Part shown: piece after piece, positions 1 through 64,000 of the stretch
Position numbering within the stretch: the stretch's first letter is position 1
Layout of the letters: each line of letters starts with the position of its first letter
Assembly (NCBI GenBank): GCA_024231215.1
Contig: JAAEQR010000034.1
Span: 12,668-76,667 of the forward strand
Origin: PVC group bacterium
Lineage (GTDB): Bacteria; Omnitrophota; Gorgyraeia; B26-G9
DNA length: 64,000 nt
Reading direction: 5' to 3'
Made by a program: the position numbers and the translations under genes
Notes under the pieces: model-generated
Databases searched by the model: none
Told to the model about the DNA's origin: nothing
What the model saw: the letters and a program-made list of their open reading frames with translations, nothing else

Positions 1-456
1 CGGCACAAGAGCTGCAACAGAATCAACTACTATAATGTCAAAAGCGTTAGACCGGACTAATGTTTCAGTTATTTCTAATGCTTGTTCTCCGTAATCCGGT
101 TGGCTAATGTAAAGGGATTTTACATCTACACCGAGCTTAGAAGAGTGTTCTGTAGAAAGAGCATGTTCAGCATCAATGAAAGCTGCTACTCCCCCGACTT
201 TCTGAGCCTCGGCGATAACGTGCAGGGTAAGGGTAGTCTTTCCGCCCATTTCAGGGCCGTAAATCTCGACAACCCTTCCTCTTGGTAGCCCTCCAATTCC
301 TAAAGCCCCATCTAGCCCTATACTACCAGTGGAAATAGATTCTATTTTCGTGTTTATCGCGTCGTCCCCCAACTTCATTATGGAGCCTTTGCCAAATTGT
401 TTTTCAACCTGGGCAACTGCTTCATCTATTGCTTTCTGTTTTTCTGTGATTGTCAT
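1..456 (-). CDS. recA: RecA recombinase, N-terminal 152 aa (5' partial; gene continues past window start)
   Basis: Reverse-complement translation from ATG at 456..454 reads [32 protein letters not shown]...[33 protein letters not shown]: canonical RecA N-terminus with Walker A GPEMGGKT. Absent from the ORF track because the window edge truncates it. Confidence 0.85.
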
Positions 457-686
457 TAATATTTGCTCCCGCTTTTTAGTTCACCTCGCAACAAAAGAGC
501 AAGTTTATCGGGGAAGATAATCCATGTTCCCCGCTCAACTCTCTGTATGCCAATCTTATATTTCCTAGCCCACGCAATTAGCGTAGGCCGGGAAACTCCT
601 GCTTCTCTCATTGCCTCTGTAACAGAAATAGCGTCTTCTGTTTCAAAGGCAGCTTCTTCCAACTGAATTCTTGAATTACCCCTCAT
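456..686 (-). CDS. small helix-turn-helix DNA-binding protein (MerR/excisionase-like)
   Basis: Internal Met start of track ORF 456..869 ([46 protein letters not shown]...); HTH-like segment; its TAA stop overlaps the recA ATG (TAATG coupling). Confidence 0.4.
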
Positions 687-1770
687 CTTTCTTATCCAAT
701 TTGTCAAATTCGTCAGCACACTTTTGCCAGATTGCATCATCACAATTACGGCATTCTGATTTGTTGCCATTATCTCTTCCGTAATCATGACCATATGGAC
801 AAGGATTATCTTCAGTGGGGCGAACCCTCGCTCTTTCTCTGCGAGTCCTTCTCTCGGAATCTGCATCATTCACTTCTACAACCTCGGCAGTCGAACCAGC
901 AACCGCGCCACGGTTTTGAAACGGGCTGGCGCCAACAGGTGCGTCTTTCGGCTCAGTGTCCACTGGTTTCTCCTCTTCTTCAACCTCTTGTGTTCCATAA
1001 TAAAGATTGCGAACCTCTTCATAAGTAGGAACAATAAGAAGTTCATCAAGGCTGTAAGTATGATCAAGAACATCTTCCTTGTAAGGTTCTCTGTCGAGAA
1101 AGTCTACCCTTTCATATTTGAAAAATTTACCAAACTGGTTATTAACCTGGATGGTTCTCATCTCAACTGTCTTGCCAATTTCCCGATCATAAAATATTAA
1201 AACCCCGTCACCTTTCTTAGACGAACCAGCTTCTTTGATTAGAGTGTTCTCGAAAAGGAAATAAGACTCTTCAAAAAGTTGAACCTTAGCTTCCGACTCG
1301 GGAGCATCCAGATTTATGATGTTGTAATAGCACCGATGTTTCGCCTGATGTTTCTTAATCATTTCCTTGTCTGCATCAGGGTCTTTCTCTAATTCATTTA
1401 ATTCTTCACAGATTGGGCATTTTCCTTTATTACCGCCGAAGGTCTTATCCAGACACAGAACTCTTTCTTCACTCGGGCCAACATTTTTGTGTACCCATAT
1501 ATCCAGGATATAATCTTCTTTCCCTGCCGGGACTTGCTGAGGATGATTCTTCGTTTTAACCCTGTACGGCAGAATATCTATTCTGTTGTAAACAGGATCA
1601 CTTGGTCTTTCACCAACTTCGGGTTTATAAAACAGATCTTTTCTATAACCGCCGATCAAATCCAGATCTAAAATCTGCCTTTTTCCGGAAAATCCATCCC
1701 CGGTAGCCTTTTTGTAATTATTCAGTAATCTTTCTTGTGCTTCTTTTACTCGTTCTTCTTTTGTACTCAT
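676..1770 (-). CDS. gp32-like zinc-binding ssDNA-binding protein (putative)
   Basis: 364-aa ORF; H-x12-C-x11-C-x2-C (HKNVGPSEERVLCLDKTFGGNKGKCPIC) matches the T4 gp32 His/Cys3 zinc-site spacing; acidic C-terminal tail (EEVEEEEKPVDTEPKD) as in SSBs; operon with recA. Confidence 0.45.
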   Translation of the reverse strand: MSTKEERVKEAQERLLNNYKKATGDGFSGKRQILDLDLIGGYRKDLFYKPEVGERPSDPVYNRIDILPYRVKTKNHPQQVPAGKEDYILDIWVHKNVGPSEERVLCLDKTFGGNKGKCPICEELNELEKDPDADKEMIKKHQAKHRCYYNIINLDAPESEAKVQLFEESYFLFENTLIKEAGSSKKGDGVLIFYDREIGKTVEMRTIQVNNQFGKFFKYERVDFLDREPYKEDVLDHTYSLDELLIVPTYEEVRNLYYGTQEVEEEEKPVDTEPKDAPVGASPFQNRGAVAGSTAEVVEVNDADSERRTRRERARVRPTEDNPCPYGHDYGRDNGNKSECRNCDDAIWQKCADEFDKLDKKDEG

Positions 1771-1940
1771 TTTTAAATCTCCTTTTTTAAAGTTTTAATT
1801 AGTTTTTCATAATTGATAATAAGCTCATTTAAGTTTGCAATAAATTTTACAGGAACATAAGAAGGTGCTGATTTGGTTAGATTAAATTTAGCGTCATTGA
1901 TTTTTTGATTAAAATACAATTCAAGTGACATTTAATAAAT

Positions 1941-2411
1941 TTACCTCCTTGCATGATCCAACAATTTTTCTCTTACTATTTCCGCCGATATACCAGACGG
2001 TTCAAATTCTTTTTTTAAATCTCTAGGTGTAGTCGGCCCAGCGAAATAATTGCCGATCCACATTCTTACTTCATTTTCCAGCGCCACTTTTTTATCAGTA
2101 ACAGCATCCAGTCTGCCAGAAATAATATCGTCTTCATACATCGCCTGGCTTAACGCGGAAACTGCCTCTTGATAGCGCGGATCTAATTCAATGCTCATCG
2201 TGATCAATGAATCAGTTACTTTTCCTCCTCTTTCTCTCACCTCCTTGCTTATTTCAGCAGATACTTGTTTGACCTTTTGCTTGAGATCTCTTGCATTCTT
2301 TTTTGTCTCCGCAGAAAGTTCCCCGTACTTTAGTCTCAACCGGGGTTGTCTTAACCATTCGACATCTAATGCCTCAGATTCAATGTCAAAATCTTTCCTG
2401 ATCTCGCTCAT
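1941..2411 (-). CDS. hypothetical protein
   Basis: 156-aa ORF in the same orientation as neighbours; no recognisable motif. Confidence 0.45.
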   Translation of the reverse strand: MSEIRKDFDIESEALDVEWLRQPRLRLKYGELSAETKKNARDLKQKVKQVSAEISKEVRERGGKVTDSLITMSIELDPRYQEAVSALSQAMYEDDIISGRLDAVTDKKVALENEVRMWIGNYFAGPTTPRDLKKEFEPSGISAEIVREKLLDHARR

Positions 2412-2434
2412 AATTTTTCTCCCTTTTTATTTAT

Positions 2435-2935
2435 TTAATTTTTAATTTCAATAGAAGCAATTGTGTCATGTATTGCTCCCCCATGGGAAAATAAACCTAT
2501 TTTATAAACTTGGAATCCTCTTCCTTTTCCCATTACATTACTATGATATCCAAAAGTTATTATTCTGCCGTTCTTTTTTAAAATTCTCGGAACCTCATCT
2601 TTCAATCTTTTAAATGGGCTGGCCTTATTTCCTTTATAAAATTCCATGCTTTTTCTATACGAATAAGGTGGGTCAAGAAGAATAGTATCAAAAATTTTTC
2701 CTTTCCATTTCATAACAAGTTGTAATGCGTCTTCATGGAAATCGGCAAGAGCATCTTCATCTATATCATTTCGCACTTCATCAATATCAAGTTTTGTATA
2801 TCCAGAAAATAAATTCAGAGTCAATCCGACACATTCATTTTCAACCCATTTTCGTATAGGTCTTACTTTGAATGTATATTTATTCAAGGGACATTTTATG
2901 TAATCAAATTTTATTCTCTTTTCCACTTTACTCAA
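2435..2935 (-). CDS. DNA methyltransferase, amino-MTase type (N6-adenine/N4-cytosine; DPPY motif IV)
   Basis: 166 aa; LNLFSGYT (motif I-like) followed by DPPY; small phage-type MTase without an obvious TRD. Confidence 0.6.
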   Translation of the reverse strand: MSKVEKRIKFDYIKCPLNKYTFKVRPIRKWVENECVGLTLNLFSGYTKLDIDEVRNDIDEDALADFHEDALQLVMKWKGKIFDTILLDPPYSYRKSMEFYKGNKASPFKRLKDEVPRILKKNGRIITFGYHSNVMGKGRGFQVYKIGLFSHGGAIHDTIASIEIKN

Positions 2936-5900
2936 ACCTCTTTATGAAGTCACAGAAGTTCTTGATACCATCCCGAAACATTTCCTTGTTCTCAGGATTG
3001 TATATTGTTGAAGCAGGATGAATAACCCAACTGATAAAGCAACCATACTTTTCATTCCATTCCAACTCACCGCTCTTATTCATTATACCGCTTTCTTCAT
3101 CTGTAAAAAACTTAATTGAAGTGTTCCCACAAGCCAGAGCAACAAACGGTTCAATTCTTTCAAACTCATCGTCCAGCCACATAGAACATTTTTCTATATG
3201 CTTTTTTGTCGGGGTCTTTATTGTCCTTCCGGGATAGCATTTACAGACATTTGTTACATGGAAATCTCTTCGGGTAAAAGAATTATCTTCTACCTGTTCC
3301 CATAATTTCTTACCGGAATCTCCCACAAAACCTACGCCTGTACGGTCTTCATCCGCTCCAGGTGCTTCACCTATAATCATAATGTTCCGGGTAGAACGGC
3401 TCGGGAGGACAGGGAGAGTACATTCTCCTTCCAGTTGACACTCTTTGCATTCCAGTAATTCCGTGTTTTTGTACCTTGCCCTTTTTACAGGTTTCAACTT
3501 TAATCCTTCAAGTCTGCCCCTCAGTAAATCTTCTGCGAACCACATCCGGTGGCAGACAATGTTACCGCTTTTCTGAGGCATGTTTATTTTAATAAGAACA
3601 TATGAATCTTCTGAATGTTCTATCTCTTCTATATTCTCATTGTAATACGTTTTATCAAAAGAAAACTGGAGATCCCCTGTTTCATCTCTGAATAATACGC
3701 TTACACTGGCTTTTTTCCCGCTACTCCCTTTAAATGTACTAAGCTTTAATTCTTCTATTTTTCCGAAATAATACCTCATATTAGAGTCAATGTCGTATAC
3801 TTTTATGTCTTTTGCTTTTTCTATCTTTATTCCGGAACCATTTAAAAAATTGATAAATTTCTTATACTGATACAAACTATCCCGTACAAAAGAGAGTCCT
3901 GTGTACTCAGATAATCTATCGGCTTCTTCGTCGGTAATAGCCACATTATCATACGCATTTATAATGTCAAGTATATTAAGGAACCTTTTTGTCACTGGTT
4001 CTTTCTCTTCTGAACCCTCATAAAACCCCTTGGCTTCAAGCTTTTTAAAGCTTTTTGCGGTCTTTTCGCCAACACCTTTGATCTCTATAAACGGGGCATA
4101 AAGGATGTTATCTTTTATACTCCACAAGAACGGATCGCTTATCCCGACCTTCGGAAACCGCACATCTATCCCTAAACGGAAAGCTTCCTGAACGAATTCT
4201 GTCTTCTTCGCGTCTTTCTCTGTCCCGGACGCGCCGTATGTGAGAAGGGCGCATATAAACTCCGTGGGATAATTTTGTTTCAGATATTGATCCCAATACG
4301 TCAGCATTGTGTAAACAACTGAATGACTTTTATTAAACGAATACTTTCCATATTCTACAATATTATTCCAGAGGCCATAAGCCTGTTCGTCTGTCAAAGT
4401 TTTCTTCTCTACACACCCTTCCACGAATTGTTCCTCATATTTCCTGAGAGCATCTTTGCCTTTGCTCTTGGCAATATCTTTTCTTATCTTGTCACAAACA
4501 CCCCACTTTAATCCCGCGAGAAGGTTCGCAACCATCATAATCTGTTCTTGGTAAATAAGGAGACCGTAAGTGTCTTTCGTTATCTCGTCGTAAATATGGT
4601 GGAGCCCCGGAGTCTCTTCTAACCCTTTTTTTCTTTTTATATATAAATCGCTGATGCCACTGTTAAGCGGCCCTGGCCTGTAAAGAGCGGTGATGTCAAC
4701 TAAAGTGTTAAAGTTATCGACGCCAACCTGTTTACAATATTTTCGTAACCCCCGAGACCCCACTTGAAAACAGCCTACATTGTTCCCTTTACTGAACTCA
4801 CTGAAACACTTCTCATCATCCAAAGGGATTTCCTTAAAGTTTAAATCTACTCCACGGTTTTCTTTTATGAGCCTCTTAGTTTCCTCTAACACCGATAGCA
4901 TTGACAACCCGAGTACATCCAGCTTAATCAACCCAACATGTTCGATGTCGTCTTTGTCCCAATTTATTACCGGGTTCTTATCTTTATCAACAGTGAAAGC
5001 ACACCTCGTCCCTCCACGAAGGTCTTCATCTGAAATAACCAGGGCTGCTGCATGCACCCCTTTATTCCGGATAGTGCTTTCCATTTCAGCAGATATTTTT
5101 GCCACTTTAGGATATTTCCTGGCGAACCACTTTCCATCTTCAAACATTTCAAATGCTTCTTTGATTGTCTCTCCATAACCTTCATCGCCTTTCAGCCTTG
5201 ATATTATAGCTGAACACCCTCTATCCACATCAACGTAAGGCACATCAAACACTCTGGAGACATCTCTTAAAGCCTGTTTGCCTCCCATAACAGAAGTAGT
5301 GCTTACACTGTTTACATTCCACTCCCCATACAACTCTCCCAGATGATCTCGTATAAGGTGCCGTTTAACATCCGGAAAATCAATATCTATGTCAGGCAGA
5401 GAAATTCTGTCTGGATTTATAAATCTGGAAAACAACAGGTTATACTTTATAGGATCTACACCAGTAATGCCTATCAGATAACAAACAAGAGAGCCAGCAC
5501 TGGAACCCCTTCCCGGGGAAATAAATATATCATTCTTCTTACACCATTCTATAAGTTCCCATACAATCAAAAAATAACGGACAAAATCCTGTCTCACTAT
5601 TAGATTGATTTCCTCTTCAAGCCTTTCCTGATATGCGTCTTCTCCTTTCTTCCCTATCCTGTGCATTCCGCTTTCGCATAAATTTTTTAAGAAAAAGATT
5701 TCGTCTTCCCACGCTAAACTCTCAGGCAAAGGAAGATGAATCTTTTTCTCAGGTATTTTTGTGAACCCACTACACTTCTCCGCCACTTCCATCGTGTTTA
5801 TCAAAGCCCTTCGGCATTCTCTTGAAGAGAGAGCGCCCTGAGCCTCAAAACTTTCAATCATTTCTTCTCTGGTTTTCAAAAAATAACTTCCAGAATCTTT

Positions 5901-6602
5901 AAACTTCCACCTTTTCGGGTCTTTCCATTTCTTCTTAATCTGTACCGCGAGTAAAACTTCATGGTTCAGCACATCTTCACTATTAACAAAATGAGAATCG
6001 TTTGTCGCTATTAACGGCAAACTATACTTTTCTGAATACATTTGACATAATACATTAACATCTTTCTGCTCCTGAAAATTATGAGGCATGATTTCCAGGT
6101 AGAGATCTTCCGTGCTTTGGTCTATTAACCTTTTCAAAAAGTTTTCTCCCCATGGGAAAGAAAGGAAAGACGCGGAACAGGCAGTAGATATGATCAACCC
6201 TTCCCGGTTCTCCGCGAGAAGTTCTGGAGATATTCTCGGTCGGTAATAGAACCCTTCTATGTTTGACAGGGTAATAAGCTTAAGGAGATTGTTCCAGCCG
6301 ACCTCGTTCTTGGCAAACAAGGAAACATGAGCCCGTTTCTCTCCTTTTTCATGGAGAATAATATCTGGAACTATATATAACTCCGCACCGAAGATCGGTA
6401 TAATATTATTCTTTTCACATTCTTTTTGGAACTTAATCGCTCCATCCACGTTGCCATGGTCTGTCATTGCAAGATGGGTAAACCTCGCCCTCCTTGCCAC
6501 TGAAGCATATTTTTTATGAGAGCCAAACCCGTCTAAATACGAGTATTGTGAATGGCAATGTAGGTGACAAAAGTTTTGATCCATTTTAATATCCCAAAGC
6601 AC
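2928..6602 (-). CDS. dnaE: DNA polymerase III alpha subunit (DnaE-type, PHP domain) with C-terminal family-4 uracil-DNA glycosylase domain
   Basis: N-terminal PHP motif HLHCHSQYSYLDGFG...MTDHGNVDG; long polymerase core; C-terminal ~200 aa carry UDG family-4 motifs GEAPGADEDRTGVGFVGDSGKKL and HPAS plus four Cys. Likely true start is the second Met (MDQNF, ~6584). Confidence 0.85.
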   Translation of the reverse strand: MLWDIKMDQNFCHLHCHSQYSYLDGFGSHKKYASVARRARFTHLAMTDHGNVDGAIKFQKECEKNNIIPIFGAELYIVPDIILHEKGEKRAHVSLFAKNEVGWNNLLKLITLSNIEGFYYRPRISPELLAENREGLIISTACSASFLSFPWGENFLKRLIDQSTEDLYLEIMPHNFQEQKDVNVLCQMYSEKYSLPLIATNDSHFVNSEDVLNHEVLLAVQIKKKWKDPKRWKFKDSGSYFLKTREEMIESFEAQGALSSRECRRALINTMEVAEKCSGFTKIPEKKIHLPLPESLAWEDEIFFLKNLCESGMHRIGKKGEDAYQERLEEEINLIVRQDFVRYFLIVWELIEWCKKNDIFISPGRGSSAGSLVCYLIGITGVDPIKYNLLFSRFINPDRISLPDIDIDFPDVKRHLIRDHLGELYGEWNVNSVSTTSVMGGKQALRDVSRVFDVPYVDVDRGCSAIISRLKGDEGYGETIKEAFEMFEDGKWFARKYPKVAKISAEMESTIRNKGVHAAALVISDEDLRGGTRCAFTVDKDKNPVINWDKDDIEHVGLIKLDVLGLSMLSVLEETKRLIKENRGVDLNFKEIPLDDEKCFSEFSKGNNVGCFQVGSRGLRKYCKQVGVDNFNTLVDITALYRPGPLNSGISDLYIKRKKGLEETPGLHHIYDEITKDTYGLLIYQEQIMMVANLLAGLKWGVCDKIRKDIAKSKGKDALRKYEEQFVEGCVEKKTLTDEQAYGLWNNIVEYGKYSFNKSHSVVYTMLTYWDQYLKQNYPTEFICALLTYGASGTEKDAKKTEFVQEAFRLGIDVRFPKVGISDPFLWSIKDNILYAPFIEIKGVGEKTAKSFKKLEAKGFYEGSEEKEPVTKRFLNILDIINAYDNVAITDEEADRLSEYTGLSFVRDSLYQYKKFINFLNGSGIKIEKAKDIKVYDIDSNMRYYFGKIEELKLSTFKGSSGKKASVSVLFRDETGDLQFSFDKTYYNENIEEIEHSEDSYVLIKINMPQKSGNIVCHRMWFAEDLLRGRLEGLKLKPVKRARYKNTELLECKECQLEGECTLPVLPSRSTRNIMIIGEAPGADEDRTGVGFVGDSGKKLWEQVEDNSFTRRDFHVTNVCKCYPGRTIKTPTKKHIEKCSMWLDDEFERIEPFVALACGNTSIKFFTDEESGIMNKSGELEWNEKYGCFISWVIHPASTIYNPENKEMFRDGIKNFCDFIKRFE

Positions 6603-6746
6603 TCATAATATTCAACAGCACGATCAGGCCTAACAGGTAATAAAACACCTTTATCCACTGGAGAGAGAAAAAATACCAACTACATCTAATACATAAATAA
6701 ACAACAAAAAGCCAAAAAATAGTTTCCATTTTTCCCTCTCAACTTT

Positions 6747-7040
6747 TTAAAGTTCTGCTTTTATATTAATTGCTTTAAAAACTTTTATTAGTTCTGTCTG
6801 CAATTTTTTACTTATCATCATATCCAACTCTTCGCTGTCTAAATATAAGTCTAACCCATCCGTCCACTCTTTGAGAAACTCTCCTATTTTTACCCCGATG
6901 TGTTTCTTTATATTTAATTCCCTTATGGCAGATTTAAACTGCGCTACGATTGCCTTTTCCAACTCTTTTTCAAGTTCCGGGTGCTTATCAATAATAAAAC
7001 TAATTTTGGTTCTCAATAAATCTTCAACTATATTTTCCAT
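6747..7040 (-). CDS. hypothetical protein
   Basis: Track ORF 6747..7115; internal Met (MENIVEDLL) has a strong AAGGAG SD and avoids overlap with the upstream gene. Confidence 0.4.
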   Translation of the reverse strand: MENIVEDLLRTKISFIIDKHPELEKELEKAIVAQFKSAIRELNIKKHIGVKIGEFLKEWTDGLDLYLDSEELDMMISKKLQTELIKVFKAINIKAEL

Positions 7041-7050
7041 TTTTTTCTCC

Positions 7051-7260
7051 TTATTCTTTGCAGTACGGACAACAGGCTCGTATTCCCTCACCTTCCATAA
7101 AAAACTTAGAATCAAATGTCCAGCCCTGACTTTCTAAAAACTCCATCGCCTCTGTCGCGGTTTCTTCTGATTCTAAACTGACGATCACTTCACCGTAACA
7201 GCCTTCTTTATCCCTTTGTTCGTCACAATTAACTATTACTATTCTCTGTAGTTCTATCAT
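7051..7260 (-). CDS. hypothetical small protein (C-terminal CCPYC)
   Basis: 69-aa ORF, co-oriented, Cys pair at C-terminus. Confidence 0.35.
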   Translation of the reverse strand: MIELQRIVIVNCDEQRDKEGCYGEVIVSLESEETATEAMEFLESQGWTFDSKFFMEGEGIRACCPYCKE

Positions 7261-7269
7261 AGAGCCACC

Positions 7270-7680
7270 TCATCCGTAAATTGTCGCACATATCCTGCAA
7301 GGATGATGTTCGCTTACCTTATCATATATTTTCTTTATATGATCTAAATCCTCAGACATCAAACTCCCTACTTCCCAGCCTCCTTTCTCTTCATCATCAT
7401 AATCTTCATCGAAATAAGCGAGAAAGTATTTTTTAGGATCAACGCTTTTCTTTCTTTTGCCTTTCATGGGAATCTCTTTTATTCCGGATAGAATGGCTTG
7501 ATTTATTTTCTCTTCAAATTTCAGCAACTTAGAGTGCCACCCGTAAACATTGAGCCACTTAGAAAGCAGTTCCCAAACAAGGATATAACAATCTTTACAC
7601 AGGAAAATTTTTTCATCCTGGAACGGGGTCTCTAATTCGTATTCTATTTTCCTTCTTTTACATCTACTACATTTTTCCAT
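7270..7680 (-). CDS. zinc-ribbon protein
   Basis: CSRCKRRK...CKDCY and HPCRICATIYG Cys motifs; start moved to MEKCSRC, which has a GAGGGGGA SD. Confidence 0.45.
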   Translation of the reverse strand: MEKCSRCKRRKIEYELETPFQDEKIFLCKDCYILVWELLSKWLNVYGWHSKLLKFEEKINQAILSGIKEIPMKGKRKKSVDPKKYFLAYFDEDYDDEEKGGWEVGSLMSEDLDHIKKIYDKVSEHHPCRICATIYG

Positions 7681-7696
7681 TTTTCCCCCTCTCTTT

Positions 7697-7726
7697 ATAT
7701 ATATCACGGAATTAATTTTGCTGTAC
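7697..7726 (-). promoter_or_regulatory. promoter of the cgTGaTATATA family (minus strand)
   Basis: Minus-strand reads AAAAAACGTACAGCaaaattaattccgTGaTATATATAAAGAG, ~20 nt before the start of 7270..7680; same element as at 20194, 29194, 29708 and 32178. Confidence 0.4.
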
Positions 7727-7779
7727 GTTTTTTAATAAAAACTTTGTACAAATTAAAGCATGGTTCGGATATACCCCAA

Positions 7780-8097
7780 TTAAATGCCATTGGCTATCAA
7801 ATCATCTAAAATTTTGCTGGCATTATAATATTGTTCATGTGCATTTTCATTGTCACTTCCGGTATGCAAATAAAATTGTTGTAGAACATACAAAACATTT
7901 TTCAATTTTTTCTGCATTTCTGCTATTTTATCTTCGCCAACAGCACTTAATTCATGCTTATGCAAAATGCTGGCTTCCTTTTTAAAGTTTGCCCCACACG
8001 AATTACATTCCCATCTTTCGTTATAAGTCCCATTACTACTAATTGTTGGCTTATATTTTACTATCGAACAAGCACATCCACAATTTTGTTCTTCCAT
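7780..8097 (-). CDS. Cys-rich zinc-finger protein
   Basis: CGCAC...C-x2-C pairs (CNSCGANF); AAGGAG SD. Confidence 0.45.
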   Translation of the reverse strand: MEEQNCGCACSIVKYKPTISSNGTYNERWECNSCGANFKKEASILHKHELSAVGEDKIAEMQKKLKNVLYVLQQFYLHTGSDNENAHEQYYNASKILDDLIANGI

Positions 8098-8139
8098 TTT
8101 TTATCTCCTTTTCTTCGCACTTCGCATACGCCTTAGCCA

Positions 8140-8388
8140 TTAAATGAAATACTTGCTAAGCACTTCTTGCAATCGTTCTTTATCTAATTCCACAGTATAA
8201 CGTTCTTCGATCAAATTTATAGATTCTATCTCCGCAAGTACATCATCTAATTTGGCATATGTGGAAATTGCTCTTTTGTATTTTACATCTGTTTCCTCAA
8301 TTTTGTCCTCACACCACGTATGGTATCTGTCACCCTCGCCGTCGTCATCATACTGTATGTATATTTCGTCTAATAACATTTTGCTCAT
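8140..8388 (-). CDS. small acidic protein, paralog family member 1
   Basis: 82 aa; C-terminus ...LQEVLSKYFI shared with 9407..9664; similar to 8436..8687. Confidence 0.5.
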   Translation of the reverse strand: MSKMLLDEIYIQYDDDGEGDRYHTWCEDKIEETDVKYKRAISTYAKLDDVLAEIESINLIEERYTVELDKERLQEVLSKYFI

Positions 8389-8435
8389 CGCCTATCTCCT
8401 TTCGTTTATTCGCAACATCGCATATGCCTTAGCCA

Positions 8436-8687
8436 TTAGGGTAAATATTTGCTTTTAATTATCTCAAATTGTTGTCTGCTTATACGCATCATATCGTTAT
8501 CACGATGAGAATAATATTCCTCAAGCTCCGCAAAAACTTCCCCTAATTCGGTATATGATGAAATTGCTTGTGCTTTTTCTTTAGCATAATCTTTATATTT
8601 TATCCAAGAACCATCAGCATCTTCTTCAACATCTAATCTATGCCTATCCCAATCAAAACAATCTATACCTATCTCATACCTTTTCAT
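8436..8687 (-). CDS. small acidic protein, paralog family member 2
   Basis: 83 aa; SSYTELGEVFAELEE...KSKYLP parallels the other two paralogs. Confidence 0.5.
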   Translation of the reverse strand: MKRYEIGIDCFDWDRHRLDVEEDADGSWIKYKDYAKEKAQAISSYTELGEVFAELEEYYSHRDNDMMRISRQQFEIIKSKYLP

Positions 8688-8729
8688 TGCCTATCTCCTT
8701 TCCCCGCAACTTCACATATACCTGTACCA

Positions 8730-9377
8730 TTAAATGCCATTGTTGGCCTCGTCAAATAGGCACGGATGCCGAGCCTCGGTTTCACTGTGAACATCAAACG
8801 CACAATTATAAATATGTAGCCCTAAATCTGGATTAACTAAATTTCTAATAATTTGATCCTTCCTGTGCTTAATTTTGTACCCTGAAATATCAAAACCGAA
8901 TCCTTTACTGCCCTTTTTCCGTATATCAAATTTTTCACTTTTTTGAAATGAATTTGAAATTGAATAATTTGACCAAAAACAATGTCTGTCAATTATCTCT
9001 GAGGGTTCAACAAACGGCTTATAATATGGCTTTACATTTTCAACAACATATTTCCCTTTATAGAAATGCTTTAAAAAAACAATTTCTCCCCATAAATTCA
9101 TATCTGGAAAAACTGCATCATACATTTCAGCAATAGCACCCATCCTTCTTATGTCAGAATGGCTTTGACATGGTGGACTTGACCATATGAAATCGTAATC
9201 CTTGTAATTCTTTAATAAAAAATCATGTGCATCATCAACAACAACTGTATCATCAGGAAACAAATCTTTATATATTTCTGCTATCTCTGGATTTAGTTCA
9301 ACTGCTGTAACTTCTACACCCTCCCATAGTTTTCTATTACCGCCAATCCCAGCGTACAAGTTTAAAACTTTCTTCAT
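8730..9377 (-). CDS. compact DNA (cytosine-5)-methyltransferase-like protein
   Basis: 215 aa; motif I LYAGIGG, motif IV SSPPCQSHS (PCQ), motif VI VVENV; much shorter than typical Dcm-type enzymes. Confidence 0.6.
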   Translation of the reverse strand: MKKVLNLYAGIGGNRKLWEGVEVTAVELNPEIAEIYKDLFPDDTVVVDDAHDFLLKNYKDYDFIWSSPPCQSHSDIRRMGAIAEMYDAVFPDMNLWGEIVFLKHFYKGKYVVENVKPYYKPFVEPSEIIDRHCFWSNYSISNSFQKSEKFDIRKKGSKGFGFDISGYKIKHRKDQIIRNLVNPDLGLHIYNCAFDVHSETEARHPCLFDEANNGI

Positions 9378-9406
9378 AATATATTCTCCCTATTACTGTT
9401 CATCAA

Positions 9407-9664
9407 TTAGATGAAATACTTGCTCAATACTTCTTTCAATCTTTTTTGATAGAAAGTATCTCCATCCTCATCTAAACGTAAATCTATTTTCCGAATCTCC
9501 GCAAGTACATCCTCTAATTCAGGCTTATTCGAAATGCTGGCTTTAAATTGCTCAATTTTGTCAATCGCCTCTTCAATTAAATCTCGCTGTACTGTTATCT
9601 GTTTTTCATCGTTTTTACACAACGCAACTTTTAACATTTTTTCAACACTCATTATTCCCTCCAA
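9407..9664 (-). CDS. small acidic protein, paralog family member 3
   Basis: 85 aa; ELEDVLAEIRKIDL...KEVLSKYFI matches 8140..8388. Confidence 0.5.
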   Translation of the reverse strand: MEGIMSVEKMLKVALCKNDEKQITVQRDLIEEAIDKIEQFKASISNKPELEDVLAEIRKIDLRLDEDGDTFYQKRLKEVLSKYFI

Positions 9665-9679
9665 AATTTATCTCCTGTA

Positions 9680-10591
9680 TCATCCTAGCTCCTCCAGGAA
9701 CTTAAATGCTGGCTTCTCTTTTAAATCATATTCAAGAATTCCATAAGAACTATCCACTGAATCCGCTATATCATATAGGATAACCTCTTCAATAGGACTA
9801 TGCTGAATATAATTGAGTAATAATTCTATATATTCTTTTTGTTCTTCATAAAAGCAATTGCTTGTTTTCCACCCCGTTTCTGTTAACCAGATGGGTTTAT
9901 GAAGTTTCTGGAGAGTTCCCAGAATTGATTTATATGAACCACCCCGGAAAGGTATTCCAAAAACAATTCTCCTTATCACTGACAAAGCCGAGTCTCGGTA
10001 TACATGGAAGGAAACAATATCAAAATACTTTTTATACCTTTCCGCAGCTTTGATCCAGGCATACCAGTCATTGTTGTCCATAACACTAACGCAAGGCGCA
10101 ACTATCCGGGCGTCACTCTTCCTTGAAATAACCTCACTCGCTGGCTTAAGAATATTTTCGAAATAAAAGAACCTTGAACCCTGATAAAACCGGGGCAGAT
10201 TTGGTTCATTCCAAATTTCATAAAAATTGATCATCCCCTTATACCGTTCTACCACTGTCTCAACAAAGTTAACCCATTTCTCAATAAAAAATTCTGGATC
10301 GTTAAACCCTTTATCCGCCCACTCGGGATTGTAGCCCAATATAGCCAGGATTTTTATTCCTCTTCCTTCACAAAACGAAACGATATTATCTGTAGCCTCC
10401 CAGTCAAACTTCCCCTCATCTGGTTCAATCAAAAACCAATTGAAGTCACACCGGACAAGCGGTGGGTTAAGTTCTCCCAGTTTCTCAAACTGCTGTAAAT
10501 CGTAGAGCAAATGAACATTCAACCCATAATCTTTTTTGCATGGAATTGAACGAAACCTCTGTAACAGCCACATAATTAAAGATCTAATCAT
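9680..10591 (-). CDS. glycoside hydrolase, clan GH-A (GH5/GH39-like TIM barrel)
   Basis: FYEIWNEPN (acid/base Glu in NEP) and IWLTETGW (nucleophile Glu in TE-x-G) at the expected spacing. Confidence 0.6.
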   Translation of the reverse strand: MIRSLIMWLLQRFRSIPCKKDYGLNVHLLYDLQQFEKLGELNPPLVRCDFNWFLIEPDEGKFDWEATDNIVSFCEGRGIKILAILGYNPEWADKGFNDPEFFIEKWVNFVETVVERYKGMINFYEIWNEPNLPRFYQGSRFFYFENILKPASEVISRKSDARIVAPCVSVMDNNDWYAWIKAAERYKKYFDIVSFHVYRDSALSVIRRIVFGIPFRGGSYKSILGTLQKLHKPIWLTETGWKTSNCFYEEQKEYIELLLNYIQHSPIEEVILYDIADSVDSSYGILEYDLKEKPAFKFLEELG

Positions 10592-10658
10592 AGTCTTTCA
10601 CCTCTTTTTGTTGTTCTTTTTAATTCGAGATCCCCCCAGAACCCCGAATAGTTAACTC

Positions 10659-10946
10659 TTACACCTTCCAGTTTTCAACTTTCTCTACAATACGTCCAGC
10701 TGCCTCACCTCTTTCTTTCTCTGTATGAGCTTCCTGCCACTGTTCATAATCTTCACAGGGCTCTACCAGTCCTAAAGGACACTCCTTACAACCGCTGCAA
10801 ACCTCGCACAACGGGCAATATGCTTCCGCCTTGGAAATCTTCTCGTAGAGTTCGTCTGGAAGGTCTTCTTTAAACTCAATCTCCGGATGATCTCTCAAGT
10901 GTTTCCACATTTCTAAACAAAGTCTTTTGGCTCTCTTTTTTGTCAT
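10659..10946 (-). CDS. Cys-rich small protein
   Basis: CPLCEVCSGCKECPLGLVEPCED cluster. Confidence 0.4.
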   Translation of the reverse strand: MTKKRAKRLCLEMWKHLRDHPEIEFKEDLPDELYEKISKAEAYCPLCEVCSGCKECPLGLVEPCEDYEQWQEAHTEKERGEAAGRIVEKVENWKV

Positions 10947-10947
10947 G

Positions 10948-11502
10948 TTACCACCTCGGAATCATTTTATCCATATTTTTACTAACATATAAATCTAAAG
11001 GGTTTATTTCATAAGGCTCTTGACCCTCAACAGCCCTGTGAGAACAGCCTGCCTGGTATGCCATGGCAACAAATTCACTGCACACCATTGCGTCCCTGTC
11101 CCAGTCTCCAACTTTCCGTAAACCGAGTATTGCTTTTACAGCAAGGGCAACCAATTGTAGAAAAGCATATCTCTCCCCATGCTTCCGGAAAGAATAGGCC
11201 TGTAATTTCTCAAGCCTTCTCTTTGTTAAAGCAACACCTTTCGGTCTAGCCACCCTGATTTGATACTTCAGGCTATTATACTTAGTGGCTGTCTTAATTC
11301 TTATTCCGTTCATCCCAGCTTCCGCCATCATGGGAATACCTTTTATTTCTCCCAAGTACAGCGCAACATGAGCTATCGGAACCGCATCTTTTCTTGATAC
11401 TCTCCATTTAGAAAACCAGAAGATGTGTTTGTGTAACCAGCTATCACAATATGTGAATATTGTTTCTCCCCCGGCTAAATCGTAATCGCTTAATACTGCC
11501 AT
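10948..11502 (-). CDS. hypothetical protein, possible permuted papain-fold (NlpC/P60-like) hydrolase
   Basis: Track ORF 10948..11625; internal start MAVLSDY has a GGAGGAAGC SD; conserved-looking His (HVALYLGE) then Cys (CSEFVAMAY). Weak. Confidence 0.3.
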   Translation of the reverse strand: MAVLSDYDLAGGETIFTYCDSWLHKHIFWFSKWRVSRKDAVPIAHVALYLGEIKGIPMMAEAGMNGIRIKTATKYNSLKYQIRVARPKGVALTKRRLEKLQAYSFRKHGERYAFLQLVALAVKAILGLRKVGDWDRDAMVCSEFVAMAYQAGCSHRAVEGQEPYEINPLDLYVSKNMDKMIPRW

Positions 11503-11515
11503 GCTTCCTCCTTTT

Positions 11516-12976
11516 TCATGTTCTTCCCATATTTGTAATTCTTCCATCCAGATACGGCTGTCCGCATTCCAAACACTGTAAAACCAAAGCTTCTTTGTTC
11601 GGCAATATACCTCTGTGCCGATCAACCAGAGTTCTTACTCTTATAGAATTATTTAATTTATCTTCCTCTGAACTGTTCAATGCCAGCGCCATCGTAACAT
11701 GGTTTAATTTCCTGGCATCTTCTGAAAGATCACTCTCTCTAATATCCCTGTCCAGTGTCTGCTTGTTGGAATGCGAAGCAGTTACCATTAATAAGTTCCT
11801 CTCCTGACCAATCGCCCTGTGTCCCATCCAGACAGAATCTATCTGGTGCCTTCTTTCCTCTTTAGTGTCCGGTTTACATATATCAGCATAATCTGTAACA
11901 ATCACGTCCGGAACAAAGTCTTCATAATATTCAAGATTGTCTAATATATTTCTCATATCGTCTGGGGTCGTGGATTTACTCGGGGCGCACTCTATCCTCA
12001 GCCTTGAGTTCTTAACGAAACCAGACATGGAATTGATCTTGGTATACACTTGATTATAATTCATAACAGGCTTGATAACTTTTCTTTTAAAGACATCGCC
12101 ATTCTGATCAAAGAAGGGGATTTCCACTTCTCTTTCACTCTCTTCTTCGTGAAAAGGGACAACTCCCCCGGTCAACCTCTGGTAAAATCTTAAATTCAAA
12201 TCATGTTTCGGCATCTCCCAAGAGAAGAATAAAACATTACATTTATTCAAAGTCGCCCACAAAGCCATTTCCATCAGCATGAATGTTTTACCCCGTTTTG
12301 CCGGGCCAATAACAGCAAGAAAGTCTCCCCGTCTTAAAGGCCTGATAAGGTCTCCTAACGCCCCAGGCAAGCGGAGAAGGGCGTTAGTTTGACCAAGAGC
12401 GTTCAGGGAGGTCATTATCTCTTCTGTGCTACTGTCCCAGAAATTAAACCCGTCTGACACAGTTTCTTCGACTCTCTTGAATTTGGCTATCTCTGCCTCT
12501 ACTGCCGTGTAGTCTCCGAGTAGCCGTAAACCTTTTATCCTTTCCTCAAGAATTTCAATGGCAGATCCCTTAAAATAATTCTTTGCCTTATCAACATTAT
12601 AATCAACATTATAGTGCTGATCCTCTTCCTCAAACCTGTCACTTATCCTTGATAAAAAAGTGTCTATTAATTCTATCTTTGATTCATTCGCTATAGCAGT
12701 CTTCTTTGCCTCGAACAGACTTTTGATGTCTTTAAGGGGGGCTTTTTTATACTTATCGTAATATTCTATACACCATTTAGCGACGGTCTTTGTATAAAAA
12801 ATATTGAAATATTCCGGTTGGTACATAGGTCTAATTCTTTTGATAAAATCTGTCGAAATAATCAATCCCAAAACAACATCCTGCTCTTCATTTTTATTTA
12901 TTTCTTGACTTTCAAAATTGATAGGCATGATTGTTTTCTTTATTTCTCCTATGTAAATTAACTCATACTGCACCAA
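11516..12976 (-). CDS. replicative DNA helicase, DnaB-like
   Basis: DnaB N-domain-like EQDVVLGLIISTDFIKRI; RecA-fold Walker A LAVIGPAKRGKTFMLMEMAL in the C-terminal half. Confidence 0.7.
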   Translation of the reverse strand: MVQYELIYIGEIKKTIMPINFESQEINKNEEQDVVLGLIISTDFIKRIRPMYQPEYFNIFYTKTVAKWCIEYYDKYKKAPLKDIKSLFEAKKTAIANESKIELIDTFLSRISDRFEEEDQHYNVDYNVDKAKNYFKGSAIEILEERIKGLRLLGDYTAVEAEIAKFKRVEETVSDGFNFWDSSTEEIMTSLNALGQTNALLRLPGALGDLIRPLRRGDFLAVIGPAKRGKTFMLMEMALWATLNKCNVLFFSWEMPKHDLNLRFYQRLTGGVVPFHEEESEREVEIPFFDQNGDVFKRKVIKPVMNYNQVYTKINSMSGFVKNSRLRIECAPSKSTTPDDMRNILDNLEYYEDFVPDVIVTDYADICKPDTKEERRHQIDSVWMGHRAIGQERNLLMVTASHSNKQTLDRDIRESDLSEDARKLNHVTMALALNSSEEDKLNNSIRVRTLVDRHRGILPNKEALVLQCLECGQPYLDGRITNMGRT

Positions 12977-12989
12977 TACTGTTAGGTGT

Positions 12990-13169
12990 TCATTTTTTCA
13001 CCTTTCCAACTTTCCCTATAAAAAATGACCAGATAAGAAAACACAAAAAGACACCCTTTGTATCATCTGCTGAAACCATGGCAAGTGACGGAGTAAAATA
13101 AAAAGCTTTCCAGTCAAACTTACTCTGCTTAAAACAATTGATTAAATATATTTCTATTTTTTTATTCAT
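12990..13169 (-). CDS. small hydrophobic protein (59 aa)
   Basis: Manually found: ATG overlaps the TGA of 13166..13813 (ATGA coupling), GGGGAGAA SD; not in track (<60 aa). Confidence 0.3.
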   Translation of the reverse strand: MNKKIEIYLINCFKQSKFDWKAFYFTPSLAMVSADDTKGVFLCFLIWSFFIGKVGKVKK

Positions 13170-13813
13170 TTTAATTCTCCCCTGTTATGTTCAAAAACTG
13201 CTATAGAAAAACCTCTCGGAGTAGCACTTCTGATATTTTTCGTCTTATCGCTTTTGCCCCCAAGTTTTTTATGCTGTCTTGAATAACCGGCTTCAGGAAT
13301 CACTGGGTTTTTCTCTGGCATAACAAACCCATTACCAGTCCACAAACAAGTTCTCTTCGGGTAAGCGTCCCTTGGTGCTATGTGTTCAGGCCAGTCAGGG
13401 TGCTGGTCGTCTTCCGGTAAGTACCCTCCATATTCAAAAGGGTCAAAAATATACTCTGGTTTCCTCCAATATGTTGAGAACGTACTTACCGGATTTTCAA
13501 CCATGTACGGACTTTTGTAACGATCAATTATTCTTAAACAACTTGATAAAAGAGTGAATGCTTCGACTGCTGCCTGTGGGCCTTTTGATTTAAAATGCGT
13601 TGCCCCGGAAACCGCCGTATGAGTGCATGGTGGGAATGCGAAAACGATACTTGGTGCAAAATCAGGGAAAAACTTGTTAACATCTGCCTGGATATGGTGA
13701 ATGTTGTCTTCATCCTCAGCCTTTTGTATATCAACACAATAACATTCATGTCCGGCGTCTGCCCATGGTTTAACCATGATCCCTGTATGATCACACAAGC
13801 TTAAAACCTTCAT
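13166..13813 (-). CDS. compact C5-cytosine methyltransferase-like protein (divergent motif I)
   Basis: 215 aa; motif IV FAFPPCTHTAVSG, motif VI MVENP, C-terminal motif X-like ATPRGFSIAVFEHN; motif I lacks G-x-G (LSLCDHTG). Confidence 0.5.
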   Translation of the reverse strand: MKVLSLCDHTGIMVKPWADAGHECYCVDIQKAEDEDNIHHIQADVNKFFPDFAPSIVFAFPPCTHTAVSGATHFKSKGPQAAVEAFTLLSSCLRIIDRYKSPYMVENPVSTFSTYWRKPEYIFDPFEYGGYLPEDDQHPDWPEHIAPRDAYPKRTCLWTGNGFVMPEKNPVIPEAGYSRQHKKLGGKSDKTKNIRSATPRGFSIAVFEHNRGELK

Positions 13814-13840
13814 GTCTCAATCCCCTTTACCTCTTTAAAA

Positions 13841-15325
13841 CTAAACAGCAGCCATTTGGAACTTGTTTACTCCTCGATTCTTCTTTTTTTCTGCCCAATT
13901 CTGTCGCTGTTTTTCATGCTCTCTTTTTTCTCTTTCTCGGATCTCTGCTCCCACTTTATGTTCTTCATAAGCGGTTTTTGCATCCAGAATCTTTTCTTCA
14001 GATGGGTCTAAATCATAAGAATTACCGTTCGTCTGCTTCATCCAAATCACAAATTCTTTCCACAGCCAAAGTCCGTACAACTTATATATACCACCCTTTC
14101 GGAAGTCACTGAATTTTTTTTGTAAAAAATTTATATGCTGGGTATAAAATCCGTCACCCTTTATCAAAGGAAGGTTTATATATTTTCCAATTTTCTGCTC
14201 ATATAAGGCTTTTTGAGACACAATATAGTTAACACCCTTGACAAGCGCACAAAGCTCCGTATCGTTGATCTGAGAGCTTCTGAGAGCCTGTCTGTACAAC
14301 TTTAATACCCTTTCATCCTTAATTTTCTCCATTTTCAGGTCAGGGTCTTTATATAAATGTATCAGGGCGCAACTGCAACCATTTTTTTCATTTAATAACC
14401 ACGCTTTACAACTGCGGTATTGTTTACTTTTATTATTGTAATGTCCCTGTGCATCGGGGGTCTGGAGAAAGTCGGCTCTGTCTATTGCTTTGTAAAGTTC
14501 TTCCTCTCCCCACTCCCTGTGACCCATTTCAGCCGGGACTCCAAAATCTTCGAGGTGTTTAAAGTTTAAAGTTCTATGTCTTTTTATAAAAATACCTTTC
14601 TCAAGTTCTCCGAACATTTTTGCGGAATCCTGGTAGACTTTGGTATTTGTTTTATGGGTGATTAGATTTGATTTGGAATTCCAGTATTCGACATATTTGT
14701 TAGTCTCGTCTAACTTTTCGGCATTATTGATCTTTTTATCGGTAAAAAAAAGAGTGGCACAATTAAAAGACTTATCCGAAGACTCCGTAGGGTTTTCTTT
14801 TTCAGAAAACCCTATATCTTTTACGTTAGTAAAAGATACTTCCTTATTCTTATTATCTAATACTTTATTACTATAGGGCGAGTCGTCCGCATTCCGACCC
14901 GACCGAGAACCGGAAAACCCGTCATCCGGTGGGGCCTGATTATAGTCAATAAGGGTGTAATTTACCTCTTTTTCGTCTATATTCCACCGATCAAGGTGTT
15001 CTTTTATCACCTTTTTGTCCAAAACAGGTGTTTCTAACACATAATACCCATTAGATAAGAACCTTCCATTTGACCCTTTTATAGTATAATTGTACAAATA
15101 CCCGAATTCTTTCAGTTCTTTTATAGCCGATGAAACGCTGTCTTTGCCATCTTTTGATTTGTTTATGAGGTCTGTTCTCCATGCTTTCCAGTCGGGGGGT
15201 CTGCTGATCAGGTAGGTGTGAATGCCTTTTGCTTTCCAGGACAGGTTGCTGTCCTCGATGCAATCCAGCTTAATTGTTTTGTATGATTCACTTTTATTTA
15301 CTCGTAGAATTTTTAGGTCTGCCAT
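13841..15325 (-). CDS. hypothetical protein, possibly replication-associated (N-terminal winged-helix-like region)
   Basis: 494 aa, between helicase and primase; no catalytic motif recognised. Confidence 0.35.
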   Translation of the reverse strand: MADLKILRVNKSESYKTIKLDCIEDSNLSWKAKGIHTYLISRPPDWKAWRTDLINKSKDGKDSVSSAIKELKEFGYLYNYTIKGSNGRFLSNGYYVLETPVLDKKVIKEHLDRWNIDEKEVNYTLIDYNQAPPDDGFSGSRSGRNADDSPYSNKVLDNKNKEVSFTNVKDIGFSEKENPTESSDKSFNCATLFFTDKKINNAEKLDETNKYVEYWNSKSNLITHKTNTKVYQDSAKMFGELEKGIFIKRHRTLNFKHLEDFGVPAEMGHREWGEEELYKAIDRADFLQTPDAQGHYNNKSKQYRSCKAWLLNEKNGCSCALIHLYKDPDLKMEKIKDERVLKLYRQALRSSQINDTELCALVKGVNYIVSQKALYEQKIGKYINLPLIKGDGFYTQHINFLQKKFSDFRKGGIYKLYGLWLWKEFVIWMKQTNGNSYDLDPSEEKILDAKTAYEEHKVGAEIREREKREHEKQRQNWAEKKKNRGVNKFQMAAV

Positions 15326-15478
15326 ATTTTTGCTCCTTGATATTAAATTGCTCTATAAACTAAAAAACCCCGAAACGCAGTTATTTTTTGTCAAATTGTA
15401 AGAAGGTGGGAAAATTGAGAGAACAAAAAATTCTGCATTACAGGGTGTATGTGTGAATTATAATTCCGATTTAAAAAA

Positions 15479-15536
15479 TTCTCGGGGGCTATTATTAAAA
15501 AGGGTTTTTTGGTTTACGGAAAGTCTCCCCCGAGAA
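15479..15536 (-). terminator. GC-rich inverted repeat with minus-strand U-tract (terminator or attenuator-like)
   Basis: TTCTCGGGGG ... CCCCCGAGAA, 10-bp arms; TTTTTTAA follows on the minus strand; lies in the 5' leader of 13841..15325, downstream of a candidate promoter. Confidence 0.35.
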
Positions 15537-15564
15537 TTAGTAAACATAATTTACTTACGATAGG

Positions 15565-15593
15565 ACTTTAAAACGCTTTTTGTACCTTGTCAA
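15565..15593 (-). promoter_or_regulatory. candidate sigma70-like promoter (TTGACA-17-TAAAGT) on minus strand
   Basis: Minus-strand reads cagTTGACAaggtacaaaaagcgttTTAAAGtcc. Confidence 0.3.
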
Positions 15594-15856
15594 CTGTTTT
15601 TTTAAGTAAAGATTTTTCAATCTCTTCCGGTGAATATTCTTTTCTCTCTTTAGCCTCTGCTTTTTTTCCTTTATTCCACTGGTTTATTGGTCTGAATTCA
15701 GAAATAGCCACATACGCGAGAGTAATTCTCGACAGGAATGGCTATTTTCTTTTGACCTCCTTCTCTTTCGACTTTGTTTGTTTCTATCATGGTTTCATTT
15801 GATCCTCCTTATGGTCTTTTTGTTCCATTATTTTCAAACTCCTTTTTTTTTAGTTT

Positions 15857-16081
15857 TTAAATACACATTTCGCAACCTTCTAGACCACAATCAGTACATT
15901 GGAGACAGCACCAATATTGTTCCTCGTCATTCTTGGAATCCATCTCCATTATATTTACAGAACCACATTTCCCACATATAGAAGCACCACACGCACATTC
16001 TATCCAACAACAATTTGATGTTTGTTTATTATGTAATCTTCCACAGTTGTTGCATTTCATCTTTTCGTTTTTTAATTCCAT
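15857..16081 (-). CDS. Cys-rich zinc-finger protein
   Basis: CNNCGRLHNKQTSNCCWIECACGASICGKCG...CCLQCTDCGLEGCEMC. Confidence 0.45.
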   Translation of the reverse strand: MELKNEKMKCNNCGRLHNKQTSNCCWIECACGASICGKCGSVNIMEMDSKNDEEQYWCCLQCTDCGLEGCEMCI

Positions 16082-16091
16082 TTGATCCTCC

Positions 16092-16316
16092 TTATGGTCT
16101 TTCTATCAACAATCTTCTTTTAGCTGGCTCAGGCCATTTTCTTCTTACCATAGATTTTAAATTATTGCTGTAGTTCTGTCTCTGGTATAGCCTGTTATAT
16201 TCCCTCCTCTCTTCTTCTTTCTCTTCTGCCTTTTTTGATAAATATTCAACTGTCCACATCTCATTCATTTGCTTAATATACTTCTCAATATCATCAGTTC
16301 TTTCTTCTAAAGTCAT
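16092..16316 (-). CDS. hypothetical basic protein
   Basis: 74 aa, coupled upstream of the primase gene (start overlaps by 4 nt). Confidence 0.35.
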   Translation of the reverse strand: MTLEERTDDIEKYIKQMNEMWTVEYLSKKAEEKEEERREYNRLYQRQNYSNNLKSMVRRKWPEPAKRRLLIERP

Positions 16317-17224
16317 ACACTACCCCTGAATATTTTTTTAACGAATCTGTCTGCCTCTAATTGGGAAAAATCTCCCGGGTCTTCAACACCATCGAGGGAA
16401 ATAATATTAACCCCGACTCCTAAACCGGATAATTCAGAGCCTAATCTAAACGCTTGTGCTTTAGCTTGTTTTTCTGTGTCAAAAAGGATAGTAACCTTTT
16501 TAAACCTGTTCGCTAATAACAGCACTTGTCTGTCAGTGTAACTAATCCCAAAGGTACAAACGGAGTGATCGCCCAGCCTCCACTTATCGAAGATCCCTTC
16601 AACGACAATACAATGATCTCCGGGGACGCTGTCTATTCCATAAACGATATTCTTGTAGTGTACAACTTCATCTTTCTTGGAACAGCTTTTGTATCTCAAG
16701 TCAGTCTGGTCAGTATACCCTCTTCCCTGGAAAGATACAAGCTTATTTTTAAAATAGATAGGAATTATTATCCGGAACTTATAATCCCCCAAATGTCCAG
16801 TGGAATATACTTTATATTTCTCTATAAGCCTGTTAGGATCAAAGCCTCTGCCGTAAAGATACTGGAATGCTTTCTTGTTCAAGGGTTCTTCCTGACCTTT
16901 TGGCAAAATGAGAGAAGTTCTCGCAGCCTCCCTTGGCTTGTGCTGTTTTAAAAGGTGATCACGGACATTCAGTTCCAGTTTATAATTCAAATGTACATCG
17001 AGCCAGTTCTCCCCGACAAGGTGTAGCATTGCTTCGTTCAGGGGATGATAATGGCACTTAAAACAAAAAAACCCAAACTTTTCGGGGTGTATTGCTCCGA
17101 TTTTTTTACCGGAGCTGGAGCCACAATTCGGGAACGGACATTGCACCTCATAATACCCCCGAGAGTTTGGGCCTGAATATTGAACGTCGTAATCATTGAA
17201 AATTCTGGGAAAATCATATATCAT
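16313..17224 (-). CDS. dnaG: DNA primase, DnaG-type (CHC2 zinc finger + TOPRIM)
   Basis: Zinc finger CPFPNCGSSSGK...HPEKFGFFCFKCHYH; TOPRIM CIVVEGIFDKW, DTEKQ and SLDGVEDPGD. Confidence 0.8.
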   Translation of the reverse strand: MIYDFPRIFNDYDVQYSGPNSRGYYEVQCPFPNCGSSSGKKIGAIHPEKFGFFCFKCHYHPLNEAMLHLVGENWLDVHLNYKLELNVRDHLLKQHKPREAARTSLILPKGQEEPLNKKAFQYLYGRGFDPNRLIEKYKVYSTGHLGDYKFRIIIPIYFKNKLVSFQGRGYTDQTDLRYKSCSKKDEVVHYKNIVYGIDSVPGDHCIVVEGIFDKWRLGDHSVCTFGISYTDRQVLLLANRFKKVTILFDTEKQAKAQAFRLGSELSGLGVGVNIISLDGVEDPGDFSQLEADRFVKKIFRGSV

Positions 17225-17399
17225 TGATGATCCTCTCTATTGAATTTTTTCTTGTCATGTAGGCATAGTCATTGACTACATGATCAAACCATTCATCAGT
17301 ATATTTCCTTCTCTTATACCAGACATATACCTTTTCCAATATGCCTAAGATTGAAAGCATACCTAAGACAAGCACTGACGTAAACGCTAAACTAATCAT
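17214..17399 (-). CDS. small membrane protein
   Basis: 61 aa with one hydrophobic helix. Confidence 0.35.
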   Translation of the reverse strand: MISLAFTSVLVLGMLSILGILEKVYVWYKRRKYTDEWFDHVVNDYAYMTRKNSIERIINDI

Positions 17400-17409
17400 C
17401 TTTAACCTC

Positions 17410-17709
17410 CTATTTTAAATTTTTTATTTTATTTATATAATAACAAACTCTATCGAAGTCAAGCCAACCACAAACATTATCCCCGGAATCTTCTTCATCA
17501 AGAAAAGAACCATCAAGGAGCCCAGCTTTGTTTATTGGTGCTATTTCATAAAGCCCTAATTCCCCACCATAAGTGGTATACCCGCGTACAATGGATAATT
17601 GCATCCCATTCTTAAAGGTCAGAAGTAGTCTTGAAATAAACATATCAGAAGTGTCTTCCACTTTTTCTATTCCTAAAAGCTTGTTTTTAAATGTTGTTAA
17701 ATTATTCAT
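17410..17709 (-). CDS. hypothetical protein
   Basis: 99-aa ORF, co-oriented. Confidence 0.4.
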   Translation of the reverse strand: MNNLTTFKNKLLGIEKVEDTSDMFISRLLLTFKNGMQLSIVRGYTTYGGELGLYEIAPINKAGLLDGSFLDEEDSGDNVCGWLDFDRVCYYINKIKNLK

Positions 17710-17931
17710 TTAGTCCTCCTTATTTTTTAATTCTTCAATTTCTTTTTCTAAAAAACTATACCCGACCAAAGGAACACACAGCATTTTATCGCCGTTTTCT
17801 ATTATATACTTTAACATATAACCCACCAACATTTCATCTGTTGGTGTACACCAATTCTGTGCTCCATCGAGCAAAGTACAATCATCAATAGCATAGTTGT
17901 TTTCCAGCATCCATTTCCAAAATTCATTCAT
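17710..17931 (-). CDS. hypothetical protein
   Basis: 73-aa ORF, contiguous with the downstream gene. Confidence 0.4.
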   Translation of the reverse strand: MNEFWKWMLENNYAIDDCTLLDGAQNWCTPTDEMLVGYMLKYIIENGDKMLCVPLVGYSFLEKEIEELKNKED

Positions 17932-18066
17932 TCTATCAAATCCCTTATCACACTACATAGTAAATAAATAAATATTATTACCGATCCAACAATTGCCAAT
18001 ATAACTAAACCAAGAAATATAACAACAACAAACGACTCTACCGCGTTAATAGATAAATCCATATTA

Positions 18067-18282
18067 TCACCTCTTAACCTCCTTGGTATTTTTTAATAAA
18101 TAATCTTCAAATGTTTCTCTCTCGCCATACCATTTTCGATATCTTTTACCAAATTTAATCCAATAATGAAAGTCAAAATCACTTCCAATTATTACCGCTT
18201 TTAAAAATGTTGCCCATACGGCTATGGATATTAAATATACTATTACGGTTGAAGCTATGACTATTAGTTTTGTTTGTTCCAT
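18067..18282 (-). CDS. small membrane protein
   Basis: 71 aa, two hydrophobic segments; AAGGAGG SD. Confidence 0.4.
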   Translation of the reverse strand: MEQTKLIVIASTVIVYLISIAVWATFLKAVIIGSDFDFHYWIKFGKRYRKWYGERETFEDYLLKNTKEVKR

Positions 18283-18284
18283 AA

Positions 18285-20177
18285 TTAACCTCCTTGGTAT
18301 TTTTTAAATAATTCGAATAACAGGCTACTATCTTTTACATCTTTACCGTCAATAATAGCCGTTATTACCTTATTTTTTTCATCTATTATTTTTAACATAT
18401 CCTCTTCGATAGTGTTCTCGGAAACCAGATAATAAATATTAACATGATCTGCTGTTTGCCCTATCCTCTGGCACCTGTCCTCAGCTTGAATATGTAAAGC
18501 TGGCACCCAGTCTACTTCTAAGAATGCCACTGTGCTTGCAGCCGTTAATGTGATTCCTACTCCCGCAGCCTTTATGTTTCCAACAAAGATTTTTATTTCC
18601 GGATTTTCCTGGAATGAGTCAACCGCTTTCTGTTTCCTTTTTGGTGTATCTCTTCCATCAAGTTTAACAGCAATGTCCCCATATTTTTCCATTATAAAAT
18701 CAATAGTCTTATGATGAACCGCGAACAAAACTATTTTCTGATCAGTCTCCAGAAAATTATCTATCCATTCAGAAATATAATTCATCTTACCCGTAACCGC
18801 TAACTGGCGAAGCTTATTGAATTCTGCTAACACTCTTGCCATCTGAGCCCGTCTTGCAGCATCATCCCCTTCCAGACTTCTTATAAAGCTGACTATATCT
18901 GCTTTAGCCCTTTTGTATTCACTTCTATTGTTGATCTCCAAAGGAATAACAGTTTTAGTTTTTGGAGGCAACTCTTTCAATACATCTTCCTTTATTCTAC
19001 GGATCATAAAAGATTTTATAATGGAGTTTAATTTCTCAACATTGCTCGCTCCATTATACGTCCAGCCAAAGCCATTGTGTACAGGATTACAAAATTCCTG
19101 AGTATACCTAAACCAGTTTGGAAATAACTCAGGCTTAAGCATATTCAACCCTGTAAAAAATTCCGATGGTCTGTTCGTTATCGGTGTTCCGGAAACGCAT
19201 AGGATATGATCTATTCCATGAGCGAGAGAACATCCGGCTTTTGTCCTGTTTGCTTTTGGATTCTTAAGATAATGATGTTCGTCAAAAATTACTAATTGAG
19301 TGTTTATGTCCATTAAAAACTCTAAATAATCTTTTAATATATCGTAGTTGATTATTATTATGTTCTCGTCTCTTCCCCTTATCACTTCATGTCTGCCTTG
19401 AAAAATTCTATAATTTTCTTCCGGAACCCAGTCGTCCAGTTCTCTACTCCAATTTATTTTTAATGTTGCCGGACAAACAATTATAGCTGGTCTTAACTCT
19501 GGATTCATTTTCATATACAGGATAGCTTGCAGTGTCTTGCCTAGTCCCATATCATCAGATAGCAAAACTCGTCCATCTAATTCGTTCAAGCGCTTTATCC
19601 CTTCCACTTGAAAAGGGAAAGGGCTTTTACCGGAGAGACTAACCATTTTGCTAATATCATCTGTCATTAAGACAGTCGGCTTTTTCTCCTTTATTTCTCC
19701 TGTAATTGTAAAACCTAAATTCTTAACTTCTTTGACTGTGTACTCAGACACAGGAACACTCCACAACTTTTCTCTGGAGTGGTACTCCCGACCAGGCAAA
19801 TTTTTTACTTCTTGTAAAACTTTTACCCACTCTTCTTTTTTCGGTAGTTTAAATTCTAAATATATCCTGTTGTCTTTTATTTCAGCCTTCTTAATTTTTT
19901 CCGCTTTTGAATTCGTCGATCTCTTTTTTTTCTTCGGGTCTGGGATATTGTTGTATTCTATCCCCAGACTGGATAATTGTTTTCTGTACTTTCCCATCAT
20001 ACTGTAAGCTGCGATTGCCGTAAGCACTGTCCAATTATTCTCTCCATGGAGTTGTCTGGCGAATATAGTATCGTATTTGTTAAAACCTATCCCGTCAACT
20101 GTTCTCGCTCCATCACAATTAAATAAAATTGCACTTAAAGCTTCCCTCAATTCGATGTAATTTTCTTTTTCCTTCAT
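18285..20177 (-). CDS. SNF2/Rad54-family helicase/ATPase
   Basis: Motif I LSDDMGLGKT, motif II IFDEHHYLKN, motif III CVSGTPITN, C-terminal motifs IV-VI (FLEVDWVPALHIQAEDRCQRIGQ). Confidence 0.85.
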   Translation of the reverse strand: MKEKENYIELREALSAILFNCDGARTVDGIGFNKYDTIFARQLHGENNWTVLTAIAAYSMMGKYRKQLSSLGIEYNNIPDPKKKKRSTNSKAEKIKKAEIKDNRIYLEFKLPKKEEWVKVLQEVKNLPGREYHSREKLWSVPVSEYTVKEVKNLGFTITGEIKEKKPTVLMTDDISKMVSLSGKSPFPFQVEGIKRLNELDGRVLLSDDMGLGKTLQAILYMKMNPELRPAIIVCPATLKINWSRELDDWVPEENYRIFQGRHEVIRGRDENIIIINYDILKDYLEFLMDINTQLVIFDEHHYLKNPKANRTKAGCSLAHGIDHILCVSGTPITNRPSEFFTGLNMLKPELFPNWFRYTQEFCNPVHNGFGWTYNGASNVEKLNSIIKSFMIRRIKEDVLKELPPKTKTVIPLEINNRSEYKRAKADIVSFIRSLEGDDAARRAQMARVLAEFNKLRQLAVTGKMNYISEWIDNFLETDQKIVLFAVHHKTIDFIMEKYGDIAVKLDGRDTPKRKQKAVDSFQENPEIKIFVGNIKAAGVGITLTAASTVAFLEVDWVPALHIQAEDRCQRIGQTADHVNIYYLVSENTIEEDMLKIIDEKNKVITAIIDGKDVKDSSLLFELFKKYQGG

Positions 20178-20193
20178 AATTTATCCTACACCT

Positions 20194-20223
20194 TATATAT
20201 ATCACGCTTTTAATTTTGTCACA
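20194..20223 (-). promoter_or_regulatory. promoter for the SNF2 operon (gTGACA-15-TGaTATATA)
   Basis: Minus-strand reads gtgTGACAaaattaaaagcgTGaTATATATAAGG, ~20 nt before the SNF2 start. Confidence 0.4.
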
Positions 20224-20259
20224 CAAAAAAAGCCCCTATTAAGCATTTTAATAGAGGCT
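20224..20259 (-). terminator. rho-independent terminator (minus strand)
   Basis: AGCCCCTATTAA-gcatt-TTAATAGAGGCT hairpin, 12-bp stem with one mismatch, followed on the minus strand by TTTTTTTGTGTG. Confidence 0.5.
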
Positions 20260-20270
20260 TTTAATTAGGT

Positions 20271-20438
20271 TTATATCCCAAAAACATAAAATAATTTTTC
20301 AGCTTTCTTTTCTGTTTTTTTAATTTCTTCTTTGTTTTCACAAAGATCAAAGTCTAAGACAGAAACATCGGCATCTATGTCGTCACAATAAACCTCTTGA
20401 ACTATTCCGGTCTTTACAAATATAATTATTTTTGACAT
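20271..20438 (-). CDS. small protein (55 aa), N-terminus MSKII
   Basis: Manually translated MSKIIIFVKTGIVQEVYCDDIDADVSVLDFDLCENKEEIKKTEKKAEKLFYVFGI; the 38-nt RBS/start segment is identical to that of 20510..20848. Confidence 0.4.
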   Translation of the reverse strand: MSKIIIFVKTGIVQEVYCDDIDADVSVLDFDLCENKEEIKKTEKKAEKLFYVFGI

Positions 20439-20509
20439 AATACTTTCTCCTTTTTAATAATTTTAAAACTTATGCCAGCCTGTTGAACAAGCTAGCATAA
20501 AGTCTAAAA

Positions 20510-20848
20510 CTACGATCCAATCTTTGTTTCGATTGTTGTCGGAGTCAGATAAACTTTTAAAAGTTTACCTGTAGTAAAGCCAGTCATACAGGCTAATTCC
20601 CTAACGGTCGCTATTGTATCACCACCGTCGTCGCCACCGTAGACCGCCCTCTTCTCTTCCCACCAATCGTCGTCTTTAGCGGGATTGATTCCTTTAGCAT
20701 AAACAATTTTTCTCTTTTCGGCTGGTTGATCAAAACACATTAAATATACTCCTTGATCGCCAACCAGAAAGATTTCTGCATCAATGCTTAAACCTGTAAC
20801 GAGATTTTTCACTTCATCCAGATTAAAATTTAAAATTGTTTTTGACAT
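20510..20848 (-). CDS. hypothetical protein
   Basis: 112 aa; N-terminus MSKTI and the upstream RBS region duplicated from 20271..20438. Confidence 0.5.
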   Translation of the reverse strand: MSKTILNFNLDEVKNLVTGLSIDAEIFLVGDQGVYLMCFDQPAEKRKIVYAKGINPAKDDDWWEEKRAVYGGDDGGDTIATVRELACMTGFTTGKLLKVYLTPTTIETKIGS

Positions 20849-20881
20849 AATACTTTCTCCTTTTTAATAATTTTATAAAGC

Positions 20882-20911
20882 TTACTCCTGTACTGATTAG
20901 TACAAGAGTAA
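20882..20911 (-). repeat. hairpin TTACTCCTGTACT-gatt-AGTACAAGAGTAA (copy 1 of a 58-nt intergenic repeat)
   Basis: 13-bp stem immediately 3' of the stop of 20915..21076; second copy at 21299..21328 differs only in the loop. Confidence 0.5.
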
Positions 20912-20914
20912 AAC

Positions 20915-21076
20915 TTATAAATCTCTTTTACGCCGTTCTAATATATCAATTGCTATTTGTTCAATTGTTGAACCACCAACAGACAACTCATTTTTCAATT
21001 CCTCAATGGTAATTTTATTATCGGTGTCATTATATTGATTAACCGATTTTAATAAATCATTTAGTGTATCTTCCAT
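20915..21076 (-). CDS. small protein (53 aa)
   Basis: Manually translated MEDTLNDLLKSVNQYNDTDNKITIEELKNELSVGGSTIEQIAIDILERRKRDL; conserved AAAAAGGAGAAAG SD. Confidence 0.4.
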   Translation of the reverse strand: MEDTLNDLLKSVNQYNDTDNKITIEELKNELSVGGSTIEQIAIDILERRKRDL

Positions 21077-21117
21077 AATCTTTCTCCTTTTTAATAATTT
21101 TATAACGGCACATGATA

Positions 21118-21270
21118 GATTATCTCTGGAAAAGATTCTTCCATTTCTTCAATAGATAAACGATGTGCCTCCCAATCATGGATTGAATAATCTTGTTGTT
21201 GCATAGATTGATATGCTCCAATTAGATCGGCATAGGCACATTTGATTACTTCTTTTTGTTTGTCTGTCAT
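21118..21270 (-). CDS. small protein (50 aa)
   Basis: Manually translated MTDKQKEVIKCAYADLIGAYQSMQQQDYSIHDWEAHRLSIEEMEESFPEIIYHVPL; GGAGG SD. Confidence 0.4.
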
Positions 21271-21298
21271 AATTAAGACCTCCTTAATTTTATAAAGC

Positions 21299-21328
21299 TT
21301 ACTCCTGTACTGGAAAGTACAAGAGTAA
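21299..21328 (-). repeat. hairpin TTACTCCTGTACT-ggaa-AGTACAAGAGTAA (copy 2)
   Basis: Identical stem to 20882..20911, directly 3' of the stop of 21332..21835. Confidence 0.5.
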
Positions 21329-21331
21329 AAC

Positions 21332-21835
21332 TTATAAATTATCGTTAATCTCTTCTTGTGTCCACTCTTGCCAACATAAGCCTAGAGACACGTCCCAGAC
21401 TTTGATTGGTTTAGTATCACAGATCAATATCCTTTTCTCGATCCGGTATTCCTCCTCACCATCATGATGGATCAATACATCCCCTTCCATTCTAAAAGAC
21501 ATGGGAGAATTATTGTTGCCGGTAAAATCTGTTGTATTTTCTATAAACTTTAAAATTTGATCTTTTTCCATCCACGGACATTCCCAGCCATTCCATTTGC
21601 AATTTGTATCTACATAAGCATCATAAATTCCGCCTTCTATGTAGTCGAAACCAACCTTGATTTTTTTGATGTCTGTTGGTAAAATTACATCCATCTCTAC
21701 AATATCACTTTTAGGAATAGAATAAGAAAACCCACCACCGAGAGGAAAACAGGAGATACAATCTTCCTTGACATCCTCATCCCTGTAATTGAAATAATAA
21801 GGCTTGCCGTTTTGTTCTACTTTGAGTATTTTCAT
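21332..21835 (-). CDS. hypothetical protein
   Basis: 167-aa ORF. Confidence 0.5.
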   Translation of the reverse strand: MKILKVEQNGKPYYFNYRDEDVKEDCISCFPLGGGFSYSIPKSDIVEMDVILPTDIKKIKVGFDYIEGGIYDAYVDTNCKWNGWECPWMEKDQILKFIENTTDFTGNNNSPMSFRMEGDVLIHHDGEEEYRIEKRILICDTKPIKVWDVSLGLCWQEWTQEEINDNL

Positions 21836-21844
21836 AACCGCCTC

Positions 21845-22393
21845 CTATACCCAGACTTCATTGAGACCTTTTTTAATCTCAGTAAAGCCTAGTAAAATTC
21901 TTTTTCTTTCCCAGCCGATACTTCGAAGATATTTATATAAATCTTCTTTCTTTAATCTTTTACAAAAATTCTCTTTTTCCTTTTTCTTGATTTCTGTTGG
22001 CGGGTTAAAGAAAATGTCAACGATGTCCTGAGAATCTTGGGACATATTCAGAATCGTCGCATCAATAATGCTATTGACGTTTTCCTGTCTTTTATCTTCA
22101 ACTTGAAAATCATCAATGTCAACAATAATTCTCCTTTCCCAAAAATGGTTTTTTCCTTCTCTTCTTCTCTGTTCCCCAGACAATTCACGACATTTTGTAT
22201 AGAGTCCAAAGTATAAAGAGTTTGATAAAAAATTCTCAAACTTTCCAATTTTGGGATCAAAATTCTCAGCACACTGACAAAAAATTAAATTCGCCTCAGA
22301 CAAAATCTCTTCTCTTTCCAAGCGATTTTTTCTCATCACTGAAGATACTGCACGATCAATAATAGGCTTTGAATCTAGATAAAGTTTTTCCAT
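21845..22393 (-). CDS. sigma-70-family-like protein (region 2 and HTH-like C-terminus), putative phage sigma factor
   Basis: EANLIFCQCAENFDPKIGKFENFLSNSLYFGL aligns with sigma region 2.2-2.3 (LiQeGniGLmkAvekFDPerGfkFsTYAtwwI). Confidence 0.4.
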   Translation of the reverse strand: MEKLYLDSKPIIDRAVSSVMRKNRLEREEILSEANLIFCQCAENFDPKIGKFENFLSNSLYFGLYTKCRELSGEQRRREGKNHFWERRIIVDIDDFQVEDKRQENVNSIIDATILNMSQDSQDIVDIFFNPPTEIKKKEKENFCKRLKKEDLYKYLRSIGWERKRILLGFTEIKKGLNEVWV

Positions 22394-22419
22394 AATGTTA
22401 CCCTCTTATAATAGTTTTT

Positions 22420-22466
22420 AAGATTTATAAAAATCTTATGTAAGGCTATTAAAAATTAATAGCCTT
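22420..22466 (-). promoter_or_regulatory. early-gene promoter/hairpin cassette (TTAATA-17-TATAAA; hairpins A 22420-22437, B 22442-22466)
   Basis: Hairpin A AAGATTTataaAAATCTT; hairpin B AAGGCTATTAA-aaa-TTAATAGCCTT; on the minus strand the -35 lies in an arm of B and the -10 in the loop of A. Confidence 0.45.
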
Positions 22467-22479
22467 ACCATAATGACTT

Positions 22480-22698
22480 TTAGTGATTTTTTTCGATCCC
22501 ATCAATTTCGATGATCTGAGAATTGGTTATTTTAACCAAACTGTCTATAATTCTATCTGCCTCCACTTCCGATGCACAATCATATTGACCGATGTATTCA
22601 CAGTGGTAATCTAAAAAATATACATCATAAGCATATGATCCGTCGGTCAACTTTAATTTTACCTTTTGGATTTTTTCTACTCGTTGTGTATCTCCCAT
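22480..22698 (-). CDS. hypothetical protein
   Basis: 72-aa ORF following a cassette. Confidence 0.45.
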   Translation of the reverse strand: MGDTQRVEKIQKVKLKLTDGSYAYDVYFLDYHCEYIGQYDCASEVEADRIIDSLVKITNSQIIEIDGIEKNH

Positions 22699-22741
22699 AA
22701 TGTTGCCCTCTTATAATAATAGTTTTTAAAGTTTTAATTGA

Positions 22742-23050
22742 TTAAATATTAAATCCAAGTGCTTTCCTAACTTTTTTCGTCAAACTACCTTTATAATCTT
22801 TATTATGGGTAGTACAAATTTTTCCTTGGATTCTGTCATATAGCCACGCACCGGATAAAATTAAACTATCGGTCAATTCTTCAATTTCTTTGACTTGATA
22901 TTGAATATCTGAATTATCTAAAGAATCGTTATTCTGTAAATATTCGCTAACTGCCTCAACCATTTTATAATGTACTTCTTTTTGAAAATGGTTGTGTAAT
23001 TGCTTAAGCCTTTTTTTTAGTTGCTTTTGTGTTTTAATCATAATAATCAC
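22742..23050 (-). CDS. hypothetical protein
   Basis: 102-aa ORF. Confidence 0.45.
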   Translation of the reverse strand: MIIMIKTQKQLKKRLKQLHNHFQKEVHYKMVEAVSEYLQNNDSLDNSDIQYQVKEIEELTDSLILSGAWLYDRIQGKICTTHNKDYKGSLTKKVRKALGFNI

Positions 23051-23081
23051 CTTTTTAATAATAATAGTTTTTAAAGTTTAA

Positions 23082-23573
23082 TTAATGTAAATCACCATTT
23101 TCAAGATATTCATAATTATTCATTATTGAATGTTCATTAAATTCATCAATTGACATTCTATAATCGAGTGTTGAATATCCGTCCTTTTCAATTTTGTAAC
23201 AAATATCATCGAAAATAGACTTGAATTCAATTTCTGTGTCCTCATCTGTACCCTCATCAAAAAAAATATTAACGCTATTCCGATGAGAATAACGTCCTAT
23301 ATGTTTTATTGTAATATCGTTTTTTTTCCATTGAAATTGACCAATAAAACAAGCTCCATCTCCTTGACGATAGGATAGAGAATAATATACTTTTAAATCG
23401 TCAAAAGTTATATTATTCTCATCTAACAAATATTTACAATATTCTGTCAGGTCTTCTGGTAAAAAAGGATAATCTTCTAGTTCATACCATTTTTCAATAG
23501 CTTTTTCTTGACTTTCTCTAGACAGTTCGCTGAATTCATAAATAATAATTTCTTCTTTTCTCATAATAATCAC
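23082..23573 (-). CDS. hypothetical protein
   Basis: 163-aa ORF. Confidence 0.5.
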   Translation of the reverse strand: MIIMRKEEIIIYEFSELSRESQEKAIEKWYELEDYPFLPEDLTEYCKYLLDENNITFDDLKVYYSLSYRQGDGACFIGQFQWKKNDITIKHIGRYSHRNSVNIFFDEGTDEDTEIEFKSIFDDICYKIEKDGYSTLDYRMSIDEFNEHSIMNNYEYLENGDLH

Positions 23574-23595
23574 CTTTTTAATAATAATAGTTTTT

Positions 23596-23641
23596 AAGAT
23601 TATAAAAATCTTATGTAAGACTATTAAAAATTAATAGCCTT
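23596..23641 (-). promoter_or_regulatory. early-gene promoter/hairpin cassette (hairpins A 23596-23612, B 23617-23641)
   Basis: Near-identical copy of the 22420..22466 cassette (A shortened by one T; B with one A/G change). Confidence 0.45.
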
Positions 23642-23654
23642 ACCATAATGACTT

Positions 23655-23975
23655 TTAAAGGTTAGGATCAAAACCGTTTTCGAGGCAATCTCTTTTTAAT
23701 CCGTCCTTAACATTCCAGAGAATCGGGTAATTGTTGTTCATTTCATATTGTCTATAATCTTTCTCTGGAATCCAACCACTCTTCACCATTGCCAGCAATG
23801 CCGTTTCTTTGTATTGTTCTCCGTAACCATATTCAAAAGGGCAATACAAAACCTTGCTATCGCTAGCCCTTACAATTCTCGCTGAATGGTAAGTGTTGCC
23901 GTTAATCTTGTCAAACCATCGGCAACCAGTGACAAAAAACTTGAGTTCTCTTTTTGTTGTCTTTTCGTTGTACAT
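23655..23975 (-). CDS. hypothetical protein
   Basis: 106-aa ORF; AAAGGAGAAAG SD; the iteron array lies directly upstream. Confidence 0.5.
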   Translation of the reverse strand: MYNEKTTKRELKFFVTGCRWFDKINGNTYHSARIVRASDSKVLYCPFEYGYGEQYKETALLAMVKSGWIPEKDYRQYEMNNNYPILWNVKDGLKRDCLENGFDPNL

Positions 23976-23998
23976 AATTCTTTCTCCTTTTTAATAAA

Positions 23999-24054
23999 GT
24001 TCTCGCCTTCCGAGTTCTCGCCTTCCGAGTTCTCGCCTTCCGAGTTCTCGCCGA
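23999..24054. repeat. iteron-like direct repeats, 3.7 x 15 bp (GTTCTCGCCTTCCGA)
   Basis: Units at 23999-24013, 24014-24028, 24029-24043, and a partial unit 24044-24054; GC-rich island in AT-rich DNA. Confidence 0.8.
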
Positions 24055-24067
24055 GTGTAACGAAAAT

Positions 24068-24226
24068 TCTCAAAACCAAAAATCCTGGATTTTCGAAATT
24101 TTTTCCAGCACCGAAAAGAAACATTTTTTGATGTTTCTGCAGCACCGAAAAGAAACATTTTTTTGATGTTCCTAGACTATCCCGAAAATTTTCAGAATCG
24201 AAAAAACCAGGTTTTTCGAAATTTGA
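24068..24226. repeat. cluster of inverted repeats plus a 33-bp direct repeat (x2) in a non-coding leader
   Basis: AAAATCC-t-GGATTTT (24079-24093); two copies of CAGCACCGAAAAGAAACATTTTTTGATGTTTCT (24106-24138, 24139-24172), each holding palindrome AGAAACAT-n6-ATGTTTCT; CGAAAAAACC-a-GGTTTTTCG (24199-24218). Confidence 0.7.
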
Positions 24227-24257
24227 AATTTTTTAAAAAACCCTTAATAATAAATTT

Positions 24258-24310
24258 AAGATTTATAAAAATCTTATACCTAGCTATCAATAATAAAAAT
24301 TGATAGCTAG
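24258..24310 (-). promoter_or_regulatory. early-gene promoter/hairpin cassette (TTGATA-17-TATAAA; hairpins A 24258-24275, B 24280-24310)
   Basis: Hairpin A AAGATTTataaAAATCTT; hairpin B CTAGCTATCAAT-aataaaa-ATTGATAGCTAG (12-bp perfect stem). Confidence 0.5.
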
Positions 24311-24320
24311 TTACAAAATT

Positions 24321-25220
24321 TTAATCATTTTCTTTATAATCTACATTGTTATTATAATGTAGATTATTAGAATATTCATTTTCACAAAATTCAATGCAAG
24401 TTTCACAAAGTAATAATCCCTCATACGCCTCTAAATCATCAACTTGATGATCAGTGTCGCAAAATTCGCATTTTGTGACAACATTTTTATCAGCGTATTT
24501 TGATTTATTACTTTTTTTACCGTAAACTTGACCAGTATATTTATTATAATCATAACCACTTCCATAAACACTCCCGCAAAATCGATCATAATAATCGTTT
24601 GACATATACTTATTTTTATAAGTATATTTCTCTTGTTTATAAGTAGTGTTGGAATAATAAATATTTTTGTCTTTTTCAAAATCACCAAAAGAAAATAAAT
24701 ATCCTTTTTCGTCAAGTGCTATAACTCTAGATCCTTTTAAAGATATTTTCAACAATTTTTTAATATGATCTTTTTCAAAATCACAATTAGAAAAATTTGC
24801 TAAAATGTCTTTCACGAAAATTTGAGAATCTGACAAATTTTCATTTTTTTTGTCAGTAATGGAGATAACTCCATTGTGTGCAAAACCTTTTTCGCTGATA
24901 ATTTCAGTACTTTGTAATAATGAAATATTGTCAGTGATAGGAAAAGGATGACAATTTTCCGCCTTTACTTTTCCCGCGGTTGCTATCCTAGCGTGAATAA
25001 CTATACTGACATCCTGTTCATGTAATCCAAAATCAAAAAGTTTTGCATTCAAACTTTTCCTTAATGCTTTCGCACTTGAAAAACCTTTTTTAATAAATAC
25101 TCCTTTACTGGGAATATTAAACATATAACCAGCGCCATCGGGATTATTTATCAAACAATTTTTAACAATACTGTTATCCGGTAAAAATTGCTTTTTCGGT
25201 TTGTAAATAATAATACACAT
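24321..25220 (-). CDS. class-II glutamine amidotransferase-like (Ntn hydrolase, YafJ-type) protein with C-terminal zinc ribbon
   Basis: N-terminal Met-Cys (MCIIIYKP; Cys2 nucleophile after Met removal); HARIATAG fits the H-x-R-x-A-T-x-G motif of GATase-II; C-terminal CEFCDTDH...CETCIEFC. Confidence 0.5.
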   Translation of the reverse strand: MCIIIYKPKKQFLPDNSIVKNCLINNPDGAGYMFNIPSKGVFIKKGFSSAKALRKSLNAKLFDFGLHEQDVSIVIHARIATAGKVKAENCHPFPITDNISLLQSTEIISEKGFAHNGVISITDKKNENLSDSQIFVKDILANFSNCDFEKDHIKKLLKISLKGSRVIALDEKGYLFSFGDFEKDKNIYYSNTTYKQEKYTYKNKYMSNDYYDRFCGSVYGSGYDYNKYTGQVYGKKSNKSKYADKNVVTKCEFCDTDHQVDDLEAYEGLLLCETCIEFCENEYSNNLHYNNNVDYKEND

Positions 25221-25249
25221 AATAGTTAACCCTTTTTAATAATAAATTT

Positions 25250-25302
25250 AAGATTTATAAAAATCTTATACCTAGCTATCAATAATAAAAATTGACAGCT
25301 AG
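25250..25302 (-). promoter_or_regulatory. early-gene promoter/hairpin cassette (hairpins A 25250-25267, B 25272-25302)
   Basis: Same A/B hairpins as 24258..24310, one mismatch in B's right arm. Confidence 0.5.
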
Positions 25303-25316
25303 CTACAAAATTTCAA

Positions 25317-26615
25317 TTAAATTCCCTTTTCAATACAAGCTTGCAAAAATTGCTTGTATTTTAATTTTCTAGCCATTTCAAGAACATTTTGCCAGTTCAT
25401 TTTTTGAATTGACATTATACTATCATTTTCGGCGATAATAGCAATCAAATTAGTTAATTGCATAAATCCAATTAAAGAATTTATTTTTAATGTTCCGCGC
25501 CATAATCTAAACTCAATTGTTGAAATGGGTATTAAATTAACACTTTGATAGCGTCCTTGCTTGACATTTTTTTCTTTAATGCCAGTGACAAGCTTTTTAT
25601 TTAATTTTCCTAGATCTTCATTTTTATGACAATAATTCAGATTATTTCTTTTTGAGAAAAGAAATAAATGTTGCCACAATTTCTCGAAAATTAAACAAAT
25701 TTTAGTTGCTGACAATTCATAATTTGAAAAATATTGACGATTTACATGGATATGAAATCCACAATTTCCCGAATTATGAGAAACGGCATTATAATCACGA
25801 CATATTTCAACTAATTTTTGTAAAGGGAATTTATTGACAAAAAAATCTAGAGTGCAAGGTTGTGAACAAATTTCAATTCCTAGATCTGACAATGAACCGT
25901 CTGTTTTTAAATAAAAATATTTTTCATTTTCACTTAAATTATATAATTCATAAACTAAATCGGGTACATTATCAATTTTTTCAATCTCTAGCTCCCAACC
26001 TAAAAACAAGTCAGTTGCTTTTTTTTGTGAAATGGAATGAAAAGTCATTCTATTCGGTGTATAATCATAATTATGTAAGTGTTCAATGCACCCATGATCA
26101 TTATAGCAATCTTCACAATAAGATCGGTGACATGATTCACAATAATAAGATTGATCATCGTGATATAAATCACCACAACGTGAACACGTAAAGTATTCTT
26201 CTAGACAATTTTCGCATAAACAATGATCATTATTATAATGATAATGATCATTGTCCCGATGTATATCACATTCACAACTATCACAAACTAGGTAATCATT
26301 TTCATAACAAGTTTGACAAACTATTCTATTTCCATCATTTATAGAAATAGAATCATCATTAAGATGAACATTTCCGCAATCGTCACACTCAAAAAATAAT
26401 TCCTCAAAACATTCTTCACAATAATTTTTTCTGTTAATTCGCTGTAGATTTTCCCTATCTCTTTCAAAATGTTCCTTACAATGACTACACTTAAAAACAT
26501 TGTTTTTAAAACATTCTGAACAATAAGAAAAATCCTCATTGTGATATTCAGTTACAACTTGTCCACAACTAGAACAAACTTTTTCCGCTTGTACTTCTTT
26601 TTCCTCTTTTTCCAT
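25317..26615 (-). CDS. Amidoligase_2-family-like protein with N-terminal Cys-rich zinc-ribbon repeats
   Basis: N-terminal ~190 aa hold more than ten C-x2-C pairs; the C-terminal half has GWELEIE, KTDGSL..GIEICSQP and CGFHIHV, resembling amidoligase (GS-like) motifs. Confidence 0.45.
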   Translation of the reverse strand: MEKEEKEVQAEKVCSSCGQVVTEYHNEDFSYCSECFKNNVFKCSHCKEHFERDRENLQRINRKNYCEECFEELFFECDDCGNVHLNDDSISINDGNRIVCQTCYENDYLVCDSCECDIHRDNDHYHYNNDHCLCENCLEEYFTCSRCGDLYHDDQSYYCESCHRSYCEDCYNDHGCIEHLHNYDYTPNRMTFHSISQKKATDLFLGWELEIEKIDNVPDLVYELYNLSENEKYFYLKTDGSLSDLGIEICSQPCTLDFFVNKFPLQKLVEICRDYNAVSHNSGNCGFHIHVNRQYFSNYELSATKICLIFEKLWQHLFLFSKRNNLNYCHKNEDLGKLNKKLVTGIKEKNVKQGRYQSVNLIPISTIEFRLWRGTLKINSLIGFMQLTNLIAIIAENDSIMSIQKMNWQNVLEMARKLKYKQFLQACIEKGI

Positions 26616-26646
26616 AATATTTAACCCTTTAAATAATTATAAATTT

Positions 26647-26697
26647 AAGGTTATAAAAACCTTATAACTAACTATCAAAAATTATTTGATAGTTAGA
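26647..26697 (-). promoter_or_regulatory. early-gene promoter/hairpin cassette (TTGATA-17-TATAAC; hairpins A 26647-26663, B 26668-26697)
   Basis: A AAGGTTataaaaAACCTT (compensated variant of AAGATTT/AAATCTT); B CTAACTATCAAA-aattat-TTTGATAGTTAG. Confidence 0.5.
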
Positions 26698-26712
26698 TAC
26701 AAAATTTTAAAA

Positions 26713-26988
26713 TTAAACAGACTCGGATAATATGCAATCTAGACAATAATTTTTCCCATTTATTTTATTTGTCTTTTCTTTATATCTTTCAAAATATCCA
26801 TTGCAATGGCTACACTTAAAAATATTTTTTAGATACGTTTTTTCTTTTCGGTCAAATAATGTAATCTCTTTCCAAATTTTGTTATTTGACTTAACATTAA
26901 AACGATCAATCGCCTGTTTTTTATAACAGTATGTCCACTCATAAACCGTTCCGCCATTTCGTACCATTGTTATTAAAAATCTTTTCAT
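26713..26988 (-). CDS. small zinc-ribbon protein
   Basis: CSHCNGYFERYKEKTNKINGKNYCLDC. Confidence 0.45.
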   Translation of the reverse strand: MKRFLITMVRNGGTVYEWTYCYKKQAIDRFNVKSNNKIWKEITLFDRKEKTYLKNIFKCSHCNGYFERYKEKTNKINGKNYCLDCILSESV

Positions 26989-27018
26989 AATATTTAACCC
27001 TTTAAATAATTATAAATT

Positions 27019-27069
27019 TAAAGTTTATAAAAAACTTTATAACTAACTATCAAATAATATTGATAGTTA
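27019..27069 (-). promoter_or_regulatory. early-gene promoter/hairpin cassette (hairpins A 27019-27037, B 27042-27069)
   Basis: A AAAGTTTataaaaAACTTT; B CTAACTATCAA-ataat-ATTGATAGTTAG; TTGATA-18-TATAAA on the minus strand. Confidence 0.45.
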
Positions 27070-27082
27070 GATACAAAATTTT

Positions 27083-27226
27083 ATTAAGCTATTTTTTGCC
27101 TGATTGCATTACGTCTAGAAAAAACTTTACCATTTTTATCAACTTCAAAAATGGTTTGAACATAAATAATTTTATTTCTTAAGTCTACAGCTTTTATCCA
27201 TTTTGTTTTTTTGATAATTTTCATTT
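27083..27226 (-). CDS. small basic protein (47 aa)
   Basis: Manually translated MKIIKKTKWIKAVDLRNKIIYVQTIFEVDKNGKVFSRRNAIRQKIA; AGGAAT SD; not in track. Confidence 0.3.
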
Positions 27227-27235
27227 TTTTTATTC

Positions 27236-27652
27236 CTAGATTATATCATATTTACGGAAAAGAGAAAAAACTTTACTTGTAATAAAATTAAAATAATTAA
27301 AAATTATTTTATCTTTATCATCATTACAAAGTTTGATATTTTCCCAATTTTCAAAAAGTGAAACAATATCTTTTTCAGATTTAGCAATTTTAAAACAGGA
27401 ACTTTTATTGGAAAGCCACTCTTTAAAGGCTAATTGTTTAGTTAGCCCTTTATATGGTTTTATTCGATAATAACCATACTGTTCCATAAAAATATCATGT
27501 AGAAATTCAAGCTTTGAAGCATTGGTCAAATTGCCGTAAAAATAATTGCTATGATCAATACTATCTAAAATATACTTACTACTTTTTTGATATAACTTTT
27601 CATTAGACATAATAAGCCCCTTTTTTAATTTAATATTTAAACATAAAATCAT
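27236..27652 (-). CDS. hypothetical protein
   Basis: 138 aa; first gene of the leftward arm next to the control region. Confidence 0.45.
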   Translation of the reverse strand: MILCLNIKLKKGLIMSNEKLYQKSSKYILDSIDHSNYFYGNLTNASKLEFLHDIFMEQYGYYRIKPYKGLTKQLAFKEWLSNKSSCFKIAKSEKDIVSLFENWENIKLCNDDKDKIIFNYFNFITSKVFSLFRKYDII

Positions 27653-28139
27653 TTTAATAATTATAAAATGACTTTATGTAAAAACATTATAAATAATGTT
27701 TTTACAACTAATTACATTGAAATCTGAAATATACAATTAAAAAATGCATATCGCTTGTAATTAGATTTTAGGGTTTTTATTATGTTAAAGGGTTTTGATT
27801 GGGATTACTTTATTTGATTTACTTGCTTTTTGCAAATTTCCGGTTTGCCCGTTTTCAATCAATCAAGATGTTTAAAACATCTTTTTTTTCATCCGTATAT
27901 TTTCAAAGATCAATAGTTAAAAACAACTATTTTGAAATAAACATTTAACATATAAAATCATTAAATATTTATTTACTAACTGTATATAGTATCGCTATAT
28001 ATAGTCAATTTGTCAATAGCTATTTTAAAAAAATTGCCTTTTTTTAGAAAAAAATTCAATAAGTTAGTCTAGCCTAATTTAGCTAATTATAACACTAATT
28101 AGAAAGTAGTAACACGATTTATCCTACACAATTTAAGAA

Positions 28140-28610
28140 ATTACAATAATTACATAATCCAGGATAATTGAATCATTTTAAATAATTACTAAAAATGAAT
28201 AAAATGGCTATAATCGGGATAACAAGCATTTTAAATAATTGATCTATTTTAAGTAATTACAATAAATGAAGTAAGTACAGAAAATGATTATAATAAACAA
28301 TTACTAAAATTAAACTAATTACAGAAAATGAATAAAATACCAGTATCATAATAAACAATTACAATAATTTAAGTAATTACAAAAAATGAACAGAACAACC
28401 ATTTTCCATAATTACAAAAAATGAAATAAATAACCTGGTTTTAATAAATTGAATCATTTTAAATAATTACTAAAAATAGACAAAATAAGCCAATACCATT
28501 TTAAACAATTACTTAAAATGAATAAATGAAAAAACTTACAAAATACTACAAACAATTACAATAAGTACTTAAAATGAATAAAATGAAGTAATTATTAAAA
28601 ATGTTAAAAA
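28140..28610. repeat. array of about 12 degenerate direct repeats, core AATTAC(T/A)AAAAATGAATAAA
   Basis: Copies near 28186, 28255, 28300, 28314, 28358, 28375, 28410, 28465, 28507, 28554, 28573, 28593; a longer ~30-bp unit TTGAATCATTTTAAATAATTACTAAAAAT occurs at 28168 and 28449; ORF-free. Confidence 0.75.
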
Positions 28611-28870
28611 AAGCTATAGAGTAGATATAAACAATCATATAGACCTTGCTATAATATACCCTCATACTGTATATAAGACACGCCATAAGCATATAGAATA
28701 CTCTATACCCATATACTATAGAGTGCTTAATATAATGGCTATAGAAGGGTATATATTAAGCCATATAGAGTGTCATATATAATAATGGCTTAAGAAGGGG
28801 ATATATTAAGGATGTAAGCTGATTGACGGCTTAAGAGTGGTATATAAAGACATATAGCGATATTATAACC
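28610..28870. repeat. cluster of (C/T)ATATAGAG-type short motifs and three ~29-bp direct repeats
   Basis: AATGGCTATAGAAGGGTATATATTAAGCC (28734-28762), AATGGCTTAAGAAGGGGATATATTAAGGA (28783-28811), CGGCTTAAGAGTGGTATATAAAGAC (28826-28850); at least 6 copies of nTATAGnG. Confidence 0.6.
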
Positions 28871-29082
28871 GGAACTCAATCCAAAAATTATAATATTGCA
28901 ATAATGCGATATAGTTAACACTATAATCAAGTAGACATAATTACTATTTTGTCTTATTATATAAACTATACATAATCATATATTATGTATAATAAAAGGC
29001 TAAACCATGTCACACACTATATATGGTACTGTTTAACCCCGCGTGTTTTCCCAGGAAATTTTTTAGGGGGTGGTGTTTTCTG

Positions 29083-29160
29083 GGGGATCCCCCGCTTAAG
29101 CCATCCGAACATAACCATCCGCTTAAGCCATCCGAACATAGCCATCGCTTAAGCCATAAA
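29083..29160. repeat. GC-rich palindrome GGGGGATCCCCC followed by 2.6 x 27-bp direct repeats (CGCTTAAGCCATCCGAACATAACCATC)
   Basis: Repeats at 29093-29119, 29120-29145 and a partial copy at 29146-29160, immediately upstream of the first rightward promoter. Confidence 0.7.
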
Positions 29161-29174
29161 AACAGAAAAAAGTG

Positions 29175-29202
29175 TTAGTCATCTACCTATACGTGATATA
29201 TA
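29175..29202 (+). promoter_or_regulatory. promoter AAAAAAGTG-TTAGTC-16-TGaTATATA
   Basis: -35-like TTAGTC 29175-29180, extended -10 TGaTATATA 29194-29202, ~18 nt before the ATG at 29221. Confidence 0.5.
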
Positions 29203-29220
29203 GGGGTTAGAGAGGTAAAG

Positions 29221-29460
29221 ATGGAAATAAACTCAATTTTTGAAATAGGTTGTAAGATTGCGATAGGAGGTGTGTGGATTTCTATAATTCTTGCACTTTT
29301 GTTTTTTTGGCATTGGTTTTGGGAAAAAGTTACTAATCGCTGGTTCGTCAGAGAAATCAGTGCTTCGGCTGCGTTAGAGGTTTTTGGTACGATTTCCTGC
29401 ACTATTATATCTATTGGTCTGATAATAGCGTTTATTGGTCTTTTAGTGGGGGAAGGTTAA
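29221..29460 (+). CDS. small membrane protein (2 TM)
   Basis: 79 aa; hydrophobic segments IAIGGVWISIILALLFF and GTISCTIISIGLIIAFIGLLV. Confidence 0.5.
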   Translation: MEINSIFEIGCKIAIGGVWISIILALLFFWHWFWEKVTNRWFVREISASAALEVFGTISCTIISIGLIIAFIGLLVGEG

Positions 29461-29464
29461 AACA

Positions 29465-29692
29465 ATGAAGAGAACGGATGAAAGGTGTAAAGTAGCTTTA
29501 CAATGTATTGTAGATCTGCAATCCATGGGAAGTTACTTCTTATGGGCAAAAATGGCAGCTATTGCAAGATATGCGTTAACCGGGGAAGTTGATGAACTGG
29601 AACCATGGCCTGTGCCTCAAGAAGTGAAAGATAAGATTGATCAGACATGCAGTGATTCCGGTTATACTGGCAAAATAGAGAAAAAGTGTTAG
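29465..29692 (+). CDS. hypothetical protein
   Basis: 75-aa ORF. Confidence 0.45.
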   Translation: MKRTDERCKVALQCIVDLQSMGSYFLWAKMAAIARYALTGEVDELEPWPVPQEVKDKIDQTCSDSGYTGKIEKKC

Positions 29693-29716
29693 TCATTCCC
29701 GTTATAGTGATATATA
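29689..29716 (+). promoter_or_regulatory. promoter AAAAAGTG-TTAGTC-16-TGaTATATA (second copy)
   Basis: TTAGTC 29689-29694; TGaTATATA 29708-29716; precedes the ATG at 29736. Confidence 0.5.
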
Positions 29717-29735
29717 GGGATGATGGGGGCATAAG

Positions 29736-30278
29736 ATGAACACATGGTTTACATCAGATTTACATCTGGGACATGAAAATATAATCGAGTATTGTAAGCG
29801 CCCTTTTAAAGATGGTGAGCATATGGACAAAACTCTTATTAGAAATTGGAATGAAAGAGTTAAAGATGATGATACAGTTTTCCATCTTGGAGATTTTTGT
29901 TTTAAAGGAGGATGGGAAGGTGGGGGGAATAAAGCTCGATATTGGGAAAATCAATTAAATGGTAAGGTTATTCATGTATCTGGAAATCATGATAAAAATA
30001 ATTCTACAAAATCAATTCTTACTCAAGCTATTTTTGAATTCGGTAATAAAAAAATTATAGCTCGGCATGTACCCTTTGAGAATACAAATGAAATTCCCTC
30101 GGAAATAGATTATGCGTTAGTAGGTCATGTACATGAGAAATGGAAACAGAAATGGTTATATGATGAGTTTAACTATAGGCTGAATATTCCAATGATAAAT
30201 GTTGGTGTGGATGTTTGGGACTTTAGACCTATTAAGTTAATAGAGATAATAAAATATTATGAGAGGGTGATAATATGA
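29736..30278 (+). CDS. metallophosphoesterase (calcineurin-like)
   Basis: SDLHLGHEN, GDFCFKG and VSGNHD: D-x-H / GD / GNH[DE] motifs of MPP enzymes. Confidence 0.7.
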   Translation: MNTWFTSDLHLGHENIIEYCKRPFKDGEHMDKTLIRNWNERVKDDDTVFHLGDFCFKGGWEGGGNKARYWENQLNGKVIHVSGNHDKNNSTKSILTQAIFEFGNKKIIARHVPFENTNEIPSEIDYALVGHVHEKWKQKWLYDEFNYRLNIPMINVGVDVWDFRPIKLIEIIKYYERVII

Positions 30279-30667
30279 GAGAAATTAAGTTCAGGGCTTA
30301 TGACAGGGTGAAGGAGAAGTGGATGTGGCCTTATCCGGAGGGATTTCATATCATTGGTGAGGTAACTGTATTCAATATGCTTAACGGGGTGCCGTTAAGG
30401 AATTTTAATGATATTGAGATCTTACAGTTTACCGGATTGTATGATTTTAATGATGTTCCGATATATGAAGGTGATATTCTGATTGCAGATCCCTTGAAGT
30501 ATGCGGATGAGACTACCCCTTACCAGGTTATTTTTGAGGATGGGTGCTTCAGGATGGAATATGCGGAATGGGAAAGAGGTTTAGGGAGGCCTGCGATTAC
30601 GAAGTCCGGTTTACGGATTCTGGATGATGTGGTTATTGGAAATAAATTTGAGGGGTTGAAAAGATGA
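30275..30667 (+). CDS. YopX-like phage protein
   Basis: MREIKFRAYD, LQFTGLYDFNDVPIYEGDIL and VIGNKFE match the YopX family consensus. Confidence 0.6.
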   Translation: MREIKFRAYDRVKEKWMWPYPEGFHIIGEVTVFNMLNGVPLRNFNDIEILQFTGLYDFNDVPIYEGDILIADPLKYADETTPYQVIFEDGCFRMEYAEWERGLGRPAITKSGLRILDDVVIGNKFEGLKR

Positions 30668-30831
30668 GTATAGATGGGGGAGATGTCAGGATTATAATAA
30701 TATTCCTGCTGTTGATTGTAGTGTTTCTCATAGCATCGGAGACTCTCCGGAGCCAGAAGGAAATAATATGTTCTCTGGAGAGGATAGAGAAGAAGATTGA
30801 ACTTCAGATAAACTATGAGGAGGAGATATGA
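30664..30831 (+). CDS. small membrane protein (55 aa)
   Basis: Manually translated MSIDGGDVRIIIIFLLLIVVFLIASETLRSQKEIICSLERIEKKIELQINYEEEI; ATGA overlaps on both sides. Confidence 0.35.
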   Translation: MSIDGGDVRIIIIFLLLIVVFLIASETLRSQKEIICSLERIEKKIELQINYEEEI

Positions 30832-31025
30832 CAGAATGGGAAAAAGAAATTGAAAAACAGCTTGATGACGAAACAAATATATTCCATCATGAAAGAAAAA
30901 TTCTTTTAAGAATAATTAAACAGGAAATCAAGAAGTTTGGTGACGAACTTGTGGATAAATCTACAAAAAGTGGTTGGCTGGACAGCCTTATAAAGGCTAT
31001 ATATAAAAAAAGAGGTATAAAATGA
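30828..31025 (+). CDS. hypothetical protein
   Basis: 65-aa ORF, coupled (ATGA). Confidence 0.45.
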   Translation: MTEWEKEIEKQLDDETNIFHHERKILLRIIKQEIKKFGDELVDKSTKSGWLDSLIKAIYKKRGIK

Positions 31026-31240
31026 CTATAACGTATACCAAAACTACAGATGGTTCCCGTGTTCGGATTGTTCGGATCAGTTACAATGGTGTGATTTATG
31101 GGGCATGGGATGAGGACGCGAATATCAATTATCCGGAGGATTTAACCCTGGAAAGAGATTTGTCTCTTCTGGTGGAGATCGGGGTTTTAATAGGGAGACA
31201 GATGGAAAGGGATGAACCTTCAAAGATTCTTCCCTTATAA
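31022..31240 (+). CDS. hypothetical protein
   Basis: 72-aa ORF, coupled. Confidence 0.45.
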   Translation: MTITYTKTTDGSRVRIVRISYNGVIYGAWDEDANINYPEDLTLERDLSLLVEIGVLIGRQMERDEPSKILPL

Positions 31241-31247
31241 AAGAAAA

Positions 31248-31276
31248 CCCCGGAGCACAAGCTTCCGGGGGGCCAT
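31248..31276. other. GC-rich hairpin CCCCGGAG-cacaagc-TTCCGGGG with A-tract on the + side (possible terminator, strongest on the minus strand)
   Basis: Follows the stop of 31022..31240; no T-run follows on the + strand. Confidence 0.3.
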
Positions 31277-31385
31277 GAGACTCTAACGACTCATAGGGAT
31301 GATAAATGTACTATGGTTATAGTAGTACATTCTGTCAATAATTTTTTGGTCATTTTTTAAAAAATGTTAAATATAATTTTCAAGG

Positions 31386-31625
31386 ATGTTAAATATGAAA
31401 AAAATAAGTAAACTTTTTAAGAGATTTATTTTTAGTTCTTTTCTTAAATTCTTTCGGAATTGTTGTGTGCTTTGTGTTGTTGCTTCGTTCTTAGAAGGCG
31501 CGTTTTTAGGGGCTTCTAATCTGAATTTTATCTTCGGGGTAGGGCTTGCGGGATTTATGGTAACCACCACTTTGTACGGGGAGTATTTTGCAGCGCATAT
31601 AGAGGAGTATTCCTGTGATAGATAG
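31386..31625 (+). CDS. membrane protein
   Basis: 79 aa; likely start MKKISK at 31396 with AAGGATG SD; hydrophobic core. Confidence 0.4.
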   Translation: MLNMKKISKLFKRFIFSSFLKFFRNCCVLCVVASFLEGAFLGASNLNFIFGVGLAGFMVTTTLYGEYFAAHIEEYSCDR

Positions 31626-31641
31626 GTGGGATATTTTATAG

Positions 31642-31667
31642 TAGGTATATATACCTACTATAAAGAG
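31642..31667. promoter_or_regulatory. 26-bp perfect palindrome TATAGTAGGTATATATACCTACTATA (candidate operator)
   Basis: Exact dyad symmetry; lies just upstream of the promoter at 31692. Confidence 0.5.
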
Positions 31668-31691
31668 AAAATGACACAGTACAAAAAAGTG

Positions 31692-31719
31692 TTGAATCTT
31701 TTTTTTACGCCTGTATACT
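31692..31719 (+). promoter_or_regulatory. promoter AAAAAAGTG-TTGAAT-16-TATACT
   Basis: Preceded by the AAAAAAGTG element shared by this promoter family; followed by the CTTGCA-n8-TGCAAG palindrome and the ATG at 31741. Confidence 0.45.
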
Positions 31720-31740
31720 TGCAAAAACGCTTGCAAGGGG

Positions 31741-31926
31741 ATGATTATGGCGAATTCGGGGATAAAGACGATTGAAGAGAGGTTTCTTGAAGAGAAAGAG
31801 AAGAAAAAGTCGGAAGGGTGTATAGCAGATGACGCCCAGGGATGTTTGATTTGCGGTTGTCCCACTTATACAAACATTAAAGTGTGTGCGCCCTGCTTTC
31901 AACGCTACAGAGATATATTTATGTAA
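31741..31926 (+). CDS. small zinc-ribbon protein
   Basis: CLICGCPTYTNIKVCAPC. Confidence 0.45.
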   Translation: MIMANSGIKTIEERFLEEKEKKKSEGCIADDAQGCLICGCPTYTNIKVCAPCFQRYRDIFM

Positions 31927-31936
31927 GGAGAAGATA

Positions 31937-32146
31937 ATGAGGATAACACCGTTAGAAATTGAAATTGAACGAGGATCTTTTGGCAGGACTCTTTTTATTA
32001 TTTTGTTAAATATCGATCTTGATCATAGTAATTCAAGTTTATTAGAGATTGGGATTTATCAAGGGGGATTTCGTTTTGAGATATTCTTCTGGAGATACAT
32101 CCGGTATACCCTGATAGAAAGATTTTTAGACAGATTAGGCGAATAA
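31937..32146 (+). CDS. hypothetical protein
   Basis: Internal start of track ORF 31886..32146, with an AAGGAGAAG SD before MRITPLEIEIE. Confidence 0.4.
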   Translation: MRITPLEIEIERGSFGRTLFIILLNIDLDHSNSSLLEIGIYQGGFRFEIFFWRYIRYTLIERFLDRLGE

Positions 32147-32158
32147 AAAGAAAAAAGC

Positions 32159-32186
32159 TTCCTCAAAACTATATCCGTGATATATA
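32159..32186 (+). promoter_or_regulatory. promoter AAAAAAGC-TTCCTC-16-TGaTATATA
   Basis: cgTGaTATATATAAAGAG, 18 nt before the ATG at 32205; weak -35. Confidence 0.4.
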
Positions 32187-32204
32187 TAAAGAGAAGGGAC
32201 AATT

Positions 32205-32546
32205 ATGGGAACGATTACGAGAACCAGAGAAAGAAATTTTATAAAAGAAAGCGCTTTAGCCCACTATGACGGAATGATTGCCTGGGCGAAAAGCCAACGG
32301 CGGTTTAATGAACCGGATAAACACACCATGTATTATCATTTACATGAATGTTGGTTTTCAGAAGATTGTGATTATTGTACTACATATAGTGTCGAAGACT
32401 TTGATGACGGTTGTTATAAATGTCCTTTAAGTAAAAACCGTGAGTGTTGTGGTGGTCTATGGTATGAAATGAATGATACAATGTTTTGGTGGACATGGAT
32501 AAGAAAGGCGAAAAAAGTAAAACAATATATAGCGGATAATGGTTAA
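32205..32546 (+). CDS. Cys-rich protein
   Basis: 113 aa; CWFSEDCDYCTTYSVEDFDDGCYKCPLSKNRECCGG. Confidence 0.5.
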   Translation: MGTITRTRERNFIKESALAHYDGMIAWAKSQRRFNEPDKHTMYYHLHECWFSEDCDYCTTYSVEDFDDGCYKCPLSKNRECCGGLWYEMNDTMFWWTWIRKAKKVKQYIADNG

Positions 32547-32686
32547 AAGATCAAAATTATGAGGTGGCGGTAGCAGTCCGTCTTAAATGACCGAAAGCGT
32601 AATTGCTTATAGTGAGGCTTGCGTGGAACGAAATGAAAGCGCGATGTCCAATATTGATGCTCAGCCTCATGATTTAGGAGAACGAA

Positions 32687-32923
32687 ATGATATTAACAAA
32701 AACTTATAACATGGAAATCGGGAGTGAGGATGTGGACGTTTTCACTTTAGAGAGCCAGGCTGGAAAAATGCACGGCTGCCTGTTTGATATAGAATCGATG
32801 TTCAGCGACAAGCTGAAAGGACATCCTCTCACTTTTATCGAAAAGTACCTATTGGAAGAATTACAGAAAGAGTTTTATGAGATACTGCAAGAACGTAAAT
32901 TTGATCTGTTCTGCGTTTCTTAA
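32687..32923 (+). CDS. hypothetical protein
   Basis: 78 aa; GGAGAACGAA SD. Confidence 0.45.
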   Translation: MILTKTYNMEIGSEDVDVFTLESQAGKMHGCLFDIESMFSDKLKGHPLTFIEKYLLEELQKEFYEILQERKFDLFCVS

Positions 32924-33028
32924 TCTCGGGAGATAATATGAGAGTTGTCTTAAGAATGGTTTTGTATGGAGCAATAATCGGGACAACCATACTGATGTAT
33001 ATAGCATGGGAAATATCGAGGTTTTAAT

Positions 33029-33193
33029 ATGGATGTACAAGCTGAAAAATTAACCAGAAAATGTGAACTACAGACTTGTAAAGGAACAATGACAGGGGTG
33101 AGGTATAAGAAAGGAGTTCTGTGGAAATGTGATGTCTGCACCGCAAGGCTTTTTGACCCTGAAGAATCGGAAGATGGAGAAAATAATGAATAG
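33029..33193 (+). CDS. small zinc-ribbon protein (54 aa)
   Basis: Manually translated MDVQAEKLTRKCELQTCKGTMTGVRYKKGVLWKCDVCTARLFDPEES...; not in track. Confidence 0.3.
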   Translation: MDVQAEKLTRKCELQTCKGTMTGVRYKKGVLWKCDVCTARLFDPEESEDGENNE

Positions 33194-33446
33194 AGGGAAA
33201 CGCGCATTGGCAGATCCGCTGAAAGGAAAAGTCTGCCAGAGGTGCAGAGTAGATCTTACACCGGAAAACACATATCTTAACCCGGATGGTTATCCTTATC
33301 ATATATGGTGTAAGGATTGTAACACTCCGGAAACGATTATCCGCAAGTGGACTAGCAGGGGAGAACTTGCTACAAACATCAGGCTGAAACAGTTAGAGAA
33401 GGAAATTTCTTACTTAAAAGAGGCTTTGGAAAGAACGAAAAAATAA
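33186..33446 (+). CDS. small zinc-ribbon/coiled-coil protein
   Basis: Internal start MNRGKRALADPLKGKVCQRCRVDLTPENTY...CKDC of track ORF 33129..33446; GGAGAA SD. Confidence 0.4.
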   Translation: MNRGKRALADPLKGKVCQRCRVDLTPENTYLNPDGYPYHIWCKDCNTPETIIRKWTSRGELATNIRLKQLEKEISYLKEALERTKK

Positions 33447-33458
33447 TAAAAAAAGTGT

Positions 33459-33485
33459 TTGACAAAATAATTTGATATTATAAAT
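33459..33485 (+). promoter_or_regulatory. promoter AAAAAGTG-TTTGACA for the 17-gene sugar operon
   Basis: TTGACA 33459-33464 preceded by AAAAAGTG; AT-rich -10 candidates (TATTAT / TATAAAT) downstream; AAAGGAG SD and ATG at 33514. Confidence 0.45.
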
Positions 33486-33513
33486 TAAATATACATATAA
33501 AGGAGCAACATAG

Positions 33514-34512
33514 ATGCCAAAGATACTAATGCTTGATCCTAACCCTAAATCTGCAGTTTCTTTTTATCGCAGTATCGGGACTTTTTCATATCTTCACAGG
33601 TTAGACCCAAATGTTCATTACGAACTGCTTTCCGTTTACAACTGGAATACATGGATGGGCGCAGATATTCTGTATGTGCAGAGGCCATACGCTGACGATC
33701 ATCTTGGAGCGATAGTTGAAGCACAAAAATGTAATGTAAAAGTGTGGGTTGACACAGATGATTTACTTCATGAAATCCCGAATTACAATCCTAACCACAG
33801 AACTTTTAACAATCCTAAAGAAAAATTCCTGGATAATTTCTTAAACTCAGTAAAAAGAGCGGATGTTGTTACTGTTACAACTGAAGTTTTAAAGGATTAT
33901 TATTCTGAGTACAATGAGAATGTTCAGATAGTGGAAAACGCTCACAATGATTATGCTTTCCCTTTTATGAAACTTATCGGGGATTCAGCAAAGGCAATAA
34001 ACTGGAGAGGGAGCAACACTCACCGGATGGACGTTCTATCGGTTGCTCAACAGATAGTGAATGTCCGTGAAAAGCATAAAGACTGGAAATGGATTTTTGT
34101 CGGAAACGATTTATGGTATATAACAGAACTTCTCAAAGGGAACGCCATAGAGATTCCCGAAAAACCTATTCTGACATTCTTTGAACTCCTCAGAACCGTC
34201 GGCAGTTCTATACAGGTTGTCCCTCTCGTTGATAATAATTTTAATCGTGCTAAATCCTCTATATCCTGGATAGAGGCTACTTATGGGGGAATGACTACGG
34301 TTGCTCCGAACTTCCCAGAGTTTAATAAGCCGGGCTGTTTGTGTTATGAAGGAGAAGAACAGTTTGAATATTATCTTGAGAAATGTATTAAATCTAAAGC
34401 TTTTCGTCAGGAAAATTATGAGAAATCCTTTAAGTATATAAAGGAAAACTTACTGTTAAGTCAGGTTAACCGGAAAAGGATGGATATCATAAACGAGTTG
34501 AGGAATAAATGA
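33514..34512 (+). CDS. putative glycosyltransferase (GT-B-like), first gene of the sugar operon
   Basis: 332 aa; Rossmann-like C-terminal half; weak assignment. Confidence 0.3.
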   Translation: MPKILMLDPNPKSAVSFYRSIGTFSYLHRLDPNVHYELLSVYNWNTWMGADILYVQRPYADDHLGAIVEAQKCNVKVWVDTDDLLHEIPNYNPNHRTFNNPKEKFLDNFLNSVKRADVVTVTTEVLKDYYSEYNENVQIVENAHNDYAFPFMKLIGDSAKAINWRGSNTHRMDVLSVAQQIVNVREKHKDWKWIFVGNDLWYITELLKGNAIEIPEKPILTFFELLRTVGSSIQVVPLVDNNFNRAKSSISWIEATYGGMTTVAPNFPEFNKPGCLCYEGEEQFEYYLEKCIKSKAFRQENYEKSFKYIKENLLLSQVNRKRMDIINELRNK

Positions 34513-35027
34513 TAGTTGCAGATTATATAGTCAAGTATCTTGAAGATTATGGAGTAAAACACTGCTTCTCCGTTGTCGGTGGAGGGAGCATGTGGTTGAA
34601 CAACTCTTTCGGAAAATCAAAGAAAATTAAAACTGTATATATGCACCATGAACAGGCTTGCGCGATTGCCGCAGAGGGATATTCCCGAGTGAATAATGAT
34701 TTGTCTGTGGTTTGTGTCACCACTGGCCCCGGAGGATTAAACTGTCTTACAGGGGTAATGGGGCAATGGACGGATTCTGTCCCTGTCCTGTATATTTCAG
34801 GACAGGTTGATTCAAGAACAATCAAAACAAGTAATCTTCGTCAGTTGGGGGATCAGGAAGTTGATATAATTAGTGCGGTTAAACCAATAACCAAATTCTC
34901 TCTTTTATTAAGGGATAGTATTGATTTGTATTTTTGGTTGCGTATTATGATTAACACGGCGATGGCGCATAGGAGAGGGCCAGTGTGGATTGATATCCCC
35001 TGGGATGTTCAAAAAGAAAAGGTATAA
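34509..35027 (+). CDS. TPP-dependent enzyme, N-terminal (Pyr) domain subunit (ALS/YerE-like)
   Basis: YIVKYLEDYGVKHCFSVVGGGSMWL...HHEQACAIAAEGYSRV...VVCVTTGPGGLNCLTGV...DSVPVLYISGQV: canonical TPP_enzyme_N including the catalytic Glu in HEQ; stop overlaps the next ATG (TAATG). Confidence 0.75.
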   Translation: MIVADYIVKYLEDYGVKHCFSVVGGGSMWLNNSFGKSKKIKTVYMHHEQACAIAAEGYSRVNNDLSVVCVTTGPGGLNCLTGVMGQWTDSVPVLYISGQVDSRTIKTSNLRQLGDQEVDIISAVKPITKFSLLLRDSIDLYFWLRIMINTAMAHRRGPVWIDIPWDVQKEKV

Positions 35028-35452
35028 TGAATATAGAAAGATATGAGAACCCACTGATAATAGCTGGTCACGGAATACGCTTATCTGGCGCGATAGATTT
35101 ATTCCACGAATTGTTAGACAAGTTAAATATCCCCGTAGTTACAACCTTTAATGGATTTGATATAGTAGCTTCTGATCATCCGAATTTTGCAGGAAGAATA
35201 GGAACCATGGGTACTCCCGAAGGGAATAAGATATTAAGGGAAGCGGATCTGGTTTTGTGTATAGGGACTCGGAACAATGTCAGGCAAATAGGTTATAAGA
35301 AAGAGGCCTTCGCCAAGAGTGCAAGAAAAGTGGTTCTTGTGGATGTGGATGAAGATGAATTATATAAAACTGGCGTTGGTTTAAAAGTGAGAAGGTTCTG
35401 TTGCATGGATGCGAAACAATTTATTCAGGAGTGTTTGGATTACGATGATTGA
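35027..35452 (+). CDS. TPP-dependent enzyme, central domain subunit
   Basis: PLIIAGHGIRLSGA...LNIPVVTTFNGFDIVASDHPNFAGRIGTMGT...ADLVLCIGTR aligns with the ALS central domain; TGA overlaps the next ATG (ATGATTGA). Confidence 0.7.
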   Translation: MNIERYENPLIIAGHGIRLSGAIDLFHELLDKLNIPVVTTFNGFDIVASDHPNFAGRIGTMGTPEGNKILREADLVLCIGTRNNVRQIGYKKEAFAKSARKVVLVDVDEDELYKTGVGLKVRRFCCMDAKQFIQECLDYDD

Positions 35453-35999
35453 TCCATATAATTTTATAAAAGTATTAACAAAAAATTTACCGGAAGACGC
35501 TATAGTGGTTTGCGCTAATGGAACCCCATGCGTTACAATGTTTCAAGAAGGTGTTGTCAAGAAGGGGCAGAGGATCTTCTGGAACTCCGGATGTGCTGCC
35601 ATGGGTTATGCCCTTCCTGCTGCGATAGGGGCTCATTATGCAAGTGGCAAAGAAGTAATCTGCATAGAGGGTGACGGGAGTTTGATGTTTAATTTACAGG
35701 AACTTCAGACAATAGACCACCATGAGCTCCCGATTAAATTGTTCGTATTTAACAATGGTGGTTATCACTCAATAAAGGAAACTCAGGATGTTTTTTTTAA
35801 AGGCGATTATCATGGCAGTGCCTTGGGAGATGTTAGTTTTCCGGATTGGGAAGAAGTCGCGGAAACATTCAACTTCCCATATTTTGTTATGGATGGGGAC
35901 GATAGAGGTGTGATTGCTCACTTCCCTTTTAATAAGTTTAAAAATGTTTTTATTGAAGTTAAATTAGGTGAATATAAATTTAGGAGGCAGGAATTATGA
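35445..35999 (+). CDS. TPP-dependent enzyme, C-terminal (PP) domain subunit
   Basis: TPP-binding motif GDGSLMFNLQELQTIDHHELPIKLFVFNNGGY (GDG-x25-NN); start taken at the in-frame ATG 35445 overlapping the upstream stop, rather than track 35409. Confidence 0.75.
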   Translation: MIDPYNFIKVLTKNLPEDAIVVCANGTPCVTMFQEGVVKKGQRIFWNSGCAAMGYALPAAIGAHYASGKEVICIEGDGSLMFNLQELQTIDHHELPIKLFVFNNGGYHSIKETQDVFFKGDYHGSALGDVSFPDWEEVAETFNFPYFVMDGDDRGVIAHFPFNKFKNVFIEVKLGEYKFRRQEL

Positions 36000-36463
36000 A
36001 TGGTTATCAAGAGCCTTGTCCTAAATGCGGGACACTTTCTTCCGGCTGTTCGGTCTTCACGAACGGGGCGATTTCTCAAGACTTTTGTAAATGTCCTGAA
36101 TGCGGTATTGCTTTCCCAAAAAAGGGTTCAACGGCAAAAGTTGAAATAATTGATGATGAAGAATTCTTTTCGGTACCCAAACCAGAAAAATTCTCATTAA
36201 AAGAAATATGTATTTGCGCAGCAGTAAAAGCAGTTGATGGAACCATTATTCGTGGACACAGGCACAGGGATTGTAGAGATGGGATAATAAGGAGAGGGAA
36301 AGAACCCATGAAAGAATGGGCTGGAGATGGTTTTATCACTTCTTACGGGAGGTTCGTTGACAGGATAGAGGGTTACGAGTTGATGAAATCTATCGACTGG
36401 GAATCTGTTAATCCGGAAGGGTATCAGAAGTGTGAGTGGTTATTCTCGGAAGATTTATATTAA
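35996..36463 (+). CDS. zinc-ribbon protein with uncharacterised C-terminal domain
   Basis: CPKCG...CKCPECG; ATGA-coupled to the upstream gene. Confidence 0.45.
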   Translation: MNGYQEPCPKCGTLSSGCSVFTNGAISQDFCKCPECGIAFPKKGSTAKVEIIDDEEFFSVPKPEKFSLKEICICAAVKAVDGTIIRGHRHRDCRDGIIRRGKEPMKEWAGDGFITSYGRFVDRIEGYELMKSIDWESVNPEGYQKCEWLFSEDLY

Positions 36464-36478
36464 AAGAGAGGTATAATT

Positions 36479-37261
36479 ATGAATAAGTTAGAATACGAAA
36501 TGATTGAAACTCTTAAGCGCTTGAAGAATGATTATGGGTGTATACAGATTAAGGCTGAGTTCGAGAACGAGGGAAGTCGTCAGGTAGAACTTTGTCGGCT
36601 TAAAGATGTAATAAGCAAAGTAGACATACCGTTAATTCTTAAGATTGGCGGTGTAGAAGCAGTAACAGATATATACGAGGCCTTGACGATAGGGGCGAAG
36701 GGGATAGTTGCTCCCATGGCCGAAACTGCTTACGCGCTTTCTAAATTTATTGATGCTGTGGAAAAATTCGTTCCGAAGGATAATCGGGAAGATGTTGAAT
36801 TTGCCGTGAACATTGAGACTATTACAGCGTATGAAAATTTTGAAAAAATGCTTAAATTAAAGAACATTGATGTTCTCCAAAGCGTGACAGTCGGGCGGGT
36901 GGATTTTACAGGTTCACTCGGGGAAGATAGAAATTATGTTGATACAGTAACAATGCGTGAACTTTGCAAAAATATCTTTTCTAAAGCTAAGGCTAAAAAT
37001 TTACGAACAGCTTTGGGCGGGGCTATTTCTTCTGCGTCAGAAACTTTCCTGGAAACTTTAACTGAAGAAAATTTATTGAACAAATACGAAACTCGGAAAA
37101 TTGTATATGATATCGAAGGGTTAAAAACCTATAAGGAAGGTTTAGAGGAAGGAATAAAATTTGAACTTCAGTGGTTGAAAAGTAAAGAGAGATATTATCA
37201 TCTGATAGCAATTGAAGACGAAAAAAGAATAAAAATGTTGGAGGAGAGAGTCAATGGGTGA
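36479..37261 (+). CDS. TIM-barrel aldolase/lyase-like protein (HpcH/HpaI or PEP-utilising family?)
   Basis: 260 aa; KIGGVEAVTDI...IVAPMAETAYA resembles aldolase/lyase barrels; weak. Confidence 0.3.
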   Translation: MNKLEYEMIETLKRLKNDYGCIQIKAEFENEGSRQVELCRLKDVISKVDIPLILKIGGVEAVTDIYEALTIGAKGIVAPMAETAYALSKFIDAVEKFVPKDNREDVEFAVNIETITAYENFEKMLKLKNIDVLQSVTVGRVDFTGSLGEDRNYVDTVTMRELCKNIFSKAKAKNLRTALGGAISSASETFLETLTEENLLNKYETRKIVYDIEGLKTYKEGLEEGIKFELQWLKSKERYYHLIAIEDEKRIKMLEERVNG

Positions 37262-38300
37262 GTGTGGAATATGTGGTCATGAATTAAACAAAGACGTTCT
37301 GGTTCTGGAGAATATCCCGGAAAAAACATTCTGTTTCTCAGACAAAACTGTTACTTTAAACATCGCGAAGTGTGGTCACTGCGGAGTAGTGCAGTTATTT
37401 GACGTTCCATTAAACGATGATTTCAGGGATGTCCATCGAAGTATAGAATCAATGCCCGGCCACCGGATGAAAAAGAAGAAAGACTTGGACGATTTTATAG
37501 AAGAGTTTGGTTTGTGGAGCAAAAGGTTTTTCGAAATGGGTTGTGGCAATGGACAGTATTTGGATATTCTCAGGGAAATAGGTGTTGAGTGCGACGGGTA
37601 TGAAGCCAATGAAGACAACATAGATGAATGTATAGACAAAGAGTATTGTGTTTCCGACGGTGTTGCTTTTAAAGAGGAAATTTTTAATAAATATGATGTT
37701 ATTTTTTCTTTTTATTTTTTAGAGCATATGCCTGATCCGGTGGATGTCTTAACAAATGTTTATGACAAGCTTAACCCCGGAGGGATGATTTACATAGAAG
37801 TCCCGAACTATAAGTACATAGAAAAAGATGGGCTCTGGCTTGAGTTCACAAGAGACCACAGGTTTTATTATGACCTTTCTTCTATGAGATTTTTATTATC
37901 AAAAACTGGCTTCAAATTGCTTAAGATAACTCCGGGAGACTTGACTTTAAAAGTGATAGCGAAGAAACCGGACGACTTCGAGAATGTCCGGGAAAGCATG
38001 GAAAAAGACATAGTCGATTTTGATATATTAACTAACAAGATAGGAAATTATGTTATAGTTGGCGCAGGACATTATACTCAAACACTGTTAAACAAGACTG
38101 CTAATAAGCCTGTACAAATATATGATTCCGTTCCCGACAAGATAGGGAAAATTCTTTGTGGAGTGAAAATTTTACCCCAGGGAGAGATTCGGGATTGTGA
38201 ATTTAATAATATTATTATAAGTTGCGGGGCGTACAATCAAGAAGCGGAGAAAAATATTGAAAGACTTACGGAAGGAAAGAATATAATTATCTGGGGGTAG
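37254..38300 (+). CDS. SAM-dependent C-methyltransferase-like (N-terminal zinc ribbon + class I MTase + C-terminal Rossmann-like domain, TylC3/NovU architecture)
   Basis: CGICGHEL...CGHCG; MTase motif I FEMGCGNGQYLD; the three-part layout matches NDP-hexose C-methyltransferases. Confidence 0.55.
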   Translation: MGECGICGHELNKDVLVLENIPEKTFCFSDKTVTLNIAKCGHCGVVQLFDVPLNDDFRDVHRSIESMPGHRMKKKKDLDDFIEEFGLWSKRFFEMGCGNGQYLDILREIGVECDGYEANEDNIDECIDKEYCVSDGVAFKEEIFNKYDVIFSFYFLEHMPDPVDVLTNVYDKLNPGGMIYIEVPNYKYIEKDGLWLEFTRDHRFYYDLSSMRFLLSKTGFKLLKITPGDLTLKVIAKKPDDFENVRESMEKDIVDFDILTNKIGNYVIVGAGHYTQTLLNKTANKPVQIYDSVPDKIGKILCGVKILPQGEIRDCEFNNIIISCGAYNQEAEKNIERLTEGKNIIIWG

Positions 38301-38301
38301 C

Positions 38302-39402
38302 ATGTCGTATACACAGAGAGAAGAACAAGTAAGAGAGTCTATTGAAGTTCGCAAACCTGTCGCATGGGCTAAGATTCAGCAAACTGACCAGAGAGTAAAA
38401 GAAGGAAAAAGCATCGCCCTTTTACAACTGCAATACAGATATGTCTGTAATGAAGTTTGCAAACACTGTGCTATAGAACGGTTTAAAGTTAACTTGGAAG
38501 GTAGAAAATTAACTCCTGCCGATGTGAAAGATATTGCAGATCAGGCTCATGAGTATGGGCTATTTTCTATCTGCATTTCGGGAGGTGAACCGTTAATCTT
38601 TCATGATCTGGAACAGGTAATAGACGCTATCGGCCCAGAAAGATTCATATTATCAATGGACACTAATGGGTTGGCTTTATCTCAACATGAGATAAAATGG
38701 CTGGTAACGAAAGGGGTTGACCGTATTCACCTGAGTATTGATGGGTTACAGGAAAATCACGACGAGTTTAGACACGAAGAAGGAGCATGGCAGCATAATA
38801 TAGACATGCTTCCATATTGTAAACAGTATGGGCTTGGAGTTGTTGTGAACATAGTTGCCACTAAAGATTTGGTAAGAAGCAGAGAAATAGAAGAACAACT
38901 TGAGTTTATACAGAAGTTTGGTTTTCATGCTTCTTTGATTTATGCGAAACCAGTTGGTAATTTTGAAGAGGCTGGAGACCAGGTTTTAAACAAAAAAGAT
39001 TTTGCATATCTTGAAACTTTAACGAAAAAGTATAACTGTTCAACTCACCTTACTCCCGCTTACGGCAGAGATGTTGGCTGTCTGTGTTTCAAGCGCCACT
39101 TTTCAATACTGCCAAACGGGAAAGTCCTTCCCTGTCCATGGCTCCCGATTTCTATGGGGAACGTACTGGAAGAAAAACTGGAAACAATTATAACAGGGTC
39201 GTTGATGAATCCATGGTTTAGCTGGAAGCATAAACACACTTGTCATTCGGGAAATCAGGATTCTTATTTTTATAAAAATGTTGTTTCTCAGTTAGATGAA
39301 CTCCACGATCTCTTTGGATATCCGGTTGACTGGAAATTGTTGAATTGGCATTTTGAATACTTCAGGAAGAGTTCCACTAAAATTACTGAGAAGGGGAGCT
39401 AA
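38302..39402 (+). CDS. radical SAM enzyme with SPASM/twitch-like C-terminal Cys cluster
   Basis: CNEVCKHC (C-x3-C-x2-C), ISGGEPL, C-terminal CLCFKRHFSILPNGKVLPCPW. Confidence 0.75.
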   Translation: MSYTQREEQVRESIEVRKPVAWAKIQQTDQRVKEGKSIALLQLQYRYVCNEVCKHCAIERFKVNLEGRKLTPADVKDIADQAHEYGLFSICISGGEPLIFHDLEQVIDAIGPERFILSMDTNGLALSQHEIKWLVTKGVDRIHLSIDGLQENHDEFRHEEGAWQHNIDMLPYCKQYGLGVVVNIVATKDLVRSREIEEQLEFIQKFGFHASLIYAKPVGNFEEAGDQVLNKKDFAYLETLTKKYNCSTHLTPAYGRDVGCLCFKRHFSILPNGKVLPCPWLPISMGNVLEEKLETIITGSLMNPWFSWKHKHTCHSGNQDSYFYKNVVSQLDELHDLFGYPVDWKLLNWHFEYFRKSSTKITEKGS

Positions 39403-40371
39403 ATGGAGATTGGTGAAAGAGATATTGTAGAGGAAGATATAAAAAAAGTATTATCTGAAAATCTGCCATGGAACAGGCTGAGAAATAAAACGATAGCGGT
39501 TTCCGGTTCAAGAGGTTTTATTGCTTCGTGGATAGTTAAATTATTAGAATCAATACAGGAAGAATATAATATTACAATCTGGCATATCAATAAACCTGAA
39601 TATGATATTAACAGGTCTCTGTTCAGTATTGGTGTCCCCAAGAGAGTAGATTATATTTTTCATGCAGCCAGTTATGCGTCACCTCTAAAGTTCAAAGAAA
39701 ATCCTGTAGATGTGATCTTGCCGAATACGATTGGTACTCATAACCTGTTGAAATTGGCAGATGCGAAAGAGGCTGAGTTTGTATACTTCAGCACATCGGG
39801 GGTTTACGGGTGGCATGATTTTGATGACTACCCTTTGTCCGAAAAACAATTCGGCAGACTTGATTGTTCTGAAGTAAAGAACTGTTATCTTGAATCAAAA
39901 AGACTGGGGGAACAGTTGTGTGTTTCTCACAGTTATCAGTATGATATAGAAATCAAGATTCTCCGGCTGGGGATATGCTATGGCCCGGGGTTAAGCCTGG
40001 ATGATGGTCGCGTGATGAATACTTTTATAAAGAAAATACTTGATAAAAAAGAACTACCTGTATACAATGAGCATGTCTATCGGAGTTTTATGTATATAAC
40101 GGATGTTCTTAGCGCAATTTTTACAATTTTATTCCACGGGGAAAATAGCCCATATAATGTATCAGCAGACAAAGAAATTTCCATCCTTCAATTAGCCCAA
40201 TTGTTTTCTTCCATGTACCCGAACTCAAAATTGAGTTACCTAAAACGGACAGACAGGTTGAGTGTTGACTTCAACAGGACATGGATGAATACAGGAAAAT
40301 TGAAAAATCTCGGCTGGGAACAAAGAGTCAGCTTAGAAGATGGTATAGAAAGAACAGTGGAGAGTTACTAG
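39403..40371 (+). CDS. NAD-dependent epimerase/dehydratase (extended SDR)
   Basis: Gly-rich IAVSGSRGFIAS and catalytic Y-x3-K (YLESKRL). Confidence 0.75.
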   Translation: MEIGERDIVEEDIKKVLSENLPWNRLRNKTIAVSGSRGFIASWIVKLLESIQEEYNITIWHINKPEYDINRSLFSIGVPKRVDYIFHAASYASPLKFKENPVDVILPNTIGTHNLLKLADAKEAEFVYFSTSGVYGWHDFDDYPLSEKQFGRLDCSEVKNCYLESKRLGEQLCVSHSYQYDIEIKILRLGICYGPGLSLDDGRVMNTFIKKILDKKELPVYNEHVYRSFMYITDVLSAIFTILFHGENSPYNVSADKEISILQLAQLFSSMYPNSKLSYLKRTDRLSVDFNRTWMNTGKLKNLGWEQRVSLEDGIERTVESY

Positions 40372-41561
40372 TGAGAAAAATATATTACAATGAAGCGATA
40401 ATTGATGAAAACGAAATAAATTCTATATGCCAGTTTATAACAGGGAAAGCCAACAGGCTTGCATATGGAGAAGAAGTTTTAGTGACAGAAAAGAAGTTAG
40501 CTGATTTTTTAAAAGTCAAACATTGTCTTCTGACTAATTCGGGGTCTTCCGCAAACTTGTTGGCTTTTATGGCATTGACATCCCCTGAATTAAAAGAGAG
40601 AAGGATAGAGCGAGATGACGAGATAATAACCACTGCGTTAGGTTTCCCTACAACTATTTCTCCTATCGTGAATTATGGAGCCGTCCCGGTCTTTGTGGAT
40701 GTTGATCTATGGACTATGAATATAAACATAGAAAGAATGAAAGAAGCTTTATCTCCGAAAACAAAAGCTGTAGTGGTGGCGCATACTCTCGGGAATCCTG
40801 CCAATATAGATGCTATAATGGGCTTCTGTGAAGAAAACGGGTTATACTTTATTGAGGACAACTGTGATTCTTTAGGCAGTAAATATAACAATAAACTTAC
40901 AGGCACTTTCGGTGATATTGGAACTTCTTCTTTTTACCCTGCACATGCGATAACAATGGGCGAAGGTGGAGCGGTATACACAAATAATACAGAACTGCAT
41001 AACATAATGCGCTCTATGAGAGACTGGGGAAGAGATTATAAATGTTCGGAATGTACCTGGGACTGCAAGAAAAGATTTGATTCCGGGTATGATTGCAGAT
41101 ATACATATTCTCATTTTGGATATAATTTAAAAGTAACTGAAATGCAAGCTTTAATTTTAAACAAACAAATAGATAAGCTTCCCATGATAATTGAAAAAAG
41201 GAAACTTAACTGGAAGAAATTACGAGTTAAGCTGGATGGTTTAGGTTTTCCTTTTCAAAGCCCTACTCCCAATTCTGATCCATTGTGGTTCTCTTTTGTT
41301 TTAATAGCAAAAGAACATGACAGGGACGACTTAACAGAATATTTAGAAAGAAACGGAATAGGGACGAGAGTTATTTTCGGCGGGAATCTTACAAAACAAA
41401 AATGTTTCAAAACGCTTTCTCCGCTCTACAGGGTGGTGGGGGATCTCAAAAATTCTGACTATATAATGGAGAATGCGTTTTTTATCGGGTGCCATCCTGG
41501 AATGACAGATGAAGACATGGATTACATTGTGGAGGCAATAGAGAGGTATGTTCAAAGATGA
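40371..41561 (+). CDS. DegT/DnrJ/EryC1-family PLP/PMP enzyme with His replacing the Schiff-base Lys (E1/ColD-type sugar 3-dehydratase signature)
   Basis: Family motifs LTNSGSSANLLAF, AVPVFVDVD, KTKAVVVAHTLGNP, FIEDNCDSLGSKY, GDIGTSSFYPAHAITMGEGG; the position of the conserved Lys (FSFhxxKxiT) holds His (PAHAIT); Cys-rich insert CSECTWDC...DCRY; GTG start overlapping the upstream stop. Confidence 0.65.
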   Translation: MRKIYYNEAIIDENEINSICQFITGKANRLAYGEEVLVTEKKLADFLKVKHCLLTNSGSSANLLAFMALTSPELKERRIERDDEIITTALGFPTTISPIVNYGAVPVFVDVDLWTMNINIERMKEALSPKTKAVVVAHTLGNPANIDAIMGFCEENGLYFIEDNCDSLGSKYNNKLTGTFGDIGTSSFYPAHAITMGEGGAVYTNNTELHNIMRSMRDWGRDYKCSECTWDCKKRFDSGYDCRYTYSHFGYNLKVTEMQALILNKQIDKLPMIIEKRKLNWKKLRVKLDGLGFPFQSPTPNSDPLWFSFVLIAKEHDRDDLTEYLERNGIGTRVIFGGNLTKQKCFKTLSPLYRVVGDLKNSDYIMENAFFIGCHPGMTDEDMDYIVEAIERYVQR

Positions 41562-42237
41562 CAAACTCGTAAAGGTAAAGAACACAATATTCAATGATGA
41601 AAATTTAATAAAAATAGGGGATCTGTTCTGGACAAAAGAAGACATCCCTGCGTATGAGTATTTAAAAGATAGCCATAAAAGAGAAATGGAAAGTATTCTC
41701 CCACATCTTGTGGGGAATGAAGTTGCCGTTCAAGCTGGCGGTCACTGCGGATTCGTGATCAAAGAATTAGAAGAACATTTCAAAAGGATTTACACTTTTG
41801 AACCGGATAACACAATGTTCCTGGCTCTTTGCTTGAATGTACCAAATAAAAATGTTTATAAGTTTCAAGCCTGTCTGGGGGAAAGACACAAAATGGTTGA
41901 TATGGAAATAAATCCTATCTGCCCTCATGCTGGAGCAAAGTATGTTAAGGGCAGGGGAAATATTCCAATGCTGGTTGTAGATGATCTCGCTTTAGATTGT
42001 TGTGACCTACTGATGCTCGATCTTGAAGGGAATGAGTATAAAGCCGTTCTTGGAGCATCTGAAACAATTCAGAAATTCCACCCCGTATTGTGTGTAGAAA
42101 GATACTGGGGGCCGAGAACAACTGGGCTTCCAGAGTCATTTTTTGACTCCCTCCTGGGCTACTTAAATTATGAATTAGTTGATAGAGTTGGAGAGAACAA
42201 ACAGGATTTTATCTATAAATATAAGGGGGTCAAATGA
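41548..42237 (+). CDS. FkbM-family methyltransferase
   Basis: VAVQAGGHCGFV and LMLDLEGNEYKAVLGA match the Methyltransf_21 (FkbM) core. Confidence 0.6.
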   Translation: MFKDDKLVKVKNTIFNDENLIKIGDLFWTKEDIPAYEYLKDSHKREMESILPHLVGNEVAVQAGGHCGFVIKELEEHFKRIYTFEPDNTMFLALCLNVPNKNVYKFQACLGERHKMVDMEINPICPHAGAKYVKGRGNIPMLVVDDLALDCCDLLMLDLEGNEYKAVLGASETIQKFHPVLCVERYWGPRTTGLPESFFDSLLGYLNYELVDRVGENKQDFIYKYKGVK

Positions 42238-43109
42238 AACCATATGTTGTCGTCACACCCGGCTACAATTCTTTTTGCGGGGGAATAAAAGTATTACATC
42301 GATTAACCCATTTTCTGAACGAGCATGGAATTCCCGCATACTCAACGGCGGGGGGGACTCCGCCGGACTGGAATGTAAGATTCTTAAAAGACCTGACGCC
42401 ATACGAAATGAAAGAAATACAACAAACTGGTATAGCTGTTTATCCGGATGTTGTATGGGGGAACCCTCTTAAATTCAATAACTGTGTCCAGTATGATTTA
42501 CAGCAAATGAGACCGATCCAGTCTAATATGCTTGGTGTCTCGCTGGAGAATTGTTTCGGTTCTAAAGTAAAACCAGATTTGACTATGATGGTAATATACA
42601 TGGAAGACCTGTTTAAGCTTCCGGAGAAAGAAGAAAGAAGAGGAACCTGTTATTATAAAGGGAAAGGAAAAACAGAATGTTCTGATCCGGACTGGTTAAA
42701 TATTGTCAACATAAGCAGAGAAGATCTGGCCAGATTATATCAAACTTCTGAATTATTAGTCTGCGCGGATAATATGACACAGACTACGGTTGAAGCGAGA
42801 TTATGCGGATGCCCTGTAAGGATGATAGAACCCGGTATGTTGTCATGGGAGAATTATCGTAATGATAACTGGGGAATGAACGGGATAATAATAAATGATG
42901 ATAAAACTATTGAACAGGCGGTTTTAGAACTGCCAGCTTTTAAACAGGATTATGATGAAAGGATGAAAAAGAACAGGGAAGAGTTCCTCCAGTTTGTTGA
43001 GGTTACACAAAACAGGCAAGTGGATTATATTCCACTGGAGTTGGCTTTTCATCCAGGGGTATTTGGGATTAGCCCGGAAATAATGAAAATTTTTGGAGAG
43101 AGGGGATAA
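42234..43109 (+). CDS. hypothetical protein (possible glycosyltransferase)
   Basis: 291 aa, ATGA-coupled. Confidence 0.4.
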   Translation: MKPYVVVTPGYNSFCGGIKVLHRLTHFLNEHGIPAYSTAGGTPPDWNVRFLKDLTPYEMKEIQQTGIAVYPDVVWGNPLKFNNCVQYDLQQMRPIQSNMLGVSLENCFGSKVKPDLTMMVIYMEDLFKLPEKEERRGTCYYKGKGKTECSDPDWLNIVNISREDLARLYQTSELLVCADNMTQTTVEARLCGCPVRMIEPGMLSWENYRNDNWGMNGIIINDDKTIEQAVLELPAFKQDYDERMKKNREEFLQFVEVTQNRQVDYIPLELAFHPGVFGISPEIMKIFGERG

Positions 43110-43110
43110 T

Positions 43111-43818
43111 ATGAGTTACCTTGAACTTAGGGGAAAAGTAGAACAGAACAAACAGCCGATCTGCCATGACTCAGTGTTCATTGCTATTTACACCAATAAG
43201 TGTAAAGAATATTGTGATCAAAGATTTTTCAGTAACCTTTTCAGTTCTAATCTCAATCATGCTTCAGTTAATGTTGTTGATAATTCATCTGATATAGAAT
43301 ACACAAAGAAGTTAGAGAAAATTTGCGAGGACAAAGCCAATGTGTATAGGATTGATATAGATGAGAAAAGGAAAGATGTCCGTTTTCTCCGGAATGTTAC
43401 TGAAAGTGTTTTATTATTGAGAGAAAAATTTTTAGAGGGGAATTGGAAATATTTTATTATACTTGAATCCGATGTTCTGCCGAAAGACAATGAATGGTTG
43501 ACTTCTTTTATGGAGGTGACGGATGAAGCCGATATAATCGGCGGGCTTTATTATATGGGGTTTCATGATCCCGGACTATGGCAGGGGGAAATAAGAGTTG
43601 TCCCGACGCACCATGTTCTCTCCGGTTGTACTTTATATAAAAGAGAAGTGATCGAAAAATATCCTTTTCGGTGGAGCGAAGAGAATCTAGGGGCTTTCCC
43701 GGATGCGTACATTTGTTTTGACGCGGGGAATGAATACAGGTTAGCTAATTACACCAAAATCGTGTGTGATCATTTAGAAAAATCTCAGGGGGATAGGGGA
43801 CATGGAAGAATCTCTTAA
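43111..43818 (+). CDS. hypothetical protein (possible GT-A-like glycosyltransferase)
   Basis: Start at MSYLEL with a GGAGAGAGGGGA SD; acidic motif ILESDVLP. Confidence 0.35.
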   Translation: MSYLELRGKVEQNKQPICHDSVFIAIYTNKCKEYCDQRFFSNLFSSNLNHASVNVVDNSSDIEYTKKLEKICEDKANVYRIDIDEKRKDVRFLRNVTESVLLLREKFLEGNWKYFIILESDVLPKDNEWLTSFMEVTDEADIIGGLYYMGFHDPGLWQGEIRVVPTHHVLSGCTLYKREVIEKYPFRWSEENLGAFPDAYICFDAGNEYRLANYTKIVCDHLEKSQGDRGHGRIS

Positions 43819-44245
43819 TAAAAAAGAAAAGTTTTTTGAGTCTGAAACAAAAAGGTTTATAGAGTATTTCGGCTTAAAAAACTGGGAAATAGAAATTTGC
43901 CGAACGGAGTCCGATGATTCTCGGGCTTCCTGTATTGCGAGAGAATCATTTGACGGTTCTTTGTCTGACAGGCTGGCTTTAATTCAATATGATAAGGAAT
44001 GGATAAATAGCGAAATTCCTTATGAAGAAATATCAAGGTCTGCATTCCACGAAGTTATGGAAATCCTTTTAATGGTTTTGCGGAATTATAATAAATATCG
44101 GGACAAGCATCTTTCATACGGAACCATAGATTCAGAGGTACATAATATAATAAGAACGCTTGAGAATACAATATATGAGGATTTTTTAAAACCAAAAATA
44201 AGGAAGAAAAATGGCAACAAAAAACATAGAAAGTCAAACTCGTAG
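43802..44245 (+). CDS. hypothetical protein
   Basis: 147 aa, last gene of the coupled block. Confidence 0.45.
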   Translation: MEESLNKKEKFFESETKRFIEYFGLKNWEIEICRTESDDSRASCIARESFDGSLSDRLALIQYDKEWINSEIPYEEISRSAFHEVMEILLMVLRNYNKYRDKHLSYGTIDSEVHNIIRTLENTIYEDFLKPKIRKKNGNKKHRKSNS

Positions 44246-44786
44246 AGGCCCTTTTGGTGGCGCTCCCGGTCAGGGCAGACCTCCAAAAAGCAAACAGTTA
44301 AAAAACTATGACAAAGCTTTAAAAATTCTTGATGATAATATCGAGAAGGCTTTAGGGGTGTTGGTTGATGGTTTAGAAGCAACAAAAGATATTTACAATA
44401 AAAGCGGAGAAATAATTGCAGAAGATGTTCCAGATAATTATTACCGATTTAATTGTGCTTGTGTGCTAATCAAGAAGGTACTTCCTGATAAAAAGGCAAA
44501 GGAAATCACTGGCCCCGGCGGGGCGCCACTATTACCAACTACTGTTATCGACCGGAGGAAAGTTGTTATGAACATTGTCCGGAAACTTGATGAACTGGAT
44601 CTGGATGAAGTGAAGGAAATGCAGGAAAAGGGTGATTTTAAATTATTTAAAGATGCCGATTATGTGATCGAAGAAGAGGCAGAGGAAGAGAATAATAATG
44701 CTGGAAACAGAATCTCAGAAGACATCGGAAGAGCTACAGAGGGAGAAGCGGAAGAAGAGGTGGAAAGAGCGGAAGAAGAAGATTGA
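44211..44786 (+). CDS. putative terminase small subunit / DNA-binding protein
   Basis: 191 aa, basic N-terminus, acidic C-terminal tail, immediately upstream of the large terminase. Confidence 0.35.
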   Translation: MATKNIESQTRRGPFGGAPGQGRPPKSKQLKNYDKALKILDDNIEKALGVLVDGLEATKDIYNKSGEIIAEDVPDNYYRFNCACVLIKKVLPDKKAKEITGPGGAPLLPTTVIDRRKVVMNIVRKLDELDLDEVKEMQEKGDFKLFKDADYVIEEEAEEENNNAGNRISEDIGRATEGEAEEEVERAEEED

Positions 44787-46338
44787 TGCCGGGGAAGATC
44801 CGAAAGATTTAAAAACTTTTGAAAGGGCTCAAAAGGCTGTTGAACTTCTTCGGATGGATTTCGCAGCAGGGAAAGAAATCCTGGAGGAGTATGAAAGAGA
44901 AGCTTTAACAGCTGTTGTTGTTAAAAAGTGTACAGATGATTTTTATTACTTCTGTAAGTATATATTGGGGAATGATTTGATGATGAGGGAGCCTCATCGT
45001 AGATGGTGTGATGATCATCAAAAAACTGTTTTGGCAAACACAAAACGTGTTATGAGATTAAAGCCGCGTAAGACATTTAAGACTACAATTTATGGACTTG
45101 GCTTTTTATTATGGGCTTGGGGCTGTGTCAGTCATGAAATAAGATTTTTCTATACCTCTTCCAACAAACTGCTTTTAGACGAAGTTGCGGATGGGCTGTC
45201 TCAATATATTGGTACAGAGAAAAATGAGACTTTTTATTCATATCTGTTCGGAGTAACTAAAGACCCGGAAGCCAAGAATACAAGCGATGTTATGAATGTT
45301 CAAGGGAGAGAGGGAAAAGGTTTTTCTCTTATCCTTAGAACTTCCGGGGGAAGCACAGTTGGTATTCACCCAAATGTAATCATTATAGATGACCCTGTCG
45401 GGGAAGATGACCGGAAATATGAGAGTGAACGAAAATCAAAGGAATTATGGTTTGATACACTGCAACCTCTTCTGGTTTCTTTCTATGATGTTAAGACCGG
45501 GATAGAATTTGAATCAATTTTTTACATAGGGACAAGGTGGCACTTAAGAGATTTAGTCTGGCATATACAAGAGGAATTAGTAAAGAAAAAAGGTCAGGTT
45601 TGGGATATAGAATCTGAATCAATAACGAAGGACGGTACTCCCACTGGTGAACCATCCTATCCCGATTTTATGCCAGCAGAAAAGATCAAAGAATTCCGTA
45701 TAAGTATGTCAGAAGAGTTCTTCGCAGCACAAGAACTTAACAACCCAATTGCCCAGGGGATGATTGTTTTTGATTTAGGGAAACTGCACTTTATTCGTCA
45801 GGAACAGTTTGACGCGATAAAATTGTACGGAAAAATCATCTGTGCTTTTGACCCTGCACTGGGGAAGGCCTCTGGTGATTACCCCGCAGTATGGTTCATT
45901 CATTATTACAATGATACAATCACTTTCTTTGACGCAATTGATAAAAAAATAGAAATAGCTTTACTCGTTCATCAAATCGCCTCTAAAAATAAATTATACG
46001 GGTGTCGGACTTTAGTGTATGAAGACAACAATGCAATGCTTATCGGTCAAAGTCTGGAGAAAGCGCACAAAAGAATAAACCACAAAATAGTATTAGACCC
46101 AGTTCACCATGGGAGCGGCAGCAATAAGAGAGAAAGAATTGTTTCCTGTCAGGACGTATTGTATAGTGGCGTAGCTCAGTTTATGAATGATTATGAGAAC
46201 AGATACCCGGAGGCTATGAATCAAGTAGCTTTTTACGGGGCTTATGGTCACGATGATTTTCCGGATGCAATGGAGATGGGAATCAGTTACTTAAACCAAG
46301 AACATTTTAAATTTGTCAGGCACGAAGAATGTCTTTAA
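44698..46338 (+). CDS. terminase large subunit
   Basis: ATPase: LKPRKTFKTT and IIIDDPVGEDD; nuclease: ICAFDPALGKASGDYPAVWF and GHDDFPDAME; N-terminal extent uncertain (overlaps upstream ORF). Confidence 0.75.
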   Translation: MLETESQKTSEELQREKRKKRWKERKKKIDAGEDPKDLKTFERAQKAVELLRMDFAAGKEILEEYEREALTAVVVKKCTDDFYYFCKYILGNDLMMREPHRRWCDDHQKTVLANTKRVMRLKPRKTFKTTIYGLGFLLWAWGCVSHEIRFFYTSSNKLLLDEVADGLSQYIGTEKNETFYSYLFGVTKDPEAKNTSDVMNVQGREGKGFSLILRTSGGSTVGIHPNVIIIDDPVGEDDRKYESERKSKELWFDTLQPLLVSFYDVKTGIEFESIFYIGTRWHLRDLVWHIQEELVKKKGQVWDIESESITKDGTPTGEPSYPDFMPAEKIKEFRISMSEEFFAAQELNNPIAQGMIVFDLGKLHFIRQEQFDAIKLYGKIICAFDPALGKASGDYPAVWFIHYYNDTITFFDAIDKKIEIALLVHQIASKNKLYGCRTLVYEDNNAMLIGQSLEKAHKRINHKIVLDPVHHGSGSNKRERIVSCQDVLYSGVAQFMNDYENRYPEAMNQVAFYGAYGHDDFPDAMEMGISYLNQEHFKFVRHEECL

Positions 46339-46363
46339 CCTGACAGAAAAAAGGGGGATGAAG

Positions 46364-46642
46364 ATGTCTTTTAAAACAAGAGAAGAACAAAAATGTTTCG
46401 GAGAGAGTAGGTCTAAGGCAGCCAAGAAAGTTACAAAGAAAAAAGAGGAACTGTCAGCTGCTCTCGTAGAGGCTTTGGGGGGCGAGGGGTTACAGTCTTT
46501 AATAGATAACCAGACCTCCGCAGTTTGTACAGGATTTAGTAACAAAGATGGAGTTCCCGTAGTGGTGTTTTTTACCGGGAAATATCTGCTCATGGAGAAA
46601 GATAAAAAATATGCCCATGTAGCGGGTAGCAGGGGGTTTTAA
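46364..46642 (+). CDS. hypothetical basic protein
   Basis: Start MSFKTREEQ with a GGGGGA SD (track ORF 46313..46642). Confidence 0.4.
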   Translation: MSFKTREEQKCFGESRSKAAKKVTKKKEELSAALVEALGGEGLQSLIDNQTSAVCTGFSNKDGVPVVVFFTGKYLLMEKDKKYAHVAGSRGF

Positions 46643-47905
46643 ATGCCCTATTCAAATGAGAGACTGCAAGAGATCTATAACTATTCTCGGGAGCATGGAG
46701 AGAATGAAACATGTGCTTTCTTTAAGATAAAACACGAAACCCTTTCTCGCACAATAAGAGAATACCATATCAGGTTTAAAACCAGAGAGGGACAGGATCA
46801 ATATGATTATAGTCAAAAAGAAAAGCATAATTTTCAGAAAGTAGTAAATAATGGAGCAATGGAACTTTCTTTAAAAACCCATGAGATAAAGACGATAGAT
46901 GAATTGCTTGCCTACGCGGAAATCGACACTGATCTGTGGGAAGTCTGGAAGAGTACAACAAACGTGTGGGGTTCTTCTGTTAACCCAAACTATCAGGTTA
47001 AAGCATGGCTTAAAAGAAAGACATGTGAGATAGATATTAAAAAAATCTGTTCAGAGGTTATCGAAAGGATAGGCAAATACAGTAAACCATCCAAGATCAA
47101 ACGGAAACTGGACAAAGAAGGGTTTCTATGGGAGGTTGGACTCATTGACCACCATGTAGGGCAACTCAGTTATGATAAGGAAGTCGGAGAGGACTATGAT
47201 GTAGATATAGCCATGCGAATAGCGAAAGAGGCTGTTGAATTTTTATGTGACAAGATTACTCCTTACAAAATAAACAAGGTTTTGTATATAATCGGAAACG
47301 ACTATTTGAATGTTGCATCTTCAGATAATACTACTACTGGAGGAACAACCCAGGATGAAGACGGAAGGTATCACAGGTCTTTCATGTGCGGTGTAGATAT
47401 TCATGTAGACGCCATCAACAGGCTTAAGAAGGTTGCGGATGTTCATGTTCTCCAGGTTCCCGGAAACCATTCAACGGAACGGGAATTTTATTTAGGATCT
47501 GTTCTACAAGCGTGGTACAGGGGAGATGAGAATGTTCTTATAGATAACAGCCCGATGTCAAGAAAATATTACAGGTATGGAAGTAACCTGTTGGGCTTTG
47601 CCCACGGGGACAAGAATCTAAAACTTGACAGACTGCTCGGCTTAATGCCGTTGGAGGCGAAGAAGGATTGGCCTCTGGCAAGTAACTATGAATGGCATTT
47701 GGGACATCTCCACCATGACGCGAAGATGCAGCATAATTTAAAGTCAGAGAGGGGGATAAAAATCAGAAGGCTAAACACTTTAATACCCTTAGATGCGTAT
47801 CACTATAATGCTGGCTATGTAAGAATAAGAGAAACACAGTCTTTTCTGTGGCACCCGACCTTGGGTGACATGGTTCATATCAATTACAGGATAAAGGAGA
47901 ATTAG
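46643..47905 (+). CDS. metallophosphoesterase-domain protein (Mre11/SbcD-like?)
   Basis: YIIGNDYLN, VPGNHSTE, GFAHGD, HLGHLHHD: MPP motifs; N-terminal HTH-like region. Confidence 0.45.
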   Translation: MPYSNERLQEIYNYSREHGENETCAFFKIKHETLSRTIREYHIRFKTREGQDQYDYSQKEKHNFQKVVNNGAMELSLKTHEIKTIDELLAYAEIDTDLWEVWKSTTNVWGSSVNPNYQVKAWLKRKTCEIDIKKICSEVIERIGKYSKPSKIKRKLDKEGFLWEVGLIDHHVGQLSYDKEVGEDYDVDIAMRIAKEAVEFLCDKITPYKINKVLYIIGNDYLNVASSDNTTTGGTTQDEDGRYHRSFMCGVDIHVDAINRLKKVADVHVLQVPGNHSTEREFYLGSVLQAWYRGDENVLIDNSPMSRKYYRYGSNLLGFAHGDKNLKLDRLLGLMPLEAKKDWPLASNYEWHLGHLHHDAKMQHNLKSERGIKIRRLNTLIPLDAYHYNAGYVRIRETQSFLWHPTLGDMVHINYRIKEN

Positions 47906-48187
47906 ATGGAAGACAGCATTGGAAAGCAGATAGAAGGTGTCGGAACGGAACTGATAAAATTTGTACAAGAGAAGAACAGGCGATACGGGAACAGTGGGTT
48001 AGACCCGTTCAGAGTTTTCAGTAAGCTTTCTCCCCGGGAAGGGTTTAATCTTCGGATGGATGATAAAATATCCAGGATTAAAAACTCCGACGTTCTAAGA
48101 AAGAATGATGTTGTCGATTTGATGGGGTATTTAATGCTGGTGTGTATCAACGAAGGCTGGATAAAGTTTGATGATTTATTAGATTAA
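47906..48187 (+). CDS. hypothetical protein
   Basis: 93-aa ORF. Confidence 0.45.
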   Translation: MEDSIGKQIEGVGTELIKFVQEKNRRYGNSGLDPFRVFSKLSPREGFNLRMDDKISRIKNSDVLRKNDVVDLMGYLMLVCINEGWIKFDDLLD

Positions 48188-48252
48188 ACAAAATAAATAA
48201 ATGATAACAAATGGTTTAATTTAAAAAAGTAACACGAATCTGAAAAAAGTAT

Positions 48253-48282
48253 TTGACAAACTTTTTTAAATTGTGTATATAA
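48253..48282 (+). promoter_or_regulatory. promoter AAAAAAGTA-TTTGACA-17-TATATA (portal operon)
   Basis: TTGACA 48253-48258, a 17-nt spacer ending TTGTG, TATATAAAG 48276-48284. Confidence 0.55.
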
Positions 48283-48316
48283 AGAGTAATTTTGGCTCTC
48301 AAAACTTGCTCTTTGT

Positions 48317-49879
48317 GTGTTAATCGACGGCCTTACGATACAAGGCAAACCTCGCGTAGCCCGGCGATACAGGGCCATTTTTCTTAAGAAATATATCTAT
48401 AGAATGGCCATAAACAAATACGATACATTATTCACAATAAGACACCCTGAATTAAAGAAGCGCGAAAACAACTGGCAGCTTATTTATCATTCCTATGTTG
48501 GCGGCGTTGAATATTCTGAAGCCGGATATTTAATTAAATATCCAAAAGAGAGTATGGGAAGTTTTACTAAGAGGAAAGAAAGGGCAGTCTATTTTAATCA
48601 GATGTCTCCCATCGTTGATATGATCTCCGGGATGTTGTTCCTGAACAAGCCGACCAGAGAGATCCCTCAAGAACTTAAATACTTTGAAACATCAATTACA
48701 CCTTCTGGCGATAAAAACCTGAACGAATTTATGCGCCTCGTTGCTGCGTATTCATTTATGTTCACATGCGGAGTACTGATAGACTCCCCCGAGTTTGACC
48801 CGGAAGAAGTAAAAACAAAAAAAGACAGGGTGGATAATAAACTTAATCCATATTCTGTTTTATATCTCCCTTTTAAAATAAGGGATTTTTATGTAAATGA
48901 AGAAAGCGGAGAACTTGAATGGATTTTATTGGATAACTCCTACATAGATCATAGTGACCCGTTTTTAAAAAGCGAAAATATATATAAGTACACTCTCTGG
49001 GACAGAGAAAAAGCTGTCGATTATACAAGAAGGGGTGAAAGAAACGAAGTTCTCCCCGGGGAAGAAAGATATCATAACCTGGGTTTTGTTCCTTTTAGAT
49101 TTGTTTCATGGAGAGATGACAACAGTGATTTTATAGCCGAGACAGTCTGCGAAGACATAGCAATGGTTTCTAAACTTATATACAACAATATGAGTTACAT
49201 GGATGAAATGCTTGCTTCTGGTACTTTTAAAATGCTTGCTTACCCGACAAAAGATGGGAGTACCCCAGATGAATTGTCACAAGGAGGTGTTGGCCCGTTA
49301 TCCATCCTTCCTTATGATCTGATAAGTCACACTGAGCCTAGCTTTATCGGTGCTGAGTTATCCGGAATAGATCCTTTTGTAAAAGCTATAAATTTTTATA
49401 TGACTGAAATTCTTAAAAAAGTCGGTTTATCTACAGATGAGATGAAGGAATTTGTTAAATCTGGTACAGCTAAACGAATCGATATGGAGAAAATGCGGGC
49501 TCTTCTTACTTCCGGCGCGATGATGATGAGTAAGTTGGAAGAATGGATGATGTTTACCGCAGCTAAATGGGAAGGGAAGTCTGTTGATGGAAGAGTTGAT
49601 TACACATCATCTTTCTCAGATGAAGACCTTGAAACTGAAGTTACACTATTAACAGGCCTACTGGTTCATCCAGTTAAAAGTTTGAAGATAGAAGTCCTCA
49701 GTCTCCTTGTTCGGAAACTGCTCGGCAACTACCTTGAACCAGAAGTTCTGGAAAGTATTCAAAAAGATATAGAAACGAATACCGTTATTAAAACAGATGA
49801 TTTTGCCCCTCAAAATACACAAGGGGTGGCAAATAAAATTTTAAATAAACCACAGGAGAAAGTAGCAAATGAAGCCTAA
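48317..49879 (+). CDS. putative portal protein
   Basis: About 490-520 aa, first gene after the terminase block, followed by scaffold and capsid genes; the likely start is MAINKYD at 48404. Confidence 0.45.
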   Translation: MLIDGLTIQGKPRVARRYRAIFLKKYIYRMAINKYDTLFTIRHPELKKRENNWQLIYHSYVGGVEYSEAGYLIKYPKESMGSFTKRKERAVYFNQMSPIVDMISGMLFLNKPTREIPQELKYFETSITPSGDKNLNEFMRLVAAYSFMFTCGVLIDSPEFDPEEVKTKKDRVDNKLNPYSVLYLPFKIRDFYVNEESGELEWILLDNSYIDHSDPFLKSENIYKYTLWDREKAVDYTRRGERNEVLPGEERYHNLGFVPFRFVSWRDDNSDFIAETVCEDIAMVSKLIYNNMSYMDEMLASGTFKMLAYPTKDGSTPDELSQGGVGPLSILPYDLISHTEPSFIGAELSGIDPFVKAINFYMTEILKKVGLSTDEMKEFVKSGTAKRIDMEKMRALLTSGAMMMSKLEEWMMFTAAKWEGKSVDGRVDYTSSFSDEDLETEVTLLTGLLVHPVKSLKIEVLSLLVRKLLGNYLEPEVLESIQKDIETNTVIKTDDFAPQNTQGVANKILNKPQEKVANEA

Positions 49880-50717
49880 AATTAAAAAGTACCCTGAATA
49901 TTTCTCGATGAGACCAGGGGAAGAGAATCAATTGCATTTTGATCTTCAACGTCATAATGAAGGTGAAGGTGAAGGTGAGGGGGAAGGCGAAGGGACTGAA
50001 AATCTTGTAGATTTTACTGATCCGGAAACCAAAGAATCTCTTCAAATTCCTGCTGAGATCCAGAAAGTTATTGGTCATGTTATTTCAGCAACAAGGAAGA
50101 AAACTGAATCCGAGTATTCTTCTTTGACAGAGAAGATAGAAAAACTCCAGAATGAAAATGAGGAGATTGATTCTGTTAAAGACGAACTGGAAAAGATGAA
50201 GATGGAAAAGATGACTGCTGAAGAAAAAGCGGAAGCTAATGCGAAGAAGGTCATCAAAGACTATGAAAAAACAATGAAGACTGCCCAGGCAGAAAGGGAC
50301 AATTGGAAGACACTTTTTGAAGAAACCACGATAAGGAATGAAATAATGTCTTCTTTCGCCGGGAATCAACTCTGCAATCCTGAACAGGTTGCTATCCTCC
50401 TTGAAAGAGAAGGAACTGCACATATCGAAGAAAAAGTTGATTCTGAGGGCAAGCCCACAGGGAAATACGAAACAAGAATTACCCTTTCTATCGAAGACGA
50501 TAAAGGGAATTATGATGTCCTTGACGGTACCCCGAAAGAATTGTTTAGTAAATGGATAAAGATGGATGTAAATAGTCATCATCTTCAAAATGATTTAAAG
50601 CCTGGAGCAGGCTCAGGGCATAAAATTAAAATGCCTGACGGGAAAAAAGTTGATCTTTCACAGATTGAGAATCCTGTTGAAAGAATGAATATTGAAAGAG
50701 AGAGAAGTGGTAAATAG
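49869..50717 (+). CDS. putative scaffolding protein
   Basis: E/K-rich coiled coil (EKIEKLQNENEEIDSVKDELEKMKMEK); sits between portal and capsid. Confidence 0.45.
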   Translation: MKPKIKKYPEYFSMRPGEENQLHFDLQRHNEGEGEGEGEGEGTENLVDFTDPETKESLQIPAEIQKVIGHVISATRKKTESEYSSLTEKIEKLQNENEEIDSVKDELEKMKMEKMTAEEKAEANAKKVIKDYEKTMKTAQAERDNWKTLFEETTIRNEIMSSFAGNQLCNPEQVAILLEREGTAHIEEKVDSEGKPTGKYETRITLSIEDDKGNYDVLDGTPKELFSKWIKMDVNSHHLQNDLKPGAGSGHKIKMPDGKKVDLSQIENPVERMNIERERSGK

Positions 50718-50787
50718 TTTTTATATTTAAAGTGAGAGCAGACATAGAGCCAGATAATTATTATGTGAAAACATAGGAGGATTATAC

Positions 50788-51714
50788 ATGTCACTCACAT
50801 TGGTTGAAGCTGCAAAGCTAAACTCTGGAGATGTTATCCGTTCCGCTATCATAGAACTCTATGCTAGAAGTTCGGATGTATTACAGTATTTGCCTTTTGA
50901 TGATATTCAGGGCAATGCTTACAAGTATAACCGCGAAGAAACTCTTCCGGGTATAGGATTTAGAGGGGTTAACGAGGCTTATAGCGAGTCTACAGGCGTT
51001 CTTAATCCGATAACTGAACCGCTTGTGATTGCTGGTGGCGATCTTGATGTCGATAAGTTTATTGTCGATACAATGGGTCTAAGCCAAAGATCGGTTCAAG
51101 AAGCAATGAAAGTTAAGGCTCTTTCTCTGAATTGGACTAAAACTTTTATCAAAGGGGATCAACAATCTGAACCTAGAGAATTTGATGGTATTCAAGTTCG
51201 TTGTACAGGGGATCAGGTAATAAGTAATGGTACTGACGCTGGCGGGACAGCCTTATCTCTCGCTAAAATCGATACACTTATTGACCAGGTTAATGAACCT
51301 CAATATCTTCTCATGAATAAAGCAATGAGAAGGCGTTTGACTCAAGCTGCAAGAACCTACACTGTGTCTGGTTTTTTAACTTACACACAAGATTCTTTTG
51401 GTCGGACTCAAACTGTTTATAATGATTTGCCTATTCTCATCTGTGATGAGGACAATGAGGGAAATCAAATTCTTCCTTTTACTGAAGCTGCCGCATCAGG
51501 CGATAGCGTAACCTCATCAATCTACTGTGTTTCTTTTGGAGATGGTAAACTGATGGGTCTTCAAAATGGCGGGATGGATGTTCGGGATATTGGTGAACTC
51601 GATACTAAACCAGCTTTAAGAACAAGGGTAGAATGGTATAACGGCATAGCCGTTTTCCACGGTAAATCTGTTGCTCGTCTAAGGTACATCAAAGACGACA
51701 CGGTAACGGTATAG
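50788..51714 (+). CDS. putative major capsid protein
   Basis: 308 aa, AGGAGG SD, positioned after the scaffold gene. Confidence 0.4.
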   Translation: MSLTLVEAAKLNSGDVIRSAIIELYARSSDVLQYLPFDDIQGNAYKYNREETLPGIGFRGVNEAYSESTGVLNPITEPLVIAGGDLDVDKFIVDTMGLSQRSVQEAMKVKALSLNWTKTFIKGDQQSEPREFDGIQVRCTGDQVISNGTDAGGTALSLAKIDTLIDQVNEPQYLLMNKAMRRRLTQAARTYTVSGFLTYTQDSFGRTQTVYNDLPILICDEDNEGNQILPFTEAAASGDSVTSSIYCVSFGDGKLMGLQNGGMDVRDIGELDTKPALRTRVEWYNGIAVFHGKSVARLRYIKDDTVTV

Positions 51715-51726
51715 GGAGGAGATAAT

Positions 51727-52158
51727 ATGAGTACAGTAAGACGATCTAGAACTTTTGATTATGATCTGTATTTGCACGACGGGACTGCTCTGACTGCATC
51801 TGCATCTGGTACTGTTGATTCTGCCGCAGTTGTTCTCGACCTTGGTACTGGTTTTGTTGACGCTGATCTTATTTTAGATGTAAGCGCGCTGGACGTTGCC
51901 AACGGTGATGAAATAGCAACTGTTGAAGTAAGGCTGAGTGACACTCAGATAGCAACTGAAGTTTATGTTGCGACTCAATACGAGTTGGGTGATTCTGCTG
52001 TTGTTTCGGGAGATGTTGATAGAACCACTGGTCGATATATTATACCTTTCAATAATATTGTCGAAGACGGAAGTTGTAAAAGGTACATGCACTTGTACTT
52101 TACGCTCGCAGGAACCATTGCAGCATTTACCGCTACAGCTTACATAGTCAAGAAGTAG
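51727..52158 (+). CDS. hypothetical structural protein
   Basis: 143 aa, GGAGGAGA SD. Confidence 0.45.
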   Translation: MSTVRRSRTFDYDLYLHDGTALTASASGTVDSAAVVLDLGTGFVDADLILDVSALDVANGDEIATVEVRLSDTQIATEVYVATQYELGDSAVVSGDVDRTTGRYIIPFNNIVEDGSCKRYMHLYFTLAGTIAAFTATAYIVKK

Positions 52159-52222
52159 AACTTAATTTTCTATGGTCGCTGTAAAAGGCGGCCATAGAAA
52201 TAAAAACACAAAGGAGACCAAA

Positions 52223-52528
52223 ATGAACTTACCCCAAAACAAAGACGGGAAGTTTTTCCTTCTGAATTCAGAGGGGAAGGAAGTAGAATTTAATCACGCA
52301 ATTGATGTTCAAGAAGCATTATTTGGAGTGATAGGAAAAGACATAGATTACAAACCGGAACATTTTTTACCGGAAGATTTTGACATGAAAGTTAAAATTG
52401 GTAAAAATGTCCCCGATTCAAGAGAAGATATTATAAATAAAAAGATTAAAAAAAGAGGGAGACCTCCTAAAAACAAAGAAGAAGTGATAGCCAAAGAAGA
52501 GGAAAAGACTGAAAAAGGGAATGATTAG
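52223..52528 (+). CDS. hypothetical protein
   Basis: Start MNLPQNK with an AAGGAG SD (track 52172..52528). Confidence 0.4.
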   Translation: MNLPQNKDGKFFLLNSEGKEVEFNHAIDVQEALFGVIGKDIDYKPEHFLPEDFDMKVKIGKNVPDSREDIINKKIKKRGRPPKNKEEVIAKEEEKTEKGND

Positions 52529-52533
52529 AAACA

Positions 52534-53046
52534 ATGCTTAGTGAAACTTATACTATTGAAGACGTTAAGAACAGACTAAGAAAACCATATTCTTTTTATG
52601 ATTTTAATTCAGATGATGAGTTTGAGTCAACACTCATAACTGTTTCTGAAGATGTAAAATTTCTTCAGATGTACCCTCTTGTTGGTACAACTGGATATGG
52701 CACTATTGAAGATAAGGATAGAGTCAGCTTAACAGCTTACGAAGTATATGTTTATTGGGCGGAAATTTATTATATTTGTTACGAATTTTTAAAATTGGAC
52801 GAGAGAACAACTGGACAGCGCCAAACCAGTTCTGGTTCAGAATCATTAAAAGTTGAAGGGTATCAATACCAGGTTAATAACAGTTATGGTTCTAAATCAC
52901 AGGAAGATGTTTCAAGAGGTTATTTCTTGGAGAAGGCCAGAGGCTATATGAAGTTAGCTGGTTTTGATATGTATTCTCTGGAAAGAACATGCAGTATATT
53001 CGGAACAACTTCAGCAAGCAATGATTCAAGCGAAACTTTAACATGA
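52534..53046 (+). CDS. hypothetical structural protein
   Basis: 170-aa ORF. Confidence 0.45.
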   Translation: MLSETYTIEDVKNRLRKPYSFYDFNSDDEFESTLITVSEDVKFLQMYPLVGTTGYGTIEDKDRVSLTAYEVYVYWAEIYYICYEFLKLDERTTGQRQTSSGSESLKVEGYQYQVNNSYGSKSQEDVSRGYFLEKARGYMKLAGFDMYSLERTCSIFGTTSASNDSSETLT

Positions 53047-54056
53047 TCCCATATGTAGATATTGAATTATATGACCCTATCAGTGTTTATAGCGATTATT
53101 ATTTAACTGGAGAAGACTTGGATATATTGTCCAGTATGATCGAGGAAGGGAGACCCCAGGATGCAGTTGATTACTTTATTAGTCAAAACATACTTCCTCC
53201 TGGAATTAAATATCAAGAGGCATTGTCAAAATATTTGGATTATTCTTCCATGGGTATTTTAAAAGAAAAAGAAAAGAAAAGAGTGTTGCGCAATACTGCG
53301 CTATTAACACTGGGATTATCCTCACTCCTGTACACGAACTATAACACTTTCATCAAAAAGGTTTATGCTGACCATGTTTTCAAAAAAGCTGCCCTGACAG
53401 CCGGGGGAGCGAAACGGGTTGTTAAAGATGAGATCTTAGGCGGGATGGAGCAAATAGTAGACGGAACTTTTACACAAACCCAATTCTTTATTACAAACAG
53501 TATAAAGACCCTTCAGAAAGAAATGTTAACCGCAAATATACGTTTAAATAAGATCGGCCTCAAAGGGGAAGCAGTATCTTATCTTATAGAGGAATTCAAA
53601 GCCGACCTGAAGAACAGATACCCGCACATATTTAAAGCTATCAAAGATGGTAATGTATTAGTTACATCCAAATATGGGCAGGATGGTTATCGGGTTAAAC
53701 ATTTCAAAGTCGATAACTATCTTGACAGTATCATTAGTAAGTCTATCCTTGATTTAGACCGAACTGCCAATGTTGTTTCCGCGACAATTGCCGGGGAAAA
53801 GGTTCTTGAATTTTATCTTGCGAATACAAGAAAAGTTAAGAAAGACAGGGAGATCTGCCAAGAGATCATTGCGAAGAAAATCAACGGAGTTTCTGTATTA
53901 GCGTTAGACGAAGATACTGCGGGGAAGTTAGGAATAATGACCGTTGCCGAGGCAGAAGGTACACCGGATTTTGCGTTCTCTTATAATTGCAGACATGGTC
54001 TCAAAAGGCTGGATCGTGGATATTTACAAGGGATAAATAAAATATTGGGAGACTGA
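53043..54056 (+). CDS. hypothetical structural protein
   Basis: 337-aa ORF, coupled. Confidence 0.45.
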   Translation: MIPYVDIELYDPISVYSDYYLTGEDLDILSSMIEEGRPQDAVDYFISQNILPPGIKYQEALSKYLDYSSMGILKEKEKKRVLRNTALLTLGLSSLLYTNYNTFIKKVYADHVFKKAALTAGGAKRVVKDEILGGMEQIVDGTFTQTQFFITNSIKTLQKEMLTANIRLNKIGLKGEAVSYLIEEFKADLKNRYPHIFKAIKDGNVLVTSKYGQDGYRVKHFKVDNYLDSIISKSILDLDRTANVVSATIAGEKVLEFYLANTRKVKKDREICQEIIAKKINGVSVLALDEDTAGKLGIMTVAEAEGTPDFAFSYNCRHGLKRLDRGYLQGINKILGD

Positions 54057-54057
54057 T

Positions 54058-54321
54058 ATGAAATTCAAATTTAAAATCGAGTTTGATGATGGAAAGATTC
54101 TGGAGCTCTCAGAAAAGAAGGCGAGAGAGCTTTATTTAAAATTGGGGGAGTATTTTTGTAGCCCTTTTCCTGAGTCTCGTATAAAATTGGGGGAGTATTC
54201 TTGTAGCCCTTTTCCTGAGCCTCGTATTTATGAGGAGCCTATAATTGAATGGCCAGAACGTGCGCCGGAACACACACCATCATATCCTATAATAACTTGT
54301 CAGGTGAACGATGGCTGTTGA
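54058..54321 (+). CDS. small protein with internal 15-aa tandem repeat
   Basis: KLGEYFCSPFPESRI / KLGEYSCSPFPEPRI encoded by a 45-bp x2 direct repeat (54138-54227). Confidence 0.4.
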   Translation: MKFKFKIEFDDGKILELSEKKARELYLKLGEYFCSPFPESRIKLGEYSCSPFPEPRIYEEPIIEWPERAPEHTPSYPIITCQVNDGC

Positions 54322-54715
54322 CGATCAACTCACATCAACTAAATTAAGCACAGCAAAAACTCATGTGTATAATGTTACACAACTGGGTTTAGATGTGACT
54401 CTTATAGGTTCAGCGACAAAAGATGAATTCGGGGGAATACTTACCGAAAGCACAATAGACCTTAAAGCCTTTCCGGTAAGACTCACCCCTTATGATAGAG
54501 ATGTAACGAGAAGAATAAGCTGGGCGGAAGACACAGATCTTATCGCATATGTTTCCAAAAAGGAAATAGATGACTTAGGATTAACTTCAGAGAATATAAG
54601 ACGGAACTACAAGAAGATCAGACACGGGGGAAAGACATATGAACTTCGTTATACAGAACCATATAACGCTTTTGGAACTGACTTTCTGTATTATGTGCTT
54701 GGCGGTAAAGCTTAA
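54311..54715 (+). CDS. hypothetical structural protein
   Basis: 134-aa ORF. Confidence 0.45.
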   Translation: MAVDDQLTSTKLSTAKTHVYNVTQLGLDVTLIGSATKDEFGGILTESTIDLKAFPVRLTPYDRDVTRRISWAEDTDLIAYVSKKEIDDLGLTSENIRRNYKKIRHGGKTYELRYTEPYNAFGTDFLYYVLGGKA

Positions 54716-55302
54716 TGGTTACATGTAGATTAGATCAAAGAAGTTTCGATGAATTCGTAAAGGGATTACAGGAATTAGGGCATAAGATCAACGATCCTAA
54801 CCTGCAATTGCATCGAGCTAAAAAATTTAGGGAATATACTATAAAGGCAGTTAGCAGCGGGGAAATAGATTTAAAGGCTTTGTCAGGGTTAACCCAGGCT
54901 ATTTCCGGAGGAACTTACGGCCCCATATGGAAGACAGGCGGGGTTTTAAGAGAAATGGGGTTTAAATCCACAGGAAAGAATACTGCGGAAGCTGGGTATT
55001 GGGACGACACTACAAGGATGCTTCCCGGGAAAAAGATAACTTATGCCGGATGGGTAAGGGCTTTACATACAGGTTTTCGCATCCCTTTAAAGGGGGACGC
55101 AGGGGAAAGAGTTAGATGGTGGTTCAGGAAATATCACGGGATTGTATTTAAAGAAAGTACAGAATGGTTAATAGTACCGCCGAGACCGTTTGTTTGGAAA
55201 GCTTATTTTGATTATGTCAGGACGAATAAAGACGTTGAAGCAGTTGATGAATTCTTAAGAGGATTATCTAATAGTCCGAAAACTACCAGTGGGGCATCTT
55301 AA
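54715..55302 (+). CDS. hypothetical structural protein
   Basis: 195-aa ORF. Confidence 0.45.
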   Translation: MVTCRLDQRSFDEFVKGLQELGHKINDPNLQLHRAKKFREYTIKAVSSGEIDLKALSGLTQAISGGTYGPIWKTGGVLREMGFKSTGKNTAEAGYWDDTTRMLPGKKITYAGWVRALHTGFRIPLKGDAGERVRWWFRKYHGIVFKESTEWLIVPPRPFVWKAYFDYVRTNKDVEAVDEFLRGLSNSPKTTSGAS

Positions 55303-56414
55303 TGTTTGATGAATTTCAAAATGTAGCGTGGACTCCTTCTGATGCGGGGCTCATAACAATTGCCGACAATACAGACACCTCGGTTTCCGGGGCATGCACA
55401 AGCCTTGTATTCGCAAGTGCTGCGAATGAATATGTTGACTTCACCTTCACTGGTGTTGATTTATCTCAATGGCAGGAAGTGGTTTTATGGCTTTACATGA
55501 GAGACCAGCTTACTGCGGATAATGTTTTACGGATTACGATAGATGGAACTAATTATGATCTCAGTAGAGCCGATATAGTCAATGCTGGCAAATGGAAACA
55601 GATCCTGTTTGACTGTACGGAAATGGGAACTGTTTATTCTATTCGTTTCACTTCTCTGGTTGCCAACTTGACACTGTTCGTGGATTATGTAGGTCACAGG
55701 AAAGTGGGTTATGACATGGACGTTGATGTTATAAAGGCCCTTAAAGCCCACATAAGCCTTGACTATGATGTTGCGACAACTTTATCCGCCGATGTGTCTG
55801 CTGGTGCTACCGATATTTCAGTGGACAGTATTGCGTACATCACTGACAAGTCCCTGATTGAATTAGAGGATGCCTCGGGGAACATAGAACCGACCCAGAT
55901 AGAAAGTCGGGAAGGAACAACCCTGACCATGGGGGTATCTGTTACAGGAACATACTCTGAAGGGGACGAAGTGAGAATAACCTGTCCCGTAAGATCAGAG
56001 GATTTTGATGAGTTGGAACCTGACCCGGTGTGCGGGATAAATGTTTACGATAGACACGCGGACAGGACTCCGGACATTCTCCAAACAGAGAATGGCCCGA
56101 AGTATATTGAGTATCTCGGCTCACTCGGGATAATCATATACATAGATTGTAGCAACAAAAAAAAGTTGTTGCAATTATCCAGAGAATTTGATAATAAATA
56201 TGGAAAAGGATTTGTATTTTTGTTAGACGGAGATAAAGTAACTATATATTTAGAGGATTCTGTTTTCTCAGATTCGATTATAGGAAATAACCCCAGAATG
56301 GCTTATTATTATTTTGTCGAACCCCAGCCTTACTCGCAGTCAGTTTTCGGCACCACTGGAACCTTAACCGTAATACCGCAATCTTTGAGTACAGCAGTCA
56401 CTATAGAAAGTTGA
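55302..56414 (+). CDS. hypothetical structural protein
   Basis: 370-aa ORF. Confidence 0.45.
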   Translation: MFDEFQNVAWTPSDAGLITIADNTDTSVSGACTSLVFASAANEYVDFTFTGVDLSQWQEVVLWLYMRDQLTADNVLRITIDGTNYDLSRADIVNAGKWKQILFDCTEMGTVYSIRFTSLVANLTLFVDYVGHRKVGYDMDVDVIKALKAHISLDYDVATTLSADVSAGATDISVDSIAYITDKSLIELEDASGNIEPTQIESREGTTLTMGVSVTGTYSEGDEVRITCPVRSEDFDELEPDPVCGINVYDRHADRTPDILQTENGPKYIEYLGSLGIIIYIDCSNKKKLLQLSREFDNKYGKGFVFLLDGDKVTIYLEDSVFSDSIIGNNPRMAYYYFVEPQPYSQSVFGTTGTLTVIPQSLSTAVTIES

Positions 56415-56416
56415 TA

Positions 56417-56590
56417 TGAAATATAGATTTAAAAATAAAACGGATTGTATTCAACAGTTGTCCCTTATAAGCGGCGGTAGTGTTGTAGTCTTACCGAGAA
56501 GTCGGACAGGGGGTTTTGTTGATTTAGATATTTCTACGATGTACAAAGATGAATTTGAGAGAGCAAGAAATTTTTTTGAAGTTACTCTTA
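56417..56590 (+). CDS. small protein (57 aa)
   Basis: Manually found ORF (MKYRFKNKTDCIQQLSLISGGSVVVLPRS...) just past the upstream stop. Confidence 0.25.
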
Positions 56591-56626
56591 TTTAGATAGA
56601 GGAATAATTAAAGGAGGTTTTACGAT

Positions 56627-58426
56627 ATGCCTAATTATGGAGCATATGCTAAACGAGTCCCGGCAACAGGTGGGGCGGTTTTAGCTGATGTAGATATTTA
56701 CAAGCTTGCTTTATTGGCTAAGACAGAACGCGGAATTGTGGACAGCGATGGTTTACCCATTGTCCATTCTGAAATATACTCTTTTTCAGATTTTTACAAG
56801 AAGTGTGGAGGTCATAATACCAGTTATTATGGTGCCTATGTCGCAGAGTCTTTTTTCAAGGAACTGGAAAGTAATATCAGTTGCGAGTTAAAGGTTCTCA
56901 GTTATTTAGATGCTTCTGCCGTTCAAGCGACTTACGAAATGCTGGACGATGACAGTGACAAGATTTTTGATGTTAAGGCTGGAAGAAAAGGGAAGAATGA
57001 TAAATCAGCTTTCGGCAACAAGATCGGAATAAAGGTCACTCAGATAGCGACACTTGAGATGAAAATTTCAAGCGGTATTGGGACAACTGCCACAACTGCA
57101 ACACTCAATAGTGTTGACAGCCTGGATGTAGGACACTACATCACTTTCACAGAAGGTTCAAATGTGGAAACAAGGGCTTTAACAGCAGTAAACGATTCTA
57201 CGAAAGCAGTTACATTCGCAGCCTTGAGCGGAGGAACTGGTTTTACCGCTTCAGGAACTACTGTCAATAGAGAAGACGTGAAGATTGAAGTCGCAACAAA
57301 AGACAATGGCGGTTCTTACCAAAAACAGGAAGAATGGGAAGAGGCTTTTACCGAAGCTGATACAACTGGAATTGCCGGGGTTATCAATGACGTAATTAGC
57401 GGGAGTGATTATATCATTCTTGCTGTTGATGCCACAAACACCAGTGATCCTGAAGATATAACTCCTGCTGCGCTAACTACCTGGACAGCATTAACAGGGG
57501 GTGCGGACGGTTCTGCTGCGGCGGATTCGGACTGGGATTCTTTAGCCACTACTTACTTTGGGGACGAAGAGTTCTCAATCATGCTTGCTCCTGAAGGGAC
57601 GAGTATTACTCACAATAACAACATGGTAGATTTTTGTACCGATGGTTACAAAGGGTTATACTATTGTCAATCTTCAAATGGAGCCTCTGCTGATACTCTG
57701 AAAAACTTTGGAGCATCAATGAGGGGCGGGATCAAGTTTGGAATGATTCCTTCTGACAAGTGGATCGGTGTTGATGATCCTCTCAGGAGAGGTCAATTAA
57801 AGGATATACCGAAGGTCGGTATAGACGCAGCATTCTGGTTTAACACCTACAGCAAATTTGGAGAAAGCAAAGTTGCCGCAGGAAATAAACCTGAGATGAT
57901 TCTTAAAAGTAGCGATAAACTTCGGGACAGTAATGGTTTAGTGCATGATGATAGAACTGGGGCTGGCGGCAGAATGATCAGGAATTATTCTGTTAACATA
58001 TGCCGTTACAAAAGAGGAAGAGGGATTACTAACAATAGTGCCAGGACTCTTAGTACGGATGCTGGTTACAGGTATCAGAATCAGATAATGCAGTGGATCT
58101 TATATTCTCGCTCAATTGTTGCTTTTTTAAAGCAGATAGAACAAGACAAGGCTGGAGCAACTACTATGTTGTCGCACAGGGCTTCAGTTGAAAGTTATAT
58201 GAGAAAGAAATATAACGCTGGTCATCTGTTTGTAGGACAGAAAGAAGACGGTTCATTCACTGGTTTTACCGATGTATGTATAGTCATAAATGATTTTACG
58301 ATAAATACTCTGGTAAATATATCCAATGGTATTGAAGAAATCTTCTTACAATTTGTTGCACCGCCGCCTATTGAAGAAGCGATTCTTTCTCTGGCTAGTG
58401 CATCAGTCACAACAGTAAAAGGATAG
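56627..58426 (+). CDS. putative tail sheath protein
   Basis: 599 aa; AAAGGAGG SD; followed by a small tube-like gene, a frameshifted chaperone pair and a tape measure gene (myovirus order). Confidence 0.4.
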   Translation: MPNYGAYAKRVPATGGAVLADVDIYKLALLAKTERGIVDSDGLPIVHSEIYSFSDFYKKCGGHNTSYYGAYVAESFFKELESNISCELKVLSYLDASAVQATYEMLDDDSDKIFDVKAGRKGKNDKSAFGNKIGIKVTQIATLEMKISSGIGTTATTATLNSVDSLDVGHYITFTEGSNVETRALTAVNDSTKAVTFAALSGGTGFTASGTTVNREDVKIEVATKDNGGSYQKQEEWEEAFTEADTTGIAGVINDVISGSDYIILAVDATNTSDPEDITPAALTTWTALTGGADGSAAADSDWDSLATTYFGDEEFSIMLAPEGTSITHNNNMVDFCTDGYKGLYYCQSSNGASADTLKNFGASMRGGIKFGMIPSDKWIGVDDPLRRGQLKDIPKVGIDAAFWFNTYSKFGESKVAAGNKPEMILKSSDKLRDSNGLVHDDRTGAGGRMIRNYSVNICRYKRGRGITNNSARTLSTDAGYRYQNQIMQWILYSRSIVAFLKQIEQDKAGATTMLSHRASVESYMRKKYNAGHLFVGQKEDGSFTGFTDVCIVINDFTINTLVNISNGIEEIFLQFVAPPPIEEAILSLASASVTTVKG

Positions 58427-58436
58427 GAGGAATAAA

Positions 58437-58910
58437 TTGGGAAGACCACAAAGTTATAATTACGAAATACAGATTGGAAGCAGTGCTGCTGCGGTAGTTT
58501 ACCCCGCTTCAATAGGAGAATTTGGAGAAGGGGAAGAAGGCCGGATCGATGTGGCGGATGGAGACAGACGTTATAAGATCAGAGATCAGATCTATGATAT
58601 TGGAGAGATAGAAGTAGTTGTTTATCTCAAAGCCGACATGAGGGAAGTTAATCTCATGGATCGTTGGGCTATAAGTGGTGATTCAGAAACGGTCTATATT
58701 CGTGCTAGAGGAGAAGGAAGAGATGATCCCAGCACTGGTGTTCCGGTTGGTGGAAGAACGATAATGGCTGAATGGGAACTTACAGATGTTGAGTGTGCCA
58801 TGGGTAAGAAGTCTCCTTTTGATAGAAACAGTAAAGCTGTTGATACCAAAAGATATACCCTTTTGCCGACAGAAGTTCTGAGGACTTATCCTGATCGACC
58901 AAATCCGTAA
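58437..58910 (+). CDS. putative tail tube protein
   Basis: 157 aa, immediately after the sheath candidate. Confidence 0.4.
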   Translation: MGRPQSYNYEIQIGSSAAAVVYPASIGEFGEGEEGRIDVADGDRRYKIRDQIYDIGEIEVVVYLKADMREVNLMDRWAISGDSETVYIRARGEGRDDPSTGVPVGGRTIMAEWELTDVECAMGKKSPFDRNSKAVDTKRYTLLPTEVLRTYPDRPNP

Positions 58911-58950
58911 ATAGTTTTTAAATACAAAGAGCAAGTAACAAGGAGTTTTT

Positions 58951-59817
58951 ATGACGAAGGACAAAATTAGACTATATTTTGGTTTAACAAGGAATGAAGA
59001 ATGGTACAACTACGCAGAGATTTTCCCATGTGAAGGCGGAACTCTCGCGATGTTGGACACAGGGGACAAGACCGGGATTTCCCGGTTTAAGAAATTGGTT
59101 AAAGGTTCTGTTAAAACTTTATACTCAGAAGAGGGCAAGAGTTATAATCTTATCCCTGCTGACTACGGGGGTATAAGAGCCATTGATGCCTGGAAGATCG
59201 GATATGAACAGATTAAGATAACAACCGATGAAGAACACCCGATAATCCCGGAAAATTTCTTCTGCGAAGTTTGCAGTCGTCCAAACGAGGAAAGGTATAC
59301 TCCGGTAAGAGAAAGTTGGCAGAAACTTATTGATGACGGTTTAATCGATGAAGTTTTTTCTGATGACTCTTCCTGGAAGTTTGAAGTTAAGCTGGAGTGT
59401 CCCATAGTTGTTCCTCAAAGCCAGATTTCTGTAGGAGGAGAATTCGATACACTTATCATGCAACCAGTATCTCTTGACGATGTGATGCTCATACAAAAAG
59501 ATAATTTTGCGATGAGTACAGAAGCTAATCAAATATTTGCCACATGGGATATTGCTATTGTTAATGTGCCGGGTTTAAGTGACAGGGAATTAAATACCCT
59601 GAAGAGAACACCGGAATCCTTCTTTACAAAAACATATCTCGATCCAAAGAATTATGAGACCATGGAAAGAGCTATGGTGCAAAATGCTAAAGGTATTGAT
59701 GCTTCAGACAGAAAGGTTTACTGTAGCTATTGCGGGGGAGAAATCGGAGGTTATTTGGATCAAACAAATTTTTTCTCTCCCTTGTTGCCGAAGCCATTTT
59801 CCCGAAAAGGCATGTAA
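58951..59817 (+). CDS. tail assembly chaperone (gpG-like, short form)
   Basis: 288 aa; overlapped at its 3' end by a -1-frame ORF; position between tube and tape measure. Confidence 0.5.
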   Translation: MTKDKIRLYFGLTRNEEWYNYAEIFPCEGGTLAMLDTGDKTGISRFKKLVKGSVKTLYSEEGKSYNLIPADYGGIRAIDAWKIGYEQIKITTDEEHPIIPENFFCEVCSRPNEERYTPVRESWQKLIDDGLIDEVFSDDSSWKFEVKLECPIVVPQSQISVGGEFDTLIMQPVSLDDVMLIQKDNFAMSTEANQIFATWDIAIVNVPGLSDRELNTLKRTPESFFTKTYLDPKNYETMERAMVQNAKGIDASDRKVYCSYCGGEIGGYLDQTNFFSPLLPKPFSRKGM

Positions 59818-60092
59818 GAAGCGATGTGATATTTTATCCATCCATCGGGAACAAGGGATATCCGTACACGGACTGGAGAACGAATAACTGGGAATTTTCG
59901 TGTGAGTTTTTAGAGGATGTGTCTGAACGATATAAACATATTTGCCGGATATTGAGGATCAAGTATCACTGGCCTCCGGACATTGTTGACAACATTAAAA
60001 TAAAAAGATTATTAAGGATTTTTGAAGAAACGATGGAAGATTTTACGATAAAAGACCCCGACACGGGTGAAGAAAAGTTCATGTTAGACTGA
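59730..60092 (+). CDS. tail assembly chaperone -1 frameshift extension (gpGT-like long form, 58951..59770 joined to 59770..60092)
   Basis: The -1 frame ORF begins inside the upstream gene; slippery heptamer A_AAT_TTT at 59764-59770 in the zero frame. Confidence 0.4.
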   Translation: MRGRNRRLFGSNKFFLSLVAEAIFPKRHVRSDVIFYPSIGNKGYPYTDWRTNNWEFSCEFLEDVSERYKHICRILRIKYHWPPDIVDNIKIKRLLRIFEETMEDFTIKDPDTGEEKFMLD

Positions 60093-60108
60093 TCTTAAGA
60101 GGTTATGA

Positions 60109-61872
60109 TTGAATATTCTAAAAGGATTTGCTAAAGACATAGTTATTCGCTTTACCGCAGACACCGCCCGATTAACTCAGGGGCTCAATAAAGTGAAACA
60201 AGAGATAAGGGGATTACAGGCCCCCATCCCCCCTACCGGAATTAGACCGCAAGGAATCTCGGTCGTAGGTGGTGTTGTTGGAGGCGCCCTGGGAATGGGG
60301 GGTATTGGTCAAACTGCAATAAAGAAAAGTGCGATTGAAAAAGAAGCTAAAGAGGCCAGTGCTGCATTAAAAAGTACATCCGACCGTTTTGCTACTTTAC
60401 GACAGGGTTTAAATTCTTCTCTCTTACCATTAGGTCAATTCTCCGGGTTATTAAGAGCCCTACCAGGGTGGCTTAAAGTCGCGATTGTGGGGATAGTAGG
60501 CCTTAAAAAGACCTTCCATTACGGCAGTATAATTGAACAATCCAAAATGGTTCTCGAAAGTATATACGGAAATGAAGCCCAGGCAGTGAGGACTATTAAA
60601 GGGATGAGAGATTTTTCCCGGAGAACCCAATTTTTACCGGAAACCATCGTTGGCGGAACTACAATGCTGGCTAAATACGGTGTCAACCCGTTTGAGAAGA
60701 ATACTTACGGATTAAAGGGGGGTAAAACGGCAATGGATTTGATGGCGGGTTTAGCTGCCATGCCGGGAATGGGGGGACAACCGATTGGTTTAGACAGGGC
60801 GGTTAACGCTGCCATTGCTGGTCGAGATATACGACCTCTAAAAGCCCTTGGCCCGGAAGTATTAGCTGCCTACCAAAAAGCGAGAGATGCTGGCATATCA
60901 GGATCTCCCGAATATATAAGGGTTATGTTAACCGAGTTAGCAAAACTACCGAAGATATTAAGACTGGCTAATGCCCAGATGTTTACTATGTCCGGTATGT
61001 GGTCTACCATTACAGGTTTCGCGGAAGAGATCTTTATGGATATAGCTGGCGCAGGACAACGAGAAGGTGTATTAACCTTTTGGTCTCAATTAAAAGAAAT
61101 ATTATTTGAAATAAGAACTGCTGGTGAAAGTTTTATAATAAGTATGCAGCCATTCTTTCAGCAATTTGGAGTTTTTCTTGGTGTAGGTTTTAAAGCAGTC
61201 TTCGAAGTAATAAAGTCTGCTTTTATAATCCTGGCGCCGTTCTTTAGTATATTAAAAGAAGTCTTAAAAATCTTTTTCCAGATAGGAACATTTTTAGGTC
61301 AGACGTTTATAAAAACCTTAAAGTTCTTAATGGAAGTAATAGGGAAAGCTTTTGAAATTTTTGGGGCGAATGGTTTTGTAACAAGAGCTATTGATATGCT
61401 GTACCAATTTTCAATAGGTCTACAAGTAACCTTTAAGTTCTGGGGTCTTTATATAGATTGGCTTTTCTTAAAAATTTCTAATAACTTAGATGGGATTTTT
61501 GCGAAATTCAAGTTGTTTAAGCCTTTGTGGGAAGGGTTCCAAACCATTGGGAGGTTTATGTCCCCGACATTTAATCAAGCGATAATGGAAGGTGCTGACC
61601 CTAAATATAAAGAGGAAAGTGAAAAGGCAAGAGAGCAGAACTGGGAGACTTTAACTGACATTTATAAATGGATTGACGATAAACATAAAGCGCTAGATGA
61701 GATGTCAGGTGGCTTTAATAAATTAAATGTTACCGAAAAGAATATTGAAAAAGTTTCAAAAGGGATAAGAGATGGGATAGGGGATCTTGTTGAGTATTTT
61801 ACTGGCGGAACAGTTGCTCCTATTTCAGCACCAGTAAACCCAAGCAATGCCCCAGGAGGAGAAAAGCAATGA
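60109..61872 (+). CDS. putative tail tape measure protein
   Basis: 587 aa; Gly-rich GGVVGGALGMGGIGQ and long hydrophobic/helical segments. Confidence 0.45.
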   Translation: MNILKGFAKDIVIRFTADTARLTQGLNKVKQEIRGLQAPIPPTGIRPQGISVVGGVVGGALGMGGIGQTAIKKSAIEKEAKEASAALKSTSDRFATLRQGLNSSLLPLGQFSGLLRALPGWLKVAIVGIVGLKKTFHYGSIIEQSKMVLESIYGNEAQAVRTIKGMRDFSRRTQFLPETIVGGTTMLAKYGVNPFEKNTYGLKGGKTAMDLMAGLAAMPGMGGQPIGLDRAVNAAIAGRDIRPLKALGPEVLAAYQKARDAGISGSPEYIRVMLTELAKLPKILRLANAQMFTMSGMWSTITGFAEEIFMDIAGAGQREGVLTFWSQLKEILFEIRTAGESFIISMQPFFQQFGVFLGVGFKAVFEVIKSAFIILAPFFSILKEVLKIFFQIGTFLGQTFIKTLKFLMEVIGKAFEIFGANGFVTRAIDMLYQFSIGLQVTFKFWGLYIDWLFLKISNNLDGIFAKFKLFKPLWEGFQTIGRFMSPTFNQAIMEGADPKYKEESEKAREQNWETLTDIYKWIDDKHKALDEMSGGFNKLNVTEKNIEKVSKGIRDGIGDLVEYFTGGTVAPISAPVNPSNAPGGEKQ

Positions 61873-62504
61873 GTGAAAAAGGAGGACACGCAATAATAAT
61901 AAACACTTCTAACTGGATGCCATTCATCTTCCAGTTTAACCCGGAATCGATTGAAACAAAGAAAAAGATCAGTTACGCAACTGCTCCGAACATTGGTGGC
62001 TCTTCCAAGAAAAAATATTTTTCAGGGTTTGACGCTAAAGAAATAAGTTTTACTATAAAATGTGTAGATAAAGAAAGTGCTACTGGAGTGATGGGGGAGA
62101 TTTCTTACTTTGAACAATTAAGAGAGCCTGATCCGGGTTTACTTGGTATTGCTAATTCATTCTGGGGAAATGAAAATTATCCCCCTCCCCAAGTTCTATT
62201 CCAGTTTGGAGTGAGTTTTATCCCTTTGTTCTGGGATGTAATTAGTGTAAATATAACTGAAGATCATTTCCATTCCGGAATGGTCAGGGGGATGTTAGGA
62301 TTCCCTAAAGTTTGTGAAGTGGAAATATCTCTTTCTTTAGACGAAGATGGCATTTTTAATAAAGCGAACCAAGTGGCGAAGAAAGCTGCTGTAATCGCAG
62401 CCACTGCCAAGTCTACAGTGAGAGAAACTAAAACCCTACTTGGTAGGGGCTCTACACGGAGAGAAATACCTCCGTATAAAATTCCAATTCCTCCAAAATG
62501 GTAA
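61869..62504 (+). CDS. hypothetical tail/baseplate protein
   Basis: 211 aa, coupled. Confidence 0.45.
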   Translation: MSEKGGHAIIINTSNWMPFIFQFNPESIETKKKISYATAPNIGGSSKKKYFSGFDAKEISFTIKCVDKESATGVMGEISYFEQLREPDPGLLGIANSFWGNENYPPPQVLFQFGVSFIPLFWDVISVNITEDHFHSGMVRGMLGFPKVCEVEISLSLDEDGIFNKANQVAKKAAVIAATAKSTVRETKTLLGRGSTRREIPPYKIPIPPKW

Positions 62505-62510
62505 AATATT

Positions 62511-62780
62511 ATGTTAAGATGGGAAACTGTAGAAGAAAAAGAACTGTATGGCTTAACTGTTAGACTGTATAGAGATCCATTTGTGGCAAGAGATACTGTC
62601 CAGGCTGGTTTAAAGAATTTAGAATTAGATCATTATGCTTACAAATTTCTTGGTAGTGAACTCTATACATATAAGATATTAAACACGAACTTTACAAAGT
62701 TTATAGAAGAACGGGGAGATGTAGATCGTTTAGGAGATTTGGGAATCCCGGTTGAGGCCGATTCAAGGACAACATTTTAA
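62511..62780 (+). CDS. hypothetical tail/baseplate protein
   Basis: 89-aa ORF. Confidence 0.45.
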   Translation: MLRWETVEEKELYGLTVRLYRDPFVARDTVQAGLKNLELDHYAYKFLGSELYTYKILNTNFTKFIEERGDVDRLGDLGIPVEADSRTTF

Positions 62781-64000
62781 TGGCAATAATGGAAAAATTG
62801 GGAGGGTTAGTCCGCAACGTAAATGCTCTCGGTTCTCGCAGTGGAATGGTTTCATGGAAAATAAAAATCCATGATGAAGATTTTACTAAAATTCTTGGGC
62901 CGTATGTTAACGGGATAACAGTAAAACGAAGACTCTTCCCTGCAAAAAAGAGTGAATCCAGTTTCCCTTATGAAGCGACAATCGAAATTATCTCTAACAG
63001 TTATGTAGAACATACTTTTACAGAGGGCTGCTCTATAAAAATATACCTCGGGTATAGTTCAATGCTGACTGAAAAGGATTTAGTTTTTAAAGGGGAAATG
63101 ATAACTTACCCAAGCGGTGAAGCCAAAGAGATGTTGCGGTACACTATCAAGGCGTATGGCGCTGGTGATGCGGGGATGTTCCTTACTGAAAAGAATAAAA
63201 CCTTTTTAGGAAAAACAAAGAGTATGATCGTGAAAGAAATAATGGCTAATTATCCTGATTATGAATCTACCGTTGAAATAAAAAAAGATGTTGTTATTTC
63301 CGGGAAGTATTCTCCCGGGCAAGAAGGGGAAACTGACTTTGTACTTTTAGGGAACATGGCAAAGAAGTGGGGATGCGTTTGCTGGTTTGAATTCCCTAAC
63401 AAATTTTATTTTGTAGATGCGGCAAAGGCTCATGACTACAATACCCCGTATAAGTTAGGTTATAGGACAGATCAGGCGGAATGTAATGTAGAAAGTGTGA
63501 ACTGGAAACATAATCCCAGTAGGGCAGCAGAATCATTTAACCCGGGATCAAAAGGTCTCGGAGAAGGCGGAGATTCAACTGATCCAGATTCTTATAAAAT
63601 TGATGCTTATGGACACACTTGGACTTTGAAAGAGATGTTCGCAAAGACATTGGATAAGAATAACCCTAACTTTGGAGAGTTCGCTAGGATATATGGTTCT
63701 GTAGCTTCGAAATTAACTGTTAATTGGCAGGGTTATATAGCATTAAAACTTTTTTACAGAAAAATGTCCGATGATCCAACTGGGGCAAGAGCCTCAGATA
63801 GTGATGATTCAGGATGGGAAATACGGGTTAAGTTAAATGATGGAGATCCTGGCGCAATACCCCCATTTAATGCGGAATTATATTATGAATCCATAAACCC
63901 AAAAGCCAATCATTCGGATCTGCCATACTTTATTCATTTTTACTCAGGAGCAAAGTTGCCGTACATTCAGTTAAAAGTAAACGAAACAGTTCTTACTTAT
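62780..64000 (+). CDS. hypothetical tail/baseplate protein (3' partial; continues past window end)
   Basis: ATG overlaps the upstream TAA (TAATG); open frame runs to the window edge (MAIMEKLGGLVRNVNALGSRSGMVSWKIKIHDEDFTK...). Confidence 0.45.
   Translation, partial: MAIMEKLGGLVRNVNALGSRSGMVSWKIKIHDEDFTKILGPYVNGITVKRRLFPAKKSESSFPYEATIEIISNSYVEHTFTEGCSIKIYLGYSSMLTEKDLVFKGEMITYPSGEAKEMLRYTIKAYGAGDAGMFLTEKNKTFLGKTKSMIVKEIMANYPDYESTVEIKKDVVISGKYSPGQEGETDFVLLGNMAKKWGCVCWFEFPNKFYFVDAAKAHDYNTPYKLGYRTDQAECNVESVNWKHNPSRAAESFNPGSKGLGEGGDSTDPDSYKIDAYGHTWTLKEMFAKTLDKNNPNFGEFARIYGSVASKLTVNWQGYIALKLFYRKMSDDPTGARASDSDDSGWEIRVKLNDGDPGAIPPFNAELYYESINPKANHSDLPYFIHFYSGAKLPYIQLKVNETVLTY

Follow-up and report, generated by a model that had tools for sequence, protein, structure and literature searches.

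How a uracil-DNA glycosylase (UDG) came to form the tail of a phage replicase of the bacterial DnaE type, and what it does there, is the question raised by this locus. We analyzed it within a window of 64,000 nt, taken from a contig of 89,976 bp. The earlier note on this DNA had described one open reading frame at 2928 to 6602; that frame exists, with 1,224 codons counted from a GTG at 6602, and is unbroken, but it runs on the minus strand, which had gone unstated. An in-frame ATG at 6584 is the probable start of the gene and gives a product of 1,218 amino acids identical to NCBI MCP4648730.1. Residue numbers below refer to the 1,224-residue frame throughout, and the features are collected in Table 1.

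Table 1. Features of the polymerase-UDG (DnaE-UDG) gene and of neighboring replication genes, in window coordinates
Feature	Position	Strand	Evidence or remark
gp32-like ssDNA-binding protein	676..1770	minus	Pfam gp32, E 5.5e-9
Whole DnaE-UDG gene	2928..6584	minus	ATG 6584-6582, TAA stop 2930-2928
Family-4-type UDG domain, residues ~1046-1224	2931..3467	minus	HMMs, alignment, Foldseek, motifs
OB-fold domain, residues ~936-1025	3528..3797	minus	AF2 models, Foldseek
Helical linker, residues ~861-935	3798..4022	minus	DSSP of AF2 model, family consensus
HhH / beta-binding-type domain, residues ~734-860	4023..4403	minus	NCBIfam, AF2 model, Foldseek to Pol III alpha
Fingers domain, residues 568-733	4404..4901	minus	Pfam PF17657 (DNA_pol3_finger), E 3e-45
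Palm/thumb polymerase core, residues 305-565	4908..5690	minus	Pfam PF07733 (DNA_pol3_alpha), E 1e-73
PHP domain, residues ~7-290	5733..6584	minus	Pfam PF02811, 13-151, E 1e-33
DnaB-like replicative helicase	11516..12976	minus	Pfam DnaB_C
DnaG/Toprim-like primase	16313..17224	minus	Pfam Toprim_2, DNAG_N, E ~1e-3, below cut-offs

A domain HMM scan, suggested earlier as a check, matched PHP, DNA_pol3_alpha, finger, and UDG in Pfam and NCBIfam, with E-values far beyond chance. The first three score 117, 248, and 154 bits against Pfam cut-offs of 26, 24, and 22, and NCBIfam TIGR00594 spans residues 11 to 854 at 761 bits (cut-off, 434), which supports assignment of the protein to the DnaE-type (C-family) Pol III alpha polymerases. 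Every score against the bacterial DnaE equivalog models of NCBIfam falls below its cut-off (e.g., 745.8 versus 1002); together with the C-terminal UDG, this argues that the protein, although DnaE-type, is not orthologous to the replicase subunit of cells. The catalytic Asp triad of the palm is present (D404 and D406 in PDIDID, D562 in KLDVLGL), corresponding to E. coli D401, D403, and D555. The PHP motifs HLHCHSQYS and TDHGN were found as quoted in the earlier note, at residues 13 and 47, and all nine metal-ligand positions of this domain are present (H15, H17, D24, H49, E74, H92, C142, D202, and H204), in columns at least 90% conserved among 72 relatives. We take these nine, from Mycobacterium tuberculosis (Mtb) and Taq DnaE, to be the exonuclease-competent ligand set, and with the full set in place the PHP domain is probably the proofreader.

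Beyond the fingers, the HhH domain carries IEIKGVGEKTA at residue 839, and the NCBIfam DnaE models align up to about residue 854 to 862. An AlphaFold2 (AF2) model of residues 560 to 1224 (mean pLDDT, 91.9; pTM, 0.76) has its sole low-confidence loop at 858 to 865, where the HhH domain ends. The helical linker carries a family-conserved peptide, [YF][FL]xFS[LF] (EYTGLSF, residues 899 to 905), which is a possible candidate for a clamp-binding motif. The OB fold that follows gave no OB or HHH_6 Pfam match and was detected by structure only: its modeled topology is beta1-3, helix, then beta4-5, and in a Foldseek search a model built for the OB region on its own matched the OB domains of RPA and archaeal SSB and to that of M. 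tuberculosis DnaE1 (7PU7; TMq, 0.48). The Pol III alpha structures 4IQJ, 2HPI, 3E0D, 7PU7, and 5FKV match from the fingers through the OB, with alignments of ~500 to 560 columns to full-length alpha versus ~340 to alpha truncated at ~917.

For the C-terminal family-4-type UDG that the earlier note had proposed, HMMs, sequence matches to solved structures, and fold all agree. Pfam UDG (PF03167) matches residues 1073 to 1210 (E 2e-25; 89.9 bits versus a cut-off of 24.3), and the NCBIfam UDG_fam4 and Arch_udg models match residues 1047 to 1215 at E of about 1e-26. The curated family-4 cut-offs are missed (TIGR00758, 91.1 versus 125.3 bits; NF040953, 92.4 versus 250); the domain is divergent, yet neither its sequence nor its structure matches any other family better than family 4. 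The motifs first reported there were recovered (GEAPGADEDRTGVGFVGDSGKKL at residue 1078, HPAS at 1195, and Cys 1052, 1055, 1122, and 1139), and GEAPG (1078 to 1082), the stacking F1092, N1118, and HPAS (1195 to 1198) are all kept. In alignment with the UDGs of S. tokodaii, T. maritima, and T. thermophilus, CxxC, GEAPG, FVG, TNVxKC, the fourth Cys, and HPA correspond residue by residue. The four cysteines, invariant or nearly so among relatives, are putative ligands of a 4Fe-4S cluster. Judged from its sequence, the domain is apparently intact, and we infer that it is catalytically active.

The structure prediction suggested for the C-terminal residues returned a UDG fold at high confidence: the last ~183 residues superpose on 4ZBY, 1UI1, and 1L9G with TM scores of 0.81 to 0.84 and rmsd of 1.8 to 2.0 Å, and the junction between OB and UDG is modeled at pLDDT above 90. 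We rejected the reading of this region as an OB/tau-binding domain, as the OB fold comes before the UDG rather than taking its place; what the UDG supplants is the tau-binding domain found at the C terminus of bacterial Pol III alpha. Identity with UdgX was also rejected. Its hallmark is a KRRIH loop with the crosslinking His109; the protein has no RRIH, the corresponding segment reads GRTIKTP, and TIGR03914, which tests for UdgX, gives 73 bits against a cut-off of 190. No second UDG copy was found within the window.

Whether relatives share the fusion had been posed as a further check, and they do: more than 100 homologues in JGI, ENA, NCBI, and Logan data carry it. PHP, pol3_alpha, finger, and UDG occur together in ~110 of the 120 best homologues (40 to 70% identity), and ~137 clusters at 50% identity match an OB-plus-UDG query at E<=1e-30, nearly all of them up to the C terminus of their protein. 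The carriers are all metagenomic, viral, or MAG contigs, with no isolate and no GenBank phage among them. Glu, Asn, and His of the UDG are all retained in 111 of 140 full-length relatives, whereas 27 are degenerate at one or more of these positions and nearly all keep the four cysteines. The degenerate domains are scattered over a rough neighbor-joining tree of the polymerase core, with about 22 changes by parsimony. Catalysis is thus not essential across the family, since the catalytic residues are degenerate in about a fifth of relatives, a feature that the earlier note did not foresee. Retention of the fold and the four cysteines despite this loss suggests that the domain probably also has a role independent of catalysis. 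Inteins of two different kinds are inserted precisely within UDG motifs, one after GEAPG (P0016) and one at the KC|P cysteine (P0040).

The surroundings of the gene point to an uncultivated tailed phage, with DnaE-UDG as its replicase. The window holds a replication module (gp32-like, UvsY-like, DnaB-like, primase-like, and SNF2 proteins) and structural genes for terminase, portal, and major head protein. A DnaB-like helicase also neighbors DnaE-UDG in three relatives (L006, L007, and L008) and is a probable replisome partner. Our scan took in ~65 of the 97 window ORFs of at least 50 aa; among these ~65, no match was found to a clamp, clamp loader, tau, dUTPase, AP endonuclease, PolX, or ligase.

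Up to the OB fold, DnaE-UDG has the domain order of bacterial Pol III alpha (Taq 2HPI/3E0D/4IQJ, Mtb 7PU7, and E. coli 5FKV), with the catalytic Asp triad in common and the full PHP ligand set as in Taq and Mtb. It differs in being phage encoded, in having the UDG where alpha has its tau-binding domain, and in having no cognate clamp or clamp loader match among the scanned window ORFs. The DnaE-like proteins of GenBank phages (Streptomyces, Bacillus, and Mycobacterium phages) share the core at ~33% identity over residues ~5 to 900; no record among the 1,469 that match reaches 80% coverage of the query, and the C-terminal UDG is absent from them. Stand-alone family-4 UDGs (1UI0, TM0511 1L9G, and 4ZBX) are ~26 to 29% identical to the fused domain and share its fold, four cysteines, GE(A/G)PG, Phe, Asn, and HPA; unlike them, the fused UDG is one domain of a 1,218-aa replicase and scores below the curated family-4 cut-offs.

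The closest parallel lies in phage family-A polymerases (PolA). When fused to a phage PolA, an active UDG removes dU from the template before the polymerase reaches it, and it sits where the mpox holoenzyme has its UDG subunit (bioRxiv 10.1101/2025.03.26.645540). The SPO1-like and SP15/YerA41/phiLo-like fusions are active (PDB 9QHS; bioRxiv 10.1101/2025.03.26.645540; PMC10201439), and in N4-like PolA the family-4 UDG is inactivated and has been proposed to be a processivity module (PMC10201439; PMC3201878). Both systems place a family-4-type UDG in cis on a replicative polymerase, in active and degenerate versions, and share the proposed roles of co-replicative uracil excision and/or processivity. 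They differ in that the PolA fusions are family A with an N-terminal UDG beside the 3'-5' exonuclease, whereas DnaE-UDG is family C with its UDG C-terminal after the OB fold; an Fe-S cluster in the PolA-fused UDG goes unmentioned in bioRxiv 10.1101/2025.03.26.645540. Also unlike the PolA case, the scanned window ORFs gave no indication that the genome is T-modified and no match to PolX or ligase. Similarity between the two UDGs is weak (9QHS, E 2e-6; phrog_17, E 6e-6), and the far closer match to cellular family-4 UDGs (72.6 bits to 4ZBX versus 30.5 to 9QHS) argues for an independent fusion. We rejected membership in the UDG-PolA fusions on the grounds of the C-family polymerase and the C-terminal UDG; the two are only analogous. 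In poxviruses (vaccinia E9-A20-D4; mpox F8-A22-E4), the UDG is likewise integral to a viral replicase and aids processivity independently of catalysis, vaccinia D4 with A20 being a processivity factor (PMC3201878; PMC10201439). That enzyme, unlike the one here, is of family 1 and acts in trans through a bridging subunit, with a family-B polymerase of a eukaryotic virus. DnaE-UDG is best read as convergent with both.

Taken together, we favor, with a probability of roughly 0.6, a phage replicase whose UDG excises uracil at the fork and also has a noncatalytic role. One polypeptide would combine the C-family polymerase, PHP, HhH, OB fold, and a family-4 UDG of the 4Fe-4S type, so that the glycosylase, tethered in cis beside an ssDNA-binding OB fold, could couple uracil removal to replication. 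The uracil would stem from misincorporated dUMP, deaminated cytosine, or a dUTP pool raised by the host, and would be excised from template about to enter the active site or from nascent duplex that has just left it. C-family polymerases are, as far as is known, blocked by abasic sites; excision of template uracil ahead would then, unlike in the PolA case, create a replication block and not a lesion that can be bypassed. The abasic sites would pass to host base-excision repair or to phage recombination proteins (UvsY-like and gp32-like here; RecA-like in relatives, which encode such proteins). The same domain, independently of catalysis, may bind DNA, aid processivity, or provide the docking that went missing with the tau-binding domain. 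Against this explanation weigh the replication block just described, the shortfall from the curated NCBIfam family-4 cut-offs, the absence of a match to any downstream base-excision repair enzyme among the scanned window ORFs, and the loss of catalytic residues in a fifth of relatives. The earlier suggestion that the fusion serves to tolerate or exploit dU-containing DNA is disfavored, since a dU genome could not coexist with an intact excision site.

It is possible, if rather unlikely, that the UDG is chiefly noncatalytic, a processivity or DNA-clamping element or a docking platform replacing the tau domain (for a partner such as the phage DnaB-like helicase or SSB), with excision vestigial or secondary. 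The scattered loss of catalytic residues with fold and cysteines kept, the location exactly at the tau-binding position, and the lack of a clamp or clamp loader match among the scanned ORFs all fit this reading, as do the precedents of vaccinia D4 and of the UDG-like domains of SPO1, T5, and N4 PolA, for which a processivity role has been proposed (PMC3201878; PMC10201439). On the other side, Glu, Phe, Asn, and His are intact here and in ~80% of relatives, which argues for selection on catalysis, and the two roles are not mutually exclusive.

Slightly less probable is a read-ahead sensor that binds or excises uracil in the single-stranded template and stalls the polymerase, recombination then restarting the fork. 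Such stalling, which resembles that of archaeal family-B polymerases at uracil, would keep deaminated cytosine from being copied into mutation. Family-4 UDGs act on ssDNA, an ssDNA-type OB fold directly precedes the UDG across a confidently modeled junction, PolA-UDG reads dU ahead of the fork, and genes for recombination proteins lie close by, both in this window and among relatives. Abasic sites in single-stranded DNA are, however, hazardous intermediates, and this reading is a sub-case of our preferred explanation and no true alternative. An elaboration that we hold only tentatively has the OB and Fe-S UDG tail scan the single-stranded template immediately in front of the active site, excise uracil, halt synthesis before any deaminated cytosine is copied, and hand the fork to UvsX/UvsY/gp32-type recombination, while also replacing tau as the link to the helicase.

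A phage that replaces thymine with a modified uracil could use the fused UDG to remove unmodified U from its genome, as proposed for PolA-UDG of the SPO1, SP-10, SP-15, and YerA41 types. This is improbable here. There is a link between active PolA-UDG fusions and T-modified phages (bioRxiv 10.1101/2025.03.26.645540; PMC10201439), and the window does encode a sugar-modification-type cluster (radical SAM/SPASM, DegT aminotransferase, NAD epimerase, methyltransferases, and an acetolactate-synthase-like TPP enzyme) and a GATase plus amidoligase pair. The cluster, however, looks like a surface-glycan auxiliary gene set; the window encodes three DNA methyltransferases instead, and an ordinary ThyX adjoins the polymerase in one relative. 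Also counting against it, no match to a dUMP hydroxymethylase (thymidylate-synthase-like), 5-hmdU kinase, aGPT-Pplase, dCTP deaminase, or dUTPase was found among the scanned window ORFs. Finally, a frameshift or misassembly joining adjacent dnaE and udg genes has a negligible chance of explaining the fusion, being ruled out by its conservation in more than 100 independent homologues at 40 to 70% identity and at odds with the continuous frame and confidently modeled junction; the one point in its favor is a low-coverage relative contig (L009; coverage, 1.7) with the opposite artifact, a gene split within the OB region.

The earlier view that this architecture is uncharacterized for DnaE agrees with our full-text literature search, which found no paper on a UDG fused to a C-family polymerase; coupling of UDG to a polymerase is already known from PolA and poxviruses, and the C-family version is undescribed in the literature searched. 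We know of no Fe-S domain previously described in a C-family polymerase, and this one would, if correct, be the first. Should the tentative template-scanning reading hold, uracil sensing coupled to a polymerase would have arisen convergently a third time, archaeal PolB pockets and phage PolA-UDG being the other two.

The DnaE-UDG gene is one continuous open reading frame, as the earlier note had proposed. Its extent and 1224 codons stand; we add that it is read from the minus strand, the plus-strand translation of the same stretch containing many stops, and that NCBI uses the ATG at 6584 in place of the listed GTG start at 6602. The resulting 1218-aa form is identical to MCP4648730.1 ("MAG: DNA polymerase III subunit alpha [PVC group bacterium]"), whose source contig is 89,976 bp long, the window being 64,000 nt of it. 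All motifs quoted in the earlier note are present in the translated ORF, and Pfam, NCBIfam, and AlphaFold2 with Foldseek concur on a DnaE polymerase carrying a family-4-type UDG. The Pol III alpha superfamily model of NCBIfam (TIGR00594) matches residues 11-854 with 761 bits against a cut-off of 434, and PHROGs assigns residues 7-950 to phrog_405, a phage DNA polymerase family. The NCBIfam family-4 UDG models match residues 1047-1215 at an E value of ~1e-26, yet fall under their curated cut-offs.

Features of the DnaE-UDG protein and of the window (residue numbers follow the 1224-aa frame; all other positions are window nucleotides)
Feature	Position	Strand	Detail
DnaE-UDG ORF	2928-6602	-	1224 codons
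PHP	residues 13-151	-	Pfam E 1e-33
DNA_pol3_alpha	residues 305-565	-	Pfam E 1e-73
DNA_pol3_finger	residues 568-733	-	Pfam E 3e-45
Candidate clamp-binding peptide	residues 899-905 (~3888-3908)	-	EYTGLSF
UDG	residues 1073-1210	-	Pfam E 2e-25
Replication module, part 1		-	gp32-like SSB, UvsY-like protein, DNA methyltransferase over polymerase stop, C5-methyltransferase, DnaB-like helicase
Replication module, part 2		-	further methyltransferase, initiator-like HTH, Toprim/DnaG-like, SNF2 helicase, sigma-like protein
Three DNA methyltransferases of the replication module	2435-2935, 8730-9377, 13166-13813	-
GATase-like and Amidoligase_2 ORFs	24321-26615	-
AT-rich repeat region	28130-28611		no ORF; between divergent minus- and plus-strand modules
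Separate tandem repeat	29092-29171		27-nt unit, three copies
Plus-strand genes		+	sugar-modification-type cluster; large terminase, portal, scaffold, major head protein
Metabolic cluster	33514-44245	+
TPP enzyme, all three ORFs	34509-35999	+	acetolactate-synthase-like
TPP enzyme, N domain	34509-35027	+	profile positions 3-165
TPP enzyme, middle domain	35027-35452	+	profile positions 197-331
TPP enzyme, C domain	35409-35999	+	profile positions 352-502

An AlphaFold2 model of residues 560-1224, made with 72 aligned sequences, has a mean pLDDT of 91.9 and a pTM of 0.76; its sole disordered stretch is residues 858-865, and pLDDT exceeds 90 at the OB-UDG junction. In Foldseek comparisons with the PDB, full-length Pol III alpha structures (4IQJ, 2HPI, and 3E0D from T. 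aquaticus, 7PU7 from M. tuberculosis, and 5FKV from E. coli) align over ~500-560 columns, while E. coli alpha cut at about residue 917 aligns across just ~340. Family-4 UDGs (4ZBY from S. tokodaii, 1UI1 from T. thermophilus, and 1L9G from T. maritima) align over ~183 columns, with target TM scores of 0.81-0.84 and an rmsd of 1.8-2.0 A. Between the fingers/HhH region and the UDG lies a beta unit of five strands, into which a helix is inserted; modelled by itself (pLDDT 86), the unit matches ssDNA-binding OB folds in Foldseek, namely those of RPA, archaeal SSB, and M. tuberculosis DnaE1. The earlier note had raised the alternative that the C-terminal region is an OB or tau-binding domain and not a UDG. 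An OB fold is present, but it lies upstream of a genuine UDG, whose assignment stands. In the models, the domain order is PHP, palm/thumb, fingers, HhH, helices, OB, and UDG, so that the UDG is placed where cellular Pol III alpha has its tau-binding C-terminal domain. We consider the DnaE-UDG architecture as described to be practically certain.

Alignment with solved family-4 UDGs places the N-terminal CxxC (C1052, C1055), GEAPG (1078-1082), the FVG phenylalanine (F1092), TNVxKC (N1118, C1122), the fourth cysteine (C1139), and HPA (H1195) in the window protein. With its putative 4Fe-4S ligands and catalytic residues, the UDG is predicted to be active; UdgX-type covalent chemistry was ruled out, the KRRIH loop being missing, and a search of the window for a second UDG gene found none. 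The polymerase aspartates D404, D406, and D562 are all present, as are H15, H17, D24, H49, E74, H92, C142, D202, and H204 of the PHP domain, nine residues known as the PHP metal ligands in exonuclease-active DnaE1/Taq enzymes. Since these residues are in place, the window protein plausibly combines three activities.

The loop at 858-865 (KGFYEG) was considered as a clamp-binding motif and rejected, because comparison with the E. coli alpha sequence places it at the HhH domain's GGxF element. A better candidate is a family-conserved [YF][FL]xFS[LF] peptide between HhH and OB (see the table), roughly where E. coli alpha has its internal beta-clamp-binding motif. This peptide could recruit the host clamp.

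The earlier note had allowed for a sequencing-derived join of two adjacent genes. Such a join is excluded by a homologue search over 5.8 billion proteins (JGI, ENA, NCBI, and Logan sources), in which the same four Pfam domains occur, at 40-70% identity, in ~110 of the best 120 homologues examined. When the OB+UDG segment (residues 901-1224) served as the query, an exhaustive HMMER search across 1.84 billion cluster representatives yielded 137 clusters at E<=1e-30. Of the 150 best-matching proteins, nearly all are matched up to their C-terminus, and many are 1080-1300 aa long, the shorter ones being mostly fragments on short contigs. IMG/VR also contains relatives, and three relatives on contigs of 74-103 kb lie in phage-like neighbourhoods: upstream is a DnaB-like helicase, and downstream are RecA-like genes. 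The fusion is not an artefact; it is conserved across an uncultivated lineage of phages. Among GenBank phages, tblastn gave 1469 DnaE matches, none of them extending into the UDG part, and megablast with window positions 1-25000 gave no match. Across 185,579 species, each represented by one genome, the OB+UDG arrangement was found on a few MAG contigs only; everything else that matched, with 27-36% identity, was an ordinary stand-alone UDG.

Members of the family are named either "DNA polymerase III subunit alpha" or "uracil-DNA glycosylase family 4" in databases. The contigs of MCP4648730.1, of the homologue P0012, and of the relative L011 are binned to MAGs labelled "PVC group bacterium" or "Candidatus Thorarchaeota archaeon"; since phage structural genes are present, these are probably mis-binned viral contigs, and the labels do not assign a host. 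The BFVD entry A0A6J5RHV5, a 906-aa "DnaE" of an uncultured phage, gave a UDG-domain-sized match of ~198 columns to an unreported part of the query and may carry the same fusion. At least one closely related homologue (P0226) is a genuine stand-alone UDG with an unrelated gene upstream. Another (P0177) was considered as a split form, a stand-alone UDG beside a dnaE fragment, and rejected; it lies on a 1.3-kb contig with a coverage of 1.7 and is most likely a frameshifted fusion. Cargo beside DnaE-UDG varies among relatives: contig L008 has ThyX (Thy1) two genes upstream (8027-8803), and L006 has a Ro60/TROVE-like protein directly downstream (14119-15531).

The catalytic Glu, Asn, and His (E1079, N1118, and H1195 here) are retained in 111 of 140 full-length relatives; 27 have degenerated in at least one of the three, and the domain is missing in 2. 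Typically, motif A is deleted (e.g., "VNET--SLN"), Asn is replaced by Ser, His, or Thr, or His by Ser or Asn. The degenerate relatives (P0010, P0013, P0015, P0017, P0046, P0047, and ~20 others) are scattered on a neighbour-joining tree built from the polymerase core, with six sharing one clade, and Fitch parsimony gives ~22 changes, a rough figure from a p-distance tree. Almost all of them keep the four cysteines. This pattern of substitution argues that selection maintains catalysis in most lineages, the window's included, and that the UDG domain is probably also retained for a non-catalytic purpose.

Many relatives bear inteins (P0016, P0040, P0110, P0116, P0002, and others with PF14890), some of which contain HNH or Vsr-type endonuclease domains. 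Two lie inside the UDG, differ from each other, and sit exactly at conserved motifs: that of P0016 straight after GEAPG (GEAPG|C...HN|S), and that of P0040 at the third Cys, the Fe-S ligand of the KC-P motif (...HN|CFPS).

The window is a segment of a tailed-phage genome with 37% GC. We scanned ~65 of its 97 ORFs with 50 aa or more, a set that takes in a minority of the small ORFs and around half the structural region; none of the ~65 matched a sliding clamp, clamp loader, tau, dUTPase, thymidylate synthase, AP endonuclease, PolX, or ligase. Among the three methyltransferases of the replication module, the C5-cytosine methylase is 215 aa long and matches the N-terminal third of its profile. 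In the AT-rich repeat region, a ~20-40-nt unit with the core TAAGTAATTACAAAAAATGAA recurs at least nine times, imperfectly and in direct orientation, as an iteron-like array that may be a replication origin or regulatory region. The ORF adjoining that of Amidoligase_2 resembles class-II glutamine amidotransferases, a weak match under the Pfam cut-off. Besides a TPP enzyme and an HpcH/HpaI-like aldolase, the plus-strand metabolic cluster encodes SAM methyltransferases (among them one of FkbM type) and a radical SAM/SPASM enzyme, together with an NAD-dependent epimerase/dehydratase and a DegT-family aminotransferase. It looks like a cluster for modified or branched amino-sugar biosynthesis, which may serve either a host surface glycan or DNA modification. 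Its TPP enzyme occupies three successive ORFs in different frames, which could reflect an enzyme that is split by nature or else two frameshifts, through an error of assembly or in a pseudogene; phosphonopyruvate decarboxylase was rejected as its identity on the NCBIfam assignment.

An active UDG would be expected to work at the fork, because in the model it is held next to the OB fold. Uracil would be excised either from template that has yet to enter the active site or from the duplex that has left it. C-family polymerases are not known to pass abasic sites, so excision on the template would serve as a stall signal rather than create a bypassable lesion; such a signal, we speculate, would fit the recombination genes nearby. 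Our preferred reading, at a probability of about 0.6, is that the UDG is active, excises uracil in step with replication, and plays a structural part besides. That the fused UDG belongs instead to a genome with modified T is an unlikely reading, to which the sugar cluster and the amidoligase/GATase pair lend weak support, but hmU-pathway genes were not found among the scanned window ORFs. Exploitation of dU-containing DNA, which the earlier note had entertained, is unlikely because the excision site is intact.

Coupling of a UDG to a replicative polymerase is known in family A (phage fusions) and in family B (the poxvirus holoenzyme and PCNA-tethered UDGs). The closest studied analogues of DnaE-UDG are the phage PolA-UDG enzymes, family-A polymerases fused to a family-4 UDG. 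Cryo-EM and assays of PolA-UDG showed template dU excised ahead of the polymerase by a UDG whose placement parallels that of the mpox holoenzyme's UDG subunit (bioRxiv 10.1101/2025.03.26.645540). In N4-like PolAs, the UDG is inactivated and thought to be a processivity aid (PMC10201439), a role that Kazlauskas and Venclovas likewise proposed for SPO1 and T5; they also described viral C-family polymerases as departing from E. coli alpha past the fingers domain (PMC3201878). The paper on phage 0305phi8-36 reports separate, unfused UDG and Pol III genes. The DnaE-UDG family has both predicted active and degenerate states on one scaffold.

The window UDG scores 72.6 bits against cellular family-4 UDGs versus 30.5 bits against the PolA-fused UDG of PDB entry 9QHS, and matches phrog_17 at an E value of 6e-6. 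Because it is far nearer to the cellular enzymes, and because, unlike in PolA-UDG, it is joined to the other end of a polymerase that is not homologous, we read DnaE-UDG as an independent, convergent fusion. In full-text literature searches, PolA-UDG and poxvirus were the only precedents returned, and a UDG fused to a C-family polymerase was not found described, in agreement with the earlier note, to which no characterised DnaE example was known. Polymerase-coupled UDG is already known; its occurrence in family C is the new part and is not categorically new.

A single chain with predicted polymerase, PHP proofreading, and UDG activities could interest enzyme engineers, e.g., for carry-over control. 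The fusion also shows a way for a phage DnaE to do without a tau-binding domain, and it puts a putative 4Fe-4S domain into a bacterial-type replicase. Since predicted active and inactivated UDGs share one polymerase scaffold, the family is a natural experiment that would allow the catalytic and the structural (processivity or docking) roles of the domain to be told apart. This conserved C-family fusion would be a further independent case of UDG-polymerase coupling and suggests a general selective pressure on viruses to clear uracil at the fork.

Follow-up and report, generated by a model that had tools for sequence, protein, structure and literature searches.

Reiterated cassettes at the junctions between small early genes of an uncultivated phage, in the 64,000-nt stretch of its DNA analysed here (the window), carry two covarying RNA hairpins that compete for one strand, and we tentatively read them as mRNA punctuation modules, each joining a terminator-like or 3′-end hairpin to an alternative 5′-UTR hairpin, that act also as recombination linkers. 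The cassettes most likely belong to one long leftward early transcript rather than being promoter or operator units.

The six two-hairpin spacers of the original prediction (c1–c6) lie on the minus strand where it had placed them (Table 1), and to these we add a seventh cassette with unrelated stems (c0) and two truncated copies (t1 and t2). Read along the minus strand, the order is stop codon, ~10–14 nt, hairpin B (a stem of 11–13 bp in the window cassettes), 1–4 nt, hairpin A (7–8 bp, with a TTAT or TTTAT loop), AAAT or AAAA, an AT-rich tract, the Shine-Dalgarno sequence (SD) and ATG. Hairpin B contains one G·U pair in c5 and one, on the sense strand, in c3. c4 has a degenerate initiation region, TAAGGG without an ATG, beyond which lie ~260 nt of non-coding, repeat-rich DNA. 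The truncated copies break at an identical place, t1 lacking hairpin B, the 5′ arm of A and the stop-codon segment, or clamp, described below; c0 has no −35-like hexamer and no clamp (the extension ΔG is no better than with shuffled sequence). Three further intercistronic hairpins, of which the one at 20882–20911 is a 95% repeat of that at 21299–21328, each contain a sense-strand G·U pair and are followed on their 3′ side by (G)CTTTAT or GTTTTA and then an initiation region. The initiation motif TTATTAAAAAGGnGAAAG, originally put at ten or more copies, occurs on the minus strand four times exactly and seven times at up to three mismatches.

Table 1. Cassettes and associated elements of the early region, all on the minus strand; hairpin extents run from the start of A's 3′ arm to the end of B's 5′ arm, and the −35 and −10 columns give the hexamers of the original prediction.
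Feature	Extent	Hairpin extent	Clamp 5′ arm	Hairpin B	Hairpin A	Covariance-model match	−35	−10	Remarks
Candidate early promoter	27988–28016								TTGACA-17-GATACT; consensus match only
c0	27643–27705			27678–27705 (B0, GTAAAAACATTAT/ATAATGTTTTTAC)	27643–27677 (long hairpin A0, ATAAAGTCATTTTA/TAAAATGATTTTAT)				Upstream of the first early gene
c1	26989–27086	27019–27070	27072–27082	27043–27070	27019–27039	27007–27045	27048–27053	27024–27029 (TATAAA)	Stop codon to ATG
c2	26616–26715	26646–26696	26698–26708	26668–26696	26646–26664	26634–26670	26673–26678	26650–26655 (TATAAC)	
c3	25221–25319	25249–25302	25304–25314	25272–25302	25249–25268	25237–25274	25277–25282	25254–25259 (TATAAA)	
c4	24237–24323	24257–24310	24312–24322	24280–24310	24257–24276	24245–24282			93% identity to c3
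c5	23565–23657	23595–23643	23644–23657 (includes stop codon)	23615–23643	23595–23613	23583–23619			
t1	23048–23079								3′ arm of A (AAACTTT), AAAAACTATTATTAT tract and SD only
t2	22706–22734								Breakpoint as in t1, at the 3′ arm of A
c6	22394–22482	22419–22468	22469–22482 (includes stop codon)	22440–22468	22419–22438	22407–22444			Precedes the sigma-like gene (21845–22393)
Three intercistronic hairpins	20470–21328								21299–21328, 20882–20911 and 20470–20500; no hairpin A
Canonical intrinsic terminator	20228–20262								15-bp stem with G+C-containing base, then T7; the region's only one

That the stems change in sequence while staying paired is borne out, and far more strongly by related phages than by the window, where the six copies form three near-identical pairs and thus represent few independent events. 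In the window, hairpin B occurs as CTAAC.../...GTTAG, CTAGC.../...GCTAG and GTAAGGC.../...GCCTTAC, hairpin A as AAAGTTT/AAACTTT, AAGGTT/AACCTT and AAGATTT/AAATCTT, and the sense-strand folding z-scores of c1–c6 range from −6.2 to −8.6. The same module is present in five related phage contigs (L002, L003, L007, L009 and IMGVR_UViG_3300037067_026376), and a covariance model of hairpin A gave 49 matches (42 distinct), every one on the sense strand and in the early region; on 571 kb of unrelated metagenomic DNA it gave three, all in one contig that itself bears the module. The stem cells of hairpin A are paired in 97.3% of cases, compared with 14–58% in slid controls, and 59 of them have changed on both sides, against 13.3 ± 3.3 after shuffling (none of 500 shuffles reached 59). 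Hairpin A is thus a real and specific structure, with the general form TAAG-N3-5, T-rich loop, N3-5-CTTA, then AAAT, 25–33 nt before the next ATG. Its base (TA-AG...CT-TA) is strongly conserved and in 34 of 36 cassettes is followed by A at +1, which a purely structural role does not explain and which could mark a site recognised by a protein or polymerase. Some of the "compensatory" changes could have arisen by quasi-palindrome correction through template switching, without selection.

Both hairpins of the proposed architecture exist, but they are not independent, because they compete for the 5′ arm of A. The clamp, ~12 nt starting at the upstream stop codon, pairs with the linker and the 5′ arm of A; since its 3′ strand is that arm, the extended hairpin B and hairpin A are mutually exclusive folds. 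B plus clamp (22–25 bp) is the minimum-free-energy fold in all six window copies. The clamp extension contributes −7.7 kcal/mol, compared with −3.1 kcal/mol when its 5′ arm is shuffled (−12.1 and −3.3 kcal/mol, respectively, in c3), and lies in the 5% tail for 21 of 35 cassettes; with A's 3′ arm omitted, A's 5′ arm has 79% of its nucleotides paired to upstream sequence. Compensated clamp variants (ATGC/GCAT, ATGT/ACAT, ACGC/GCGT and TTTTCCC/GGGAAAG) are found as well, so that both helices exist and covary and both folds are maintained.

Pairing is also specific to the sense strand. G·U pairs make up 54 of 651 pairs in the sense-strand folds of clamp plus B and 11 of 558 in the antisense folds, hairpin A has six G·U pairs against one C·A, and in 27 of 36 cassettes the sense RNA folds more stably than the antisense RNA (p = 1.6e-4); such strand-specific pairing points to RNA rather than to a DNA operator. 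A hairpin of −8 kcal/mol or below ends within 2 nt of a T run (≥4) in 24 of 35 cassettes, the six window copies among them, and the canonical terminator closes the early block. Finally, the replication genes of L007 and of the IMG/VR phage show 97% identity, but gene-sized indels and replacements distinguish their early regions. A comparison of block with spacer coordinates puts the block boundaries inside the spacers or no more than a few nucleotides from them, and in one hybrid hairpin A the two parts meet within the loop.

In the punctuation reading, each early cistron would end in a long, sequence-variable hairpin of about 20 bp in all, composed of B and the clamp with a small internal loop at their junction, the 5′ strand of the clamp starting from the stop codon. 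The U run (4–6) directly after this hairpin in most copies would make it a weak intrinsic terminator or attenuator and a 3′-end protection. In read-through RNA, the clamp could be opened either by the terminating ribosome, within whose footprint it lies, or by cleavage of the long helix, and its 3′ strand would then refold with the downstream arm into hairpin A, which would provide a folded 5′ boundary for the next cistron and hold its pyrimidine-rich arms off the SD. Because the ~90-nt cassette is repeated at every junction, it could in addition serve as a linker for homologous recombination, through which early genes would be inserted, deleted or swapped.

Several observations count against the punctuation reading. 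The terminator-like geometry is absent from 11 of 35 cassettes, and the base of the stem, where it meets the U run, is rich in A-U or G·U pairs, which predicts weak termination; efficient hairpins, six in series in the window and at least 15 in L007, would silence the distal genes, so that the model needs leakiness, unless promoters or antitermination exist. In c0, B and A occur without an upstream gene or clamp. The alternative folds are predicted to change SD accessibility only a little: opening the SD costs 2.2 kcal/mol, against 1.1 kcal/mol with the clamp arm blocked and 1.7 kcal/mol with the clamp arm shuffled.

Essentially as in the original prediction, the cassettes might instead combine a terminator with a promoter: B (with the clamp) would stop or attenuate upstream transcription, and an interleaved sigma70-type promoter, with its −35 in the 3′ arm of B and its −10 in the loop and 3′ arm of A, would restart transcription at each gene. 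[quoted passage not shown] With the requirement at −7 relaxed, c1–c5 all score 10/12 at a constant position, and each of these scores is close to the 5% tail of shuffles of that copy; the 17-nt spacer holds apart from c1, where it is 18 nt. The proposed promoter itself (TTGATA-17-TATAAA) fares poorly, however. The −10 reads TATAAA or TATAAC in five of the six copies, with A or C in place of T at the critical −7 position, and c5 (TTAATA-17-TATAAT) is the only copy to pass a standard sigma70 scan; c0 has no −35, and the window copies, being three recent duplicate pairs, offer at most three independent observations. Under the standard rule the best matches in 35 cassettes average 7.7/12, compared with 7.3/12 in dinucleotide shuffles; under the relaxed rule only the paralogous copies in the window reach 10/12, and the 28 cassettes of the relatives score 6–9/12, which is chance level, at other positions in the cassette. 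The relatives have A loops of ttt, tta or atta and unrelated B stems, so that the module as a whole conserves neither hexamer. In this AT-rich DNA, hexamer pairs that resemble a promoter occur often (91 in 12 kb, with 65 ± 9 expected), the phage group's recognisable conserved promoter-like motif (GTGATATATA) is found elsewhere and is absent from the cassettes, and in spacers d1, d3 and d4 the hairpin directly abuts the initiation region, so that a promoter would not fit between them. Upstream of the early block, the sigma70 consensus is matched best by the candidate ~300 nt upstream of c0 (Table 1), which is preceded by an A/T-rich tract. A promoter would also leave the covariation of hairpin A and the sense-specific G·U pairs unexplained. 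We consider this alternative unlikely; a weak promoter specific to the window copies may exist.

By analogy with other phages, the ~20-bp clamp-plus-B helix, with its internal loop, might be cut by host RNase III, leaving the upstream mRNA with a 3′ hairpin and freeing the 5′ arm of A to join its downstream partner in a hairpin that would protect the 5′ end of the next mRNA. RNase III sites lie between the early genes of T7/T3 and SP82, and the helix here likewise lies between early-operon cistrons, typically measures 19–25 bp in total and has a conserved interruption at the clamp/B junction (1×1 in the window, often UU/UU in L003, L007 and L009). Such cleavage would fit the sense-strand specificity and explain why both alternative pairings are retained, but the helix totals only 11–16 bp in several cassettes (L009, L002 and L003_2920), and the U run and the start of the clamp at the stop codon are left unexplained; we judge this explanation quite unlikely.

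The same pairings could form a four-segment switch of the ermC attenuation type, gated by translation termination, with the clamp arm at the stop codon as segment 1, the 5′ and 3′ arms of A as segments 2 and 3 and the SD region as segment 4. Without upstream translation 1:2 would form and segment 3 (or 1) would occlude the SD; a ribosome at the stop codon would mask segment 1, allowing 2:3 (hairpin A) to form and freeing the SD of the next gene, and this masking would disable the terminator-like hairpin too. The clamp arm does start from the stop codon, with B beginning 13–17 nt later in most cassettes, within the ribosome footprint; the mutually exclusive 1:2 and 2:3 pairings are both supported; and blocking segment 1 is predicted to raise the probability that the SD is unpaired from 0.45 to 0.74 (p = 1e-7), the predicted partner of the SD being segment 3 under the clamp fold and segment 1 under the hairpin A fold. 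The effect is small, however, at ~1 kcal/mol, and shrinks to 0.4 kcal/mol when the comparison is with a shuffled arm of matched composition (p = 0.011); segments 3 and 4 pair weakly and not consistently, and the clamp arm lies 30 to >100 nt from the stop codon in four cassettes. A switch would moreover give hairpin B no role, and 90 nt is a costly device for gene coupling; we strongly doubt this explanation.

Hairpin A might also be a promoter that a phage-encoded or virion RNA polymerase recognises by its structure, as in phage N4, with transcription starting at the conserved A immediately 3′ of the stem. Its 6–9-bp stem, short loop, conserved closing TA...TA and +1 A, its constant distance from the ATG and its presence in c0, where there is no upstream gene to terminate, would all fit, but the 64-kb window, about 26 kb short of the whole contig, contains no RNA polymerase gene (the largest ORF encodes PolIII alpha, and unannotated ORFs reach at most 600 aa), the sigma-like factor of the phage implies use of the host polymerase, and the hairpin of N4 forms on the template strand, whereas the G·U bias here is towards the non-template (mRNA-sense) strand; we regard an N4-like promoter as very improbable. 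That the cassettes are DNA palindromes acting as operators of a dimeric regulator, as originally suggested, or as extruded cruciforms would accord with the dyad symmetry and the conserved outer TAAG...CTTA but is barely credible, given that the inner stem positions vary freely but always pairwise, so that pairing rather than a recognition or half-site sequence is conserved, that G·U pairs and folding stability differ between the strands, that the loops lack symmetry and are rich in T on just one strand, and that the clamp pairing spans B and takes in coding-adjacent sequence.

Among known systems, ermC-type attenuators resemble the cassettes in offering 1:2 and 2:3 as alternative pairings, in having a segment 1 that the ribosome covers and in placing the SD downstream; in the cassettes, by contrast, a whole upstream gene would take the place of the "leader", 3:4 pairs only weakly, and each junction has its own copy of the device. 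The RNase III hairpins of T7/T3 and SP82/SPO1 are likewise paralogous and intercistronic in an early operon read by the host polymerase, consist of a lower stem, an internal loop and an upper stem (~20 bp), and would likewise leave the upstream mRNA with a 3′ hairpin; the cassettes differ in their unrelated sequence, the additional covarying hairpin A, the inclusion of the stop codon in the clamp, the U run that follows and a cleavage that is only putative. With intrinsic (Rho-independent) terminators the cassettes share a stable hairpin between an A tract (TAAAA) and a run of 4–6 U (in the same 24 of 35 cassettes), but they have an A-U- or G·U-rich stem base, an internal loop and, further downstream, an arm that can pair with the 3′ strand of the terminator, and 11 of the 35 lack this geometry. 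Another close system is that of the PeSLs of T4-type phages (Arbiol et al., 2010, PMC2839356; Comeau et al., 2014, PMC4122927), which act as recombination linkers, as the cassettes are proposed to, and belong to a phage lineage unrelated to the present one, whose terminase is at most 25% identical to that of any cultured phage. PeSLs have a single stem-loop and near-consensus, experimentally active sigma70 promoters, whereas the cassettes have two hairpins competing for one strand and hexamers that are sub-consensus in the window and absent in the relatives. [quoted passage not shown]

Six full cassettes built of two hairpins (c1 to c6) are present between the small early genes when the minus strand is read, as the original prediction had it. 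A stop codon is followed by 10-14 nt, hairpin B (11-13 bp), 1-4 nt, and hairpin A (7-8 bp), and 3′ of hairpin A c1-c6 continue with AAAT or AAAA, an AT-rich tract, the Shine-Dalgarno sequence (SD), and ATG. The six fall into three near-identical pairs (c1/c2, c3/c4, and c5/c6), and spacers downstream of them (21.3-20.4 kb) contain other hairpins, without A. The translation-initiation segment, predicted to recur at least ten times, was counted in 4 exact copies and in 7 with at most three mismatches. In the ~370-nt leader between a candidate early promoter and the seventh cassette, c0, lies an A-like hairpin (AAGATGTTT t AAACATCTT), on which the covariance model for A described below gives no match.

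Positions of the cassettes (for c1 to c6, the extent of hairpins A and B) and of other features in the window
Feature	Position	Strand or direction	Remark
c0	27643-27705	minus	seventh cassette, stems unrelated, before first early gene
c1	27019-27070	minus	full cassette
c2	26646-26696	minus	full cassette
c3	25249-25302	minus	full cassette
c4	24257-24310	minus	full cassette
c5	23595-23643	minus	full cassette
c6	22419-22468	minus	full cassette
t1	23048-23079	minus	truncated copy, starts at 3′ arm of A
t2	22706-22734	minus	truncated copy, starts at 3′ arm of A
Canonical terminator	20228-20262	minus	closes early block; sole canonical one there
Sigma-like protein	21845-22393	leftward	weak Sigma70_r2 match
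SNF2 helicase	18285-20177	leftward
PolIII-alpha/UDG fusion	2928-6602
Amidoligase/amidotransferase gene pair	24321-26615
Amidoligase-like gene	25317-26615
Partial duplicate gene	26713-26988		91 aa
Duplicated segments	26410-26505, 26735-26830
A-like hairpin	27865-27883
~40-nt direct repeats	28166-28611
Non-coding stretch	23976-24236
15-nt tandem units	23998-24052
27-nt tandem repeats	29092-29171
GTGATATATA, exact copies	7698-7707	minus
	20196-20205	minus
	29193-29202	plus
	29707-29716	plus
	32177-32186	plus

The window comes from the genome of a tailed phage, with terminase, portal, and replication genes present. Leftward genes, small ORFan early genes among them, run from ~27.6 kb to 0.4 kb and include a replication initiator, DnaB, and a fusion of the DNA polymerase III alpha subunit to a C-terminal uracil-DNA glycosylase domain (PolIII-alpha/UDG), whose homologue in the related contig L003 has an intein in addition; rightward genes from 29.7 kb encode sugar-modification enzymes, terminase, and portal. 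The contig is filed under a "PVC group bacterium" MAG, and its SNF2 protein is identical to one in an NCBI MAG of that label. As it encodes terminase, portal, and the whole of a phage replication module, it probably represents a phage genome that was binned with that MAG, or mis-binned into it, which leaves the assignment of a host uncertain. The DNA of the window has no match among phage records, near-identical DNA of cultured phages included, and its terminase and PolIII alpha have only distant kin in cultured phages. Among the early genes, an amidoligase-like one (Amidoligase_2) adjoins a class-II glutamine-amidotransferase-like gene (the latter a weak match); a search of IMG/VR for direct relatives gave one weak match for the amidoligase and none for the sigma-like protein. 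In the non-coding DNA that divides the divergent gene blocks are nine imperfect direct repeats of ~40 nt (AATTAC...AAAAATGAATAAAAT; spacing 27-71 nt), which look iteron-like and may mark a replication origin. Downstream of c4, ~260 nt of non-coding DNA hold a 15-nt unit (GGCGAGAACTCGGAA) in four tandem copies, GAAACATCAAAAAATGTTTCTTTTCGGTGCT twice, and inverted repeats of the TTTCGAAAA type; the stretch could be a small RNA or an array of binding sites.

Relatives were traced through SNF2 homologues (50-55% identity) to syntenic contigs, and an 81.7-kb IMG/VR contig was reached by a later pattern scan. The module follows nearly every early gene in L002, L003, L007, L009, and the IMG/VR contig. 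The B stems of these relatives are unrelated in sequence, and hairpin A keeps a conserved base around a variable interior (TA-AG/A-N3-5, a T-rich loop, N3-5-CT-TA, then AAAT), with 25-33 nt from hairpin A to the ATG. The more distant L004 and L006, of higher G+C, have post-stop hairpins or a different layout, and hairpin A was not found in them. A covariance model of hairpin A, built from 34 copies and searched against both strands of 143 kb, matched 49 copies (42 distinct), every one on the sense strand and in an early region. In the resulting alignment, in which many copies are paralogues and which is itself fitted to the model, 97.3% of cells are paired (14-58% in slid controls), 59 cells carry changes on both sides of the stem (13.3±3.3 in shuffles, with 0 of 500 shuffles as high), and the covariation score is 0.555 versus 0.167. 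The predicted compensatory variation of the hairpins is thereby borne out for A.

A metagenome scan with the L007/L009 initiation-region pattern returned 116 matching stretches, of which the 80 examined yielded one further module-bearing contig (L050) and otherwise chance matches. Run on unrelated metagenomic loci totaling 571 kb, the model matched in one contig only, which is module-bearing too. The exact hairpin-A sequence had no match in IMG/VR. Rfam gave none at gathering score in the window, L003, or L007, and in E-value mode its matches, all sub-threshold, were limited to the canonical terminator and a chance miRNA hit. All-against-all BLASTP found no early protein confined to contigs with hairpin A.

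Each spacer, folded as sense RNA, is predicted to form not B plus A but B extended by a clamp, in which the sequence between stop codon and B (AAAATTTTGTA in c1-c4 and TAAAAGTCATTATG in c5-c6) pairs with a strand made up of the linker and A's 5′ arm, G·U pairs included. In c1-c6, clamp and B together form a hairpin of 22-25 bp that is interrupted by a single nucleotide on either side of B. When the 3′ arm of A is left out, 79% of the nucleotides of its 5′ arm pair upstream, the clamp adds -7.7 kcal/mol, compared with -3.1 kcal/mol for a shuffled 5′ arm, and the clamp extension lies in the 5% tail of shuffles in 21 of 35 cassettes. A<->G changes in the 5′ arm of A are neutral for the clamp, where U-A becomes U·G, and T<->C changes in the 3′ arm compensate for them within A, so both folds are kept; the clamp has compensated variants of its own (e.g., ATGC/GCAT, ATGT/ACAT, ACGC/GCGT, and TTTTCCC/GGGAAAG).

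The folds also distinguish the two strands. In 27 of 36 cassettes the sense RNA folds more stably than the antisense (-21.9 versus -18.7 kcal/mol, p=1.6e-4), with folding z-scores of -5.7 and -4.8, respectively; the clamp-plus-B folds contain 54 G·U pairs in sense and 11 in antisense, and the non-Watson-Crick pairs of hairpin A on the mRNA-sense strand are 6 G·U versus 1 C·A. Strand-asymmetric stability and G·U use argue for a function in mRNA rather than in duplex DNA.

What the long hairpin might do there is suggested by its geometry. In 24 of 35 cassettes, c1-c6 included, the hairpin (-8 to -24 kcal/mol) ends at most 2 nt from a run of 4-6 T, a terminator-like geometry, and a complementary A tract (TAAAA) lies at the stop codon; the stem bases are A-U rich, the geometry is missing in 11 cassettes, and a consensus terminator scan of the minus strand calls only the canonical terminator. 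We read the clamp-plus-B hairpins, on these predicted structures, as putative leaky attenuators and 3′-end hairpins. In a rival reading, the long helix, ~20 bp with a junction loop, would be a substrate of RNase III, for which about two turns of intercistronic double-stranded RNA, often with an internal loop, would be expected; most cassettes have 19-25 bp and some 11-16 bp, and an internal loop lies at the clamp/B junction. Predicted accessibility of the SD rises from 0.45 to 0.74 when the clamp arm is blocked as it would be by a ribosome at the stop codon. With the clamp closed, the SD is predicted to pair with the 3′ arm of A; with A formed, it is predicted to pair with the clamp arm. The cost of opening the SD is 2.2 kcal/mol, compared with 1.1 kcal/mol with the clamp arm blocked and 1.7 kcal/mol with it shuffled, an effect too small for SD occlusion to carry the explanation as a strong switch. 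Of the pairings of an ermC-type attenuator, 1:2 and 2:3 are supported, and SD occlusion, the part of 3:4, is weak. Ribosome-gated coupling of neighboring genes is, on this modeling, a possibility rather than a finding. A recognition site could be what the conserved TA-AG...CT-TA base of hairpin A and its +1 A represent.

A rival explanation is that a sigma70 promoter is interleaved with the hairpins, as the original prediction proposed in placing a -35 (TTGATA or TTAATA) in B and a -10 (TATAAA or TATAAC) in the loop of A. It has a precedent in the promoter-early stem-loops (PeSLs) of T4-type phages, in which the stem-loop lies between -35 and -10 or over the -10 and promoter and terminator activities were both shown experimentally (PMC2839356). 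We required a -10 with A at -11 and T at -7 and a -35 at 17±1 nt from it. The -10 candidates are TATAAA in four copies and TATAAC in one, which lack T at -7, and TATAAT in c5 only; a standard scan passes c5 alone (TTAATA-17-TATAAT), the other copies having A or C at -7. The -35-like element is TTGATA in four copies and TTAATA in two, 17-18 nt from the -10, in copies that are three duplicate pairs; c0 has none. Under strict rules the best match over 35 cassettes averages 7.7/12, compared with 7.3/12 in shuffles, which is chance level; with -7 relaxed, c1-c5 score 10/12 at a fixed place, in cassettes that are duplicate pairs, and the 28 cassettes from relatives reach 6-9/12 and do so at other positions. 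Promoter-like hexamer pairs number 91 in this DNA (65±9 expected), and in AT-rich phage DNA hairpin loops and arms easily mimic -35/-10 hexamers, a caution for annotation. The hexamers are not the conserved feature of this module.

An operator palindrome for a dimeric regulator, also proposed, should show conserved half-site sequence and symmetry without need for strand-specific pairing; instead, the inner stem varies with compensation, and G·U use and stability depend on the strand. A hairpin promoter of the N4 type would be expected to act on the template strand, and hairpin A favors G·U on the mRNA-sense strand; no RNA polymerase gene of phage or virion type was found within the 64-kb window (~26 kb of the contig lie outside it). 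Readings of the recurrent TTGCAT as sigma54 and of AAATTTTGTA as a Bacteroidota-type -7 motif fail on spacing and base requirements in the cassette sequences, and the -10-like TAWAAT just before the SD in relatives was rejected as a promoter, since it leaves no -35 and in the window also occurs in t1, t2, and the early-gene spacer d2, which are too short for one. In sum, the observation behind the original prediction was confirmed and extended, and promoter or operator activity as the conserved function of the module was not supported.

Promoter candidates do occur elsewhere. A near-consensus TTGACA-17-GATACT lies ~300 nt upstream of c0. GTGATATATA, a conserved promoter-like motif absent from the cassettes, occurs in five exact copies. 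Each points toward the gene that follows, stands 17-19 nt from the ATG of that gene, and has an A-run and a GTGTTAGTCA-like element ahead of it; with at most one mismatch there are 13 matches (5.6±2.3 expected), and similar GATATA-type sequences lie upstream of SNF2 in L002, L003, and L009. The motif is probably the middle-gene promoter class, and the phage sigma-like protein may recognize it. One copy has three tandem 27-nt repeats (CCGCTTAAGCCATCCGAACATAACCAT) immediately upstream.

The cassettes coincide with the boundaries of gene exchange. L007 and the IMG/VR phage are 97% identical over the replication genes and mosaic in their early regions, and a comparison of block and spacer coordinates places the boundaries of collinear blocks in, or a few nucleotides from, spacers. 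One hairpin A is a hybrid joined within the loop. In the 3′ arm and the initiation region it is identical to an L007 cassette, another cassette having supplied the 5′ arm, B, and clamp, and two stem mismatches result. An orthologous B hairpin carries a compensated C-G to T-A change. In the window, pairs of direct repeats bracket single genes, and t1 and t2 break at the loop of A. The partial duplicate gene is 75% identical to the Cys-rich N-terminal part of the amidoligase-like gene (duplicated segments in the table), and near-identical c1 and c2 flank it, which suggests cassette-mediated tandem duplication. These observations match the picture of cassette-mediated shuffling drawn for PeSLs.

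Taken together, we tentatively favor, at somewhat below an even chance, an mRNA-level two-state intercistronic element that doubles as a recombination linker. That the module is in full a new class of bistable phage RNA element at every early-gene junction seems to us improbable. In that form, the strand common to clamp and A would flip between two conserved folds, the flip would be set by a ribosome terminating on the upstream stop codon or by cutting of the long helix, and it would gate read-through at the terminator-like hairpin as well as initiation of the following cistron. The module would then be a portable, self-contained coupling device that moves with genes when they are shuffled. 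If the favored two-state reading is right, a compact module would serve every early-gene junction of an uncultivated phage lineage in place of the promoter-plus-terminator cassettes of T4-type phages. The analysis adds a structured RNA motif without an Rfam counterpart (~50 examples, clear covariation), extends to an unrelated phage group the cassette-mediated shuffling of genes described for PeSLs, and yields testable predictions on the expression and exchange of host-takeover genes.

Reiterated regulatory cassettes in phage early regions are known already, and the module is a variant of them. Its closest comparison is with the PeSLs, for which promoter and terminator activities were shown experimentally (PMC2839356). 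The two differ in that the strong sigma70-like promoter of PeSLs was not found in the cassettes here and in that PeSLs are carried by T4-like myoviruses, whereas the present phage is distant from cultured phages. They are alike in that an intergenic cassette of ~100 bp, with stop codon, stem-loop, SD, and ATG, is reiterated between early genes of small size, and the cassettes here likewise bound the indels and replacements that divide close relatives (L007 and the IMG/VR phage).

Follow-up and report, generated by a model that had tools for sequence, protein, structure and literature searches.

The association of amidoligases with glutamine amidotransferases (GATases) in phages was reportedly predicted from genomics by Iyer et al. 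in 2009, and the annotation of the pair has been by prediction only since then. The preliminary description of the DNA analysed here had likewise regarded such pairs as predicted from genomics and experimentally uncharacterised, which agrees with the literature searched, where we found neither biochemical work on the pair nor a characterised member of the Amidoligase_2 family. In the podoviruses phiEco32, LUZ24, tf, PaP3 and RIO-1, as citing papers describe it, an early cassette encodes an Amidoligase_2 protein and a class-II GATase like those of the locus reported below, and additionally an ATP-grasp ligase, a COOH-NH2 ligase and a gamma-glutamyl cyclotransferase, whereas our locus has the two genes only and a smaller GATase than that of the cassette, which is about 486 amino acids long (Iyer et al. 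2009; Hardies et al. 2013). In papers that cite the 2009 work, this cassette is given a role in peptidoglycan modification. Uncharacterised amidoligase and glutamine-amidotransferase genes have also been described as co-associated with 5-HMUDK/aGPT-Pplase clusters (Lee et al. 2021, PMC8989533).

The window, i.e. the whole stretch of 64,000 nucleotides that was analysed, carries a comparable pair of intact open reading frames (ORFs): an amidoligase gene of 432 amino acids (25317..26615, minus strand) and a class-II (Cys1 Ntn) amidotransferase-type gene of 299 amino acids (24321..25220, minus strand), the coordinates being exactly those given in the preliminary description, to which we add the strand. 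The ligase matches NCBI MCP4648765.1, a ‘hypothetical protein’ in the deposited annotation, at 100% identity; it has 131 homologs, and its relatives are present on 452 viral contigs. For the Ntn protein, 211 homologs were found (down to E=3e-59), and an exhaustive profile search retrieved 4,834 representative clusters (clustered at 50% identity) at E<=1e-30. With so many homologs of both proteins, the ORFs are not products of chance. Searched as DNA, the region had no match among phage genomes, neither protein was matched in the defence-system and NCBIfam libraries, and an Rfam scan of 21.5-29.5 kb returned nothing meaningful. Inspection of the sequences by eye revealed no signal peptide or membrane segment in either protein. 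The two genes are the third and fourth from the divergence point, with a sigma-like gene and replication genes downstream of them, and the pair occupies a similar position in L003, MEP402 and Marvin; going by this position in the phage genome, they are predicted to be early genes, expressed early. The phage of the window also encodes several DNA methyltransferases and a fusion of Pol III alpha with UDG.

Each gene had been said to have its own cassette promoter. A cassette does precede each of them: the one upstream of the ligase (26616..26712, minus strand) contains a long hairpin, a -35/-10-like pair and the RBS AAAGGG, and the same cassette stands upstream of the Ntn gene (25221..25316, minus strand). 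Cassettes of ~95 nt also precede at least four neighbouring genes, and the cassette pattern has nine matches against 0.96 expected. The cassette carries TTGATA/TTAATA-17 nt-TATAAA/C/T, and its most prominent feature is a hairpin of ~23 bp (z-scores between -5.7 and -7.0; at the ligase, z = -6.6 with a fold energy of -27.7 kcal/mol, and at the Ntn gene, z = -7.0 with -28.9 kcal/mol), whose inner stem of ~11 bp occurs as three different compensating sequences, so that a promoter function can be called plausible and no more.

The ligase consists of an N-terminal zinc-ribbon array followed by a C-terminal GS-fold carboxylate-amine ligase domain (amino acids ~200-432; 25320..26018, minus strand), as delimited by alignments and a fold match. 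The motifs GWELEIE, KTDGSLSDLGIEICSQP and CGFHIHV noted earlier are all present, and the suspected likeness to Amidoligase_2 is substantiated by a match to Pfam PF12224 above the gathering threshold (29.5 bits, cut-off 22), with the alignment limited to amino acids 244-333, i.e. profile positions 73-162 of 245. The protein also matches PHROG 16683 (4.9e-41) and PHROG 7469, ‘amidoligase enzyme’ (6.5e-14); no PDB entry matched the catalytic domain at the sequence level. Foldseek searches with the AlphaFold model (pLDDT 88.3) retrieved YbdK (2e-5), then PafA, Dop and GS, and the GS-like fold proposed in the preliminary description thus withstood this check. The fold family extends as far as a giant virus of eukaryotes. 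Twelve residues are invariant in two alignments (E208, E210, D239, S241, E248, H288, H290, R323, N360, T366, E368 and R370), and if we map them correctly onto the GS active site, the residues for binding metal, ATP and phosphate would all be present in the ligase. The model and these residues lead us to predict an ATP-dependent carboxylate-amine ligase of the GS/GCS2/PafA fold.

The N-terminal half of the ligase is Cys-rich, as previously remarked, but rather than a loose region it comprises five tandem CxxC-x14-20-CxxC zinc-ribbon (LIM-like) units, recognised from the map of its 11 CxxC motifs (amino acids 14-170; 26106..26576, minus strand). The ligase family profile matches PINCH LIM domains (2.8e-6) and Foldseek finds LIM structures with the ligase model at a probability of ~0.9; the window ligase itself has no match to Pfam LIM (PF00412) at E<=1, and some of its homologs carry a precomputed PF00412 assignment. 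The array has a net charge of -23 and is acidic in 34 of 35 family members (median charge -23). The same type of ribbon unit recurs in two neighbouring products. One is the Ntn protein, whose C-terminal zinc ribbon, already noted in the preliminary description, corresponds to CEFC-x17-CETC (amino acids 251-275, with CxxC motifs at 251 and 272) and is modelled together with a helix (amino acids 248-289; 24354..24479, minus strand; pLDDT ~90); a disordered linker rich in Tyr, Asn and Gly (amino acids ~201-247, pLDDT <50 at 215-243) connects it with the catalytic domain. The other is an upstream ORF of 91 amino acids (26713..26988, minus strand) with a single unit paralogous to unit 2 of the ligase (BLASTP 1e-8, 59% identity over 27 amino acids; 75% DNA identity over 96 nt, family D7). 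This ORF is not conserved beside the pair at other loci and may or may not belong to the system, possibly as an accessory protein. We also considered a shared adaptor, with the Ntn tail matching the accessory domain of the ligase locus by locus, and rejected it, as no locus-specific signal was obtained (21.1 versus 20.5 bits).

The catalytic domain of the Ntn protein (amino acids 1-200; 24621..25220, minus strand) is defined by alignments, the structural model (pLDDT >94 over amino acids 1-190) and Foldseek, which matched it to GFAT-1/GlmS (1e-6), PurF and EgtC, all with a probability of 1.0, the true amidotransferases GlmS and PurF ranking above EgtC. The MCIIIY N-terminus is indeed present, at the first possible start codon, as is the HARIATAG motif (within VIHARIATAG), and the N-terminal Cys is kept in 118 of 120 homologs and in 131 of 132 independent representatives, so that the preliminary description withstood this check as well. 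Of the earlier assignment to YafJ-type class-II GATases, the fold and the catalytic residues stand, but the protein misses the cut-off of the YafJ-type Pfam model GATase_4 (PF13230; 18.6 bits, cut-off 23); it also falls below that of GATase_6 (13.4 bits, cut-off 27) and belongs to a large clade that escapes current Pfam models. C2, R78, N116, G117 and D131 are invariant in alignments of 39 and 53 sequences, and by motif position we take R78, N116-G117 and D131 to be the counterparts of R73, N98-G99 and D123 of GlmS; Arg78 would then hold the alpha-carboxylate, and Asp131 the alpha-amino group, of glutamine or of a gamma-glutamyl moiety. The protein is thus a predicted Cys1 Ntn hydrolase with the class-II glutamine-amidotransferase (alpha-beta-beta-alpha) fold. 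The C-terminal tails of its homologs are variable and often long.

A class-II Ntn gene accompanies the ligase in 48 of 49 dereplicated viral groups. The MCIII-type gene lies <=150 bp downstream of the ligase in 26 of the 49 groups, often overlapping its stop codon, and nearby in nine more. Of the remaining 14 groups, 13 have a canonical MCCLFG-type class-II GATase at the same position, whose scores lie below the HMM threshold used for the Ntn partner. At several loci two ligases flank one Ntn gene, and small integrase/Rep/resolvase elements carry the pair as their sole evident cargo. No third gene family recurs with the pair among 55 loci, and the module is a strict two-gene unit. It has also been reported from predicted archaeal viruses. 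The Clostridium difficile phage AR1086-1 was dismissed as a carrier, the gene following its ligase being RlaP and not an Ntn protein, and a Klebsiella ‘amidoligase’ preprint proved irrelevant, as it concerns an ATP-grasp enzyme. A search of the anti-defence literature returned nothing on the amidoligase/Ntn family.

In a sister branch the Ntn domain is fused to a GGACT (gamma-glutamylamine cyclotransferase) domain (PF06094, 76.8 bits). This fusion forms 242 clusters, begins with MC in 109 of 120 cases and is adjoined by a short Amidoligase_2 gene, the ligases of this branch having no Zn array. In the fused Ntn domains SNG mostly takes the place of HNG, and a regex count found many of them to have no recognisable SD[TSI] motif (the region equivalent to Asp131). 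Neither the window nor any of 93 loci from the Zn-array subfamily contains a GGACT-like ORF.

As to what the pair does, we lean, tentatively and at somewhat less than an even chance, towards a self-contained early module whose two enzymes form and break an amide bond of the gamma-glutamyl type on some component of the host. The ligase would activate a carboxylate, most likely the gamma-carboxylate of glutamate, as an acyl-phosphate and join it to an amine; its acidic ribbon array would dock it on a basic host protein, the likely acceptor or reaction platform; and the Ntn enzyme would hydrolyse a gamma-amide, either that of glutamine or that of the gamma-glutamyl adduct, thereby feeding, editing or erasing the mark by a logic akin to that of PafA/Dop or EgtA/EgtC. 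The purpose may be early host takeover or counter-defence. Gamma-glutamyl chemistry is favoured because the sister branch combines the Ntn-GGACT fusion with a short Amidoligase_2 gene, because the best fold matches of the ligase (YbdK/GCS2 and PafA) make gamma-glutamyl bonds, and because EgtC is among the fold matches of the Ntn domain; docking on a protein is favoured because the array is acidic in nearly all members and is LIM-like, although it could instead bind the tail of the partner or mimic DNA. Several points count against this module: glutamate as the activated acid is an assumption drawn from analogy, a writer co-expressed with its eraser looks futile unless the two differ in the bond they act on or in their timing, and the GGACT fusion is confined to a neighbouring branch with Zn-less ligases, where the altered Ntn motifs described above are common. 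A more specific variant, which we consider unlikely, is tagging of proteins by the virus in analogy to pupylation, in which gamma-glutamyl or other amino-acyl groups would be placed on host lysines, or carboxylates amidated, early in infection, with the Ntn enzyme as eraser; the five-finger array might then dock on basic nucleoid, ribosomal, RNA-polymerase or defence proteins.

The close rival of the gamma-glutamyl module, to which we give a lower though still appreciable chance, is a glutamine-dependent amidation complex comparable to AsnB, GatCAB or MurT/GatD, in which the Ntn protein would be a glutaminase subunit (Gln -> Glu + NH3) and the ligase would turn an ATP-activated carboxylate into a carboxamide. 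The near-universal adjacency and frequent start/stop overlap suggest a stoichiometric complex, and two divergent class-II GATase clades, one partly matching the glmS/purF/asnB models, replace each other beside a single ligase family; such interchangeability and tight translational coupling fit a generic glutaminase subunit as well as, or better than, an eraser. The invariant Arg78 and Asp131 are consistent with free L-glutamine, the top fold matches of the Ntn domain are GlmS/GFAT/PurF rather than EgtC, and two ligases around one Ntn gene resemble enzymes sharing an amidotransferase subunit. Amidation nevertheless leaves the recurrent Ntn-GGACT fusion unexplained, and the variable, often long Ntn tails are unexpected in a mere ammonia donor. 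GS binds free ammonium, and GS-fold enzymes are not known to draw ammonia from a partner with glutaminase activity. The proposal that the pair modifies peptidoglycan precursors or other cell-envelope peptides and so blocks superinfection concerns the target only and is compatible with either chemistry; it appears improbable. Citing papers do call the amidoligase and GAT-II cassette (with ATP-grasp, COOH-NH2 ligase and GGCT) peptidoglycan-modifying, and the pair rides as cargo on integrative elements and prophages, which commonly carry exclusion functions, but the extra ligases and GGCT were found neither in the window nor in the 55 loci, which have the two genes only, neither protein shows an export or membrane signal by eye, the acidic LIM-like array suggests a protein partner, and the occurrence of the fold family in a eukaryotic giant virus and of the pair in predicted archaeal viruses fits poorly. 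Still less probable is a step in hypermodification of phage DNA bases, suggested by the adjacency of amidoligase/amidotransferase genes to thymidine-hypermodification clusters (PMC8989533) and by the methyltransferases and the Pol III alpha-UDG fusion of the present phage: 5-HMUDK, aGPT-Pplase, dUMP-hydroxymethylase and a TET/JBP enzyme were not found among the about 45 window ORFs scanned, no such gene recurs beside the pair in the 55 loci, the strongly acidic array argues against DNA binding, and the pair also resides in tiny integrative elements devoid of genes for replication or DNA modification. We give least credence to an auxiliary metabolic pair boosting host nitrogen, glutamine or glutathione metabolism, a role proposed from annotation alone for a Planctomycetes phage and OM43 phages; neither protein is closely homologous to the housekeeping GS, GshA or GATases, there being no NCBIfam matches and remote fold similarity only, and neither the zinc-ribbon array nor the early, takeover-type position suits a booster.

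Of the enzyme modules in the early regions of phages that still await a functional assignment, the pair is one of the most widespread, and its substrate would reveal a new chemistry of host takeover or anti-defence, or a new post-translational or metabolite modification; protein tagging, if true, would add a new class to the phage-encoded modifications that host proteins undergo after translation. The details added here are the acidity of the five-ribbon array across the family, the ribbon unit shared with the Ntn tail and the 91-residue ORF, and the Ntn-GGACT sister branch. The two-gene unit, the acidic array and the GGACT-fused sister branch offer handles for experiments, and since the window copy comes from an uncultured, MAG-derived phage, the cultured carriers Marvin and MEP401/402 are the better experimental systems.

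Among these carriers, the cluster S mycobacteriophage Marvin encodes the same two families as gp105/gp106, in the order ligase and then MC-start Ntn protein (gp106 versus the window Ntn protein, BLASTP 3e-15; ligase versus ligase, tblastn 1e-12), its ligase being mis-named ‘glutamine amidotransferase domain protein’ and having fewer CxxC motifs than ours. The Methylophilales phages MEP401/402 have both families as gp06/gp07, in the same order as the window. These pairs sit in early or end regions of their genomes, and their identity to the window proteins is only 22-29%. From the phiEco32/LUZ24-type cassette, the amidoligase of Pseudomonas phage tf is a fold match of the window ligase, but the zinc-ribbon array sets the latter apart, and the ORFs neighbouring our pair gave no Pfam or PHROG match to an ATP-grasp enzyme, a COOH-NH2 ligase or a cyclotransferase. 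The best solved structure matching the ligase is YbdK/GCS2 (1r8g, E=2e-5), at 13-14% identity and a TM-score of about 0.35. PafA has the same GS-like fold (Foldseek probability 1.0) at a sequence identity of about 10%, and PafA/Dop combine, by a shared logic, a ligase and an amidase acting on a gamma-glutamyl amide; PafA and Dop are, however, both GS-fold proteins, whereas the hydrolase of the window is a Cys1 Ntn enzyme, and no Pup-like tag gene or other conserved small ORF was found with the pair in the loci analysed. The EgtA/EgtC pair of ergothioneine synthesis resembles ours in that a gamma-glutamyl ligase has as its partner an Ntn hydrolase of the class-II GATase type, which takes off the gamma-glutamyl group, but it belongs to a metabolic pathway with the intervening EgtB and has neither zinc ribbons nor a phage context.

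Both genes of the pair are intact ORFs, at the coordinates given earlier, on the minus strand of a tailed phage, as the terminase large subunit and portal protein encoded in the window indicate. Our analyses confirm what the preliminary description had observed in them and support its interpretation. The upstream gene (26615..25317) encodes a protein of 432 amino acids, here called the ligase, with eleven CxxC motifs in the stretch 14-170 (the Cys-rich half noticed earlier) and the motifs GWELEIE, KTDGSL..GIEICSQP and CGFHIHV in its C-terminal half. Its proposed likeness to amidoligases is borne out by the Pfam Amidoligase_2 profile, whose threshold it passes (29.5 bits versus 22), and by a confident model built from a 52-sequence alignment (pLDDT 88, pTM 0.72), the top solved-structure matches of which are all carboxylate-amine ligases of the glutamine synthetase (GS) fold, i.e. 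YbdK/GCS2, PafA, Dop and glutamine synthetase. No sequence-detectable relative of the catalytic half was found in the PDB. Among predicted viral structures, the ligase clusters with ‘amidoligase’ proteins of mycobacteriophage Tesla, Pseudomonas phage tf, Salinivibrio CW02, Cellulophaga phi14:2, one crAss-like phage and one giant virus. Fifteen positions are invariant in the family. Of these, judging from motif resemblance, E208, E210, D239, E248, H288, H290, R323, E368 and R370 may serve as GS-type metal, ATP and phosphate ligands. Some long ligases show weak C-terminal SH3/Tudor-like matches.

The downstream gene (25220..24321) encodes the Ntn protein (299 amino acids), which begins MCIIIY, from the earliest possible start codon, includes VIHARIATAG and closes with a zinc ribbon (CEFC-x17-CETC). 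Its earlier assignment to the class-II glutamine amidotransferases holds at the level of the fold, as the model, of very high confidence for residues 1-190, resembles the glutaminase domains found in GFAT-1/GlmS and PurF as well as the Ntn hydrolase EgtC, whereas the sequence misses the Pfam GATase_4 cut-off (18.6 versus 23). The N-terminal Cys, on which the assignment had been staked, is conserved: a Met-Cys start occurs in 118 of 120 homologues and in 131 of 132 independent cluster representatives, and C2, R78, N116-G117 and D131 are invariant. The clade is large: when 1.84 billion representatives were searched exhaustively, 11,471 proteins passed E<=1e-10 and 4,834 passed the stricter E<=1e-30. 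NCBI entry MCP4648765.1, named ‘hypothetical protein’, matches the ligase at 100% identity; its contig, 90 kb long, had been binned as a PVC-group bacterium. The exact Ntn sequence is absent from a collection of 15 billion proteins, in which no cluster at >=90% identity to it was found; its two neighbours upstream on that NCBI contig are represented there, and the gene was apparently skipped in the public annotation.

The window comprises two divergent arms with a switch near 28 kb, and the pair lies close to the beginning of the leftward arm, upstream of the replication genes, in agreement with the early-region position proposed before. Downstream follow a sigma-like gene, an SNF2 helicase, a primase, a replication initiator and DNA methyltransferases, and further on a DnaB-like helicase, a Pol III alpha-UDG fusion and a gp32-like SSB. 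The 1224-aa polymerase (2928-6602, minus strand) combines PHP, NTPase and finger domains with a C-terminal uracil-DNA-glycosylase-superfamily domain. Just past the early genes, a 182-aa ORF (21845-22393, minus strand) with a weak, below-cut-off match to Sigma70 region 2 (19.5 bits) is a possible phage sigma factor. Where the arms diverge, an AT-rich array of about nine ~40-nt repeats (AATTAC..AAAAATGAA; 28130-28610, family D1) is a probable origin or regulatory region, and three tandem 27-nt repeats (CCGCTTAAGCCATCCGAACATAACCAT; 29092-29171, family D13) lie a little to the right of this divergence region. The plus strand bears a phage-borne modification cluster (33514-42237) encoding a glycosyltransferase, an HpcH/HpaI-like protein, a methyltransferase, a radical SAM-SPASM enzyme, a split TPP enzyme resembling phosphonopyruvate/sulfopyruvate decarboxylases, an NAD epimerase/dehydratase, a DegT/DnrJ/EryC1 aminotransferase and an FkbM methyltransferase; a pathway to amino sugars or phosphonates is one possibility.

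An intergenic cassette of ~95 nt recurs on the minus strand within 22390-27100, before at least six early genes or units: a 91-aa ORF just upstream of the ligase gene (27025-27100), the ligase gene (26612-26715), the Ntn gene (25217-25320), the next transcription unit (24225-24325), a 163-aa ORF (23570-23662) and the sigma-like gene (22390-22487). It folds as a ~23-bp hairpin (z = -5.7 to -7.0), the inner stem of which occurs in three different, mutually compensating sequences; its 3' arm and the next bases read TTGATA/TTAATA, 17 nt, TATAAA/TATAAC/TATAAT, followed by an AAAGGG ribosome-binding site. Since a simple promoter scan requires the second hexamer to end in T, it flagged just one copy, the TATAAT one before the 163-aa ORF. 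The preliminary description had credited each gene of the pair with its own cassette promoter; the cassette does precede both, and may combine a terminator-like hairpin with a promoter. It could act as such a terminator-promoter unit or as an RNA processing or stability element. Between one cassette and the next ORF (23975..23655) lies a repeat-rich 5' leader of ~250 nt (23976-24220, minus strand) with two 34-nt and four 15-nt repeats (cgagaactcggaagg), in which we found no convincing ORF and no Rfam match.

The same pair in the same order is present in the phages Marvin (gp105/gp106) and MEP402 (gp06/gp07) and in the window's closest metagenomic relatives. Among the viral contigs scanned, 452 encode a ligase relative; 80 of these were analysed and dereplicated to 51 groups, 49 having downstream sequence sufficient for judging the partner. 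An Ntn gene of the window's MCIII type lies <=150 bp downstream in 26 groups, often overlapping the ligase stop codon, and nearby in nine more. In 13 of the other 14, the same position is occupied by a different, more canonical class-II amidotransferase that starts with MCCLFG or MCGLFG, contains RGTDATGIAY, passes Pfam GATase_6/7 and partially matches glmS/purF/asnB models. With both types counted, a class-II Ntn enzyme accompanies the ligase in 48 of 49 groups, a near-obligate two-gene architecture with two alternative Ntn clades that adds to the earlier picture. Clustering of neighbours at 55 loci revealed no third gene family recurrent beside the pair. RNA-repair genes, likewise not recurrent there, occur near the ligase in two unrelated phages (RtcB at L010/L011 7379-8581; KptA and RlaP at L002 138-749 and 5922-6932). 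Several contigs from gut metagenomes carry a small integrase/Rep/resolvase element whose sole evident cargo is the pair. The integrative element of loci L006-L009 (about 600-7800) encodes an integrase, excisionase-like and repressor-like HTH proteins and a Phage_CRI-type Rep, together with the ligase, the Ntn gene, a 51-aa ORF and a resolvase; a serine recombinase downstream of the pair recurs in 10 loci. Six loci (L016, L021, L060, L074, L053 and L087) have two ligase paralogues around one Ntn gene or a tandem ligase-Ntn-ligase-Ntn arrangement. The window's pair is a new and typical member of a known phage module, experimentally uncharacterised as stated before: we found no biochemical study of any Amidoligase_2 protein in the literature searched. 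Neither gene has a match in defence-system or NCBIfam libraries.

The N-terminal half of the ligase consists of five tandem CxxC-x14-20-CxxC units. The family profile matches PINCH LIM domains (2.8e-6), and Foldseek retrieves LIM structures. Nearly every member of the family has this array, and in 34 of 35 it is strongly acidic (median net charge -23; in the window's ligase -23, against +3 for the catalytic domain), evidence against binding to nucleic acid and in favour of docking to a protein with a basic surface. Such an acidic LIM-like docking array was not part of the preliminary description, nor was the sharing of its ribbon unit by three consecutive genes: one copy stands at the Ntn C-terminus and one in the 91-aa ORF (26713..26988, minus strand), the latter a clear paralogue of ligase unit 2 (BLASTP 1e-8, 75% DNA identity). 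Ntn tails vary between loci, and a search across loci for locus-specific matches between tail and ligase array gave none.

The charge of the array also speaks against a step in DNA hypermodification, a role suggested by the uncharacterised amidoligase and amidotransferase genes that Lee et al. 2021 (PMC8989533) reported beside thymidine-hypermodification clusters; moreover, hallmark genes of that process were found neither among the roughly 45 window ORFs scanned nor beside the pair elsewhere. Cell-wall modification with superinfection exclusion is an idea that citing papers credit to Iyer et al. 2009; as they present it, it concerns a larger cassette, the extra ligases and GGCT of which are missing here. 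A function as a nitrogen-metabolism AMG is suggested by annotation only.

The main rival, in our view only somewhat less likely than the reading we prefer, casts the Ntn protein as a glutaminase subunit supplying ammonia to the ligase. In its favour are the tightly coupled genes, the fact that two GATase clades can replace each other as partner, and the best fold matches of the Ntn protein (GlmS/PurF). We tentatively prefer gamma-glutamyl-amide chemistry. In phage C75C1, an Ntn domain of the window's family is fused to gamma-glutamylamine cyclotransferase (GGACT; PF06094, 76.8 bits). This fusion, a further addition to the earlier picture, recurs in 242 clusters (MC start in 109 of 120), and in the early region of a phage it can follow an Amidoligase_2 gene that is short and Zn-less; it belongs, however, to a neighbouring branch, and no GGACT-like ORF was found in the Zn-array subfamily, which weakens the preferred reading. 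Where a GS-fold ligase is known to be paired with a class-II GATase-type hydrolase, as in EgtA/EgtC, the two act on gamma-glutamyl amides, and PafA/Dop follow a similar logic. Together, the fusion and these pairings point to gamma-glutamyl-amide chemistry.
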